Source: Anaeramoeba ignava BMAN (taxonomy: Eukaryota > Protista > Anaeramoebae). Taken from it: a stretch of DNA of 64,000 nucleotides. Below, piece after piece: positions 1 through 64,000 of the stretch (positions are counted from its first letter, which is position 1; every line of letters begins with the position of its first letter). The stretch is taken from NCBI GenBank assembly GCA_028826165.1, contig JAPDFW010000076.1:248001-312000 (forward strand), given 5' to 3'. The position numbers and the translations under genes were made by a program. The notes beneath the pieces were generated by a model. That model made no database searches, was not told the origin of the DNA, and was given only the letters and a program-made list of their open reading frames with translations.

Positions 1-1008
1 ATAAGTGACACCACCTGTTACTGAATTTGAAATCCAAGTGTGTCCAAATAAAACTCTTCCATAATAAAAAACACCAGAATTGACAAGATATTTTTCAGTC
101 ATGATAATGTTATTAAAAGTAAGTTGAATGATCCCAAAATTCCCACAAATATTAAACAACGAGTTCTTGTCGCTTCTTTGCGTGAGTTTTTTTGTGTTTC
201 CATGATTCTCAATCATCGTAACGCCTTTTATTAACAACGAAGCAAAATCACTAACTCCACATCTTAGTGGTTCGCGATAGGTATCAGAAGGGTGCTTGAA
301 TTCCACGCATTTCGTCATCAAAATCTTTGGTGTGAAACCTTCTTTCTTGGCCGCGTCGTATCCTGCTCCGATGATTTCCAATCTGTGATGGGGAGGAACA
401 ATGACAGGTGTGTTCCATTCATATTCCCCTTTTTCGGCTAATTGAATTCTTACTAAAGTCCATTTTGTAAATGCGTCGGAGATGAAATCTCCAAGATCAG
501 CCTCAAGCTTCTCTTCCAAATTGAAGACCTGGAACTCCTTCAAATTCTTGACCAGTTCAGTTGTTTCTTGGACTTTTTCTTCCAAATTCTTGATTCGGAA
601 CAACAATTCATCCAAATTCGGAATTTGTATTGCTTGATTTGGTAAGTTTTGGTTTGTGATCTCTTGATTTGATATGTTTTCCTTGAAATTTTGGATTTCC
701 AATATTTTTTGTGATTTGAAAACTAAATCTTCTGAAAAACCTTGAATTGATAAGATGATCTCTTTTTCTGTGTATCCTTTTACTTTGAATTCGTTTTTTT
801 TCATTGGAGAAACGATCCAAGAACCAACTTCTAATTCATTTGGAAATACTTTTCTTAATGTGTATTCTATTGATGTTCCTCGATCAAATAAAGTGAATAA
901 AACTATGTGTTCTTTTTCTGTGCGATTCTCTGTTTTAACTTCACATCCAAATACAGATTCATTGATGTTCATTGAGAAAAAATCAACAAGAAAACTTAAA
1001 TAAGTCAT
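1..1008 (-). CDS. Uncharacterised protein, 3'-truncated by window edge (>=336 aa; central coiled coil, possible beta-rich C-terminal part)
   Basis: ATG at 1008 (CAT 1006-1008), then an open frame MTYLSFLVDFFSMNINESVFG...LDELLFRIKNLEEKVQETTELVKNLKE...VIVPPHHRLEIIGAGY...SVTGGVTY running to position 1 with no stop. GC is higher than the flanks. Absent from the ORF track because it lacks a stop. Confidence 0.8.
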   Translation of the reverse strand, partial: MTYLSFLVDFFSMNINESVFGCEVKTENRTEKEHIVLFTLFDRGTSIEYTLRKVFPNELEVGSWIVSPMKKNEFKVKGYTEKEIILSIQGFSEDLVFKSQKILEIQNFKENISNQEITNQNLPNQAIQIPNLDELLFRIKNLEEKVQETTELVKNLKEFQVFNLEEKLEADLGDFISDAFTKWTLVRIQLAEKGEYEWNTPVIVPPHHRLEIIGAGYDAAKKEGFTPKILMTKCVEFKHPSDTYREPLRCGVSDFASLLIKGVTMIENHGNTKKLTQRSDKNSLFNICGNFGIIQLTFNNIIMTEKYLVNSGVFYYGRVLFGHTWISNSVTGGVTY

Positions 1009-1139
1009 TTTAATTAACTTTTTTTTTTGCCTGCTTTTTAAAATTAAAACAAAAAAAAAATGAGAAAAATTAAAAAAAAAATTTTTTTTCTTTTTTTTCT
1101 TTCTTTTACACGTGTTCTTTAAATTCTTAATTACATTTA

Positions 1140-3215
1140 AAGAAATAAAAAAAATAAGAATAACTTTAATTTAATTTATAAATCATTTTAAAAATATAAT
1201 TTCTAAATTAATTTTATTATTAAAATAATAATTTAATGTTTTAGATTTAAATATTTTCTTATTTAAATATTTAACATATAAATATAAAAAATAAGAATAA
1301 CTTTAATTTAATATCTAATTTATAAATTAATTTAAAAATATAATTTCTAATTTAATTTTATTATTAAAATAATAATTTATTGTTTTAGATTTAAATATTT
1401 TATTATTTAAATATTTAACAAATAAATAAAAAAAATAAGAATAACTTTTAATTTAATTTATAAAATTATTTTAAAATATAATTTCATATTTAATTTTGTT
1501 ATTAAAATAATAATTTAATGTTTTAGATTTAAATATTTTATTGTTTAAATATTTAACATAAAAAATATAAAAATGAAAATAGATTTAATTTAATATTTAA
1601 TTTATAAATCAATTTAAAAATATAATTTAATATTTAATTTTATTATTAAAATAATAATTTAATGTTTTAAATTTAAATATTTTATTGTTTAAATATTTAA
1701 CAAAGAAATATAAAAATAAGAATAGATTTAATTTAATATTTAATTTATAAATCATTTTAAAAATATAATTTCTAATTTAATTTTATTATTAAAATAATAA
1801 TTTAATGTTTTAGATTTAAATATTTTATTATTTAAATACTTAACAAATAAATATAGAATGAAAATAGATTTAATTTAGTATTTAATTTATAAAATAATTT
1901 AAAAATTAATTTCTAATTTAATGTTTTAGATTTAAATATTTTCTTATTTCAATATTTAACATATAAATATTAAAATAATAATTTAATTTAATTTTAAAGA
2001 TTTAAATTTATTTTTTATTAAAATTAATTTATTGTTTTAGATTTAAATATTTAACATATAAATATAAAAATAAGAATAGATTTAATTTAATATTTAATTT
2101 ATAAATCAATTTAAAAATATAATTTCTAAATTAATTTTATTATTAAAATAATAATTTAATGTTTTAGATTTAAATATTTTATTATTTAAATATTTAACAT
2201 ATAAATATAAAAATAAGAATAGATTTAATTTAATATTTAATTTATAAATCAATTTAAAAATATAATTTCTAAATTAATTTTATTATTAAAATAATAATTT
2301 AATGTTTTAAATTTAAATATTTTATTATTTAAATATTTAATATATAAATATAAAAAATAAGAATAGATTTAATTTAATATTTAATTTATAAATTAATTTA
2401 AAAATATAATTTCTAATTTATTTTTATTATTAAAATAATAATTTAATGTTTTAGATTTAAATATTTTATTATTTAAATATTTAATATATAAATATAAAAA
2501 TAAGAATAGATTTAACTTAATATTTAATTTATAAATTAATTTAAAAATATAATTTATTTAATTTTATTATTAAAATAATACTTTAATGTTTTAAATTTAA
2601 ATATTTTATTATTTAAATATTTAATATATAAATATAAAAAAATAAGAATAGATTTAATTTAATATTTAATTAATAATTTAATTTAAAAATATAATTTAAT
2701 ATTTAATTTTATTATTAAAATAATAATTTAATGTTTTAGATTTAAATATTTTCTTATTTAAATATTTAACATATAAATATAAAAATAAGAATAACTTTAA
2801 CTTAATATTTAATTTATAAATCAATTTAAAAATATAATTTCTAAATTAATTTTATTATTAAAATAATAATTTAATGTTTTAAATTTAAATATTTTCTTGT
2901 TTAAATATTTAATATATAAATATAAAAATAAGAATAACTTTAACTTTAATTTAATTTATAAATCAATTTAAAAATATAATTTCTAAATTAATTTTATTAT
3001 TAAAATAATAATTTAATGTTTTAGATTTAAATATTTTCTTGTTTAAATATCTAACATATAAATATAAAAAATAAGAATAACTTTAACTTAATATTTAATT
3101 TATAAATCAATTTAAAAATATAATTTCTAATTTAATTTTATTATTAAAATAATAATTTAATGTTTTAGATTTAAATATTTTATTATTTCAATATTTAACA
3201 TAAAAATATAAAGAA
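1140..3215 (+). repeat. ~143-bp AT-rich tandem satellite (~14 units) at the 5' end of cassette copy 1
   Basis: Anchor TAAGAAT recurs at 2071, 2214, 2358 and 2501 (spacing 143-144). The unit contains TTTAATGTTTTAGATTTAAATATTT. Confidence 0.9.
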
Positions 3216-3516
3216 TGAATATTTAAAAATTGTAATTAGAGCAATGAAAAATTTATACAAATTTTGAATAACAAAAGCAAGCCAACGATTGTTAAATATT
3301 ATTAAAATTAAATTTTTATCTTTATTAAAATATTTCAAATATTCTTTCTAATTTTATTACATTATTGGGAATTATTTTATATGATTTTAAATAAAGAAAG
3401 ATTGATAAAATATATAAATTAGAATTAATTCCAAAATTAAATATTAAATTAAAATAATTTCATTTTTTTTATTTTTTTATTTTTCATTTTTTTCCTTTTT
3501 TTTTAAATAAAAAAAA

Positions 3517-3785
3517 ACAATTTAAATTAAGTAAATATTTTTAAAAATTAATAATAAAAATAATAAATTAAACATAAATTATTTATTAAAAACATTTAAA
3601 TAATCAAAATATTTATAAATTATTAATTAAAATATAATTTATTTAAATAAAAAAACACAATTTAAATTAAGTAAATATTTTTAAAAAAAATTAATAATAA
3701 AAATATCAAATTAAACATAAATTATTTATTAAAAACATTTAAATAATCAAAATAATAAATTGATTATTAATTAAAATCTTTTTAT
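3517..3785 (+). repeat. ~140-bp tandem repeat immediately upstream of the BTB ATG (2 units; ~5 units in copy 2 at ~35430-36140)
   Basis: TTTAAATTAAGTAAATATTT occurs at 3521 and 3661. Confidence 0.75.
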
Positions 3786-3805
3786 TTGAAAAAAAAAGAA
3801 AAGAA

Positions 3806-6800
3806 ATGAATTTAAATCAAAATCAAAATCAAAATCAAAATCAAAATCAAAATCAAAATCAAAATCAAAATCAAAATCAAAATCAAAATCAAAATCAAAA
3901 TCAAAGAATTCAATCCAAAATTAAAAAATTCAATAAATTCTTAATAAATCAAGCAAATAAACAAATTGGTTTAATGTTTGGAAATAAAAAAACTTCAGAT
4001 TTTCAAATTTATTGTGGAAAAGATAAAATTTCAATTCCTTGTCATAAATCAATTTTAGAAGCTCGTTCAAAATATTTTATGATAAACAGAAGAGAAAACA
4101 AATTTAATTCAATTTATTTTAATAATTTTAGTTCTGAAATTGTTAAACCAATTATTAAATTTTTTTATAATGGAAAATTTAAATTTGATAAACAAAAATT
4201 TGATGAATATTTTAAATTTGCAAATCAAATTAAATTAAAAGAAATTAAAATCAAAATTGAACTTGAAATTCAATCAATTTTTAATATTGAAAATATTTTG
4301 GAAATTTATTTTAAATCTCAACAAATTAATTCAAAAAATCTTTCTCAAAATTGTGAAAAATTTATTTTCCAAAATATTCAATTTATTATTTCAAATCCAA
4401 ATTTTGATAAATATTTAAATCAAAATCAAAATCAAATTTACAATTTTATTGGATTAATTTCTTTAAATCAAAATTTTCCAAATCAACTTCAAATTATTCA
4501 ACAAATTGAACAAAAATGGAATCAAAATAATCAAAAAAAATTGATAAAATTAATTAAATTTGAAATAGATCAAAAAGAAAATCAAATTGAAAATCAAAAT
4601 GAAAATCAAAATGAAAATTCTTTTTCAACTTTATTAAATCAAATTTTACAAACAAAATCAATTAATCAATTTCAAATTCAACAAATCAAAAATAAATCAA
4701 TTTCTCAATTTCAAAATAAAATTGTTTTATTAAATTCAAATATTCAAGAATTTGATGAAAAAGAATTTCAACCTTTACAACGGAATCAGATTCTTCTTGA
4801 TTTCCAAATAAATGATAAACAAAAAGAAAACGAAAAATTAGAAAAAATTAAAAAAGAAATTCAAGAAATTCAAAAAGAATATAAAAAATGGAAAAAAGAA
4901 ATTAAAGAAAAATTTCAAAAATTAATTCAAAATGAAAATGAAAAAATGAAAAAAGAAGATTTACAACAATTTAATATAAGAATTATTAATTTGAAAGATT
5001 TATTTGAACAAAATAGAAAACAAGATTTAGAAAATTTTCAAAAAGAAATTGAAGAAATTCAAAATAAATTCAAAGAAATAAAGAATATAAATTTGGAAGA
5101 AATTGATAAAAAATATCAAGAATTAATAAATTTTCCCAAATTAAAAATAGAAAAAGATTTAAAATTATTTGAAGAAACAATTCAACAATTTAAGAATGAA
5201 TTTGAAAAAAGAAAAGAAGAAATTGAAGAATTTAAACAACTTATTCAACAAAATAAAAATGAAAATGAAAATGAAAATTTAGAAAAAATTGATAAAATAA
5301 TTCAAGAAATAAAAAATAAAATTAAATTCCAAAAAAATAAATATTTAGAAATAATTGAAAAGAAAATCCAAGAAATTGAAATTAAAAATGAAAATTTAAA
5401 TGAAATTGAAAAAATAATTCAAGAAATTAAAAATGAAATTGAAAAAATAAAAAATGAATTTTATTCAAAAATTGATCCACAAATCAAAAATATTCAAAAT
5501 CAAAATCAAAATCAAAATCAAAAATCAAAAATTAAAATTCTTCAATCAATAGAAAAAACAACAAATTTTTTACAAGATCTTTCAAATAAAATTCAACAAA
5601 ATAATCAAAGTAAATCAAACACAAAACAAAAAATAAAATTAAATTGAATTAAATGATTTTAATCAATTTATTATATATTTAATAATATTTCATTTTTAAA
5701 TTACAAAAAAAAAACAAAAGAATTAATTGAAATTGATGTTCCTTTTATTATTGAATGTATGAATAATTTTCCAACAAATGAAATTATTCAAGAAAATGGA
5801 TGTTTTATTTTACAAAAATTTGCAAAAGAAAATGAAAGTAAATATTTATTTTTTAATTTGGAAAATAATTTCATTTATTTTAAAACTTGATTTATTTTTT
5901 GAAATTAAATTTAAATAATATTAAAAATAATAATGAAATTGGAAATTCAAAAGGAATTGAACCTATTATTAAATCAATGAATAATTTCCCAAATAATGAA
6001 AATATTCAAAAATATGGATGTTTAGCTTTAGGGATTATTGCTTTTAATAATGGTAAATAATAAAATAAATCAATCAAAAAATAAATAAATCAAAAAATCC
6101 AAATATTATTTTCCATTTTTCTTTATTTTTTTAAATTTAAAAAATTAAAAAATTAAACACAAAAAAATCAATAGAAAATAATTTCCAAAAAAAAAACAAA
6201 AATAAATTTACAAAATAATAATTATTAATTATTAATTAAAATCCAAAAATAAATAATTAATTTTAAATTTATTTTCCAAAAATTTAATTAAAATAAAAAA
6301 AATAGAAAACCAAATTGAAATTAATAATTTAAAAGGAATTGAACCTATTATTAAATCAATGAATAATTTCCCAAATAATGAAGATATTCAAAAATATGGA
6401 TGTAGAGCTTTAGGGATTATTGCTAATAATAATGGTAAATAATAAAATAAATCAATCAAAAAAATAAATAAATCAAAAAATCCAAATATTATTTTTCTAT
6501 TTTTCTTTATTTTTTTAAATTAAAAAAATTAAACACAAAAAAATCAATAGAAAATAATTCCCAAAAAAAAAACAAAAATAAATTTACAAAATAATAATTA
6601 TTAATTATTAATTAAAATCCAAAAATAAATAATTAATTTTAAATTTATTTTCCAAAAATTAAAATAAAATAAAAAAATAGAAAACAAAATTGAAATTAAT
6701 AATTTAAAAGGAATTGAACCTATTATTAAATCAATGAATAATTTCCCAAATAATGAAAATATTCAAAAATATGGATGTAGAGCTTTAGGGAATATTGCTA

Positions 6801-9800
6801 ATAATAATAATGGTAAATAATAAAATAAATCAATCAAAAAAATAAATTAAAAAATCCAAATATTATTTTCTATTTTTATTTATATATATTTTAAATTTAA
6901 AAAATTAAAAAATTAAACACAAAAAAATCAATAGAAAATAATTTCCAAAAAAAATTAAATTAAATTAAATTAAATTAATTTTAAATTTATTTTCCAAAAA
7001 TTTAATTAAAATAAAATAAAAAAATAGAAAACAAAATTGAAATTAATAATTTAAAAGGAATTGAACCTATTATTAAATCAATGAATAATTTCCCAAATAA
7101 TGAAAATATTCAATATTATGGATGTTTAGCTTTAGGGAATATTGCTAATAATAAAAGTAAATAATAAAATAAATCAATCCAAAAAAATAAATAAATCAAA
7201 AAATCCAAATATTATTTTCCATTTTTCTTTATTTTTAAATTTAAAAATTAAAAAATTAAACACAAAAAAATCAATAGAAAATAATTTCCAAAACCAAATT
7301 TAATAAATAATAAATATTAATTATTAAATATTAATTAAAATCCAAAATAAAAAAATAAATAATTTTAAATTAAATTAATTTTAAATTTATTTTCCAAAAA
7401 TTTAATTAAAATAAAATAAAAAAATAGAAAACCGAATTGAAATTAATAATTTAAAAGGAATTAAACCTATTATTAAATCAATGAATAATTTCCCAAATAA
7501 TGAAAATATTCAAAAATATGGATGTTTCGCTTTAGGGAATATTGCTAATAATAATGGTAAATAATAAAATAAATCAATCCAAAAAATAAATAAATCAAAA
7601 AATCCAAATATTATTTTCTATTTTTCTTTATTTTTTTAAATTTAAAAAATTAAAAAATTAAACATAAAAAAAAATCAATAGAAAATAATTTCCAAAAAAA
7701 ATTAAATCAAACAAAATAATAATTATTAATTATTAATTATTAATTAAATTAAATTAAATTAATTTTAAATTTATTTTCCAAAAATTTAATTAAAATAAAA
7801 AAATAGAAAACAAAATTAAAATTAATAATTTAAAAGGAATTGAACCTATTATTAAATCAATGAATAATTTCCCAAATAATCAAAATATTCAATATTATGG
7901 ATGTTTCGCTTTAGGGAGTATTGCTGCTTATAATAATGGTAAATAATAAAATAAATCAATCCAAAAATAAATAAATCAAAAAATCCAAATATTATTTTCT
8001 ATTTTTCTTTATATTTTTTAAATTTAAAAAATTAAAAAATTAAACATAAAAAAATCAATAGAAAATAATTTCCAAAAAAAATTAAATCAAACAAAATAAT
8101 AATTATTAATTATTAATTATTAATTAAATTAAATTAAATTAATTTTAAATTTATTTTCCAAAAATTTAATTAAAATAAAAAAATAGAAAACAAAATTAAA
8201 ATTAATAATTTAAAAGGAATTGAACCTATTATTAAATCAATGAATAATTTCCCAAATAATCAAAATATTCAATATTATGGATGTTTCGCTTTAGGGAGTA
8301 TTGCTGCTTATAATAATGGTAAATAATAAAATAAATCAATCCAAAAAATAAATAAATCAAAAAATCCAAATATTATTTTCTATTTTTCTTTATATTTTTA
8401 AATTTAAAAAATTAAAAAATTAAACATAAAAAAATCAATAGAAAATAATTTCCAAAAAAAATTAAATCAAACAAAATATTAATTATTAATTATTAATTAT
8501 TAATTAAAATCCAAAAAAATTGAATTAAAATAAATTATTTAATTTTAAATTTATTTTCCAAAAATTTAATTAAAATAAAAAAATAGAAAACCGAATTGAA
8601 ATTAATAATTTAAAAGGAATTGAACCTATTATTAAATCAATGAATAATTTCCCAAATAATCAAAATATTCAAAATCAAGGATGTAGAGCTTTAGGGAATA
8701 TTGCTAATAATAAGGTAAATTAAAAAAAATAAAAAATCAAAAATCCAAATATTATTTTCTATTTTTCTTTATTTTTTTTAAATTTAAAAAATTAAAAAAT
8801 TAAACACAAAAAAATCAATAGAAAATAATTTCCAAAAAATATAAATTTAATAAATTTACAAAATAATAAATATTAATTATTAATAATTAAAATCCAAAAA
8901 AAATGAATCAAATTAAATAATTAATTTTAAATTAATTTTCCAAAAATTTAATTAAAATAAAATAAAAAAATAGAAAACCGAATTGAAATTAATAATTTAA
9001 AAGGAATTGAACCTATTATTAAATCAATGAATAATTTCCCAAATAATCAAAATATTCAAGAAAATGGATGTTTAGCTTTAGGGAATATTGCTTATAATAA
9101 TGGTAAATAATAAAATAAATCAATCAAAAAAAATAAATCAAAAAAATCAAAAATCCAAATATTATTTTCCATTTTTCTTTATTTTTTTTAAATTTAAAAA
9201 ATTAAAAAATTAAACAATTAAACACAAAAAAATCAATAGAAAATAATTTCCAAAAAATATAAATTTAATAAATTTACAAAATAATAAATATTAATTATTA
9301 ATAATTAAAATCCAAAAAAAATGAATCAAATTAAATAATTAATTTTAAATTTATTTTCCAAAAAATTAATTAAAATAAAAAAATAGAAAACCGAATTGAA
9401 ATTAATAATTTAAAAGGAATTGAACCTATTATTAAATCAATGAATAATTTCCCAAATAATCAAAATATTCAAAAAAATGGATGTTTCGCTTTAGGGAATA
9501 TTGCTTATAATAATGGTAAATAATAAAATAAATCAATCAAAAAAAAATAAATAAATCAAAAAATCCAAATATTATTTTCTATTTTTCTTTATTTTTTTTA
9601 AATTTAAAAAATTAAAAAATTAAACAATTAAACACAAAAAAATCAATAGAAAATAATTTCCAAAAAATATAAATTTAATAAATTTACAAAATAATAAATA
9701 TTAATTATTAATAATTAAAATCCAAAAAAAATGAATCAAATTAAATAATTAATTTTAAATTAATTTTCCAAAAATTTAATTAAAATAAAAAATAGAAAAC

Positions 9801-10133
9801 CTAATTGAAATTAATAATTTAAAAGGAATTGAACCTATTATTAAATCAATGTATAATTTCCCAAATAATCAAAATATTCAAGAAAATGGATGTGAAGCTT
9901 TAAGGAATATTGCTTTTAATAATAAAGGTAAATAATAAAATAAATCAATCAAAAAATAAATGGAAAAATGGATATTTATTAAATTAAATTAAATTAAATT
10001 AAAATCAAAAATAGAAAATAGAAGAGAAATAAAAAGATTGAAAGGAATCCAACTTATAAAAATAGCAATTAAAAAATTCCCAAATAATCAAGATATTCAA
10101 TATTATGGAAAATTGGCTTTAAAAAATTTATAA
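3806..10133 (+). CDS. BTB/BACK - coiled coil - Armadillo-repeat array protein, copy 1 (spliced)
   Basis: Exon 1 3806-5609 ((NQ)n; BTB motif SDFQIYCGKDKISIPCHKSILEARSKYF; BACK-like helices; long E/K/Q coiled coil). N-cap exon 5721-5837. ARM exons 5954-6052, 6306-6434, 6681-6812, 7028-7156, 7428-7556, 7807-7938, 8187-8318, 8587-8714, 8974-9102, 9387-9515, 9796-9927. Terminal exon 10015-10133 (ENRREIKRLKGIQLIKIAIKKFPNNQDIQYYGKLALKNL*). All introns are GTAAAT...AG and phase 1 except after 8714 (that exon is 128 nt). Confidence 0.88.
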
Positions 10134-10254
10134 CAAAATTGAATAACTTCTAATTTTTCATTTCTTTTTTTCTTTTTTTAAAATCAATTTCAATAAAACA
10201 AAACAAAATCAAATTATTTTCAATTTTGATTTTAATTTTCAAATAAATTCCCAA

Positions 10255-10990
10255 ATCAATCAATAAATCAATCAATCAATTAATCAATCAATCAATCAAT
10301 CAATTAATCAATCAATCAAAATCACCAACCAAAAATCAATAAATCAATCAATTTAAAATAATCATTAATAAAATTTGAAATCAATAAAAAATCACCACCA
10401 ATAATCACCATTTAATAATTAATTGTAAAATCGAAATTCAAAAAAATTAAATCAATAATAAAATCAAAAATCAATACAAATAACCACCAAATCAATCATC
10501 AATTAAATCAATCAAAAAATCAATAAATCAAATTAAAAATCAATCAATTATAAAATTAATAAATCAATCACCATCAACCAATCAGTAATAAAATAATGTA
10601 CCAATAATCACCAATCAATCAATCAATAATCAATTACAATCAATTGTCCACCATCAATGTAATTGTCAATTAAAATTAATCACTAATTGTCAATTAATAA
10701 TTGGTAATAATAATCAACCACAATAAATCAATAAAATACTGTAAATGCAACCAATCAATTAAGTAAAATAATAATTAACACCAAATAAATCAATAATCCA
10801 AAATTTAAAATCAATCAATCAATTACCAATCAATCATTACCAATTACCATTGGTGGTAAATGTCAATCACCAATAATAATGATAAAAATCAATCAATAAA
10901 AATTGAAAATAAAATCAATCAATAAAAATCAATAATTTAAACCAATCAATACCACCAATAAATCAATCAAAATAACTAAATCAATAATCT
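10255..10990 (+). repeat. (ATCA)n tetranucleotide tract, degenerate
   Basis: ATCAATCAATCA runs starting right after the shared 3' UTR. Mirrored by (TGAT)n at 28100-28703. Confidence 0.8.
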
Positions 10991-11054
10991 TAAAATCAAA
11001 TCTTAATTAAAAATTTAAAAAATCAATTTTAAAAACTTAAAAAAATTAAATCAA

Positions 11055-11215
11055 TCAATCTTAAAAATCAAAATAAATCTTAAAATCAATCTTAAAATCA
11101 ATCTTAAAATCAATCTTAAAATCAATCTTAAAATCAATCTTAAAATCAATCTTAAAATCAATCTTAAAATCAATCTTAAAATCAATCTTAAAATCAAATT
11201 TAAAATCAAATTTAA
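11055..11215 (+). repeat. 12-bp tandem repeat (AATCTTAAAATC)n
   Basis: Directly visible; source of the spurious LILR ORF. Confidence 0.9.
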
Positions 11216-11318
11216 AATAATTAAAATAATTGGAATTGAAATTTTTTGAATCATTTTCTTTATTCTGCTTTTGAAAAATTAAAAAATGAAAATTATTATT
11301 GTTTTTTTTTTTTAAATC

Positions 11319-12650
11319 TTAATCCTTCTTTTGATCAGCCCATTCTTCAGAAAGTAAAGCAATAACCTCTGCAGCCTTTTGGATATTAATAGTAGGAATC
11401 CATTCACGTTTAGAATGAAACAAATAGCCACCAGCAAAGATATTTGGAGTCAAAACACCCTGAGTAGATAAATTTGAGCCATCAGTTCCACCTCTTATTG
11501 GCTCATTATTAATAACTTTATCTAAACCAGCTTTTTTCATTGCGGAATAAATTTTGTCGACAATTTCAGGATGAGGCTTCAAATATTCAACCATGTTTTT
11601 GTACTGGTGTGTGATTTTCATATTGATTTTCAAGCCAAAATATTCATATTCAAAAGCTTTTACTAAAGATTCCAAAAATTTGATTTTTCGCTGATTCTTT
11701 TCCTCCTCAAAATCACGGATAATCATGGTGACTTTTGTGCATTCAACAGAGCCTGAAAAGTTATAAATATGGAAATATCCCTCTCTTTTGTTAGTATTTT
11801 GTGGGGTTTGTGATTCAGGAATCTGACTGAAAAACTTGCATGCAATTTCTATTGAGTTGACCATAACACCTTTTCCATAACCAGGATGGACATCTTTGCC
11901 TGCAAATTCGAACTCTACGCGCCAAGCATCGAAGCATTCATTGGAGAGCTCGCCGATAGCTCCTCCGTCAATTGTGTAACAAACTTTTGGCAATTTTGAC
12001 AGGTTTATTTTTTTAGTTCCTCCACCAACTTCCTCATCAGGAGTAAAACACACAACCACTTTTGGATGAACCAGTTTATTAGGGAATTTTTTCCATGCTT
12101 CAACCACAGCCATTATCTCTGCGATACCAGACTTGTCATCGGCTCCCAAAAGGGTATTTCCTGAGGAAGTAATAATTTCTTCACCGATGAACATTTTCAA
12201 ATCTTTTGAATCTATTTCAGGATCAATTGTGATATCAGGGTTCTTTGGAAAATCAATGATACCACCTTGATATCTCTCTATAATACGCGGCTCGACATCC
12301 TTGCCGCTCTCTGCTGGGGATGTGTCCATGTGTGAAATCAGGCCAATTGGGTGATTGTTTTTTTCTGTTTCTTCATAACCAGGTGTTGCTGGTATTGTTC
12401 CGTACACGTAATTGTATTCGTCGTGTGTTATGTCTTCAACTCCTAGTTCTTCAAGCTCCGTTTTTAATAGTTTTCCTAGTTCAAATTGTTCCTTTGTTGT
12501 TGGTGTTGTTTCGCTTTCTTCAGATGATTGTGTGTTGATTTTTACATAACGAATAAATCGTTCTTTTGCGTTGTTTCGAAGAAATGTTGTGATTTCTTCT
12601 GGTAAAGTTGTTTTGGAAAGGAGTTGATTAATTGTGTATTGTGGTTCCAT
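11319..12650 (-). CDS. pepT: Peptidase T (tripeptide aminopeptidase, M20B), intronless
   Basis: Motifs ERFIRYVKINTQS, SHMDTSP, LLGADDKSGIAEI, FTPDEEVGGG, IDGG, HPGYGKG, IRGGTDG, FHSKREW are all characteristic of PepT. Confidence 0.95.
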   Translation of the reverse strand: MEPQYTINQLLSKTTLPEEITTFLRNNAKERFIRYVKINTQSSEESETTPTTKEQFELGKLLKTELEELGVEDITHDEYNYVYGTIPATPGYEETEKNNHPIGLISHMDTSPAESGKDVEPRIIERYQGGIIDFPKNPDITIDPEIDSKDLKMFIGEEIITSSGNTLLGADDKSGIAEIMAVVEAWKKFPNKLVHPKVVVCFTPDEEVGGGTKKINLSKLPKVCYTIDGGAIGELSNECFDAWRVEFEFAGKDVHPGYGKGVMVNSIEIACKFFSQIPESQTPQNTNKREGYFHIYNFSGSVECTKVTMIIRDFEEEKNQRKIKFLESLVKAFEYEYFGLKINMKITHQYKNMVEYLKPHPEIVDKIYSAMKKAGLDKVINNEPIRGGTDGSNLSTQGVLTPNIFAGGYLFHSKREWIPTINIQKAAEVIALLSEEWADQKKD

Positions 12651-12846
12651 TTATTTTTTAATTTATTAAAGAGAAAAATGAAAAATTAAAAATGAAAAAT
12701 GAAAAAATTAATTGGAAAATCTTTTTTTTTCAATTTCTTTTTTAATTTCTTTTTCTTCTTATACTTTCATTTTATTAAAATCTTTGAAAGAAGAAAACAA
12801 ATATTTTTTGTTTAAAAAAGAAAGAAGAAAAAAAAAATTTTTTTAT

Positions 12847-15800
12847 TCAATCCATTCTTTTAATTGCTTTCATACTAACTAATCTTGCCATAATATAATC
12901 TTTTGAGAAATCATAAGGTCTATCTTTTGATGGAATTTCCACAATAACAGGAATTGGATCTTCATGAGCATCTATTAAATGTCGAATTAACTCAGCAATC
13001 TTTTTGATATAAATTTTGATATAAATTTTGATATAAATTTAAATATAAATATAATTATAAATTTTGATATAAATTTAATTATAAATTTTGATATAAATTT
13101 TGATATAAATTTAATTATAAATTTTGATATAAATTTTGATATAAATTTTGATATAAATTTTGATATAAATTTAAATATAAATTTTATTATAAATTTAAAT
13201 ATAAATTTTATTATAAATTTAAATATAAATTTTATTATAAATTTAAATATAAATTTTGATATAAATTTTATTATAAATTTAATTATAAATTTAATTATAA
13301 ATTTAATTATAAATTTAATTATAAATTTAGATATAAATTTAATTATAAATTTAATTATAAATATAATTATAAATTTTTGATATAAATTTAATTATAAATT
13401 TTGATATAAATTTTTGATATAAATTTTGATATAAATTTTGATATAGATTTAATTATAAATTTTGATATAAATTTTGATATAAGTTTTTGATATAAATTTT
13501 GATATAAATTTAAATATAAATTTAATTATAAATTTTAATTATAAATTTAAATATAAATTTTAATTATAAATTTAAATATAAATTTAATTATAAATTTAAT
13601 TATAAATTTAATTATAAATTTAAATATAAATTTAATTATAAATTTAATTATAAATTTAATTATAAATTTAATTATAAATTTAATTATAAATTTAATTATA
13701 AATTTAAATATAAATTTAAATATAAGTTTTTGATATAAATTTTGATATAAATTTAATTATAAATTTAATTATAAATTTAAATATAAATTTAATTATAAAT
13801 TTTGATATAAATTTAATTATAAATTTAATTATAAATTTAAATATAAATTTAATTATAAATTTAATTATAAATTTAATTATAAATTTAATTATAAATTTAA
13901 TTATAAATTTAATTATAAATTTAATTATAAATTTAATTATAAATTTAATTATAAATTTAATTATAAATTTAATTATAAATTTAATTATAAATTTAATTAT
14001 AAATTTAATTATAAATTTAATTATAAATTTAATTATAAATTTTGATATAAATTTTGATATAAATTTTGATATAAATTTTGATATAAATTTTGATATAAAT
14101 TTTGATATAAATTTTATTATAAATTTAAATATAAATTTTATTATAAATTTAAATATAAATTTTATTATAAATTTAAATATAAATTTATTATAAATTTAAT
14201 TATAAATTTTGATATAAATTTTGATATAAATTTAAATATAAATATAATTATAAATTTAATTATAAATTTTGATATAAATTTAATTATAAATTTTGATATA
14301 AATTTAATTATAAATTTTGATATAAATTTAATTATAAATTTAATTATAAATTTAATTATAAATTTAAATATAAGTTTAGTTATAAATTTAATTATAAATT
14401 TAATTATAAATTTAATTATAAATTTAATTATAAATTTAATTATAAATTTAATTATAAATTTAATTATAAATTTAATTATAAATTTTGATATAAATTTAAT
14501 TATAAATATAATTATAAATTTTGATATAAATTTAATTATAAATATAATTATAAATTTTGATATAAATTTAAATATAAATTTTGTTCTAAATTTAAATATA
14601 AGTTTTGATATAAAATTTGATATAAATTTAAATATAAATTTAAATATAAATTTTGATATAAATTTAAATATAAATTTTGATATAAATTTAAATATAAATT
14701 TTGATATAAATTTAAATATAAGTTTTGATATAAGTTTTGATATAAATTTTGTTCTAAATCTAAAAATAAATGAAGCTCTTAATAATTACATGCTGATTAA
14801 TAATTATAATTGCAATATCTCTTCTAGAAAGAAAATTATGAAATGAATTTTCAATAACATCTTGAGGAGTTTCTAAAATAAAAAATAAAAAATAAAAAAT
14901 ATTTGTATTTGTATTTGTATTTGTATTTGTATTTATAATTATATTTATATTTATAATTATATTTGTATTTGTATTTGTATTTGTATTTGTATTTGTATTT
15001 GTATTTGTATTTGTATTTGTATTTGTATTTGTATTTGTATTTACAATTATATTTATATTTAGATTTATATTTTTATTTATATTATATATTTATATTTATA
15101 TTTATATTTATATTTTTTTAAATTTATGTTTATATTTATATTTAAAATTTGTATTTATATTTAATTTATTTTGTATTTGTATTTTTTATTTTGTATGATT
15201 TATATTTTATATTTATATTTATATTTATATTTATATTTATATTTATATTTATATTTATATTTATATTTATGTTTATATTTATATTTATATTTATATTTAT
15301 ATTTATATTTTTATTTATTTTATATTTATGTTTATATTTTATATTTTATTTTTGTTTTTATATTTATAAATTTATTTATATTTATATTTATGTTTTTATT
15401 TATATTTATATTTATGTTTTATATTTATGTTTATGTTTTATGTTTATGTTTTTTTTGTTTTTATTTTATATGTTTTACATGTTTGTATTTTATGTTTATA
15501 TTTTTTATGTTTTTTGTGTTTATATTTATGTTTATATTTTATGTTTATATTTATATTTATGTTTATATTTATTTGTGTTTATGTTTATATTTTATATGTT
15601 TATGTTTATATTTATATTTTATATTTTTATTTTTATGTTTATTTATATTTTATATTTTATATTTATGTTTATGTTTATTATTTATGTTTATGTTTATGTT
15701 TATATTTTATGTTTATATTTATGTTTTATTTTTGTTTTGGAATTTATGTTTATGTTTATGTTTATGTTTATTTTTATATTTTATGTTTATATTTCCATGT

Positions 15801-16835
15801 TTATGTTTATGTTTATTTAATTTATATTTATATTTATATTTTATGTTTATGTTTATATTTATATTTTGTTTATTTTATTTTTATTTTTATGTTTAATTTT
15901 AATTTATGTTTTATATTTATGTTTATGTTTATGTTTATTTTGTATTTTATATTTGTGCATTTTTTATGTTTGTATTTTGTGATTTGTGTTTTGTGTTTGT
16001 GTTTGTATTTGTGTTTGTATTTGTATTTGTGTATTTGTATTTGTGTTTCATTTTGTATTTATGTTTATGTTTATATTTATATTTATATTTATATTTATAT
16101 TTATATTTATATTTATGTTTATATTTATATTTTGTATTTATATTTGTATTTATATTTGTTTATGTTTGTATTTATATTTATATTTATATTTATATTTATA
16201 TTTTATATTTATTTTTATATTTATATTTATATTTATGTTTATATTTGTATTTGTATTTGTATTTGTATTTGTATTTGTATTTGTATTTGTATTTATATTT
16301 GTATTTATATTTGTATTTTGTATTTGTATTTGTATTTGTATTTATATTTATATTTATATTTATATTTATATTTATATTTTATATTTATATTTATATTTAT
16401 ATTTATATTATATTTATTTATATTTTGTATTTGTATTTTATATTTTATATTTATATTTAGATTTATATTTATATTTATATTTATATTTATATTTATATTT
16501 ATATTTATATTTATATTTATATTTATATTTGCATTTGTATTTGCATTTGTATTTGTATTTGTATTTGTATTTGTATTTGTATTTGTATTTGTATTTATAT
16601 TTGTATTTGTATTTGTATTTGTATTTGTATTTATATTTATATTTATATTTATATTTATATTTATATTTATATTTATATTTATATTTAAATTACTATTATC
16701 AACAATTAAGAAATTGGGATTCTTTTTTAAACCAGAATCTCCAACTCCAGCTAAAATAAATCCTGTAACTGTATCTCTATCTCCAATAACAGCTGCTAAT
16801 TGTCCTTCATTTGGTAAAAAAGTTTTTTGAGCCAT
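12847..16835 (-). CDS. ATP6V1F: V-type ATPase subunit F (125 aa, 3 exons)
   Basis: Exons 16835-16694 ([20 protein letters not shown]...NFLIVDN), 14872-14790 ([25 protein letters not shown]), 12999-12847 ([30 protein letters not shown]...*). GT-AG boundaries and phases are consistent. Confidence 0.95.
13000..14789 (-). repeat. Intron 2 of V-ATPase F, filled with a 12-13 bp tandem repeat (ATAAATTTAATT / ATAAATTTTGAT on +)
   Basis: Directly visible, ~1.8 kb. Confidence 0.9.
14873..16693 (-). repeat. Intron 1 of V-ATPase F, filled with a hexamer microsatellite (TATATT/TGTATT/TATGTT on +)
   Basis: Directly visible; explains the spurious ORFs 15149-16830. Confidence 0.9.
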
Positions 16836-17131
16836 TTTTGTTAAATTTTAAAAAAGAAAAAAAATGAAAAAAATGAAAAAAAAAATTTAAATTGATTTTT
16901 TTTGATTTGTTGTAAAAAATTTATTTTTAAATCAATAAAAATTAAATTTGGATCATTTGACCATTTCTAAAATTTAATTTTAATTTTAATTTTAATTTTA
17001 ATTTTAATTTTAATTTAAAAATTGATCAATAAAAATATTTTTTTCATTTTTTTTGTTTTTCATTTTTTTTGTTTTTCATTTTTTTTCTTTTATTCATTTT
17101 TTTTCTCATTTTTTTTTTAAATAAAATTCAA

Positions 17132-20100
17132 ATGGAAAATCAAATCGAAAGTAATTCCAAAACATTAACAACACCAGAAGCATTTACATCAGTTACAAAA
17201 GCATTTCAAAAATCACTTTCAACAGAAATTTATTCACTTCTTGATTTTTCAAAAGAACAACAACTTCAAATCAACAAAAATAAAAAACAATCCGAACAAA
17301 ATCTAGACATTAAAATATGGAAAAATTTCCCAAAAAATCAATCATTTTATCACAGATTTTTAACTCAATTCACATCAATTGGAAAATCATGTCCAATTTG
17401 TGCAATTCAATTAATACTTAATTTTCTACCAGAATTTTCGAAAATTATTTCTTCAATTGATCCTGCTTTTTCAAATCAAGAAATAACTGATTCTCCACTT
17501 TCTTTTGATTCTTTTTTGCGAACTATTTTTAATTATAATAAAAAAGAAAAAGATTTCGATATTCTTCAATCCGTTGGAAATTTAATTGTTGCTGATACTA
17601 TTTCTTATATATTTCGAGATTCCAAATTGAATTCAAATTTTCTTGACGAACAAACTGTTAATTTATTATTAGAAATTGCACTTATTTTTTTCCAACCAAA
17701 ATCACCAAAGTAAAAACAAAAAAAAAGCAACATTCTTTTTAAATCAAAATTAAATTTATTTTTTAATTTTTGCTTTTTAGAAAATTACTTCCTCTTTTAT
17801 GGAATTCTTATCAATCTCAAATTACTAAAAAATGGGCAATTATTATTGGTTATTTATCAATTCACAATTTCGAATTAATTTCAACTAAATTTTTTATTGT
17901 TCTTAATTCTAAAAAAGCATCTCAAAACGAAAGTATAATTTCATTACTAAAAGGACTTAGATTCATTTCAACAAAAGTAAAAATATTTTAAATATTTTAA
18001 ATACTTTAAATATTTTAAATTTTATATTATTTTAAATACTTCAAAGAACGCTTCAAATGAAAATCTCGATTTCTTCCTTCAATCTTACTTGCAAATCTTG
18101 AAAATTCATTCAAAAGCTTCGTTTAGATTAGTTCAATTGAAAACTTTTGAAAATTTCATTTCTCAAATTGATTTCTCAAACCAAACAAACTCAAAAATTT
18201 TCGATATTATCGAACAATTCTACAAACAAATCCAAAAAATTTCTAAAAATAAAACACTCAAAGAAGTTTGCACAAAACTAATGGTCACAATCCTTCTTCA
18301 CTCTACTTCAAATTTCTATGAAAAAAACAAAGCCTCTCTCATTTCGAAAAAAATATTCAGCCAATTCAAAAAAGAAAAAAAACAAAAATTTGCTTTGGAT
18401 ATCTTTATAAGAATATTACGCCAAGCTACTCCAAAATTCAATTTGGAAACCCAAAGTTATTTACCTTATATTGTTAGTGAATATCTCATTTCCTTTGATG
18501 AAAATTACCACAAAGAAAAAGGTATGAGAATAAACAATAACGGAAATCAATCCAAAAAATATTTAAGATTAAAAGAAACTTTTGTTTTTGTTTAGAAAAA
18601 TGCATTTTCCAAAAAAGAGTAAAGAATGATGTAAATATGGAAGAAATCATTGACATGCTTCTTGATGATTCTCTCAATTTCCAAAAAAACATCTCAATCG
18701 AATTTTCACAATTAACGCATTTGGCTGAAGTTCTTGTTTTAATTGCTTCTTACAATCTCGAAAAATTTACTACCAAAGTATTTGTGCCTTTGATTGCTAA
18801 GGATAAAGTGGAAAGCTTATTTTTAATAGTCAAAATATTTCGGCTGCTCAATTCAAACAAAATCAAAAAATTCATCAATGAAAACCCGCAAAACCAAAAA
18901 CAATCGCAAAGCAACTTCAATAAAATTCACAAACTTTTCAGTGAAAAAATCAACAAGATACTTTCTTTATGCGAAAAAAACACATTTTCCAATCAAACAC
19001 AGCAAGCAATCCCCATTTTATGCCCAACTGAATCAAGACTTTTTTCAGAAACAATGAACACAAAAACAACCGAAAAAGACGATCAAAAACATTTGGTCTT
19101 TTTCAATGAGAATAATTTCAAATTGCAAGAAAAAATCAACCAAAAATCCAAAATTCAACGATCAGCAACAGACGAAAATCAAAAAATAATTGAGAAATGG
19201 ATCCAAAAGTCAGGGATTGACAAAAAAATCATCCCAGAATTTGTGGAAATGAAATTCCAACTTGAGAATTCACTTCAAAACTTTTCGATAAGTCGATACA
19301 AACAGAAATCCAAAGAAGAACAACACGAATGGATGGAGCTATACAAAGAAGTGATGAAAGTACTGCCTGCAATCAACGATATCGACGCACAATTGAGTGA
19401 TCTTGGGTGTTTTGAGAAGGTAGTTTGCCATCAAGACAGACAGCTTGCGACACTCTGTTCTTATGCAATCCAGGATATTTTTATCGAAAAACCCGATTCG
19501 CGGTTTGTGATTATCGAGGATTTGCTGCTATTGATTAATAATCCACAATACAAAAACCAATCCGCTTTAACAACATTATTTTGGCAACTTGAAATGATAC
19601 TTGATTTATATACAAAACGTTTGGAAATTGAAAAAAACGAAGAAAATTCAATCATTTCTGAAGTTCAAGAGAAACGATTATCAAGAAAAAACATAAGAAC
19701 ATCAACATCCCACATTTTGGATCCCAAGAAAAACGCAATTTTTATTGATTCTGATTGGTTTATCAATATTGACTCGCTTGCTCTGAGTTTTATGTGCCAT
19801 CCCGTATCTTGTATCCGTTCAAGTGCGCTTTCTGTTTTGAAGAAAATATGGAGAGTGCAAAAATTACTGCCCAATATCAGTCCCGAAAGCAAATACACAA
19901 GCTTCTGGGAGGATATACAGATCAACTACAACACAATTTGCGAAAAGGTTCGTTTCAAATATATTCTTGAGCTTCTAAATGGGTTCCGAAATGAGGTGCA
20001 AATTGAGAAAAGCTATTCAACAATAACAATTGAAAAAGCCGCACTGTCACAAAACCAAGTGGTGTGGCTGCTTTTCCTTTCTGAAATTGGAGCCCTTCTT

Positions 20101-23100
20101 GCAGAGAACCAGAACATCAATTTGGTCAAATTGACAAAGTATTCTGTGATGCAGAAAATACACGAACAAAACTCAGCCCAAGTTGTTTACACATCCGAAA
20201 CAAGTTTTAATTATTACGCAAATTTGAATCTTTTTCTTCTTTCTTTTGCCGATCTTAGTGCTAACGTAATTAACAGCCAGGAAAAAGTGCAATTTGAATT
20301 ATCCGAAAAGGAAAAAACAGAAAATCCTCTTTCAAACCAATATTTCACTGATAATGTTGGCAAATGGTTTATTCTCCGCGAAAGAGGATCCACAGAAAAC
20401 GCATTCAAAGCAATAAACATGTTTGAATCAAGCGCATTTGTTGAAGCGATTATTCCCGAATTTTCAAAAGCTTTGTACCATTCTGAGCAGAATTATCGCA
20501 ATTACTCAATATTGGTTTTTGGGATGGCAAATTCCAAAAACATTTCGCCAATTATTCACGAGCTTATTGAAGGCAAAGAGTATGCCAACTATCTCAAATC
20601 CAAATCTTCCCAGAAATCACGAGCAATTGGGGATCTTGCATTAGCAATTCGGATCATTTCGCAGAACAGAAATATCCAAATCGAAATCCGTAAAAAATCA
20701 ACAATGGTCATGAATTTCTTGCAATTTATAAAAATGAGCGAGCAAAGTCTCATTGTAAAACCCTCGCGAAAAAGCAACAGAAAAATGAGCTATTTGCACT
20801 CTGTATCGCTTACCTCAGACACTGGACTATACCATCCATATTCACACTCAATAAATCATTGCCTCATTTTGGCGAACATCAATGATTACATCTCAAAGGA
20901 ATCACGAATCCACACACAAGGATTGCTCAAACACAACTTCTATGTAACCCAAATTGACGATTTTTGGCCGAGAAAAGAGAGATTGGAATGCTTCAACTTC
21001 ATCAAAATATGGTCTGGTCATGGGAGCGAGCAAGCAAAGCATTTTGCCCAAATTCAAGAAACGGAAATCGAGAATTTGGTCTCGCGATTAAAGAACCAAA
21101 ACGAGCAACAAATAACGGAAAAGAAATCAAGATACATGGTGGATCATCTCAGATTATCTGCTCATCTTGCAATGACAAATATAGCAAAATTGGGTCCGTT
21201 ATTTTTGTCGGTTGAAGAAATGGATCAGCAAAGCCAACAATGGTTTATTGATTCCGAACGCAAAGGATACAAAATGCTGAAATGGCTTCTTTCGTTCCAT
21301 TTTTCGGATATTCTTGAGAAATATGTCGATTTTGCTTATCACAGCAAAAAGGAAGATGCTGATCTTTTTTGGATCTCAATATGCGACCAGTTTATTGATT
21401 ATAAACCAAAAATGAGCGAGTTTTCATCAACTGGAATTTTGAGAGATGTTCTTTTTTTCTCAATGGAATACCAAGAAAACCAACTTGAAAGAATTAGGTT
21501 TCCCGAATCAAAGAAAAAGTTTTTTCTGAAGGCAAAAACTTACAAACGAGAAAAATTTGGTTCGCATTATCTTCTTAATTCTCCTCAAATCAGACAACAA
21601 AATAACGAAAATACCGAACATTTTCATCACGAAGATTCTATTGACCCGAAAAAACAAGAAATCATCAACCAGGATTATGAGGAATTCATGAGCACAGTCA
21701 CAAAAAGCTTCGGTGTTATCACTTTGTTGGCGCTTCTGAATCTCTTCAATTCAAACCAGAAGGTTCGCTCCAAAACATTCAAAATGATGTCAAGAACGAT
21801 TCCTGCTATTGTGAGTCGAGAAGCAGCCAAACGCAGCATTCCTGCCAAGAAAATTGAGGATCTCCAAAACAAACTCCATGAATTGCGGAGAAATTTATTT
21901 GGAACAAATTCCATTTCGCTCAGGAAATGGGCTTTAGAAGTAAACTCTTTGGTTGCCAAAACTTGTTCCTCATTTTCAGAACAAATTCTGAACGAAGTTT
22001 TCGGCAGAATACAAGATCAAAAAAGAACAGGAATTTCTTTGAATAGCGAAAGAAGAGAGTGTCTTTATCAAATCCTTGTTGAATGGATTAAAAACGTTTC
22101 GATTGTTGATAAATTCATTGCGATCGGAACAGGTTCAAAGCAAATCCAAACGGAAATCAAGACCAAAAGAATACTCAATTCCATTTTTGATATGACGATG
22201 AACGAACTGGAAGAAACCATGAATTTTTCGAAGTCTCTTTCTGACATATGGGTCTATTTAGTAACGCCAAAAGAGAATCTTGACGAAGACGCAGACACAC
22301 AACCAAAAACACCAGTCAGAACATTAACATTAGCGCTCACTTCTGCTCAACAAACAAAAATCAATGAGAATATGATCTATGTTCTCCAATTTTTAATCAA
22401 ACAGCATAATAAAGGCGAGAAATATGGATCTTTAAGCCGCAAAATTGCTGTGTTTTTATTCCAGAATTTCCCGCAAGAATCATTGATTCCGCTTGTTTAT
22501 CGACTTACTTTTACTTCATGGAATCGCATGAACGGAATCAAATCAAAACTTCTTTATCAGAATATTCCGAAAGATTTTGCATCAAGTTTTGAACACAAAT
22601 CAAAAGAGCAATTTACAAAGGAATTCTTGGACATCCAAGAGGAATTCCGCAACCAATTAGCGCAGCACAAAACAAACCAATCAGCAATGCTTTTTTCAGA
22701 CACCTGCTTAAGAATTCTCAATGATTTCTTGATCGAAGACATTTCGCCAATACTCCCTTATATTCACATCTTGATCCACTATTCTATACTTCGTATTGGT
22801 TGCGCAATTTATGAAGATTCAAAAGAAAAAAAACAACTCCATCTTGAGATACTGATAAGTATTCTCCATTCTCTTTTGAATATCGCCATTCAATCTCGCG
22901 ATATCGAGTCTTCTATTTGGATCCAAAATATGATCGAAATCACAAAAAGTCTCACAATTAAAGGATATTCTTTGGTTTGGAAAGGTCTTCGTGCTTCAAA
23001 AGCAAATATCTCATCAGAAACAAAGGAAAAAAAACCTCAAAGCAAACTTACTCTGAATCTTCTTTACAACAAATTCAACATGAGAAAAAGTGGATTCTTT

Positions 23101-25869
23101 TTCCGCAATAAAAAACGTTTGAGCAACACAGAAATGGATTTCTCAAACATCAAACAAACACAAAACATGCCGCTAAACATGAGAAATGTCGAGGATAAGC
23201 AATTACAAGAAATTCAATTGATTGAAAAATTCTCTTCAATTTCCCTTTTCCAAAAAGACATGATTATAAAGAATTTCTTTGGCAAGAAAGACATCGAGAA
23301 AAAAGAAGACGAAGTAATAGACGAAAAAGAAAAAGAGGAAGAGAAACGGTATTTGGAAGAGAAACAGAGAGTAGAGGAACTAATGCTGATCCAGCCATGG
23401 ATCACCAACACAATCGCTATTTCTGATTTTGTTTCACAACTTTCGACATCAATCAAAAAAATTGTTCCGAAAATTGATAAATCTCTCGGAAAAGAATCAT
23501 TGAAATGGGCGCTGTTTTGTGTCGATCCTTTATATTCTCTAATCAGCTCTGAAATTTATTCGGCATCGCTTTCTCCTCTTAATGAAATTATTATCCAAAA
23601 GTTGATCCAAAGAACACTTTTTGGGTTAAATTCAATGATTTCCTTTTCGTACAAATTGAAAACATCGCGAAGCATGAGATTCCATCTTTCAAAAAACACA
23701 CAAGTTAAATCAACCCGGAGAATTGATCTTGTTCGCATGGGTTTTGGTGATGAAGACGAAGACAACAATGACGACGATAACAATGATAACGATGAAAATC
23801 AAGTGGAACAAATTCAACCACATATCTATCTTTCTTCCTTGATAAGGCTTCTATATTCCGTCACAAAAAAACTCTCAGAAAAAAGCAAACTGAATTCTTA
23901 TCCAGAGATCTTCTGGACTTCAGTTTCGCTCCTCCGTTGCACTCAGCTCATGAATATTTACCAGCAAAGCATCCGTATTATCGAACTATTCATTTATAAT
24001 TCCATTTTATTCAAAAATTTGGAAATCAACAACGATTCAAAAGAAAAAAAACAAAAGCATTCAAGCTCTTTTGGATTGGAATCCTTTAAATCTTTCTCAG
24101 AAAACTGGCGGAAATCATTTGAAGGAATTCAGCCCTTGCTGATTCCCGCATTTTCTTTTGGCTGCACGCGCAAGAAGTTCCTTGGATTAATAACCTCGCT
24201 TAATAGTTTCAAATCACACTATTTAGTCGACCATTCCGAATCTCGTTATCTGATTGGAATTCTTGGTCTTTTGCCGTGGTTCCAATTCATTTTCTTCCAA
24301 AAACCACTTGCAAACACAAAAGTGAATGAAGACACTGGAAGATCAAGAGCAAAACAATTGAGCGAATGGATTGGCAAAGAGCTTCCAAAATTAGTCCCGA
24401 ATTCCCAAAATCTTGCCGGTTTATTTTCTGAGTTTTCCCAACCAAAACAAGAAGAAAACTTCTCGCAATTCGCATCCAATGTTTGCTCAGAATTAACAAA
24501 GTTATTTTTCCCCAAATTTGCCTCTGAAGCGGCTAAGATGATTGCCATTATTTCTGGAAGTGGACCGTCTCCATTTTTTGATGCTTCACTTGATATTGCT
24601 CGATATTTTCTTGAGCAAGAAAACTCTCATTTAGTTTATCATCATTTTTCCGAAATTGTGAAAATTGCTTTGGAAAATTTGAATTCAATCGAACATCAAA
24701 AATCCATTCTTTCTCTTTTGGAAACTTCTGCTCGTGTTTCTTCATCTTTGGATCCTGATCATTTGCCTGATCAACTTGACAATCAAAATCAAAATCATCT
24801 TGAAATGCGATTTTCTTTAAAGGATGCTGAAGATTCGCTTACAAATGTTGTTATGGAAATGAATTTTCAAATGAAAGCAAAACTCCAAAACAAACACAAA
24901 ATTTTTCCTTTAACAAAAAGAATTTTTGAAGAACCTGTTATTTTTTCTCAAAATATCGAAGTTGATAATTCCGAAGAAAAATTAGAAAGAGTTTTTTCAT
25001 TTAAAGAAATAAAAAATCAAGTTCCAAAACCAATACAAAACAAAGAAGAAAAAGAAAAAGAAAATCAAATTGAAAATCCAAAAGAAATTGAAAATCAAAT
25101 TGAAAATCAAATTGAAAAAGAAATTGAAAAAGAAATTAATCTTGATTCTGAAGATGATGAAGATGATGAAAAAAAAGAGCCTTTGAATCAAGAAAATCCA
25201 AATGATTCAAATATTCAAAAAATAACAACAACTCCAAAAAGTATCCAAAGTTCAGAAGAAGAAAACCAAGAAAAAATAGCAAATAATCCAAAAAGCGAAA
25301 CAAAAACAGATGAAAATGAAGATATTGATATTGATATTGATATTGAATTCAAAACTGAACCCAATTCACTTGTTCAAAAACAACAGGAATTCAATGAAAG
25401 ACAAAAATCAACATTGAATTTTAAGCAAATGATTTCAATTAAACAAGATTCTCAAGTTTTAAATCGGGAAGAAATTGAAAAGCAATTCAAAGAAATGATC
25501 CAAAATGAAAATTTAAGAGATCAATTTGGAATTTTTATTGAGAATAATCTTTCAGATGAAGAATCAATTATTTTTCTTTTTTATGAAATTGTCTTGAATT
25601 ATTTATCTTCTCCAAAAGGAAGTAAAGAATCTCTTTCATTTGCTCAATCGATTATTAAAAGATTTATTAATGAAGATTCTTTTGAAAGAATTCCAATCAA
25701 ACTTCAAACAATGAAACAAATTTTCGAAAAATTTCAATTTAATGAAAATTCTCATCCTGATTCTACTTTATTTTCAGATGCAATTGAAGAAATTACTCCC
25801 ATTTTATTACAATCTTTTAAATTATATCTTCAATCAAAAAATCAAAATCAAAATCAAAATCAAAATTAA
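17132..25869 (+). CDS. Furry/Tao3/Mor2-like large HEAT/ARM scaffold with C-terminal RGS domain (~2800 aa, 4 exons)
   Basis: Exons 17132-17709, 17781-17976, 18047-18521, 18596-25869 with consistent phases (2,0,1). Furry-like C-terminal motifs PEIFWTSVSLL and FEGIQPLL. RGS-like end FKEMIQNENLRDQFGIFIENNLSDEE..FLF...AQSIIKRFI...IPI...LFSDAIEEI..IL.QSFKLYL. Confidence 0.75.
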
Positions 25870-25939
25870 AATCAAAATCAAAATAATTTTTTTTTCACTT
25901 TTTTTTTAATGAAGAAAAAAAAAAATTTTAAAAAAAAGA

Positions 25940-26280
25940 AAGATTTATTTTTAAATTCTTTTTCAATTTAATTTTGATTTCTTTTTAAATTTATTTTTAA
26001 ATTCTTTTTAAATTCTTTTTAAATTTAATTTTGAATTCTTTTTGAATTCTTTTTAAATTCTTTTTCAATTCTTTTTCAATTCTTTTTAAATTCTTTTTAA
26101 ATTCTTTTTAAATTTATTTTTAAATTTATTTTTAAATTTAAATTCTTTTTAAATTTAAATTCTTTTTCAATTCTTTTTAAATTCTTTTTAAATTTGATTT
26201 TGATTTCTTTTTAAATTCTTTTTAAATTCTTTTTAAATTCTTTTTAAATTCTTTTTCAATTTAATTTTAAATTCTTTTTA
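25940..26280. repeat. 12-bp repeat (AATTCTTTTTAA)n between convergent 3' ends
   Basis: Directly visible. Confidence 0.8.
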
Positions 26281-26283
26281 AAT

Positions 26284-26645
26284 TTAAATTTGATTTTTTG
26301 AAGTAAGAGTTTTAATAAATTGAAATAAAGAAGAACCAACAAGAATAAAAATGAAAATTGCAATAAGAATTGGTGTCATTTTTAAACTTTCTTTATCTTT
26401 CTATTATTATTTTATTTTATAATTTAATAATAAATTCAACGTTTGAAAAAAAAAATTTTTTTTTATTTTAATTTTTTCTTTTATTTAATTTTTTTTTTTA
26501 TAAAGTCTAACCTTTGGTTTTTTCTTTAAATGATCTTGTACAACTTTTTTCTTTCTTTCTTTAATAGTTTTTGATTCCTAAAAAATTTAAAAACAAACAA
26601 TTACAATTACTTATTTATTTTATTTTAATTTTTTTATTTTACCAT
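26284..26645 (-). CDS. SERP1: SERP1/RAMP4 family tail-anchored ER protein (61 aa, 3 exons)
   Basis: Exons 26645-26643 (ATG only), 26577-26512, 26400-26284 give MESKTIKERKKKVVQDHLKKKPKKDKESLKMTPILIAIFIFILVGSSLFQFIKTLTSKNQI*. The C-terminal TM matches the RAMP4 pattern (P.LL..FIF.V.GS..FQ.I). Confidence 0.8.
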
Positions 26646-26689
26646 TTAAATTTATAAAAAATGAAAAAAATGAAAAATGAAAAATGAAA

Positions 26690-27997
26690 AATGAAATAAA
26701 TTTAATTAAAAAAGTGAAATAAATTTAATTAAAAAAAATAGAATAAATCTAATTAAAAAATTGGAAATAAATTTAATTTAAAAAAATAGAATAAATTTAA
26801 ATTAAAAATGGAATAAATTTAATTAAAAATTTAAAAATTAAAAATGGTAAATTTAATTTAAAAAATTAATTTAAAAAGTGGAATAAATTTAATTTAAAAA
26901 TTGGAATAAATTAATTAAAAAATGAATAAATTTAATTTAAAAATAAATTTAATTAAAAAATAGAATAAATTTAATTTAAAAATGGAATAAATTTAATTAA
27001 AAATTTAATTAAAAAGAATAAATTTAATTAAAATTTAATTTAAAAAATAAATTTAATTTAAAAATTGGAATAAATTTAATTTAAAAATAGAATAAATTTA
27101 ATTAAAAATGGAAATAAATTTAATTTAAAAAATTGGAATAAATTTAATTTAAAAAATAAAATAAATTTAATTAAAAAAATAGAATAAATTTAATTTAAAA
27201 AAATGGAATAAATCTAATTAAAAAAATGAAATAAATTTAATTAAAAAAAGTAGAATAAATTTAATTAAAAAATGGAATAAATCTAATTAAAAAAATGGAA
27301 TAAATTTAATTAAAAAGTAGAATAAATCTAATTTAAAAAATGGAATAAAATTTAATTTAAAAATGGAATAAATCTAATTTAAAAAATGGAATAAATTTAA
27401 TTATAAAAAGTGGAATAAATCTAATTAAAAATTGGAAATAAATTTAATTTAAAAAATGTGGAATAAATTTAATTAAAAAAATAGAATAAATTTAATTAAA
27501 AAAAGTGGAATAAATTTAATTTAAAAAATTGGAAATAAATTTAATTAAAAATTGGAAATAAATTTAATTAAAAAAAATAGAATAAATTTAAATTAAAAAA
27601 ATGGAATAAATTTAATTAAAAAATAGAATAAATTTAATTTAAAAAAATAGAATAAATTTAATTTAAAAAGTGGAATAAATCTAATTTAAAAAGTGGAATA
27701 AATTTAATTTAAAAAAGTGGAATCAATCTAATTTAAAAAATGGAATAAATTTAATTAAAAAGTAGAATAAATCTAATTTAAAAAAAATAGAATAAATTTA
27801 ATTTAAAAAGTGGAATAAATTTAATTAAAAAAAAATGGAATAAATTTATTTAAAAATGGAATAAATTTAATTTAAAAATAGAATAAATTTAATTTAAAAA
27901 AGAAATTAATTTGGAATAAATTTAATTTAAAAATGGAATCAATTTAATTTAAAAATGGAATAAATCTAATTAAAAAAAAATAGAATAAATTTAATTA
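26690..27997. repeat. ~20-23 bp minisatellite (GGAATAAATTTAATTAAAAAAT)n
   Basis: Directly visible; the same unit resumes at 37730-37775. Confidence 0.9.
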
Positions 27998-28099
27998 TTA
28001 ATTATTATTTAAAACATAAAATTAAATATTAAATTATATTTTAAAATTAATTTATCAATTAAATATTAGTTCAAACTTATTCTCATTTTTTATATTTCA

Positions 28100-28705
<606 letters not shown>

Positions 28706-28827
28706 TGGGAATTTATTTGAAAATTAAAATCAAAATTGAAAATAATTTGATTTTGCTTTTTTTTATTGAAATTGATTGTAAGAAAAGAAAAGAAAAGAAA
28801 TGAAAAATTAGAAGTTATTCAATTTTG

Positions 28828-31800
28828 TTATAAATTTTTTAAAGCCAATTTTCCATATTTTTGAATATTTTGATTATTTGGGAATTTTTTAATTGCTGTT
28901 TTTATAAGTTGAATTCCTTTCAATCTTTTTATTTCTCTTCTATTTTCTATTTTTGATTTTAATTTAATTTAATTTAATAAATATTCATTTTTCCATTTAT
29001 TTTTGGATTGATTTATTTTATTATTTACTTTTATTATTAAAAGCAATATTCCCTAAAGCGAAACATCCATAATCTTGAATATCTTGATTATTTGGGAAAT
29101 TATTCATTGATTTAATAATAGGTTCAATTCCTTTTAAATTATTAATTTCAATTTGGTTTTCTATTTTTTTATTTTAATTAAATTTTTGGAAAATAAATTT
29201 AAAATTAATTTAATTTAATTTAATTTAATTTAATTATTTGGATTTTAATTAATAATTAATAATTAATATTTATTATTTTGTAAATTTATTTTAATTTTTG
29301 TTTTGGAAATTATTTTCTATTGATTTTTTTGTGTTTAATTTTTTAATTTTTTAAATTTAAAATATATAAAGAAAAATGGAAAATAATATTTGGATTTTTT
29401 GATTTATTTATTTTTTTGGATTGATTTATTTTATTATTTACCATTATTATTAGCAGCAATATTCCCTAAAGCGAAACATCCATAATATTGAATATCTTCA
29501 TTATTTGGGAAATTATTCATTGATTTAATAATAGGTTCAATTCCATTTAAATTATTAATTTCAATTAGGTTTTCTATTTTTTTATTTTAATTAAATTTTT
29601 GGAAAATAAATTTAAAATTAATTTAATTTAATTTAATTATTAATTATTTGGATTTTAATTAATAATTAATATTTAATAATTAATATTTTGTAAATTTATT
29701 TTAATTTTTGTTTTGGAAATTATTTTCTATTGATTTTTTTGTGTTTAATTTTTTAATTTTTTAAATTTAAAATATATATAAATAAAAATAGAAAATAATA
29801 TTTGGATTTTTTAATTGATTTATTTTTTGATTGATTTATTTTATTATTTACTTTTATTAATAGCAATAGCCCATAAAGCGAAACATCCATTTTCTTGAAT
29901 ATTTTGATTATTTGGGAAATTATTCATTGATTTAATAATAGGTTCAATTCCTTTTAAATTATTAATTTCAATTTGGTTTTCTATTTTTTTTATTTTATTT
30001 TAATTAAATTTTTGGAAAATAAATTTAAAATTAATTAATAATTAATAATTATTAATTATTTATTTTTGGATTTTAATTAATAATTAATAATTATTATTTA
30101 TTATTTTGTAAATTTATTTTTGTTTTTTTTTTTGAAATTATTTTCTATTGATTTTTTTGTGTTTAATTTTTTAATTTTTTAAATTTAAAAAAAATAAATA
30201 AAAATGGAAAATAATATTTGGATTTTTTGATTTATTTATTTTTTTGGATTGATTTATTTTATTATTTACTTTTATTACTAGCAATATTCCCTAAAGCTCT
30301 ACATCCTTGATTTTGAATATTTTCATTATTTGGGAAATTATTCATTGATTTAATAATAGGTTCAATTCCTTTTAAATTATTAATTTCAATTTTGTTTTCT
30401 TTTTTTTTATTTTAATTAAATTTTTGGAAAATAAATTTAAAATTAATTAATTTAATTTAATTTTTAATTATTTTGGATTTTAATTAATAATTAATATTTA
30501 TTATTTAATATTTATTATTTTGTAAATTTGGTTTATTTTGGAAATTATTTTCTATTGATTTTTTTATGTTTAATTTTTTAATTTTTTAAATTTAAAAAAA
30601 ATAAATAAAAATGGAAAATAATATTTGGATTTTTTGATTTATTTTTTTGATTGATTTATTTTATTATTTACCATTATTAACAGCAATATTCCCTAAAGCT
30701 AAACATCCATAATATTGAATATTTTCATTATTTGGGAAATTATTCATTGATTTAATAATAGGTTCAATTCCTTTTAAATTATTAATTTCAATTTTGTTTT
30801 CTATTTTTTTATTTTAATTAAATTTTTGGAAAATAAATTTAAAATTAATTTAATTTAATTTAATTTTTAATTATTTTGGATTTTAATTAATATTTAATAT
30901 TTAATAATTATTATTTATTAAATTTGGTTTATTTTGGAAATTATTTTCTATTGATTTTTTTATGTTTAATTTTTTAATTTTTTAAATTTAAAAAAAATAA
31001 ATAAAAATGGAAAATAATATTTGGATTTTTTGATTTATTTTTTTGGATTGATTTATTTTATTATTTACCATTATTATTAGCAGCAATATTCCCTAAAGCG
31101 AAACATCCATATTTTTGAATATTTTGATTATTTGGGAAATTATTCATTGATTTAATAATAGGTTCAATTCCTTTTAAATTATTAATTTCAATTTGGTTTT
31201 CTATTTTTTTATTTTAATTAAATTTTTGGAAAATAAATTTAAAATTAATTTAATTTAATTTAATTTTTAATTATTTTGGATTTTAATTAATATTTAATAT
31301 TTAATAATTATTATTTATTAAATTTATTTTAATTTTTTTTTTGTGTTTAATTTTTTAATTTTTTAAATTTAAAAATAAAGAAAAATGGAAAATAATATTT
31401 GGATTTTTTGATTTATTTATTTTTTGGATTGATTTATTTTATTATTTACCATTATTATTAGCAGCAATATTCCCTAAAGCGAAACATCCATATTCTTGAA
31501 TATTTTGATTATTTGGGAAATTATTCATTGATTTAATAATAGGTTCAATTCCTTTTAAATTATTAATTTCAATTTGGTTTTCTATTTTTGATTTTAATTA
31601 AATTTTTGGAAAATAAATTTAAAATTATTTAATTTAATTTGATTTGATTTTTTTGGATTTTAATTAATAAATAATAATTAATTAATTATTATTTAGTAAA
31701 TTTATTTAGTTTTGTTTTGGAAATTATTTTCTATTGATTTTTTTGTGTTTAATTTTTTAATTTTTTAAATTTAAAAAAATAAAGAAAAATGGAAAATAAT

Positions 31801-34800
31801 ATTTGGATTTTTTGATTGATTTATTTTTTTGGATTGATTTATTTTATTATTTACCATTATTATTAGCAGCAATATTCCCTAAAGCTCTACATCCATAATC
31901 TTGAATATCTTGATTATTTGGGAAATTATTCATTGATTTAATAATAGGTTCAATTCCTTTTAAATTATTAATTTCAATTTGGTTTTCTATTTTTTTATTT
32001 TAATTAAATTTTTGGAAAATAAATTTAAAATTAATTTAATTTAATTTAATTTTTAATTATTTTGGATTTTAATTAATAATTAATATTTATTAAATTTAAT
32101 TTTTTGGAAATTATTTTCTATTGATTTTTTTATGTTTAATTTTTTAATTTTTTAAATTTAAAAAAATAAAGAAAAATGGAAAATAATATTTGGATTTTTT
32201 GATTTATTTTTTTGATTGATTTATTTTATTATTTACCATTATTAACAGCAATATTCCCTAAAGCTCTACATCCATATTTTTGAATATTTTGATTATTTGG
32301 GAAATTATTCATTGATTTAATAATAGGTTCAATTCCTTTTAAATTATTAATTTCAATTTTGTTTTCTATTTTTTTATTTTAATTAAATTTTTGGAAAATA
32401 AATTTAAAATTAATTTAATTTAATTTAATTATTAATTATTTTGGATTTTAATTAATAATTAATATTATTTATTATTTTGTAAATTTATTTAGTTTTGTTT
32501 TGGAAATTATTTTCTATTGATTTTTTTGTGTTTAATTTTTTAATTTTTTAAATTTAAAAAAAATAAAGAAAAATAGAAAATAATATTTGGATTTTTTGAT
32601 TTATTTATTTTTTTGATTGATTTATTTTATTATTTACCATTATTATTAGCAATATTCCCTAAAGCTCTACATCCTCGATATTGAATATCTTGATTATTTG
32701 GGAAATTATTCATTGATTTAATAATAGGTTCAATTCCTTTTAAATTATTAATTTCAATTTTGTTTTCTATTTTTTTATTTTAATTAAATTTTTGGAAAAT
32801 AAATTTAAAATTAATTAATTTAATTTAATTTAATTTTTTTTGGATTAGAATTTTGGAATTAAAAAATATGGAAATAAATGTTTTCTGTTTTTTTTCTTGT
32901 ATTTTTTTACCTGAATTAAGTGCAATATTAATTAAAATTGAAATGGAATTTTCTTGAATAATTTGGTTATTTGGATAATTATTAATTGTATTAATAATTG
33001 TTTTAATTCCATTTAATTTAGAAATTTCTTTTCCTTTTATTTTTCGGTTTTGAATTTCTTCATCTTTTTGTTTTTGTTTTTGTTTTTGGAAAGAAGAAAA
33101 GAAATTGAAATTTCCAAATAATTAATTTAATTTTCTTTCTTTTTGATTTTTGATTTTGTTAAAAAAATAATTTAATTTACGTTTTAATCCTCCTGAAAAT
33201 ATTAATAAAGCTTCAGATGATTTAATTTGAATTTCTTGATTATTTGGAAAATTATTCATTGATTTAATAAGAGGTTCAATTCCATTTAAATTCTTTATTT
33301 CAATTTGATTATCTTTTAATTTCCAATTTCATCATTATTTTTTATTTTAATTAATTTCAAAAAATAAATCAAGTTTTAAAATAAATGAAATTATTTTCCA
33401 AATTAAAAAATAAATATTTACTTTCATTTTCTTTTGTAAATTTTTGTAAAATAAAACATCCATTTTCTTGAATAATTTCATTTGTTGGAAAATTATTCAT
33501 ACATTCAATAATAAAAGGAACATCAATTTCAATTAATTCTTTTGTTTTTTTTTTTGTAATTTAAAAATGAAATATTATTAAATATATAATAAATTGATTA
33601 AAATCATTCAATTCAATTTAATTTCATTTTTTGTTTTGTGTTTGATTTACTTTGATCATTTTGTTGAATTTTATTTGAAAGATCTTGTAAAAAATTTGTT
33701 GTTTTTTCTATTGATTGAAGAATTTTAATTTTTGATTTTTGATTTTGATTTTGATTTTGAATATTTTTGATTTTTTGATTAATTTTTGAATAAAATTCAT
33801 TTTTTATTTTTTCAATTTCATTTTTAATTTCTTGAATTATTTTTTCAATTTCATTTAAATTTTCATTTTTAATTTCAATTTCTTGGATTTTCTTTTCAAT
33901 TATTTCTAAATATTTATTTTTTTGGAATTTAATTTTATTTTTTATTTCTTCAATTATTTTATCAATTTTTTCTAAATTTTCATTTTCATTTTCATTTTTG
34001 TTTTGTTGAATAAATTGTTTAAATTCTTCAATTTCTTCTTTTCTTTTTTCAATTTCATTCTTAAATTTTTGAATTGTTTCTTCAAATGATTTTAAATCTT
34101 TTTCTGTTTTTAATTTGGGAAAATTTATTAATTCTTGATATTTTTTATCAATTTCTTCCAAATTTATATTCTTTATTTCTTTGAATTTATTTTGAATTTC
34201 TTCAATTTGTTTTTGAAAATTTTCTAAATCTTGTTTTCTATTTTGTTCAAATAAATCTTTCAAATTAATAATTATTTTATTAAATTCTTGTAAATCTTCT
34301 TTTTTCATTTTTTCATTTTCATTTTGAATTAATTTTTGAAATTTTTCTTTAATTTCTTTTTTCCATTTTTTATATTCTTCTTGAATTTCTTGAATTTCTT
34401 TTTTAATTTTTTCTAATTTTTCTTTTTCTTTTGATTGTTCTTTGTTGATAATAAAGTTGATTAATTTGAAATTCTGATATTTGATTTTCTTCTCTAAATT
34501 CTTGAATATTTGAATTTAATAAAACAATTTTATTTTGAAATTGAGAAATTGATTTATTTTTGATTTGTTGAATTTGAAATTGATTAATTGATTTTGTTTG
34601 TGAAATTTGATTTAATAAAGTTGAAAAGAATTTTCAATTTCCATTTTTTCATTTTCATTTTCATTTTGATCTATTTCAAAATTAATTAATTTTATCAATT
34701 TTTTTTGATTATTTTGATTCCATTTTTGTTCAATTTGTTGAATAATTTGAAGTTGATTTGGAATAGTTTGATTTAAAGAAATTAATCCAATAAAATTGTA

Positions 34801-35397
34801 AATTTGATTTTGATTTTGATTTAAATATTTATCAAAATTTGGATTTGAAATGATAAATTGAATATTTTGGAAAATAAATTTTTCACAATTTTGAGAAAGA
34901 TTTTTTGAATTAATTTGTTGAGATTTAAAATAAATTTCTAAAATATTTTCAATATTAAAAATTGATTGAATTTCAAGTTCAATTTTGATTTTAATTTCTT
35001 TTAATTTAATTTGATTTGCAAATTTAAAATATTCATCAAATTTTTGTTTATCAAATTCAAATTTTCCATTATAAAAAAATTTAATAATTGGTTTAACAAT
35101 TTCAGAACTAAAATTATTAAAATAAATTGAATTAAATTTATTTTCTCTTCTATTTATCATAAAATATTTTGAACGAGCTTCTAAAATTGATTTATGGCAA
35201 GGAATTGAAATTTTATCTTTTCCACAATAAATTTGAAAATCTGAAGTTTTTTTATTTCCAAACATTAAACCAATTTGTTTATTTGCTTGATTTATTAAGA
35301 ATTTATTGAATTTTTTAATTTTGGATTGAATTCTTTGATTTTGATTTTGATTTTGATTTTGATTTTGATTTTGATTTTGATTTTGATTTGAATTCAT
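28828..35397 (-). CDS. BTB/BACK - coiled coil - Armadillo-repeat array protein, copy 2 (spliced; two 1-nt frameshifts in exon 1)
   Basis: Exon 1 35397-33651 (indels near 34625 and 34455). N-cap 33538-33422. Divergent ARM exons 33312-33181 and 33063-32911. Array exons 32766-32638, 32365-32237, 31986-31855, 31581-31450, 31200-31069, 30800-30672, 30398-30270, 29980-29852, 29573-29442, 29160-29029. Terminal exon 28946-28828. All introns are phase 1 and all internal exon lengths are multiples of 3. Confidence 0.85.
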
Positions 35398-36439
35398 TTC
35401 TTTTCTTTTTTTTTCAAATAAAAAGATTTTAATTAATAATCAATTTATTATTTTGATTATTTAAATGTTTTTAATAAATAATTTATGTTTAATTTGATAT
35501 TTTTATTATTAATTTTTTGTTTATTTTATTAAATAAAAAAAAGGAAAAATAATATTTTTGCTTTTTGTTTTTGATTAAATAAATTATATTTTAATTAATA
35601 ATTTATAAATATTTTGATTATTTAAATGTTTTTAATAAATAATTTATGTTTAATTAGATATTTTTATATTTAATTTTTTTAAAAATATTTACTTAATTTA
35701 AATTGTTTTTGATTAAATAAATTATATTTTAATTAATAATTTATAAATATTTTGATTTATTTAAATGTTTTTAATAAATAATTTATGTTTAATTTGATAT
35801 TTTTATTATTAATTTTTAAAAATATTTACTTAATTTAAATTGTTTTTATTTAAATAAATTATATTTTAATTAATAATTTATAAATATTTTGATTACTGAA
35901 ATGTTTTTCATATTATTTTTATGTTTAATTTATTATTTTTATTATTAATTTTTGTTTATTTTATTAAATAAAAAAGGAAAAAAATATTTTGCTTTTTGTT
36001 TTTAATTAAATAAATTATATTTTTAATAATTAATTTATAAATATTTTGATTATTTAAATGTTTTTAATAAATAATTTATGTTTAATTTATTATTTTTATT
36101 ATTAATTTTTTTTAAAAAATATTTACTTAATTTAAATTGTTTTTTTATTTAAAAAAAAAGGAAAAAAATGAAAAATAAAAAAATAAAAAAAATGAAATTA
36201 TTTTAATTTAATATTTAATTTTGGAATTAATTCTAATTTATATATTTTATCAATCTTTCTTTATTTAAAATCATATAAAATAATTCCCAATAATGTAATA
36301 AAATTAGAAAAAAAAATTTGAAATATTTTAATAAAGATAAAAATTGAATTTTAATAATATTTAACAATCGTTGGCTTGGTTTTTTTGTTATTCAAAATTT
36401 ATATAAATTTTTTCATTGCTCTAATTACAATTTTTAAAT

Positions 36440-37730
36440 ATTCATTCTTTATATTTTTATGTTAAATATTGAAATAATAAAATATTTAAATCTAAAACAT
36501 TAAATTATTATTTTAATAATAAAATTAAATATTAAATTATATTTTTAAAATGATTTATAAATTAAATATTAAATTAAATCTATTCTTATTTTTTATATTT
36601 ATTTGTTAAATATTGAAATAATAAAATATTTAAATCTAAAACATTAAATTATTATTTTAATAATAAAATTAAATATTAAATTATATTTTTAAATTGATTT
36701 ATAAATTAAATATTAAATTAAACTTATTCTTATTTTTATATTTATATGTTTAATATTTAAATAATAAAATATTTAAAATCTAAAACATTAAATTATTATT
36801 TTAATAATAAAATTAAATTAGAAATTATATTTTTTAAATTGATTTATAAATTAAATACTAAATTAAATCTATTCTTATTTTTATATTTTCTTTGTTAAAT
36901 ATTTAAATAATAAAATATTTAAATTTAAAACATTAAATTATTATTTTAATAATAAAATTAAATATTAAATTATATTTTTAAATTGATTTATAAATTAAAT
37001 ATTAAATTAAATCTATTCTTATTTTTATATTTATATGTTAAATATTTAAATAATAAAATATTTAAATTTAAAACATTAAATTATTATTTTAATAATAAAA
37101 TTAATTTAGAAATTATATTTTTAAAATGATTTATAAATTAAATATTAAATTAAATCTATTCTTATTTTTATATTTTTATGTTAAATATTTAAATAATAAA
37201 ATATTTAAATCTAAAACATTAAATTATTATTTTAATAATAAAAATTAAATTCAGAAATTATATTTTTAAAATGATTTATAAATTAAATATTAAATTAAAT
37301 CTATTCTTATTTTTATATTTATATGTTAAATATGTAAATAAGAAAATATTTAAATTTAAAACATTAAATTATTATTTTAATAATAAAACATTAAATTATA
37401 TTTAAAATGATTTATAAATTAAATATTAAATTAAATCTATTCTTATTTTTATATTTTTATATAAAAATTTAAATAATAAAATATATTTTTAAAATTAAAT
37501 TATTATTTTAATAATTAAATTTAAATTATATTTTTAAAATGATTTATAAATTAAATATTAAATTAAATCTATTCTTATTTTTTATATTTATATGTTAAAT
37601 ATTTAAATAATAAAATATTTAAATTTAAAACATTAAATTATTATTTTAATAATAGAATTAAATTAGAAATTATATTTTTAAATTGATTTATAAATTAAAT
37701 ATTAAATTAAATCTATTCTCATTTTTTATA
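36440..37730 (-). repeat. ~143-bp satellite (~9 units), reverse complement of 1140-3215
   Basis: AAATATTTAAATCTAAAACATTAAA units. Confidence 0.9.
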
Positions 37731-37840
37731 TAAATTTAATTAAAAAAATGTGGAATAAAATTAATTAAAAAACTTAAAATGATTTCTTCTTTTTTATTAA
37801 AAAAAAAAGAAAAAAAATACTTTCTTTCAAATCATTGCAA

Positions 37841-40800
37841 TTAATTCACTTTCTTTTTCTCTCTAGGTTCACGAATCAAAGAAAGAGAATATATAGCCTT
37901 ACTATCTTTAGAATTAGAAATGGAATCCATAATAAAATTAAAAATTTCAGGAACTTTTTCAAAAAAATAAGGCATTTGTTGATAAGTTTGAATATCTGAA
38001 ATAACGGTTGAAATTTTTCTTCTCTTTTCAAAATTGATAAGCTCTTTGCTGCCATTTTTTGAAGAAATAAAGTCTCTATTTCCATTTCCAATGAAAACCA
38101 AATCAGTAAAATAAACACCCAAATAAGGAATACAAGGTGGATTCCTTGATTTTAAAGTTTCTCGATAGAACTTAGAATTATCATCAGTCGCCAAATATCG
38201 TTGCATCTCTTGGTACAATTCTATCTGCCGCGGTGGTACGAGTTCCCATGTTTTCTTTAAGCGATGAACCGCAGAATTTGTTAATCCCGCAATTACTTCT
38301 TGAATTGAATTAAAATTATTTAGTTCATTGCATTTCTGCGAAAATTTGATAAAATAAGAAATCATTGCAGCGCGTGATTTGGGCTTCTCAGGCGCAACAA
38401 TTTCCCCTGCAATCCACACTCCAATTTTATTGAACATTTCAGTCATTTTTATGATGTTTGGTGCGCGAGTCTCCTTATCTGGCTTTAGCCATCCTTCTCC
38501 AAGACACTCTTTTGGTTGGATTGCTTTGTATAGATCAAATTCTATCAACGCAACCTGTCTTGCTAACTCCAAGGGATCGATATCTGTTGTCTTCAAATTC
38601 GTTGTTGTTTTGGGTAAAATTGGTTTTGGAAAAATTATGCTTTTTGAATATTCTACTTTTTTTTTTTGGTTTTCTTGCTTTTTTTTTAATAAATCTCCGA
38701 GTTGTTCTGATGGTTTTTCTAATCCTGGAATTTGTTTAGTATTTTCAATAAAACTTTGTACTTCTTCGATAATAGATGGATCATTTATAAAGTCATAAAA
38801 GTGAGATTTAATCCAATGGTTTAAAACATTAAAAACTCTATATTTTTTTATCCGATTTTAATTTTAATTTTAATTATAATTTTATAAATGAAATTTAATT
38901 TTAATTTTATAAATGAATTTTAATTTTATAAATGAATTTTAATTTTAATTTTATAAATGAATTTTAATTTTAATTTTAATTTTAATTTTAATTTTATAAA
39001 TGAATTTTAATTTAAATTTTAATTTTAATTATAATTTTATAAATTAATTTTAATTATAATTTTATAAATTTTAATTTTTAATTTTAATTTTATAAATGAA
39101 TTTTAATTTTAATAATTTTAATTTTAATTTTAATTTTAATATTAATTTTAATTTTAATTTTAATTTTAATATTAATTTTAATTTTAATTTTAATTTTAAT
39201 TTTAATTTTTATCTTAATTTTATAAATGAATTTTAATTTTAATTTTTATTTTAATTTTAATTTTATTTTATAAATGAATTTTATAAATGAATTTTAATTT
39301 TAATTTTATAAATGAATTTTAATTTTTTGGAAAAATACTTTAATTTTGTTAAACTTTGATTTTTTTTAAAAATTTCTAAATTTGCTCCTTGACAATCTTC
39401 AGGTGGTTCTTCAATACATCTTTCTTTCAATAAATTTAGAAGTTCAGAAGGGGAAGTAAATGATCTATATGTTAAAAGGAAAGTTTGCAAAAATTCTTGA
39501 TCTAAAATTCATTCAAATTAAAATTAAAATAAAATGAAATAATATAAAGTTCATTTAAACTCAAATAAAAATGTTCATTTTTGCTTTAAAATATTTTATT
39601 TACCAGAACTTCTTGGTTTTGTAAGAAATTTTACAAGCATTTTAACTATTGCTGCTTGAATTTGATATTTTTTCTTGTTTTTATCGTAAAATAATAAATA
39701 ATCATCTTCATCATCTTCATCAGAAACAATTTTGTCTTGTTCTGCTAATTCATCTTTTAGAATTAAACCTATTCATTATTTTAATTTTAATTTTTTATCC
39801 GATTTTAATTTTAATTTTATTTTTATTTTTAATTTTAATTTTAATTTTAATTTTAATTTTAATTTTATAAATGAATTTTAATTTATAATTAAATTGTAAA
39901 TAAAAATATAAACCTGATTCTGAAATAGATTCACGAAGTCGAGGAGTTGAACATTTTTGTGCACAAAATTTATCTTGATAAATTGCTTTTGGTTCAAGTT
40001 TTAAAGAAATTTCCAAAAATTCATCAAAATTTGATTTTGGTTGTAATGAATCAAGATAAGTATGAATTGCTTGAACTAATCTAAATTTATAAATCTTTTC
40101 AATGATTTTGATTTAATAAAAAAAACATCAATGATTTTTTTAATTCTATTTTTAATAAATACTGATAATTGACAAAGTTGCATAAATTCAACAATTTTTG
40201 AAATTGCTGATAATTTTTTTAAATTGATTAATTTTTTATTTTTTTCATGAAATGTTTCATGTTCAGATTCAATTAAAGAAATATCATAAAGTATTAAATC
40301 TAAAAGAAATAAAACGGTGAAAAAAATTTTTTTGTTAAAATTGAATTAAAATCAATAAATATTTTTAATTTAAACCTAAAAATGGAATGCAAGGAAAATT
40401 AATTTCACTTAAAATTTGTCTATATTTCCTATAATTATTTGCTGGATTCACAACAGTTGTTAATTTATCAAATTGTCTTTTTTGTTCAACAGAAACATGC
40501 TTTAATTATTTTTAATTTATTATTTAATATTTTTTGTTTTTCCTTTTGAAATTAAAATATTTCATACTTCCCAAGAATTTCTAAGTCTAAATATTGAATC
40601 AGATTGTAAACCAGACATAATTGCAAATAGTGCGTAAAAATTATTTAATTCAAAGCATCTCTTTTTTTTTGAAATGTTTTATTTAAATTGATTTTAAATT
40701 GATATAAAATATTTGATTTAAATTGATTTAAAATTGATTTAAAATTGATTATAAAAATGATTTTAAATATTTGATTTAAAATTGATTTAAAATTTATTAT

Positions 40801-42940
40801 AAAATTGATTTAAAATTGATTTAAAATTTATTATAAAATTGATTTAAAATTGATTTTAAATATTTGATTTAAATTGATTATAAAATTGATTATAAAATTG
40901 ATTTATAAAAATTGATATAAAATTGATTTTAAAATTGATTTAAAATTGATTATAAAATTTATTATAAAATTGATTATAAAAATTGATTTAAAATATTTGA
41001 TATAAAAATGATTTTTAAATATTTGATTTAAATTGATTTAAAATTGATATAAAATTGATTTAAAATTGATTTAAAATTGATTTTAAATATTTGATTTAAA
41101 TTGATTATAAAATTGATTATAAAAATGATTTTAAATATTTTATTTAAAAATGATTATAAAAATGATTTTAAAATTGATTTTAAATATTTTATTTAAAATT
41201 GATTATAAAATTTATTATAAAATTGATTTTAAATATTTGATTTAAAATTGATTATAAAATTGATTATAAAATTGATTTAAAATTGATTTAAAAATTAATA
41301 TAAAAATGATTTTTAAATATTTGATTTAAAATTGATTTAAAATTGATTATAAAATTGATATAAAATTGATTTAAAATTGATTTAAAAATTAATATAAAAT
41401 TAATATAAAATTTATTATAAAATTGATTATAAAATTGATTTAAAATTGATTATAAAATTGATTTAAAATTAATTATAAATATTTGATTTAAAATTGATTT
41501 AAAATTGATTTAAAATTGATTATAAAATTGATATAAAATTGATTTAAAATTGATTTAAAATTGATTTAAAATTTATTATAAAAATTATTTTAAATATTTG
41601 ATTTAAATTTGATTATAAAATTGATTATAAAATTGATTATAAAAATGATTTTAAATATTTGATTTAAATTGATTATAAAAATGATATAAAATTGATTTTA
41701 AATATTTGATTTTAAATATTTGATTTAAAATATTTGATTTAAAATATTTGATTTAAAATTGATTTAAAATTGATTTAAAATTTATTATAAAATTGATTTA
41801 AAATTGATTTAAAATTGATTTAAAATTGATTTAAAATTGATTTAAAATTGATTTAAAATTGATTTACATGCGCAATTTGAATTGAATGAGAAATATAATT
41901 AGCTCGAATTTTTGCATCTTCATTATTAAGAATAGATTGAATAACCCAAGATTGAATAGAATTAAAAACATAAAAACACTTATAAATATTTTCAGCTTCT
42001 TCTCTAATTAATATTTCCGAAACCCATTTTTGATGTAATAATTCTGGGATTTGAATTGAATTAAAAGCTAATGAAAAAAAGAGTGAAAGTTGTCTTGCAA
42101 ATTCTTCAGGATCAATATCTATCATCTTAATATTATGCAAATTTTCAGGTAAAATGCTTTTTGGTAATTGATCTAGATTAAATGCTGAATCATGAATAAA
42201 TGGATCTAATAGTTTTTTCTTTTTTAATTTGAATTGTTTTTAAAATTGTTAAAATATTATTCAATAAAAAAATCTATTTTCAAAATACATTTTTAGCAAG
42301 TAATTCATTGATAGAATTTGCTTCTTCTTGTGAAATTGATTTAATATGATCATTAACTAGTTTTTCTGTTTGTGTTAATAATGCTTTATTTGAAATAAAT
42401 GGTGTTGGATTTGTTTTAATCCAAGATTTAAGGAATTGAATAGCACTTTTTTTTTTAAATTTTAATTTTATAAATGAATTTTAATTTTAATTTTAAATAA
42501 ATTTTAAAATACTTTTTTCGAGTAGGAATTTGAACAGAATATTCAACAATTTCATTAAATTTTGAAGATTTTTCAGAATCAATTATAAAATTTGAAGTAA
42601 TTTTTTGTTCTAAAATTGAAAGTAATTCTTTAGCAGATAAAATTTTTTGGAAAGTATAAATAAAACTCTTAGCAATTCCATCATCAAAACGATTAGAAGA
42701 AGTTAAAAATTGAATAAGTTTTTCAAGTGTAATAAATTTAATTTTTAATAAACCAGTTTCATTATCAATTTCTTTGACAACTTCTTGTTGTGAATTTAAT
42801 TCTTTTTGCTCTTTTTTTATAATTAATTTATCAATTGATAATAAAGTATCAAGAAATAAAGAATTATTATTTGAATTATTATCAGAATTTAAAGAAATAT
42901 CATTTTCCAAATTTTCATTATTTTGCTGGTTATTTTGCAT
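37841..42940 (-). CDS. Ras guanine nucleotide exchange factor with two tandem REM+CDC25 modules (10 exons)
   Basis: Exons 42940-42513, 42445-42289, 42218-41868, 40660-40568, 40499-40376, 40299-40163, 40094-39914, 39768-39604, 39501-39339, 38837-37841 join in frame. Motifs DPEEFARQL/ELNNFYALFAIMSGL/PCIPFL and FLLTYRSF/DPLELARQV/ELNNFNSIQEVIAGL/PCIPYLGVYFTDL/INFEKRR. Confidence 0.88.
40670..41865 (-). repeat. Intronic 11-bp repeat (AAAATTGATTT)n in RasGEF
   Basis: Directly visible. Confidence 0.9.
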
Positions 42941-43110
42941 TTTAGTTTTATTTATTTAAATTTTTATTTTTTTTTTAATTGATTAAATTAATAAGAAAAA
43001 AGATTTGAAAAAAAAAAATGAAAAAAAAAAGGAGAAAAAATAATTTAAATTTTTTTTTAATTCATTTTTCTTCTTTTTTTCTTTTTTTCTTTTTCAATTT
43101 AAAAAAAAAA

Positions 43111-46100
43111 ATGTCTTATTATCGAAGATTTGATTTTTTCACTAAACAGGAACTAAAAATTCCAAAATATATCAGTGAAAAGATTCCCTTTTCTTGTGCA
43201 ACTTCAGGTTGTGGGAAAATTATTATAGGAGGTCTGTTATTTTTTGTTTTTTTGTTAATCAAAAATCTTCACATTTGAGAAAAATCCAACAAAAAATAAA
43301 CAAGAAAAAAATAAGAAAAAACAAAAACATGTGGAGAATTGACATAAAATAAAACTTTATCTATTTATTTTGCCAATAATATCCCAGATAAAAACGGCAC
43401 CATTTATATAATTAACCAACAATTTGATGTTGTTCATTCTTTTGAAGCTTTCCAAAAAGAAGTCATTTTAATGAAGCAATTAAAACAACGTAAAATGCTT
43501 GTTGCTATTGGCAGAAATGCTAGAAATAAAATTATCGTAAAGTTTTTTGATCTTGGTCATAAAGATTCAAAACGATTTTGTCAAAAAGAATTTAGTCTTG
43601 ATTTTACAAAAAAATCAGCAGGAAATGTAATTTAATTTTATAATTAATTTTATAAATAATTTTATATTTAATTTTATAAATAATTTTATAAATAATTTAA
43701 TTAATAATTTTATAAATAATTTTATAATTAATTTTATATTTAATTTTATATTTAATTTAATAAATAATTTTATAAATAATTTTATAAATAATTTTATAAA
43801 TAATTTTATAAATAATTTAATAAATAATTTTATAAATAATTTTATAAATAATTTTATAAATAAATTTTTAATTAATTTTTTTATAAATAATTTTATAAAT
43901 AATTTTAATAAATAATTTTATAAATAATTTTATATTTAATTTTATAAATAATTTAATAATTAATTTTATAAATAATTTTATAAATAATTTTATAATTAAT
44001 TTTATAAATAATTTTATAATTAATTTTATAAATAATTTTATAATTAATTTTATAAATAATTTTATATTTAATTTTATAAATAATTTTATATAAATAATTT
44101 AATTTTTTAATTTTATATATAATTTTATAATTAATTTTATAAATAATTTTATAAATAATTTTATAAATAATTTTATAAATAATTTTATAAAATAATTTTA
44201 TAATTAATTTTAATAAATAATTTTATATTTAATTTAATAAAATAATTTTATAAATAATTTAATAAATAATTTTTATAAATAATTTTATAAATAATTTTAT
44301 AATTAATTTTATAAATAATTTTATATTTAATTTTATATTTAATTTTATAAATAATTTTATAAATAATTTTATAATTAATTTTATATTTAATTTTATAAAT
44401 AATTTTATAAATAATTTTATAAATAATTTTATAAATAATTTTATAAATAATTTTATATTTAATTTAATAAATAATTTTATATTAAATTTTATAATTAATT
44501 TTATAAATAATTTTATAATTAATTTTAATAAATAATTTTATATTTAATTTAATAAATAATTTTATAAATAATTTAATAAATAATTTTATAAATAATTTTA
44601 TAATTAATTTTTATAAATAATTTTATAAATAATTTTATAAATAATTTTATAAATAATTTTATAAATAATTTTATTAAATAATTTTATATTTAATTTTTTA
44701 TTTTTTTTTAATATTTATTTTTATTTTAATTTTATAAAATAATTTAATAAATAATTTTAATAAATAATTTAATTTATAAATAATTTTATAAATAATTTTA
44801 TAAATAATTTAATAAATAATTTTATAAATAATTTTATAAATAATTTAATAATTTTATAAAAATTAATAATTTTATATTTAATTTTATAAAATAATTTTTA
44901 TAATTAATTTTTAATTTTATTAATTTTATAAATTAATTTTTATATAAATAATTTTATAAATAATTTTATAATTAATTTTATATTTAATTTTATAAAATAA
45001 TTTTATATATAATTTTATATTTAATTTTAATATTTAATTTTATAAATAATTTTATAATTAATTTTATAATTAATTTTATATTTAATTTTATAAATAATTT
45101 TATAAATAATTTTATAATTAATTTTATATTTAATTTTATAAATAATTTTATAAATAATTTTATAAATAATTTGTTTAATAAAGATTACTTGTATGGATTG
45201 TCATGAAAATTTAAAACAAATGGTAATTGGATTTAATGATGGAAGATTAATTTGGATAACAAGTAATGCTTTATTAACCAGTAAAAGTATTAGTCAAAAA
45301 CTTCGGAGATCACCAGATCAAGGTTCAATAACTGGTAAATATAAATCAAATTAATCTCCAAAAATGATTTAAAAATTATTTTAAAAAATTATTTTAAAAA
45401 ATTATCAGGAATTCATTTTCATCCAGAAAAAGTTGATTTAGTTTTTGTTGTTGAAGATAGAGCTCTTTTTTATTTTTCTCCTTATCCAAAAAAAGATCAA
45501 GAAGAATGGCAATATTTAAGTGAAATTCATGGAGCTGAAGTTAATTGTTCAAATGTTATTGAAGTTTTCTTACATAAAGAACAAACAACATCTCATCATT
45601 TAATAATTGGTCGTGATGAAGTACTTTAACAATTTAATTCAAATTTAAATTCAAATTAAATTTAAAAATGAAATTCAAATTTAAAATGAAATTCAAATTT
45701 TTAAATTAAAAAATTTAAAATTTTAAATTTAAATTCAAAATTAAAAAAATTAAAATTGAAATTTAAATTTAAATCAAAATTTAAAAATGAAATTAAATTC
45801 AAAATTCAAAATTTAAAATGAAATTCAAAATTAAAATTCAAATTCAAAATTTAAAATTTAAAATGAAATTAAATTCAAAAATTTAAAAATGAAATTCAAA
45901 AATTTAAATTAAAATTCAAAATTCAAAATTAAAATTCAAAAATGAAATTAAATTAAAAAATTCAAATTCGAAAAATTTAAAATGAAAATTAAATTCAAAA
46001 TTCAAATTCAAAATTCAAAAATGAAATTAAATTCAAAAATGGAAAATTCAAAATGGGGAAAATTTAAAATGAAATTTAAATCAAAATTTAAATTCAAAAA

Positions 46101-49100
46101 TCAAAAATTAAAGTTTTAAAATGAATTTAAATTTAAAATTCAAATTCAAAATTCAATTCAAAAATTCAAAAATGAAATTAAATTAAAATTCAAATTTAAT
46201 AAAAGGTGTTTAATAAATTATTACAAAAACAAGATCGTGGAACATTTTTCAAATATTATTATTGGCATTTAAAAATCTAAAATTTCAATAAAATTTTCAA
46301 TAAAATATTTAATAAAAATATTCAATAGAAGATGAAGAAAAATCAATAAAAATCAATAAAATTTTATAAAATGTTAATAAAAATTCAATAAAATATTTAA
46401 TTAAAATATTCAATAAAATATGGATATTATTCAATAAAAGAATGGGGATTTATTTTAATAAAAGGATTTTTAATGTAAAATTTTTAAAATTCAAAAATCA
46501 AAGTGTTTTAAGTTTTTAACATTTTAAAAAAATCCAAAATATATATAATAGAATATTTTTTCCTTTTAAAATTTATTTTAAAAATTAAAAACAAATATTA
46601 AAAATTAGAATAAAAAAAATACAAATATTTAATAAAAAATTGGATATTTTATACAAAAATATAATAAAATATCATCAATAAAATATTTAATAAAAATTTA
46701 ATAAAAAAATCTTCTTACATTCTGAGGAAAGTGTTATAATAAAAAATTTTTAAAAATATAAAGATCCCCTAAATAAAATATTCATTTAAAATATTCAATA
46801 AAAATATTCAATAAAATATTCAATAAAATATTCAATAAAATATTTAATAAAATATTTAATAAAAATATTTAATAAAATATTTAATAAAATATATAATAAA
46901 ATATTCAATAAAATATTCAATAAAATATATAATAAAATATATAATAAAATATTCAATAAAATATATAATAAAATATTCAATAAAATATTCAATAAAATAT
47001 TTAATAAAATATTCAATAAAATATTCAATAAAATATTCAATAAAATATTCAATAAAATATTCAATAAAATATTCAATAAAATATTCAATAAAATATTCAA
47101 TAAAATATTTAATAAAATATTCAATAAAATATTCAATAAAAATTAGTAAAAGAGATTATGAAGCTGCTATTAAGCAATATGTTGAAACTATTGGAATTGG
47201 AGTTGAACCATCTTATGTTATTCAAAAGTTTTTGGATAATATAAAAAAATTACAACATTTAACACTATATTTAAGAAAACTTCATCAAAAAGGATTAGCA
47301 CACAATGAACATACAATATTACTTTTAAATTGTTATTCAAAATTAAACTTAAATGACGAATTAAAAAGCTTTATTGAAGTATAAAAATCAATTTAAATTC
47401 AATTAAATTTAATTCAATATTTAATTCAATATTTAATTTTAATTCAATATTTAATTAAAAAAGGAACAAAAAAGTGGAAAATCTAAATTTGATACTGAAA
47501 CTGCAATTATAGCTTTACGTTCAGTAAAAGAATTTGAATTAGCTTCTAAATTAGCAAGAGAAGAATTTAATGATCTTTACTTAGAGATTGAAATTAATGA
47601 TTGTAAAAAGTATAAAGAAGCTTTAGAATTTATTAAACACGAACTTTCTTTTGAGCAGGTTAATTTAATTTTATTCAGCAATTAAAATTAAAATTAAAAT
47701 TTAAAATTTTCAAAATTCAAAATTATAATTCATAATTAAAGGCTTTTGATGCATTTTTGCAAAATGGATTAACACTTGTGACTAATGAACCAGAAATTAC
47801 AACAGATTCTATTATTTATTTATTGTTTGAAAAAAAAAAAGAATATGACAAAAAAATGGAATTTGAAAAAAAGAAGAAAGAAGAAAAAGAAAAAGAAAAA
47901 GAAAAAGAAGAAAAAAAACCACAAGAAAACGAAATTCAATTTAACTCATTATTATCTACTGAGGAAATGGAAAGGAGTTCACTTTTGGAATTGGTAAAAA
48001 ATCAATTCAAAATAAAAATATTTAAATTCAAAATAAATATTAAATTCAAAATAATTAAATTCAAAATATTTAAATTCAAAATAAATATTTTAATTCAAAA
48101 TAATAAATTCAAAATATTTAAATTCAAAATAAAAATATTTAAATTCAAAATATTTAAATTCAAAATATTTAAATTCAATAAAAATATTTTAATTCAATTC
48201 AAAATAAATATTTTAATTCAATTCAAAATAAATATTTTAATTCAATTCAAAATAAATATTTTAATTCAATTCAAAATAAAAATAATTAATTCAAAATATT
48301 TAATTCAAAATATTTAAATTCAAAATAAATATTTTAATTCAATTCAAAATAAATATTTTAATTCAAAATAAATATTTAAAATAAAAATATTTAAAATAAA
48401 AATATTTTAATTCAAAATATTTAAATTCAAAATAAATATTTTAATTCAATTCAAAATAATAAATTCAAAATATTTAAATTCAGGCAAGAAAACCTGTAAA
48501 AGTTCAAGAAGAAAAAAAAGATGAAGAAATTTCCGAAAGAGTTCTTCAATTCATTCACTTATTTATCGAAAAACCAAATCATTTGATTATTTTTTTAGAA
48601 AAAGTGATAAAAATAAAACAAAACGTAACAGCACCAATTTACAACACACTACTTGAATTATATTTAACATCAGAATCAGAAAAAAAAGAAACAGAAAGAT
48701 CTTATCAAAAAGTATTCACTTTATTGAAGAACTGTTCACAACATTATGATCATTATCATGCATTAGTTTTAGTTCAAATGTATGAATTCACAAAAGGAGT
48801 GAAATTTCTTTACAAATTATTGAATTTATTTGCAGAAATCATACAGAATTATATTGTGGAGAAAAAATATGAAAAAATCATCAAATTGTGTATCACTCAT
48901 GGAGAAAAGGATGAAAACGTGTGGCTTCAAGCTCTTAATGCATTGACAATGAGTAAAGATGATTGCACAAAATACATCATTCAACTTTTGGACGAAATCC
49001 AAAATCGAAGACTTCTTCAACCACTAACAGTGATTCAAGTATTGAAGCAAAACCCAAAAACAAAGCTTCTTTTGGTCAAAAGATATTTATTTGAATGTTT

Positions 49101-49500
49101 GAAAAAGGATCATGAACAGAACCAAAAAGATTATGAATTCATCAAAAAAACAACAAAAGAAACTGAGCAATTAAAAAAAGAATTTACAAAATTCAAATCA
49201 CAAGCAACTATTTTCCAGCAAAGTAAATGTGCAGAATGTCAGGATATTCTTGATAATCCAAGCGTGCATTTTCTTTGTGGTCATTCTTTCCATCTTGGTT
49301 GTTTGACTTTATCTGATGAGGAATGTCCCTTTTGTTCTACTCAATATAAGGATTTATCAAAATATAAGGAAAGTGTTCAACATCAAAGTGGTGAAGAATT
49401 AGAAGAAAAACTTTCTCAACAAGATGAAGGATTTGAAATTGTTTCTCAATATTTTGGCAAAAGTTTATTTGAGAATTTTACTCCAAGAAGAAGAAAATAA
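43111..49500 (+). CDS. VPS11: Vacuolar protein sorting 11 (HOPS/CORVET core); middle exons not recoverable
   Basis: MSYYRRFDFF start. Exons 43111-43231, 43388-43626, 45184-45334, 45409-45620, [gap], from 47147 (KRDYEAAIKQYVETIGIGVEPSYVIQKFL), ~47464, ~47742, and ~48485-49500 with C-terminal RING FQQSKCAECQDILDNPSVHFLCGHSFHLGC...CPFC. Confidence 0.9.
43630..45175 (+). repeat. Intronic 12-bp repeat (ATAAATAATTTT)n in VPS11
   Basis: Directly visible, virtually pure A/T. Confidence 0.9.
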
Positions 49501-49975
49501 TTCAAATCCAATTTTTAATTCAAATCCAAATTCAAAATTAAATCCAATTCAAAATTAAATTCAAATTCAAATTCAAATTCAAATTCAAATTCAAATCCAA
49601 ATTCAAATTCAAATTCAAATTCAAATTCAAATTCAATTCAAATTTAAATTCAATTCAAATCTAAATTAAATTCAAATCCAAATTCAATTTCAAATTCAAA
49701 ATTAAATTAAATTCAAATTCAATTTAAATTCAAATTCAATTCAATTCAATTTAAATTAAATTCAAATTCAATTTAAATTCAATTTAAATTAAATTCAAAT
49801 TCAATTTAAATTCAATTCAATTAAATTCAAATTCAATTCAATTCAAAATTAAATTCAAATTCAAATTCAAAATTAAATTAAAATTCAATTCAATTTAAAT
49901 TAAATTCAAATTAAAATTCAAATTCAATTAAATTCAATTCAATTCATTTAAATTCAAATTCAATTTTTAATTAAA
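49501..49975. repeat. (AAATTC)n microsatellite between convergent genes
   Basis: Directly visible. Confidence 0.85.
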
Positions 49976-50028
49976 TAAAGTTCAAAAAACTTTTATTTCC
50001 TTTTGAAAAAAAAAAATCTTTTTTAAAA

Positions 50029-53000
50029 TTATTTGAACATATAATTAAAATGTCCATAAGATTTTGGAATAATTTGTTGTTCAGAACTAATTTTTAGTGA
50101 ATAAGTATTTTGATCAAAATTTTCAAATAAAAATTCAAATCTATCATTATTTGTAAGTGATTTTTGAATAATTTCTCTTGTTTCATAATTGACATATTTT
50201 AAGAGAAAGAAAATGAACTCTTTTTGATCAAATGATGAGTCTTTAATTATTGGTTCAAAAACCTTTGAAATGATTAATTTAAGGATATTTTTCTAAATAA
50301 AATTTAAAATAAATTTTTTTTTAAAATTAAAATTTAAATTGAAAATCTTTTTTTTTGGAAAATAAACTTTTTTCTTTAATTTCATTTCAGTTTTAATTGA
50401 TTTGCAAATTTCAAATCCTGCTAAATTTAATTGTTCATCAATATTTTCTGGAAAATAAATTTTAATTGGAGGAGAAAATTGATATAAAAAAGAAAGAACA
50501 AAATTGATTCTTTGATCATAAGGAATAATTAAATCTTTTCTTAAATCTTTTGCACGAAATTGTTCTTTAGAAATTCCAATAACAGAACGAATTGCATTTT
50601 CTTTTTTTACGGAAATAATTTTAAATTTTAATTAAATTAAATTTTAAATTAAATTAAATTAAATTAAATTGAAAATAAATTTTAAATTAAATTTTAAATT
50701 AAAATCGGAAATAAAATTAAATTAAATTAAATTAAATTAAATTAAATTAAATTAAATTAAATTAAATTAAATTAATACTCCTTAAAATTCCAAAATTAAT
50801 ATCTTCTAAATTAAATCGAAAACCTCCAATTTCATATTTATATAAAGTAAATAATTGTTTATTCATAACTGGAGGTTCATAAAGTAAAGTAATATGAAGC
50901 ATTAAAAGATGAAAAATATTAAGAAAAAATGCTTTCATTTGATCATAATTAATATCTGAAATATAAACCTATATTTAAATTTAAACCCAAAATGTTTTTT
51001 TTTTAATTTTTTTTTAAATTTTTTTTTGTTCCACTTTTTTTTTGCTTTTTTTTTTCTTAAATTACTTTTTTTAATTCACTTGTTGCTAATGAAAATCTCC
51101 TAAAATTAACAGATGAAGAACAAAATTCTAAATCTAATATCTAATTAAATTTATAAAGAAAAAAGAAAAAAGAAAGTGAAATTTTTTTTTTGGTTTAATT
51201 AAGTGTTTTTTTTTTTATTTACATTTTTTGATGAAATTGAATCACGAATAATATCTAAAATAAATTGTAAAAGATTTGCAGAAACAACAACAGGTTCTCT
51301 TGCTAATCCTTTCCATTCACGAAAATTCAAAACTGAACGATCTTGAGGTAAATTATTTTGAATTAAAACCTTGTTTTGAATTTGATTTTGATTTTGATTT
51401 TGATTTTGATTTTGAATTTAATTTTGATTTTAATTTTGATTTTGATTTTGATTTTAATTTTGATTTTGATTTTAATTTTAATTTTTTAATTTTAATTTTA
51501 ATTTTGATTTTGATTTTGATTTTGATTTTGATTTTGATTTTAATTTTGATTTTGATTTTGATTTAGATTTTGATTTTAATTTTCATTTTAATTTTAATTT
51601 TGATTTTGATTTTGATTTTGATTTTGATTTTAATTTTAATTTTGATTTTAATTTTAATTTTGATTTTGATTTTGATTTTGATTTTGATTTTGATTTTGAT
51701 TTTTATTTTAATTTTAATTTTGATTTTGAATTTTAATTTTAATTTTGATTTTGATTTTGATTTTGATTTTAATTTTGATTTTGATTTTGATTTTGATTTT
51801 TTTGATTTTGATTTTGATTTTAATTTTAATTTTGATTTTGATTTTGATTTTGATTTTTGATTTTTGATTTGATTTAGATTTTAATTTTTTTTGATTTTGA
51901 TTTTGATTTTGATTTTAATTTTGATTTTGATTTTGATTTTAATTTTAATTTTAATTTTAATATTGATTTTGATTTTGATTTTGATTTTGATTTTGATTTT
52001 GATTTTAATTTTGATTTTGATTTTGATTTTGATTTTGATTTTGATTTTAATTTTGATTTTGATTTTGATTTTGATTTTGATTTTGATTTTAATTTTGATT
52101 TTAATTTTGATTTTAATTTTGATTTTAATTTTGATTTTCATTTTAATTTTGATTTTGATTTTGATTTTGATTTTTAATTTTGATTTTGATTTTGATTTTG
52201 ATTTTGATTTTGATTTTAATTTTGATTTTGATTTTAATTTTGAATTTTGATTTTGATTTTAATTTTGATTTTAATTTTGATTTTGATTTTGATTTTGATT
52301 TTAATTTTGATTTTGATTTTAATTTTGAATTTTGATTTTGATTTTAATTTTGATTTTAATTTTGATTTTGATTTTGATTTTGATTTTAATTTTGATTTTG
52401 ATTTTGATTTTGATTTTGATTTTGATTTTGATTTTTATTTTCATTTTGATTGTTTTTTTTCTTTTACTTCTCGATAAATAATTTCCTCTTTTTTTTGTTT
52501 AAATTCAGGAGATTCTTTCCAAAATTTACTTTTAATTAAATTGGGATAAATACTTTCTGAAAATAATGATAATAAATGCTAAATGAAAATAAAAGAAAAA
52601 ATTTGAAAAATAATTTTCAGTTTTTTTTTCAATTAAAATTTTAAAAGAAAAAATTAAATACAAAAAGAGCTTTATCAAAAACATCAAATGTAACAAATTC
52701 CGATTTATTAATGATTTCTTTTGAGGATTTTCTATTCATTTTAATACTTTTTGGGGAATTAATTTGAATATAATTGTTCAAAATTTTTTGAGCAAATTTT
52801 GAAATTTGAAATTCTTTTTCATGATTTTTTGAATCAATATTTTTTTCTTCCACAAAATTGAAACTAGAAATATTTTGAGCAACAAACCAAGTTTTATATT
52901 TTAAAATCTAAATAAGATTTTTGGATTTGAAATAATTTAAGAAATGGATAAAATTTTTTGAATTAAATTAAATTAAATTAAATTATATTTTTTTACATCA

Positions 53001-53176
53001 AGAAAACATTCTATTAAATTTATTTGTTCATTTGATAAACAAAATTGATAAAGAAAATTAAATTGTGATTTGTCTGTAATTAAATTATAAATTTCTGGAC
53101 TTGAATAACTACGTAAACTATCAAAAATTTTTGCTTCTTTTGCTAATTCAATGATTTTTTCAATTTCATTATTCAT
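50029..53176 (-). CDS. RGS domain + DUF547 domain protein (multi-exon)
   Basis: N-terminal RGS-like part (FNFLYQFCLSNEQINLIECFLD...AQKILNNYIQINSPKSI...DVFDKA) splices in frame to DUF547 motifs: LNFREWKGLAREPVVVS, KAFFLNIFHLLMLH, YEIGGFRFNLEDINFGILR, DQRINFVL...SPPIKIYFPENIDEQL. Stop TAA 50031-50029. Confidence 0.8.
51375..52445 (-). repeat. Intronic hexamer microsatellite (ATTTTG/ATTTTA on +)
   Basis: Directly visible; source of the IL/DF/KI ORFs. Confidence 0.9.
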
Positions 53177-53318
53177 TATTAAACAAAAAAAAAAAGAAGA
53201 AAAATAATTGAAATTAAAATTTAAAAAAATGATTTTTTCATTTTCATTTTTTTTTTTTGAAAATATTTTTTTTCTTTTTTAATTTATAAAGAAATTAAAA
53301 AGATTTGCTTAATTTTTT

Positions 53319-56300
53319 ATGAAGATTAATTTTTACCAAATTTTTTTATTAATATTAATATTATTATTATTATATTTTCCAAAAAGAATAAATTGTCAAG
53401 AATGTGAAAATATTTTTTATAATTTTCCAAAAGAAATTGAATTAGCAAATCTTTATAACGTTTCTGAACTGAAAATTTATATTAAGGAATGGGGAAAAAT
53501 GATCACAAAATATGGAACTTCTCCTGATCCACATATTGTTGTTGGATTTCTTTTTGAATTTCTTCAAATTCATGAAGATGCTGCTTTTGAATTTTCTGTT
53601 TCAAGAAAACTTCTTCCTGATAATTTAACTATTTTAGAGGCTCTTTATAGAAATCTTCTTCATATTTGCAAGTTTGATGTTACTCAAAGTGTTTTTTTAA
53701 CATTTTCCAATTTACTTCATTTAAAAGTTTTTGAAGAAGAGGAAAAATTATATTCAAATTTAAATAATTCAAATCAAAATCAAAATAATTCAAATCAAAA
53801 TCAAAATCAAAATAATTTAAATCAAAATAATTTAAATCCAAATAATTTAAATCAAAATAATTTAAATCAAAATAATCAAAATAATTTAAATCAAAATAAT
53901 TTAAATCAAAATAATTTAAATCTAAATAATTCAAATCAAAATAATTTAAATCAAAATAATTTAAATCAAAATAATTTAAATCAAAATAATTTAAATCAAA
54001 ATAATTTAAATCCAAATAATTTAAATAAAAATAATTTAAATCCAAATAATTTAAATCAAAATAATTTAAATCAAAATAATTTAAATCCAAATAATTTAAA
54101 TCAAAATAATTTAAATCAAAATAATTTAAATCAAAATAATTCAAATCAAAATAATTTAATTGTTCTTCCATCATGGATTACTCGTTATAATCTTTCATTA
54201 GATTTGATTTATAAAATCCTCAATTTACATTCCCTAAAAATCCTTAATTCAATTCAAAATTTTTCAAAAAGTTATCATTCAAAAGATTTTCTTCATTTTA
54301 ATCCAAAATCTCGAATTAAAATTGGTTTAATTTTTGATCCTTCTCTTGAATCTTCGATTTTTAATCCAGATTTATTCATTTCAAATTTAAATTCTTCTTT
54401 TTTTGAATTTATTATTATTAATTTCTCTCCAAATCAAATTTATCAATCAAAAAAACAAAAATCACAAGAAATTCAATTTAGTTCTTTTTCTTGTTCTTCA
54501 TTTTTTCAAGTTTTAAGAAATTATTCATTTTCAATTTTAATAGATCTTGTTAGTTGGAAAGCAGAAATTCAAAAATCAATTGCAATTCAACAATTCCTTG
54601 CAATTGCTTCAATTTTAAATATCACTACAATTGATTATTCAGGTTATAGTTTTGGAATTTATCAAACAAAATACATTGTAATTTTGAACAATATTTATAA
54701 TATTTTTTTTGCTTATTCAAAAAATTTTTTTTCCTAATTCATCTTATTTTTAGGATTATTATCTTACTGATTCCTTTATAACTCCAAAAAAATATTTTCC
54801 AATTTATTCACAAAAAATTCATTTCCTTTCAAATTTTTATGTTTCAAATATTTTTCAATTCCAAAAAATACAAGGAATTGAACTTGGAAATTTTGATGAT
54901 TTTTTATTTAAAAAAATTAAATCTCAAACAAATTTTTGTTTTTTTGGAGATTCTTGGAAAATTGATTCACGAGTAATTCCCAAATTTTTTAATTCCACTT
55001 TTTTCTAATTCCACTTTTTTTTCTAATTCCACTTTTTTTTTAATTTAGGTTTTTCTTTCTTGGATTCATATTCTTCAAAAAACTGAATCAATTTTATTTA
55101 TTGAAATGTAATTAATAATAATTTAAAAAATATTAATTTATCTTTTTTTCATTTTATCTTTTTTAGTCCGGCAAATATTGGAGAAGATGAAATTGGAACT
55201 GTAAAAACAGAATTAAGAGAAAAAATTAAATTATATCCAGAAATTCAAAAAAATCGAATTCAATTTATTCGAAAATTTTCTGAAATAAAAGATGAATTAA
55301 ATTTTTTTAGGGAAAATTGTGATATTTTTCTTGATAGGTAAAGTATTTAATTCAATATTCATTATTCAATACTCAATTTAAATCAATATTCAATTAAAAT
55401 CAATATTCAATATAAATCAATATTTAATTTAAATCAATATTTAATTTAAATCAATATTTAATTTAAAATCAATATTTAATTTAAATCAATATTTAATTTA
55501 ATTCAATATTTAATTTAATTCAATATTTAATTCAAATCAATACTCAATTTAAATCAATATTTAATTTAATTCAATATTTAATTTAATTCAATATTTAATT
55601 CAAATTATTCAATATAAATCAATATTTAATTTAAATCAATATTTAATTTAAATCAATATTTAATTTAAATCAATATTTAATATTTAAATCAATATTTAAT
55701 ATTTAAATCAATATTTAATTTAAATCAATATTTAATTTAAATCAATATTTAATTTAAATCAATATTTAATATTTAAATCAATATTTAATTTAAATCAATA
55801 TTTAATTTAAATCAATATTTAATTTAAATCAATATTTAATATTTAAATCAATATTTAATATTTAAATCAATATTTAATATTTAAATCAATATTTAATATT
55901 TAAATCAATATTTAATTTAAATCAATATTTAATTTAAATCAATATTTAATTTAAAATCAGTATTTAATTTAAATCAATATTTAATTTAAATCAATATTTA
56001 ATTTAAATCAATATTTAATTTAATATTCAATATTTAATTTAAATCAATATTTAATTTAAATCAATATTTAATTTAAATCAATATTTAATTTAAATCAATA
56101 TTTAATTCAATATTCATTTTAAATATTTAATTTAAATCAATATTTAATATTTAAAATCAATATTTAATTTAAATCAATATTTAATTCAATATTTAATATT
56201 TAAATCAATATTTAATTCAATATTTAATTTAATTCAATATTTAAATCAATATTTAATATAAAACAATATTTAATTTAAATCAATATTTAATTTAAATCAA

Positions 56301-56974
56301 TATTTAATATTTAAATCAATATTTAATTTAATTCAATATTTAATTTAAATCAATATTTAATATAAATCAATATTTAATACAATATTTAATACAATATTTA
56401 ATTTAAATCAATATTTAATTTAAATCAATATTTAATTTAAATCAATATTCAATTTAATTCAATATTTAATTTAAATCAATATTTAATATTTAAATCAATA
56501 TTTAATTTAAATCAATATTTAATTTAATATTCAATATTTAATTTAAATCAATATTTAATTTAAATCAATATTTAATTTAAATCAATATTTAATTCAAATC
56601 AATATTTAATTTAAATTTAATTATTTGTTAGTTTTGTTTTTGGAAACCCTAAAATTGTTCAAGAAATTTTTTGGTTAGGAATTCCAATTATAACATTTCC
56701 TTCAAAAAACCCTTGGACAAGAGAAGTTTTTAGTATTATAAAATCTCAATATCCAGAATTTATAAAATATTTAGTTGCTGATTCTATTGAAGATTATGAA
56801 GAAAAAGCAGTTAAACTTTCTAAAAATAAAAAATTGATAAAATTAATTCAAAATGAAATTAAAGAAAATCAAATTAAAATAGATCTTGAAAATAGAGAAA
56901 TTTGGATTAAAGAAATTGAAGAATTTTTGAAAGGAATTGAACAAAAGAAAAAAAAGAAAAAAACAGAAAATTAG
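53319..56974 (+). CDS. Glycosyltransferase family 41 (OGT/SPINDLY-like) protein with N-terminal signal peptide and NNLNQ repeats (5 exons)
   Basis: Exons 53319-54677, 54754-54972, 55049-55107, 55167-55337, 56632-56974 are in frame. Motifs RIKIGLI, ILIDL, IDYYLTD..ITP....YSQKI, FCFFGDSWKID...FLSWIHIL, CDIFLDSF.FGN......FWLGIPIIT, LVADSIEDYEEKAVKL parallel the GT41 catalytic domain. Confidence 0.78.
53760..54157 (+). repeat. In-frame 15-bp repeat encoding (NNLNQ)n
   Basis: AATAATTTAAATCAA units inside exon 1. Confidence 0.9.
55340..56625 (+). repeat. Intronic ~18-bp repeat (ATTTAATTTAAATCAAT)n
   Basis: Directly visible. Confidence 0.9.
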
Positions 56975-57153
56975 GAAAAAAAAATATTTAAAAAAAGAGA
57001 ACGAAATATTTTCTTTTTCATTTTCTTTTTGATTTTCATTTTGTTTTAATCATTGAATTGCGTCACTCAATTAAATTTAAATTAAAATTAAATTTTTTTT
57101 TTTCATTTTTCATTTTTCATTTTTCATTTTTTTAAATTTTTCTTATAACAAAA

Positions 57154-58705
57154 ATGTCAACTGTTCCTTCACTTAATTTATCAGGAAAAAAAAAGAAATC
57201 TAGAAAACCGAAATCAAAAACAAATACAAATCAACCAAAAAAGACCACAAAGTCACCTACACAGGCAAATCCAGTAACTCCACCTCCAGATATTACACTT
57301 TCATTGCCTGCAAGAAAAAAGAAATCCTCAAAATCAAAAGGAAAATCTAAATCTGACTCAAATAAAACTCAAAAACAAAATTTAAATGGCAACAAAAATA
57401 ATGCAAAGAATCCTATAGAAAAAGATAAAGAAGTCGAAGCAGAACCTTCAATCTCTCCTGTCCCAAATGACCCTCCTGAAAACTTAAAAAAAATTCTTGA
57501 AAACCTTGAACAACTTAAAAGCGAGCCAGAATACACATACGATGATGTATTTTATTTTAATAATAATTTTAATAATAATTTTAATAATAAATTTAATAAT
57601 AAATTTAATAATAATTTTAATAATAAATTTAATAATAAATTTAATAATAATTTTAATAATAAATTTAATAATAATTTTAATAATAAATTTAATAATAATT
57701 TAATAATAAATTTAATAATAATTTTAATAATAAATTTAAAAATAATTTTAATAATAATTTTAATAATAAATTTAATAATAATTTTAATAATAAATTTAAT
57801 AATAAATTTAATAATAATTTTAATAATAATTTTAATAATAATTTTAATAATAATTTTAATAATAAATTTAATAATAAATTAAATAATAATTATAATAATA
57901 AATTTAATAATAATTTTAATAATAAATTTTAATAATAAATTTAATAATAAATTTAATAATAAATTTAATAATAATTTTAATAATAATTTTAATAAATAAT
58001 TTTAATAATAATTTTAATAATAATTTTAATAAATAATTTTAATAATAATTTTAATAATAAATTTTTTAGTTGTTATCTAGAATATTTAGTAAATTGAAAG
58101 AAAATCACCCTCGATTTTTGGGTGAATCAAGACAGTTTGTAATGCCACCTCCTGATGTAGGAAAGCTTGGTGGAAAGAAAGTTGTTCTTTTTAATGCACT
58201 TGAATTATGCAATGTAATTTTAAATTTTGAATTGAATTTTGAATTGAATTTTAAATTGAATTTTGAATTGAATTTTGAATTAAATTTTGAATTGAATTTT
58301 AAATTTTAATTACAGATTATGAGAAGACCACCAGAACATGTTTTATCATTTTTCTTTGCAGAACTTGGTACAACTGGTTCAATTGATGGAGATGGAAGAT
58401 TTATTATTAAAGGAAGATATCAAGCAAAACATATTGAATCAGTTCTTCGTTCATATATCAGTAAATAAAACAAATTTGAATTTTTATTTTGAAATAAGTT
58501 TCTTACTTTTTATTAATTTTTCTTTTTTGTTTTAGATCAATATGTTAGATGTAGTGTTTGTGGTCGATATCAAACTTCTCTTGTTCACAATAATAGACTT
58601 TATTTCATTAAATGTGATTCTTGTGAAGCTCAGAAAACTGTTGTTCAAATTAAATCAACACAACATGCACCAGCTGAAAAGAAAAAGAATTTAAAGAAGG
58701 TTTAA
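57154..58705 (+). CDS. EIF2S2: Translation initiation factor eIF2 beta subunit (4 exons)
   Basis: Exons 57154-57546, 58070-58213, 58316-58460, 58536-58705. K-rich N-terminus, [41 protein letters not shown], and zinc finger YVRCSVC...LYFIKCDSC. Confidence 0.93.
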
Positions 58706-58882
58706 ATTTTCAAATTTTTTTTTTTTTTGATTTTTTCTCATTCCACTTTTTTTTCTCATTCCACTTTTTGTTTTAATTCTTTTTTCTTTTTCTTTTTCTT
58801 TTTTTCTTTTCTTCAAATCATAATAAACTTTTTTTTTTAAAATTCATTTTTTAAAATTCATTTTTTTTCATTAATAATAATA

Positions 58883-59836
58883 ATGATGTTAATGATGAAA
58901 GGAATTCTTTTTAATTATAAAGAAGATTTAACAGGATTCATCAGTTTATCTAATCAAAATCAAGTTGAAAATAAAGTTGAAAATCAAATTAAAAATCAAG
59001 TTAAAAATAAAATTAAAAATCAAATTAAAAATCAAGTTGAAAATCAAATTAAAAATCAAGCAATTGTTTTTATTCATGGACTTACTGAAGGATTCTTATC
59101 AACTTCATATCTTGGGATACTTGAAAAAGAAGTAACAAGAATTGGATTTCATTTCGTTCAATTCTTAATGAGAAGTAGCTATAAATCAGCAGGACTTGAA
59201 ACATTAGAAACAGATTCTGAAGATATTGAAAATTTACTAAATTTTTTACAAAAGAAATTTAATTGTGAAAAATTTATTTTAATTGGTCATTCAACTGGTT
59301 GTCAAAATATAGTTCATTTCCTCAAAACAAAAAAACCAAGTTTTTCACTTGTTTCACATTGTATTCTTCAAGCACCTGTTAGTGATCGAGATTATATAAC
59401 TAAATTACCTGAATTTGATATGAATTCTTTAGTATTTGCTCAAAAATGTATTGAAAGGAACAAGAAAAAGGAAATTATTAATCAAAATATTTTTCAATCA
59501 CCTTTTTGTGCTGAGCGTTGGTTTTCTTTATGTTCTAAAGAAGGTGAAGATGATATGTTTTCAGAAGATCTTTCAAAAGAAGAACTTTCTGAAAAATTTT
59601 CTCAGATTTTACAAAATATTCTTCTTGTTTTCTCTTCTAATGATGAATATGTCCCAAATTTGGTTTCTTATCCCAATCTTGCTTCTAGAATATCTTCTTC
59701 TTTTATTAATGCTAAAAGTGTTACTTTAAAATTAATTGAAGGAGCTCCTCATAATCTTAAATTACATGAAGAGGAATTTGTTAATTTTGTTATTGAATGG
59801 ATTTTAAAGCTTGAATCTAAATCAAATTTAATTTAA
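58883..59836 (+). CDS. Alpha/beta hydrolase, DUF1749/UPF0613 family (intronless)
   Basis: VFIHGLTEG, LIGHSTGCQN, ILQAPVSDRDY, EDDMFSEDL, DEYVP, IEGAPH. The exact start Met is uncertain. Confidence 0.88.
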   Translation: MMLMMKGILFNYKEDLTGFISLSNQNQVENKVENQIKNQVKNKIKNQIKNQVENQIKNQAIVFIHGLTEGFLSTSYLGILEKEVTRIGFHFVQFLMRSSYKSAGLETLETDSEDIENLLNFLQKKFNCEKFILIGHSTGCQNIVHFLKTKKPSFSLVSHCILQAPVSDRDYITKLPEFDMNSLVFAQKCIERNKKKEIINQNIFQSPFCAERWFSLCSKEGEDDMFSEDLSKEELSEKFSQILQNILLVFSSNDEYVPNLVSYPNLASRISSSFINAKSVTLKLIEGAPHNLKLHEEEFVNFVIEWILKLESKSNLI

Positions 59837-59839
59837 AAC

Positions 59840-61170
59840 TTAATTTAAATTTGAATTAAAATAATTGATTTAAATAATTGATTTAAATAATTGATTTAAA
59901 TAATTACTTTAAATTTGATTTAAATAATTGATTTAAATTTGAATTGATTTAAATAATTGATTTAAAATTGAATTAAATAATTGATTTAAATAATTGATTT
60001 AAATAATTGAATTAATTTTGAATTAAAATTAAATTTGAATTGAATTAAATAATTGAATTAAAATAATTGAATTAAAATAATTGATTTGAATTTGAATTAA
60101 ATAATTGATTTAAATAATTGATTTAAATAATTGATTTAAATAATTGATTTAAATAATTGATTTTAAATAATTGATTTTAAATAATTGAATTAATTAATTA
60201 ATTTAAATAATTGAATTAAATAATTGAATTAAATAATTGATTTAAATAATTGAATTAAATAATTGATTTAAATAATTGATTTAAAGAATTGATTTAAATA
60301 ATTGATTTAAATAATTGATTTAAATAATTGAATTAAATAATTGATTTAAATAATTGAATTAAATAATTGAATTGAATTAAATAATTGATTTTAAATAATT
60401 GAATTAAAATAATTGATTTAAATAATTGATTTAAATAATTGAATTAAAATTTGAATTAAAATAATTAATTAAAATAATTGATTTAAATAATTGAATTAAA
60501 TAATTGATTTTAAATAATTGAATTAAATTTGAATTAAAATAATTAATTAAAAATAATTGATTTATATAATTGATTTAAATAATTGATTTAAATAATTGAT
60601 TTAAATAATTGATTTAAATAATTGATTTAAATAATTGATTTAAATAATTGATTTAAAGAATTGATTTATATAATTGAATTAAATAATTGAATTAAATAAT
60701 TGAATTAAAATAATTGATTTAAATAATTGATTTTAAATAATTGATTTAAAAATTGATTTGATTTTAAATAATTGAATTAAATAATTGATTTAAAAATAAT
60801 TGAATTAAATAATTGATTTAAATAATTGAATTAAATAATTGAATTAAATTTGAATTAAAATTTGAATTAAAATAATTGAATTAAATAATTGAATTAAAAT
60901 AATTGAATTAAATAATTGAATTAAAGAATTGATTTAAATAATTGAATTGATTTAAATTTGAATTGAATTAAAATAATTGAATTTAAATAATTGATTTAAA
61001 TAATTGAATTTAAATAATTGATTTAAATAATTGAATTAAATAATTGATTTAAATAATTGATTTAAAAATTGATTTGATTTAAATAATTGAATCGAATAAT
61101 TGATTTAAATAATTGATTTAAATATTTGAATTGATTTAAAATTGAATTGATTTAAATTTGATTTGATTTT
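59840..61170. repeat. Intergenic 13-bp repeat (ATTGATTTAAATA)n
   Basis: Directly visible. Confidence 0.9.
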
Positions 61171-61292
61171 CTTATTTTCTCTGTTTTTAAAAAATTTTTT
61201 AATTAAATTTTAATTGATCTGATCAATAATTTTTTTTCATTTTTTTTTTCATTTTTTTTTTTCAATTTTTTTTCTCTTCTTACTTATTTTTA

Positions 61293-61576
61293 ATGGGAAA
61301 TAACCCAACAAAAAAACAATTAGAAAAACTTTGTAAACCAACAGGACTTTATCCAAATATTAAATGGGATCCGCACATAGTCAAAAAGCTTGTTACTAAA
61401 TCACTTATTTCACCTTTGTATCCTCCACAAACAGAAAAAAAAGATATTAACCATGAAGAATGTCCCATTTGTTTTTATTTGTATCCAACTATTAATTACA
61501 CAAGTTGTTGTAATCATAAAATTTGTAGTGAATGCTTTCTTCAAATTACTCCATCAAAACCAACTGCAGAAAATCT
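61293..61576 (+). CDS. Sip5/GW2/DA2-type RING protein, exon 1 (rest outside window)
   Basis: MGN start (possible myristoylation), PTGLY...WD..IVKKLV...[38 protein letters not shown]; donor GTAAGA at 61577. Confidence 0.85.
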
Positions 61577-61579
61577 GTA

Positions 61580-64000
61580 AGAAATAAATTATTTATAATT
61601 AAATTATTTATAAATAAATTATTTAGAATTAAATTATTTATAATTAAATTATTTATAATTAAATTGTTTAGAATTAAATTATTTAGAATTAAAATATTTA
61701 TAATTAAATTATTTATAATTAAAATGTTTAGAATTGAATTATTTATAATTAAATTATTTATAATTAAATTATTTATAATTAAATTATTTATAATTAAATT
61801 ATTTATAATTAAATTATTTATAATTAAATTGTTTAGAATTAAAATATTTAGAATTAAATTATTTAGAATTAAATTGTTTATAATTAAATTATTTTGAATT
61901 AAATTATTTATAATTAAATTATTTAGAAATAAATTATTTTATAATTAAATTATTTATAATTAAATTGTTTTAGAATTAAATTATTTATAATTAAATTATT
62001 TATAATTAAAATATTTATAATTAAAATTATTTATAATTAAAATTATTTAGAATTAAATTATTTATAATTAAATTATTTATAATTAAATTATTTTTATAAT
62101 TAAAATATTTATAATTAAAATATTTATAATTAAAATATTTAGAATTAAAATATTTATAATTAAAAATATTTATAATTAAATTATTTATAATTAAAAATGT
62201 TTAGAATTGAATTATTTATAATTAAATTATTTATAATTAAATTATTTATAATTAAAATATTTTATAATTAAATTATTTATAATTAAATTATTTTGAATTA
62301 AATTATTTTATAATTAAATTATTTATTTAAATTTAAATTATTATTTAGAATTAAATTATTTAGAATTAAATTATTTAGGGGAATTAAATTATTTATAATT
62401 AAATTATTTAGAATTAAATTATTTAGAATTAAATTATTTTATAATTAAATTATTTAGAATTAAAATTATTTATAATTAATTAAATTATTTATAATTAAAT
62501 TATTTATAATTAAATTATTTATAATTAAATTATTTATAATTAAAATATTTATAATTAAATTGTTTAGAAATTAAATTATTTAGAATTAAATTATTTATAA
62601 TTAAATTATTTATAATTAAATTATTTAGAATTAAATTATTTATAATTAAATTGTTTAGAATTAAATTATTTATAATTAAAATATTTATAATTAAATTATT
62701 TAGAATTAAAATATTTATAATTAAATTTATTTATAATTAAATTATTTATAATTAAATTATTTTGAATTAAATTATTTATATTTAAAATGTTTAGAATTAA
62801 AATATTTATAATTAAATTATTTATAATTAAATTATTTATAATTAAATTATTTTAGAATTAAATTATTTAGAATTAAATTATTTATAATTAAAAATATTTA
62901 TAATTAAAATATTTATATTTAAAATGTTTAGAATTAAATTATTTATAATTAAAATATTTAGAATTAAATTATTTTGAATTAAATTATTTATATTTAAAAT
63001 ATTTATAATTAAATTATTTTGAATTAAATTATTTAGAATTAAAATGTTTATAATTAAAATGTTTTAGAATTAAATTATTTATAATTAAATTATTTATAAA
63101 TAAATTATTTATAATTAAATTATTTATAAATAAATTATTTATAAATAAATTATTTATAATTATATTATTTATAATTAAAATGTTTATAATTAAATTATTT
63201 TGAATTAAAAATATTTTATAACTAAATTATTTATAATTAAATTATTTATAATTAAAATATTTATAATTAAATTATTTATAATTAAATTATTTTGAATTAA
63301 ATTATTTATAATTAAAATGTTTATAATTAAATTATTTAGAATTAAAATATTTATAATTAAATTATTTATAATTAAATTATTTATAATTAAATTATTTATA
63401 ATTAAATTATTTATAATTAAATTATTTTTAATTAAATTATTCTTGAATTAAAATATTTATAATTAAATTATTTAGAATTAAATTATTTATAATTAAATTA
63501 TTTAGAATTAAAATATTTATAATTAAATTATTTATAATTAAAATGTTTATAATTAAATTATTTAGAATTAAATTATTTATAATTAAATTATTTATAATTA
63601 AAATGTTTATAATTAAATTATTTATAATTAAATTATTTATAATTAAATTATTTAGAATTAAAATATTTATAATTAAATTATTTATAATTAAAATGTTTAG
63701 AATTAAATTATTTATAATTAAATTATTTTGAATTAAATTATTTATAATTAAATTATTTTGAATTAAATTATTTATAATTAAATTATTTATAATTAAAATG
63801 TTTATAATTAAATTATTTTGAATTAAAAATATTTATAACTAAATTATTTATAATTAAAATGTTTAGAATTAAATTATTTATAATTAAATTATTTTGAATT
63901 AAATTATTTATAATTAAATTATTTTGAATTAAATTATTTATAATTAAAATGTTTATAATTAAATTATTTTGAATTAAAATATTTATAACTAAATTATTTA
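61580..64000 (+). repeat. Intronic 15-bp repeat (AATTAAATTATTTAT / AATTAAATTATTTAG)n
   Basis: Directly visible to window end. Confidence 0.9.

Follow-up and report, generated by a model that had tools for sequence, protein, structure and literature searches.

The window analysed here, a 64,000-nucleotide stretch of the Anaeramoeba ignava genome, carries two sister genes, A and B, in which a BTB exon is followed by an array of armadillo (ARM) repeats, each encoded by its own exon. Positive selection retains new residues at about nine positions of the repeat groove, as shown statistically. We consider it rather probable that the genes belong to a variable-binder family of cullin-type adaptors, diversified in evolution by shuffling and selection; its members are binders re-sorted by recombination, which probably act as cullin-3 adaptors against fast-changing, perhaps foreign, proteins. 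At least 30 arrays of this exon-per-repeat type occur in the genome, and no description of the family was found in the literature that could be searched. Public annotation covers it badly, with a truncated 396-aa model for one close paralogue and the label 'aardvark' for others.

Architecture of the two sister genes

In gene A (3806-10133, plus strand) a single exon for the BTB/3-box and coiled coil is followed by the N-cap exon, then by 11 armadillo exons in phase 1 and finally by the C-cap exon; gene B (35397-28828, minus strand) lies in the same window. Their features, and the satellites near them, are as follows.

3806-5609, plus: gene A exon 1, from the ORF list; (NQ)n leader, BTB, 3-box/BACK-like helices, long probable coiled coil
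about 3947-4390, plus: BTB of exon 1 (Pfam BTB, E 2.4e-10)
after the BTB to about 4530, plus: 3-box/BACK-like helices
5721-5837, plus: exon 2, N-cap ARM, 117 nt, phase 1-1 (Pfam ARM_LRRK2, E 1.4e-4)
5954-6052, plus: first repeat exon, shortened, 99 nt (sequence and intron-2 alignment with gene B)
6306-6434, plus: repeat exon a1, 129 nt
6681-6812, plus: repeat exon a2, 132 nt
7028-7156, plus: repeat exon a3, 129 nt
7428-7556, plus: repeat exon a4, 129 nt
7807-7938, plus: repeat exon a5, 132 nt, same sequence as a6
8187-8318, plus: repeat exon a6, 132 nt
8587-8714, plus: repeat exon a7, 128 nt, frame lost as assembled
8974-9102, plus: repeat exon a8, 129 nt
9387-9515, plus: repeat exon a9, 129 nt
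9796-9927, plus: repeat exon a10, 132 nt
within 6053-9795, plus: array introns, 215-289 nt, mutually homologous (~3% substitutions, by alignment)
10015-10133, plus: C-cap exon with the stop codon
33651-35397, minus: gene B exon 1; BTB 1.1% from that of gene A
33422-33538, 33181-33312 and about 32911-33063, minus: gene B N-cap exons
29029-32766, minus: gene B array, 10 phase-1 ARM exons of 129/132 nt
28828-28946, minus: gene B C-cap exon
1139-3216, no strand: 143-bp AT-rich satellite upstream of gene A
36434-37744 and 27967-28107: copies of the 143-bp satellite around gene B

Exon 1 of gene A ends at a phase-1 GT donor at 5610, and its distal part, rich in K, E and Q, is probably a long coiled coil. 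All 11 repeat exons have AG/GTAAAT borders and phase 1-1, the splice signals of the array introns are nearly the same throughout, and exon and intron together form a tandem unit of roughly 380-410 bp (TRF period 380). A 38-mer spanning the intron-exon junction occurs 13 times, against 0.00 expected, so the array is not a product of chance. The identity of a5 and a6 points to a recent tandem duplication of the exon-intron unit. The sequence-only reading had described 11 exons, mostly of 129/132 nt and phase 1-1, between separate N-cap and C-cap exons; the caps, the count, the phase and all 11 of its variable signatures agree with the sequence, and two lengths have to be corrected, to 99 nt for the first exon and 128 nt for a7. 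The first exon is this short because N-cap exons 3-4 and some 10 codons, all present in gene B, are missing from gene A, where alignment of intron 2 with that of gene B places the acceptor directly at repeat codon 10.

Several frames are broken as assembled. The short A-run at the 3' end of a7 is either a sequencing read error or a true lesion, and exon 1 of gene B loses its frame near 34620, in a T-run that lacks one of the bases present in gene A. With paralogues included, 11/177 internal exons have broken frames; because one-base breaks occur in gene A, gene B and several paralogues, some copies may be pseudogenes.

The BTB region of gene A has SPOP as its best PDB match, its AF2 model (pLDDT 87) retrieves SPOP, KBTBD2, A55 and KLHL11 in Foldseek, and both sequence and model run on into helices like the 3-box/BACK of SPOP. 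The BTB is thus of the SPOP/KLHL adaptor type, in support of the E3-adaptor reading made from the sequence; of the BTB/BACK pair that had been named, Pfam finds the BTB in gene A and scores BACK only in paralogue P0032. The genome contains about 8-9 cullin loci. In A. ignava this ARM type also occurs in fusions with RING-kinase-SH3, RCC1-BTB and U-box; other organisms combine it with MLKL_N, TIR-like DUF4062, U-box or ART domains.

Selection on the armadillo groove

The repeats match designed ARM, LRRK2-ARM and Vac8 profiles by HMM, and an AF2 model of the annotated paralogue P0008 (pLDDT 97; H1 at about 1-7, H2 at 10-20, H3 at 25-39) retrieves dArmRP, importin-alpha and beta-catenin in Foldseek. 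Sequence and paralogue model thus agree on a superhelix of ~42-aa three-helix repeats, bearing out the fold proposed earlier, and the HMM alignment to designed ARM together with the P0008 helix boundaries gives the same variable ARM positions: 4, 25-26, 29-30, 33, 36-37 and 40-41.

Repeat variability was surveyed in 166 exons from 18 genes, which encode 162 distinct peptides and 154 different variable-site signatures. Repeats share 76-93% amino-acid identity with the first exon, and mean column identity is 89%. Variation is not scattered over the fold: it clusters on a single face of helix 3 and at one position of helix 1, with a period of 103 degrees in helix 3 (p=0.00025) and a variability of 0.32 on the helix-3 face against 0.044 at exposed helix-2 sites. 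The claim that variation is confined to the binding face was slightly too strong, as a few off-groove changes occur (E4K twice, E12K, N19Y). In PMC4756613 the peptide-binding site consists of positions 30 and 33 and a conserved Asn, whereas position 36 is counted in those designs as a buried inter-repeat residue, which weighs against the groove reading at that site. The helix-3 Asn conserved in armadillo proteins, N37 here, is retained in 139/166 exons and in 7/11 of gene A, its role in the groove being taken from PMC4756613.

At codon positions 1+2, groove codons of the window genes differ at 0.31 per site against 0.033-0.035 in introns, about 10 times the rate of the intervening introns, and the excess holds in all 15 genes measured (0.24-0.41 against 0.015-0.13). 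By maximum likelihood, omega is 0.25 in the core, about 0.5 at the remaining exposed sites and about 4 in the groove, where the comparison with omega=1 gives a 2dlnL of about 28. Tree-based omega is biased by recombination, and for L003 and L009, each taken singly, it falls short of significance. The groove set was chosen after the variability table had been inspected, a bias reduced by cross-validation: the top eight sites learned on non-window genes predict variability in the window (0.35 against 0.03). The impression that synonymous differences are absent holds in the 19 in-frame full-length exons of genes A and B, in which 31 additional amino-acid alleles stand against 0 additional synonymous ones. 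The diversifying selection centred on the groove that was first suspected is supported. Codon 36 retains a third-base G across GGG, TGG, TTG, TCG, AAG and AGG, though scaffold GC3 is 10%; GC in the groove is 32%.

Turnover of the arrays

Genes A and B differ by at most 1-4% outside the array, yet their arrays are not collinear and share no identical repeat exon, and nearest-neighbour exons cross between the two genes. The PHI test is significant for the pooled window units (p=0.014), for L001 (0.0003) and for L009 (0.011), and not for gene A or gene B taken singly. Exon distances barely correlate with those of the upstream introns (r=0.15, p=0.08), and array introns group by gene or gene clade. 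The PHI results, the lack of a common exon in A and B and the identical a5 and a6 units sustain the earlier proposal that recombination remodels the arrays. Since each repeat is one phase-1 exon in an exon-intron unit of ~400 bp, repeats can be added or dropped without breaking the frame. Unequal crossing-over and gene conversion among such units, within a gene and between sisters, can lead to the gain, loss and recombination of repeats, and the sequence pattern shows that the same exchange homogenises scaffold and introns. In this reading diversification is evolutionary, between genes and lineages. 'Programmable', the term used before, is better replaced by 'evolvable', as the evidence is for population-level shuffling plus selection and not for a programmed machine.

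The same genes, under the same selection, could in addition diversify within a clone, with exon skipping or frequent mitotic recombination yielding many binders per gene. The common phase 1-1 and near-identical splice signals of all repeat exons would suit skipping, a7 must be skipped if its 128 nt are real, and the repeat exons of brown-algal ROCO LRR genes are alternatively spliced (PMC11378527). In addition, a transcript-derived protein, P0042, jumps within the conserved scaffold from a C74 gene to the repeats of another locus, although this is the pattern expected of a de novo assembly chimera. The window and 20 loci contain no opposite-strand repeat exons inside arrays, and none of the inverted, inactive or orphan reservoir exons that characterise the introns of Ectocarpus ROCO genes; no recombinase or reverse transcriptase was seen among the window ORFs scanned. 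We regard clone-internal diversification as unlikely. Its boldest form, an anticipatory intracellular recognition in which exon skipping, or else directed mitotic recombination among the at least 30 loci, reassorts interchangeable armadillo exons inside a clone into new peptide-binding ubiquitin-ligase adaptors that police bacterial symbionts or invaders, is a long shot.

Known systems and the possible role of the family

The analogy drawn earlier with exon-shuffled LRR/TPR receptors is apt. Candidate immune receptors of brown algae, ROCO (LRR) and NB-ARC-TPR (PMC3341825; PMC11378527), likewise encode each repeat in its own exon of constant phase and are under diversifying selection at the residues that face the ligand (in A. 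ignava with the recombination caveat on ML omega). They also share arrays that are recombination hot spots in recent paralogues near-identical elsewhere, and intra- and intergenic recombination in a birth-death family. They differ in scaffold (LRR/TPR, not ARM), in partner domains (ROC-COR or NB-ARC, not BTB-coiled coil; only BTB and ARM were found here) and in host, a stramenopile rather than a metamonad.

For nematode and plant MATH-BTB and F-box adaptors, degradation of foreign proteins has been proposed (Thomas, 2006, via PMC4334554). They too are large birth-death families of cullin adaptors with a conserved cullin-binding domain and a positively selected substrate domain; in A. ignava, by contrast, that domain is an exon-per-repeat solenoid, recombinable repeat by repeat. 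BTB and armadillo also meet in a single protein in ARMC5, where ARM precedes BTB. Unlike the present family, ARMC5 is a conserved gene; its substrates are host proteins (RPB1, SREBF), and it lacks homogenised hypervariable repeats.

The BTB+ARM protein ARMC5 links CUL3 to host proteins (PMC9462479; PMC9226510). This precedent would suit a reading in which the amoeba has simply multiplied cullin-3 adaptors for substrates of its own, such as regulators of symbiosome trafficking; the groove would vary by sub-functionalisation or relaxed constraint, and AT bias would hide synonymous change. Trafficking families are expanded in Anaeramoeba (PMC11550330), and synonymous sites are heavily A/T-biased. 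However, the excess of groove over intron change and the contrast in GC go beyond relaxed constraint, other exposed faces remain conserved, and genes only 1% apart carry wholly different arrays, too fast for the tracking of conserved host substrates. We find this reading, already weakened, improbable.

Fungal HNWD/HIC NLR repeats (PMC13449251) resemble the present ones in that concerted evolution keeps the units near-identical (80-100% in the fungal case), hypervariability and positive selection are limited to a few positions, and repeats are gained, lost and exchanged between genes; the HIC types surveyed there are ANK, TPR, WD40 and LRR, with ARM absent. Unlike them, gene A has units separated by introns and, by Pfam, no NACHT/NB-ARC NTPase or cell-death effector. 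The lack of these domains argues against recognition of self and non-self (kin or allorecognition) or of selfish elements, as by HNWD genes, in place of antimicrobial defence; we know of no allorecognition in Anaeramoeba and hold this reading very unlikely, even though the repeat dynamics recall the WD40 repeats that control allorecognition in fungi (PMC13449251). A selfish tandem expansion or satellite-like assembly artefact of little function, for which one might cite the homopolymer frame breaks of an AT-rich long-read assembly and the satellite on both sides of gene B (copies also lie near other loci of the family), is scarcely credible, as core codons are under purifying selection, exon lengths keep the frame as multiples of 3, splice sites are retained and the distinct peptides differ by substitutions that leave the frame intact and fall on the same codons in different loci.

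Engineered dArmRP (PMC4756613; PMC11228518) share a consensus-like uniform scaffold with variation at the helix-3 peptide-pocket positions, whereas the A. ignava repeat is natural and of the LRRK2/aardvark type, with an H2-H3 linker longer by two residues. Near-identical modules with few hypervariable codons also recall TALE and DGR systems. A TALE-like code, as once suggested, does not fit 8-9 variable sites and so many signatures, which form no small alphabet or two-residue code. NNT/NNG codon patterns superficially resemble adenine mutagenesis. DGR-type adenine mutagenesis was rejected, as third-position A in the scaffold is invariant (codon 8 TTA 165/165, codon 10 GGA 165/166, codon 22 CCA 153/153), and no DGR template repeat was seen.

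In the variable-binder family that we favour, the N-terminal BTB/3-box would most likely dimerise and dock on a cullin-3-type ubiquitin ligase, the coiled-coil arm would hold the armadillo solenoid, and the concave helix-3 groove, as modelled on the paralogue, would bind extended peptides. By analogy, the selective agent is likely to be fast-changing non-self proteins, whether of symbionts, bacterial prey, viruses or parasites; once bound, such proteins would be marked for degradation. The family extends the strategy of homogenised repeats with a hypervariable binding face from brown algae and fungi to the armadillo scaffold. Its output is new as well, and is probably targeting by a ubiquitin ligase where the earlier cases use NLR/ROCO signalling. 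Genes A and B, ~1-4% apart with fully re-sorted arrays, are a near-ideal natural experiment, and the 150+ selected pocket combinations on a single scaffold look like a natural library, the counterpart of designed armadillo binders. In a metamonad that houses bacterial symbionts, the family is a candidate system for intracellular immunity of protists or for the control of symbionts.

Structure and surroundings of the window genes

The family seen in the window is real, and it is represented there by two genes. Gene A, which encodes a BTB domain and coiled coil followed by an armadillo (ARM) array, lies in a 42.8 Mb, 147-contig assembly of an AT-rich eukaryote, Anaeramoeba ignava.

Exons of gene A (window positions)
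3806–5609, +, exon 1, 1804 nt
5721–5837, +, N-cap exon
5954–6052 (first) to 9796–9927 (last), +, eleven ARM exons
10015–10133, +, C-cap exon

The internal junctions have AG/GTAAAT borders and phase 1-1 without exception. On re-reading the sequence, 11 of the 11 variable signatures listed for the repeats by the sequence-only reading were right; its eleven-exon array was correct in signatures and phase, but a 99-nt first exon and a 128-nt exon had been overlooked. In the 99-nt exon, the intron-2 acceptor, which matches that of the sister gene B, is fused to repeat codon 10. Because this acceptor is joined straight to codon 10, two extra N-cap exons that are present in gene B are missing from gene A in the sister alignment, probably through deletion across a short common A-rich/G stretch. 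The 128-nt length of exon 8587–8714 implies that the assembled gene A would be in frame only if this exon is skipped or its A-run has been miscalled; the product predicted from exon lengths is 1103 aa without the exon and 1146 aa with a 129-nt version.

Gene B is a second family copy, inverted relative to gene A (35397–28828, −). As assembled, each gene carries a one-base break, at about 8712 in gene A and about 34620 in gene B. The stretch 37744–27967 (−) shows gene B flanked by direct copies of a 143-bp AT satellite (array 36434–37744, single copy 27967–28107), with 23-bp minisatellite units on either side. Satellite copies also occur close to six or more of the remaining family loci, and given these placements the satellite could be a mediator of gene duplication or gene movement.

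Other features of the window
11319–12650, −, uninterrupted M20 peptidase ORF, 443 aa, ~30% GC, presumably peptidase T-like; a candidate bacterial lateral transfer
13008–14771, 14899–16691 and 26687–27997, long AT minisatellite blocks (12-, 6- and 23-bp) between genes
18637–25869, +, uninterrupted 2410-aa ORF with a C-terminal MOR2-PAG1 (Furry/Tao3-like) domain; upstream pieces at 18089–18595
37841–43000, −, RasGEF gene in pieces (exons)
48583–49500, +, VPS11-like TPR+RING ORF
53319–54737, +, 472-aa ORF without a Pfam match
58883–59836, +, DUF1749 alpha/beta hydrolase

The wider family and its domain partners

A search of the A. ignava genome, with the best 150 candidates scored, located at least 30 arrays of repeat exons, spread over at least 23 contigs. 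The exon-level analysis drew on 20 fetched loci, each with a few to about 25 repeat exons, and family counts are lower bounds. No A. flamelloides protein was among the named homologue matches or the profile matches looked up, in word- and length-limited searches that leave absence unproven.

At six loci (L010, L011, L012, L013, L015 and L016) the BTB is 93–96% identical to that of gene A, with 0–2 ARM exons detectable in the DNA fetched; exchange of the BTB/coiled-coil module may therefore be independent of exchange of the array. Locus L017 (C6:33500–43000) holds two family genes tail to tail, their C-cap exons <200 bp apart. Two loci, L005 (C55) and L009 (C60), contain 9 of the 11 broken repeat exons, mainly at A/T runs and with one TGA at codon 33, reflecting either poorly polished sequence or decaying genes.

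The transcriptome-derived EukProt protein P0042, a more distant BTB–ARM member, runs across several genomic exon positions, which indirectly indicates that some family members are transcribed and spliced. It equals the genome model P0178 over 550 aa and then switches, inside conserved scaffold, to repeats whose best matches, at 91–93%, are on other contigs; the tail of P0042 has no 100% match among the scored candidates. The loci concerned are G000:C74:232552-234401, C24:230367-230916 and C61:498593-499332. An assembly chimera is a likelier cause of this switch than a true inter-locus recombinant.

Within A. ignava the ARM subtype is partnered with BTB, RCC1-BTB, RING-kinase-SH3 and U-box domains, and in other organisms with MLKL_N, TIR-like DUF4062, U-box/kinase and ADP-ribosyltransferase domains. 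Such a wide choice of partners is typical of sensor modules. One exon per repeat is not a general trait of the subtype, since two DUF4062(TIR-like)–ARM genes of Salpingoeca rosetta (L021 and L022, GL832988.1, ~60 kb apart) are intronless; these are candidate choanoflagellate immune sensors.

Position of the variation and shuffling of repeat units

The repeat profile matches designed ARM proteins (dArmRPs), LRRK2-ARM and Vac8. An annotated natural paralogue, P0008 (KAJ5068999), is modelled as a regular ARM solenoid (pLDDT 97) with Foldseek matches to dArmRPs, importin-alpha and beta-catenin, and gives helix bounds in repeat numbering of ~1–7 (H1), 10–20 (H2) and 25–39 (H3).

The 166 intact internal repeat exons, taken from 18 genes, encode 162 different peptides, with variability maxima at codons 2, 26, 29, 30, 33, 36, 40 and 41. 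Variability along H3 has a period of 103 degrees (p=0.00025), which places it on one helix face; at the exposed sites of H1, of H2 and of the loop, variability stays at 0.04–0.06. The groove set was chosen after the variability table had been seen, and the unbiased test is cross-validation: the same eight codons were recovered with the window genes excluded, and predict window diversity (0.35, 0.33 versus 0.03, 0.01). The earlier proposal that variation is concentrated on the H3 binding face is thus upheld, and on the P0008 helix bounds the variable sites cluster rather than scatter. Positions 26, 29, 36, 40, 41 and 4 are, we take it, groove or library positions in dArmRP design. Asn37 is conserved in 84% of repeat exons. 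The concave peptide-binding site includes Glu30, Trp33 and a conserved Asn, and position 36 is classed as buried (PMC4756613).

Divergence between genes A and B outside their arrays is 1.1% in the BTB, 0.9% in exon 2, 1–3% in introns and coiled coil and 4% in the C-cap; their arrays have no repeat exon in common, and repeat exons are as distant between the genes (8.2 nt) as within them (8.1). Nearest neighbours cross between the genes out of order (exon a3–b6, intron a3–b9, intron a1–b8), and distances of exons and upstream introns are scarcely correlated (r=0.15, p=0.08). The claim that recombination rewrites the arrays was supported by PHI for pooled window units (p=0.014), L001 (0.0003), L009 (0.011) and L003 (0.045), but not for gene A or gene B singly. 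Near-identical units (a5/a6, identical, in gene A; four pairs at 0–1 differences in L003) point to recent duplication. Introns of the same gene, or of genes in the same clade, resemble one another, and those of different clades have diverged, which is concerted evolution. Groove alleles at positions 29–30 such as EN and KY recur with identical codons in 10 genes; F33 (TTC) is exclusive to the window pair. Diversification of the arrays within a clone is an unlikely account of this variation.

Selection and interpretation

Within genes, taken over the whole set, pN in the groove is 0.29 against a pS of 0.07, and in genes A and B 0.29–0.31 against 0.01. Because AT bias could lower pS, homologous array introns were taken as the neutral reference: at groove codons, positions 1+2 carry 0.31 differences per site versus 0.033–0.035 in window introns, and groove divergence exceeds intron divergence in 15 of 15 genes measured. 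Codon 36 keeps a third-base G (GGG, TGG, TTG, TCG, AAG, AGG) where scaffold GC3 is 10%, so amino-acid change has run ahead of mutational drift. The intron comparison and this GC direction of change counter AT codon bias as the source of low dS. Omega, profiled on a grid with IQ-TREE under codon models that recombination biases, was ~4 in the groove (2dlnL ~28), ~0.5 at other exposed sites and 0.25 in the core; the groove value reached significance in the window pair and in L001, but in neither L003 nor L009 singly. Diversifying selection on the variable helix face, in keeping with the first proposal, is supported. That the genes are host-substrate adaptors under relaxed constraint seems improbable beside these values. 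DGR-type adenine mutagenesis is rejected, third-position adenines being invariant.

The BTB found by Pfam in gene A exon 1 has the SPOP BTB/3-box as its closest solved structure by sequence, and its model (AF2 pLDDT 87) matches SPOP, KBTBD2, vaccinia A55 and KLHL11, every one a cullin-3 adaptor or binder. The genome has about 8–9 cullin loci, and ARMC5 is a precedent for a BTB+ARM CUL3 adaptor (PMC9462479, PMC9226510). We suggest that the ARM groove would bind peptides, that the BTB would recruit cullin-3 and that the targets may be non-self proteins; allorecognition as the function is very doubtful.

The family works like Ectocarpus ROCO/NB-ARC-TPR genes (PMC3341825), bearing out the suggested likeness to exon-shuffled LRR/TPR receptors as a mode of working, like fungal HIC repeats (PMC13449251) and like positively selected MATH-BTB/F-box adaptors (Thomas 2006, cited via PMC4334554). 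It nevertheless belongs to none of these groups, because NTPase, ROC, LRR/TPR/WD40 and inverted reservoir exons are missing. An Ectocarpus-like reservoir of inverted exons was rejected for the arrays of the window and of the 20 fetched loci, as was the TALE-like code that had been offered as an analogy. The literature searched on Anaeramoeba, aardvark/BTB and armadillo diversifying selection does not describe the family. Sequencing error is rejected as the origin of the variants, which are in-frame, codon-specific and common to several loci, and selfish or artefactual repeats are scarcely credible.

The family is built of modular exon–intron units that are homogenised, reassorted between sister genes and selected on one helix face, with a SPOP-type BTB. 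We hold the evolutionary half of our reading, a recombined and selected repeat family, to be highly probable; the whole reading, in which its members would serve as cullin-3 adaptors for non-self targets, we consider reasonably likely.

Follow-up and report, generated by a model that had tools for sequence, protein, structure and literature searches.

Sister armadillo-array genes of Anaeramoeba ignava belong to a recombining repeat family and are probable Cullin-3 substrate receptors

Introduction

How can two copies of one gene keep nearly the same ends and yet share no identical repeat in the array between them, and what might such an array be for? The question is raised by a window of 64,000 nt (the whole stretch of DNA analysed here) from Anaeramoeba ignava BMAN, the source genome of both genes, which are sister copies in an inverted duplication and belong to a large A. 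ignava armadillo (ARM)-array family. An earlier note, made from the sequence alone, had described the two repeat repertoires as entirely different and had proposed that short-tract recombination or gene conversion reassorts a shared pool of alleles, while the rest of the gene diverges much more slowly. A pattern search of the genome, with 0 control matches, gives at least 631 such array exons; 145 of these, from 20 loci, were analysed, and they encode 140 distinct peptides.

Results

The two genes

The features of copy 1 (+ strand) are as follows.
3806..5609, +: exon 1, encoding BTB, 3-box and coiled coil, frame intact
4754-4821, +: counterpart of the converted coiled-coil tract of copy 2, of the type in L002, L009 and L014
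5953..6052, +: hybrid exon, the acceptor region of N-cap exon 2 followed by the 3' portion of an array exon
6306..9927, +: array of ten ARM exons

Those of copy 2 (- strand), with exon 1 defined from open reading frames and alignment to copy 1, are as follows.
33651..35397, -: exon 1, encoding a QN-rich leader, BTB plus 3-box-like helices and a coiled coil, with a phase-1 donor at its end
34624..34627, -: frameshift in exon 1, a 1-nt deletion (T4 against T5 in copy 1)
34433..34495, -: converted tract in the coiled coil, same type in L001, L004, L005, L007, L012 and L015
33422..33538, -: N-cap ARM-like exon 1, 117 nt, common to copy 1
33181..33312, -: N-cap ARM exon 2, 132 nt, found in many family members but missing from copy 1
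32911..33063, -: N-cap ARM exon 3, 153 nt, likewise missing from copy 1
29029..32766, -: array of ten ARM repeats, one per exon, each 129 or 132 nt and in phase 1
32766-32638, 32365-32237, 31986-31855, 31581-31450, 31200-31069, -: array exons 1-5
30800-30672, 30398-30270, 29980-29852, 29573-29442, 29160-29029, -: array exons 6-10
28828..28946, -: C-cap exon, including the stop codon

All ten array exons of copy 2 are 129 or 132 nt long with AG/GT borders and phase 1, the introns between them (249-289 nt) are homologous, and the variable codons of the array are 2, 25, 26, 29, 30, 33, 36, 37 and 40. In copy 1, the hybrid exon marks the deletion of two cap exons and is predicted to be in frame, array units 5 and 6 (A5/A6) are identical, and unit 7 (8587-8714) is 128 nt long, with a homopolymer one A short. 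The deletion in copy 2 exon 1, which the earlier note did not mention, removes a base that is retained in copy 1 and in 16 other family members. The one-base homopolymer frameshift in each copy is probably a Nanopore error, left uncorrected in the case of the copy 2 T4, where a real change is possible. The assembly is based on Nanopore R9.4 data polished with Racon, Nanopolish and Pilon (PMC11550330), and window positions 29323-29377 were masked in intron alignments.

Each array exon is one armadillo repeat

Each phase-1 exon is one armadillo repeat, placed behind an SPOP-like BTB/3-box and a coiled coil. Pfam BTB (PF00651) matches copy-1 exon 1 above the cut-off (E=2.4e-10), and the best PDB match of the BTB region is SPOP, a distant match (E about 1e-6) that extends through the 3-box to residue 327. 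Pfam detected no BACK domain in exon 1, and there is no central STAND NTPase domain (NACHT/NB-ARC), exon 1 carrying BTB alone and the other exons ARM. Window exons were queried one by one; their profile matches LRRK2 ARM, Vac8 and importin-alpha. A length-limited search returned no complete database model from the close subfamily. The fold model of another family member (P0121:525-835, KAJ5075045.1; pLDDT 97.7) is an ARM solenoid with three helices per repeat, and its closest Foldseek matches are designed armadillo proteins, the top matches being armadillo. Database models of the family are automatically named 'Protein aardvark', a name transferred by similarity. The BTB/3-box fusion occurs in many members of the family, and RING-kinase-SH3 and RCC1-BTB proteins carry the same ARM array; thus, BTB is one output among several.

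Alleles are shared by the two copies and across the family

Alignment of the exons confirms the string of variable residues that had been listed for each of the ten copy-2 exons, in the same order, and no copy-1 exon is identical to any of them, the nearest cross-copy pair (A3/B6) being 2 nt apart. The alleles said to recur in both copies do so (AGA/TTA/TTC at codon 33, AAA/AAT/GAA/TAT at codon 29, AAT/CAA/TAT at codon 30), as do AAA/CAA/CTA at codon 2; at codon 40, 4 of the 7 alleles occur in one copy only. To call the repertoires entirely different was nonetheless an overstatement, since exons at matching positions are 6.4 nt apart and cross-copy pairs as a whole 8.2 nt (p=0.0036 by permutation).

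Outside the array, the described near-identity holds in part. It applies to the first N-cap (1.0% mismatch) and the C-cap (3.6%), but copy 1 is without the two N-cap exons at 33312-33181 and 33063-32911; it applies to the coiled coil (1.4-2.2%) except in one tract, where an 80-column window at copy-1 4773 falls to 52% identity. L003 is a mosaic within this converted tract. Exon 1 is touched by exchange as well, through a tract of about 60 nt common to other contigs, so that mosaicism is gene-wide; the 1-2% divergence of exon 1 may reflect recent homogenisation, and the claim of faster change than in the rest of the gene does not stand as a rate. Strict positional orthology of the units can be rejected, because variation between repeat units does not follow a tree and every cross-copy intron pair differs by at least 2.4%, against 1-2% in the rest of the gene.

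Repeat units recombine

In this pair, incompatibility between far codons reaches 0.88 of linkage equilibrium; 40 simulations on trees with no recombination give 0.54+/-0.11 (max 0.83). In three other arrays it reaches 0.87/0.87/0.79 against 0.30/0.35/0.36, again above all 40 simulations. Linkage falls with codon distance across nine arrays by codon-block permutation (Fisher p=1.1e-4), whereas the codon-level distance test on this pair alone is not significant (p=0.086; second test, p=0.43), nor is intron-only PHI (p=0.12-0.22). Nucleotide PHI gives p=0.0004, which we discount as evidence of recombination because sites inside one codon are linked; codon-block permutation and simulation were used instead. 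Haplotypes of codons 29-30 and 36-39 show 34 of 56 combinations, where a homoplasy-free tree permits 14. Linkage persists over one to two codons and is mostly lost past seven, which bounds the length of exchanged tracts only loosely. Three exons (A3, B4 and B6) fit a two-parent mosaic with 0 mismatches, which is illustrative only, because many combinations were tried.

Framework codons 1, 5 and 6 are strongly differentiated between genes (Gst 0.84-0.85) and groove codons little (0.07-0.27). Different units have the rare codons GGG, TCG, CTG and TTC in common, which indicates identity by descent and leads us to reject codon bias as the source of the shared alleles. These comparisons of sequence support reassortment by recombination or gene conversion, as the earlier note had proposed, although the pool is family-wide rather than limited to two copies and some positional memory persists (p=0.004). 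The arrays diverge more because some 600 donors are available to them and units of one array exchange unequally; selection apparently also keeps groove alleles distinct.

Polishing could in principle imitate such reshuffling, if short reads were placed on the wrong one of about 600 similar exons and Pilon thereby mixed alleles. The polishing history of this R9.4 assembly and the homopolymer slips that persist in the arrays are in keeping with this idea, but mis-mapping should pull units towards the consensus, and the 145 units include 140 distinct ones; gene-diagnostic framework codons remain fixed inside genes, linkage drops with distance, and the 60-nt tract of exon 1 behaves alike. We regard an artefact as highly improbable.

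Variation is concentrated on one face of helix 3

The hypervariable sites, few in number, lie in helix 3 and share one face of it, within a homogenised framework. In the 145 repeats, entropy is highest at positions 29, 30, 33, 36 and 40 (with the numbering tied to the ALxN motif) and is periodic along the repeat at 100-102 degrees (p=0.0007). Diversity is 0.273 at groove codons, a set picked partly post hoc with the variation already seen, against 0.010 in the framework and 0.058-0.065 in introns. Extra alleles are non-synonymous:synonymous 240:3 at groove codons and 85:22 in the framework (p=9e-10), and in the first 36 codons of the 20 exons every variable codon changes the residue, and each residue has a single codon. 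These diversities and allele counts favour positive selection on binding-surface sites. Tree-based omega (IQ-TREE), estimated with recombination present, is unstable (surface estimates run from 1.0 to 2.3 or sit at the bound, those of the framework from 0.35 to 0.63), and A+T saturation lowers synonymous change.

Neutral concerted evolution of A+T-rich tandem exons, with relaxed surface constraint and many decaying pseudogenes, could account for the frameshifts in both copies and the 7 among array exons overall, the in-frame stop in L015, the identity of A5 and A6, the several near-identical repeats within P0121 and the unstable omega. We think it quite unlikely: groove codons are about 4.5 times as diverse as introns, so relaxed constraint alone is insufficient, and both the excess of non-synonymous alleles and the tracking of one helical face speak against it.

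Programmed or somatic diversification, by alternative splicing, targeted recombination in a clonal culture or DGR-like mutagenesis, is very unlikely in our judgement. Array exons are all phase 1-1, and exon skipping would therefore preserve the frame; the third position of codons 36 and 40 is kept while the first two vary; and somatic shuffling has been proposed for Ectocarpus analogues (PMC3341825). Against this, adenine mutagenesis of the DGR type can be rejected, since only 22 of 1885 third-position adenines in the framework are changed, alleles are common to several contigs as old haplotypes, and neither a recombination signal nor a dedicated enzyme came to light.

Discussion

A probable repertoire of substrate receptors

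The family resembles a library of protein binders that diversifies itself, and we consider it probable that its sister genes belong to a Cullin-3 substrate-receptor repertoire with selected groove combinations, likely directed at foreign targets. Short-tract conversion and unequal exchange move groove alleles from unit to unit and also from gene to gene across contigs; the variable positions would line the concave peptide-binding groove, where selection would prefer novel combinations. The BTB/3-box would recruit Cullin-3, each gene thereby serving as a substrate receptor: any protein bound by its array would be ubiquitinated, with fast-changing foreign proteins (symbiont, bacterial or viral) as the likeliest targets. 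Such diversification would be of the germline type and would need no programmed somatic mechanism. Cullin genes, taken here without assignment to a type, occur in the genome. Asn37, the peptide-backbone-binding residue of armadillo proteins, is present in 129 of 145 repeats. Residues 29, 30 and 33 make up the specificity pocket in designed armadillo proteins (PMC11228518).

A selected binder library might also have another output, in which BTB merely oligomerises the array, or the ligands are those of self or allorecognition, or are not peptides (e.g., nucleic acid). The kinase, SH3, RING and RCC1 domains joined to arrays, the distance of the SPOP match, the absence of BACK from the Pfam result and the allorecognition function of fungal repeat receptors with similar evolution (PMC4986451) fit this reading, which we hold to be unlikely but the most serious of the alternatives: the similarity to a known Cullin-3 adaptor runs over BTB plus 3-box, RING is likewise a ubiquitin-ligase module, and retention of Asn37 argues for peptides. 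A bolder and rather doubtful extension of the Cullin-3 reading is a learnable repeat-wise code for an extended peptide, of about two residues per repeat, rewritten by family-wide conversion and possibly varying within a clonal population, which would be a natural counterpart of designed armadillo binders. If true, it would amount to combinatorial targeted degradation of symbiont or viral proteins in a single-celled eukaryote. Anaeramoeba keeps bacterial symbionts in a symbiosome, and the family is therefore a candidate, open to experiment, for the recognition of non-self inside the cell in an anaerobic lineage.

Comparison with known systems

Recognition families that shuffle repeats are known with LRR, TPR, WD40 and ankyrin repeats; within an incomplete coverage of the literature, there appears to be no published account of an armadillo-based one, or of this family in Anaeramoeba. 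The Cullin-3 adaptors SPOP, MATH-BTB and KLHL likewise join BTB and 3-box-like helices to a variable substrate domain in an expanded family, and nematode MATH-BTB and F-box families are reportedly expanded. Their substrate domain is a single MATH or Kelch domain, whereas that of A. ignava is a modular ARM array with recombination at the level of repeats. ARMC5 and the plant BTB-ARM proteins ARIA/ABAP1 have the same domain content (ARM and BTB), but they are single-copy, with divergent repeats and another domain order.

The ROCO-LRR and NB-ARC-TPR candidate receptors of Ectocarpus resemble the A. ignava family: each exon holds a single repeat, exons are shuffled, the family is large with fast turnover, and the repeat domain is under diversifying selection (PMC3341825), as is probable in A. 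ignava. The A. ignava family, from an unrelated lineage, has armadillo in place of LRR/TPR and BTB/3-box in place of ROCO GTPase or NB-ARC, and its exchange also acts within exons, below the scale of the repeat. Podospora HNWD and fungal NLRs with WD, ANK or TPR repeats have repeats that are more than 85% identical and evolve in concert, both inside a gene and from gene to gene, with hypervariable sites on the binding surface (PMC4986451), but their NACHT, NB-ARC and cell-death effector domains were not found here, where the repeats are armadillo and separated by introns. Designed armadillo repeat proteins (PMC11228518; PDB 5MFM, 6S9O, 4RV1) have near-identical three-helix repeats, a constant framework and helix-3 specificity residues 29, 30 and 33. 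Those proteins are synthetic, whereas the natural A. ignava repeats are 43-44 residues long and LRRK2-ARM-like. The groove positions varied by evolution appear to be those varied by protein engineers, and hundreds of natural modules could therefore be tested for peptide specificity.

Two inverted sister genes

The diversification of armadillo (ARM) arrays in the window pair is a real feature. Both genes carry an exon 1 (BTB, 3-box-like helices, coiled coil), at least one N-cap ARM exon, an array of ARM exons and a C-cap exon.

3806-10132, + strand: copy 1, inverted relative to copy 2; array of ten exons, plus a single hybrid exon
29029-32766, - strand: copy-2 array; ten exons of one repeat each, 129 or 132 nt, AG/GT-bounded, phase 1

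The earlier note had called the copy-2 repertoire entirely different from that of copy 1. Its listed variable residues for the ten copy-2 exons match exactly on re-reading, and no copy-2 array exon equals any copy-1 exon, the closest cross-copy pair being 2 nt apart; over the first 36 codons of the 20 exons, all variable codons are non-synonymous, with one codon per residue. However, "entirely different" is too strong: same-position exons are nearer than random (6.4 vs 8.2 nt, p=0.0036), a sign of some remaining positional memory in the arrays. Copy structure was not detected between the two sets of array exons (Fst-like 0.015, p=0.30), and introns show some (Fst-like 0.11, p=0.005). If a ten-unit array had been duplicated and then diverged normally, matching introns would differ by 1-2%; with places 29323-29377 masked, same-position introns differ by 6.7% on average, the nearest cross-copy pair by 2.4%, and within-copy pairs by as little as 0.8%. 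The introns thus exceed the divergence expected of position-orthologous repeat pairs.

Beyond the arrays, the near-identity claimed for the copies holds at 1.0-3.6% difference, with three exceptions that the note does not mention: copy 1 lacks two N-cap exons (a junction, predicted to be in frame, fuses cap exon 2 to an array exon), a coiled-coil tract of about 60 nt is about 52% identical, and copy-2 exon 1 has a one-base homopolymer deletion found neither in copy 1 nor in 16 other family members. Tandem repeats of 143 nt upstream of both paralogues (1115-3850 and 35400-37800) are part of the inverted duplication, and this flank is more diverged (17% over the 500 nt tested) than the coding exon.

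The assembly (147 contigs, 42,843,398 bases) derives from Nanopore R9.4/9.5 data polished with Racon, Nanopolish and Pilon (PMC11550330). Unit 7 of copy 1 has lost a single A, and one-base slips occur in seven array exons of the fetched set, those located lying in A-runs; because slips recur in this way, assembly error is probably the likelier origin of the frameshifts in the window copies. That chimeric assembly produced the mosaicism is very improbable. At two other loci, L015 (2300-5600) and L007, the arrays contain several one-base slips, and codon 33 of one L015 repeat is an in-frame TGA; either these are pseudogenes or the polishing there was poor.

Reassortment of repeat alleles

The earlier note proposed a PHI check. 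Applied to nucleotides it yields p=0.0004, and exons taken with their flanks yield p=0.0003-0.001 in short windows and 0.17 in windows of 100 nt; linkage of sites inside one codon confounds this significance, and introns alone are not significant. With codons treated as blocks, incompatibility grows with distance when nine arrays are combined (Fisher p=1.1e-4) and over all exons (p=0.002); for the window pair alone the trend is not significant (p=0.086). Far-pair incompatibility was compared with recombination-free simulations that used the maximum-likelihood tree and fitted site rates: in the window pair it is 0.88 vs 0.54+/-0.11 (maximum 0.83 among 40 simulations), and in three other arrays 0.79-0.87 vs 0.30-0.36. 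Haplotypes at codons 29-30 and 36-39 occur in 34 of 56 combinations, where a homoplasy-free tree permits 14, and the four-codon haplotype NNLS is found in five genes, paired with several 29-30 alleles. Multi-nucleotide haplotypes are thus freely recombined, supporting the proposal that recombination or conversion reassorts shared alleles. Alleles common to several arrays include rare codons, which favours common descent over codon bias. Programmed or somatic diversification of the arrays is very improbable. DGR-type mutagenesis was rejected as the source of diversity.

Each gene has its own fixed state at framework codons 1, 5 and 6 (Gst 0.84-0.85), and groove codons are common to several genes (Gst 0.07-0.27), a pattern that points to homogenisation within arrays, with groove alleles kept and exchanged between genes. 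The exon-1 coiled-coil tract splits the family into two types, one in each window copy, and locus L003 is mosaic within it, which shows that conversion operates over the entire gene and links different contigs. The further claim that arrays reassort much faster than the rest of the gene diverges is therefore unsupported.

Family members and neighbouring genes

A 20-nt framework pattern has 631 matches in the genome (control pattern, 0), 19 BTB exons share 86% identity or more, and arrays reach more than 20 units; 145 array-type exons from 20 fetched loci and the window encode 140 distinct peptides. At L008, L010 and L013 the BTB exons match those of the window pair at 92-94% identity, but the fetched stretch shows no ARM array, and L006, L011 and L012 hold only diverged cap-type repeats. 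Related arrays also occur on RING-kinase-SH3 and RCC1-BTB proteins, and repeats of the same general type are widespread (4393 representatives). The ARM array has moved among differing signalling domains, as in P0121 (KAJ5075045.1), a RING-kinase-SH3 protein whose repeats are nearly identical. Other genes in the window are:

11322-12650, - strand: Peptidase T (M20); best matches about 55% identical, mostly Heimdallarchaeota/Asgard archaeal; possibly a lateral transfer or a retained archaeal-type gene
18541-25866, + strand: open frame of 2442 codons that includes a MOR2-PAG1_C (Furry-like) domain; lies in a stretch with G+C of 28-36%, far over the window average
37844-38857, - strand: RasGEF, ordinary neighbour
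48478-49497, + strand: Vps11-like protein, ordinary neighbour
58841-59833, + strand: DUF1749 hydrolase, ordinary neighbour

Probable selection, proposed function and known systems

Diversity in the window pair is 0.273 at groove codons, 0.010 in framework and 0.058-0.065 in introns. Extra within-array alleles are 240 non-synonymous to 3 synonymous in the groove vs 85 to 22 elsewhere (p=9e-10). Helix-3 entropy has a period of 100-102 degrees (p=0.0007). Because tree-based omega is unstable and A+T saturation depresses synonymous change, we grade positive selection on groove codons as likely and no higher; neutral decay is improbable.

It is established that each exon encodes one repeat, that the family is very large, that its alleles are mosaic and that they vary on one helical face only. 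The predicted fold of another family member (a database model) is an armadillo solenoid (pLDDT 97.7); its nearest structures are those of designed armadillo proteins and of beta-catenin and Vac8. Among proteins of solved structure the BTB region is best matched by SPOP, in an alignment that extends across the 3-box region, and the genome encodes cullins. We consider it somewhat probable, taking all parts jointly, that the groove would bind peptides of foreign targets and be under diversifying selection, and that the BTB-bearing protein would recruit Cullin-3. A different output, or self ligands, is unlikely.

Early designed-armadillo libraries reportedly randomised positions 4, 26, 29, 30, 33, 36, 40 and 41, near the variable set in the A. 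ignava repeats. In designed armadillo proteins, helix-3 residues 29, 30 and 33 form the specificity pocket (PMC11228518). Our literature search found no paper on the A. ignava BTB-ARM array family. The exon-per-repeat receptors of Ectocarpus (PMC3341825) and the fungal NLRs with highly conserved repeats (PMC4986451) work similarly; the A. ignava family, however, has armadillo repeats and no NTPase domain, and so belongs to neither.
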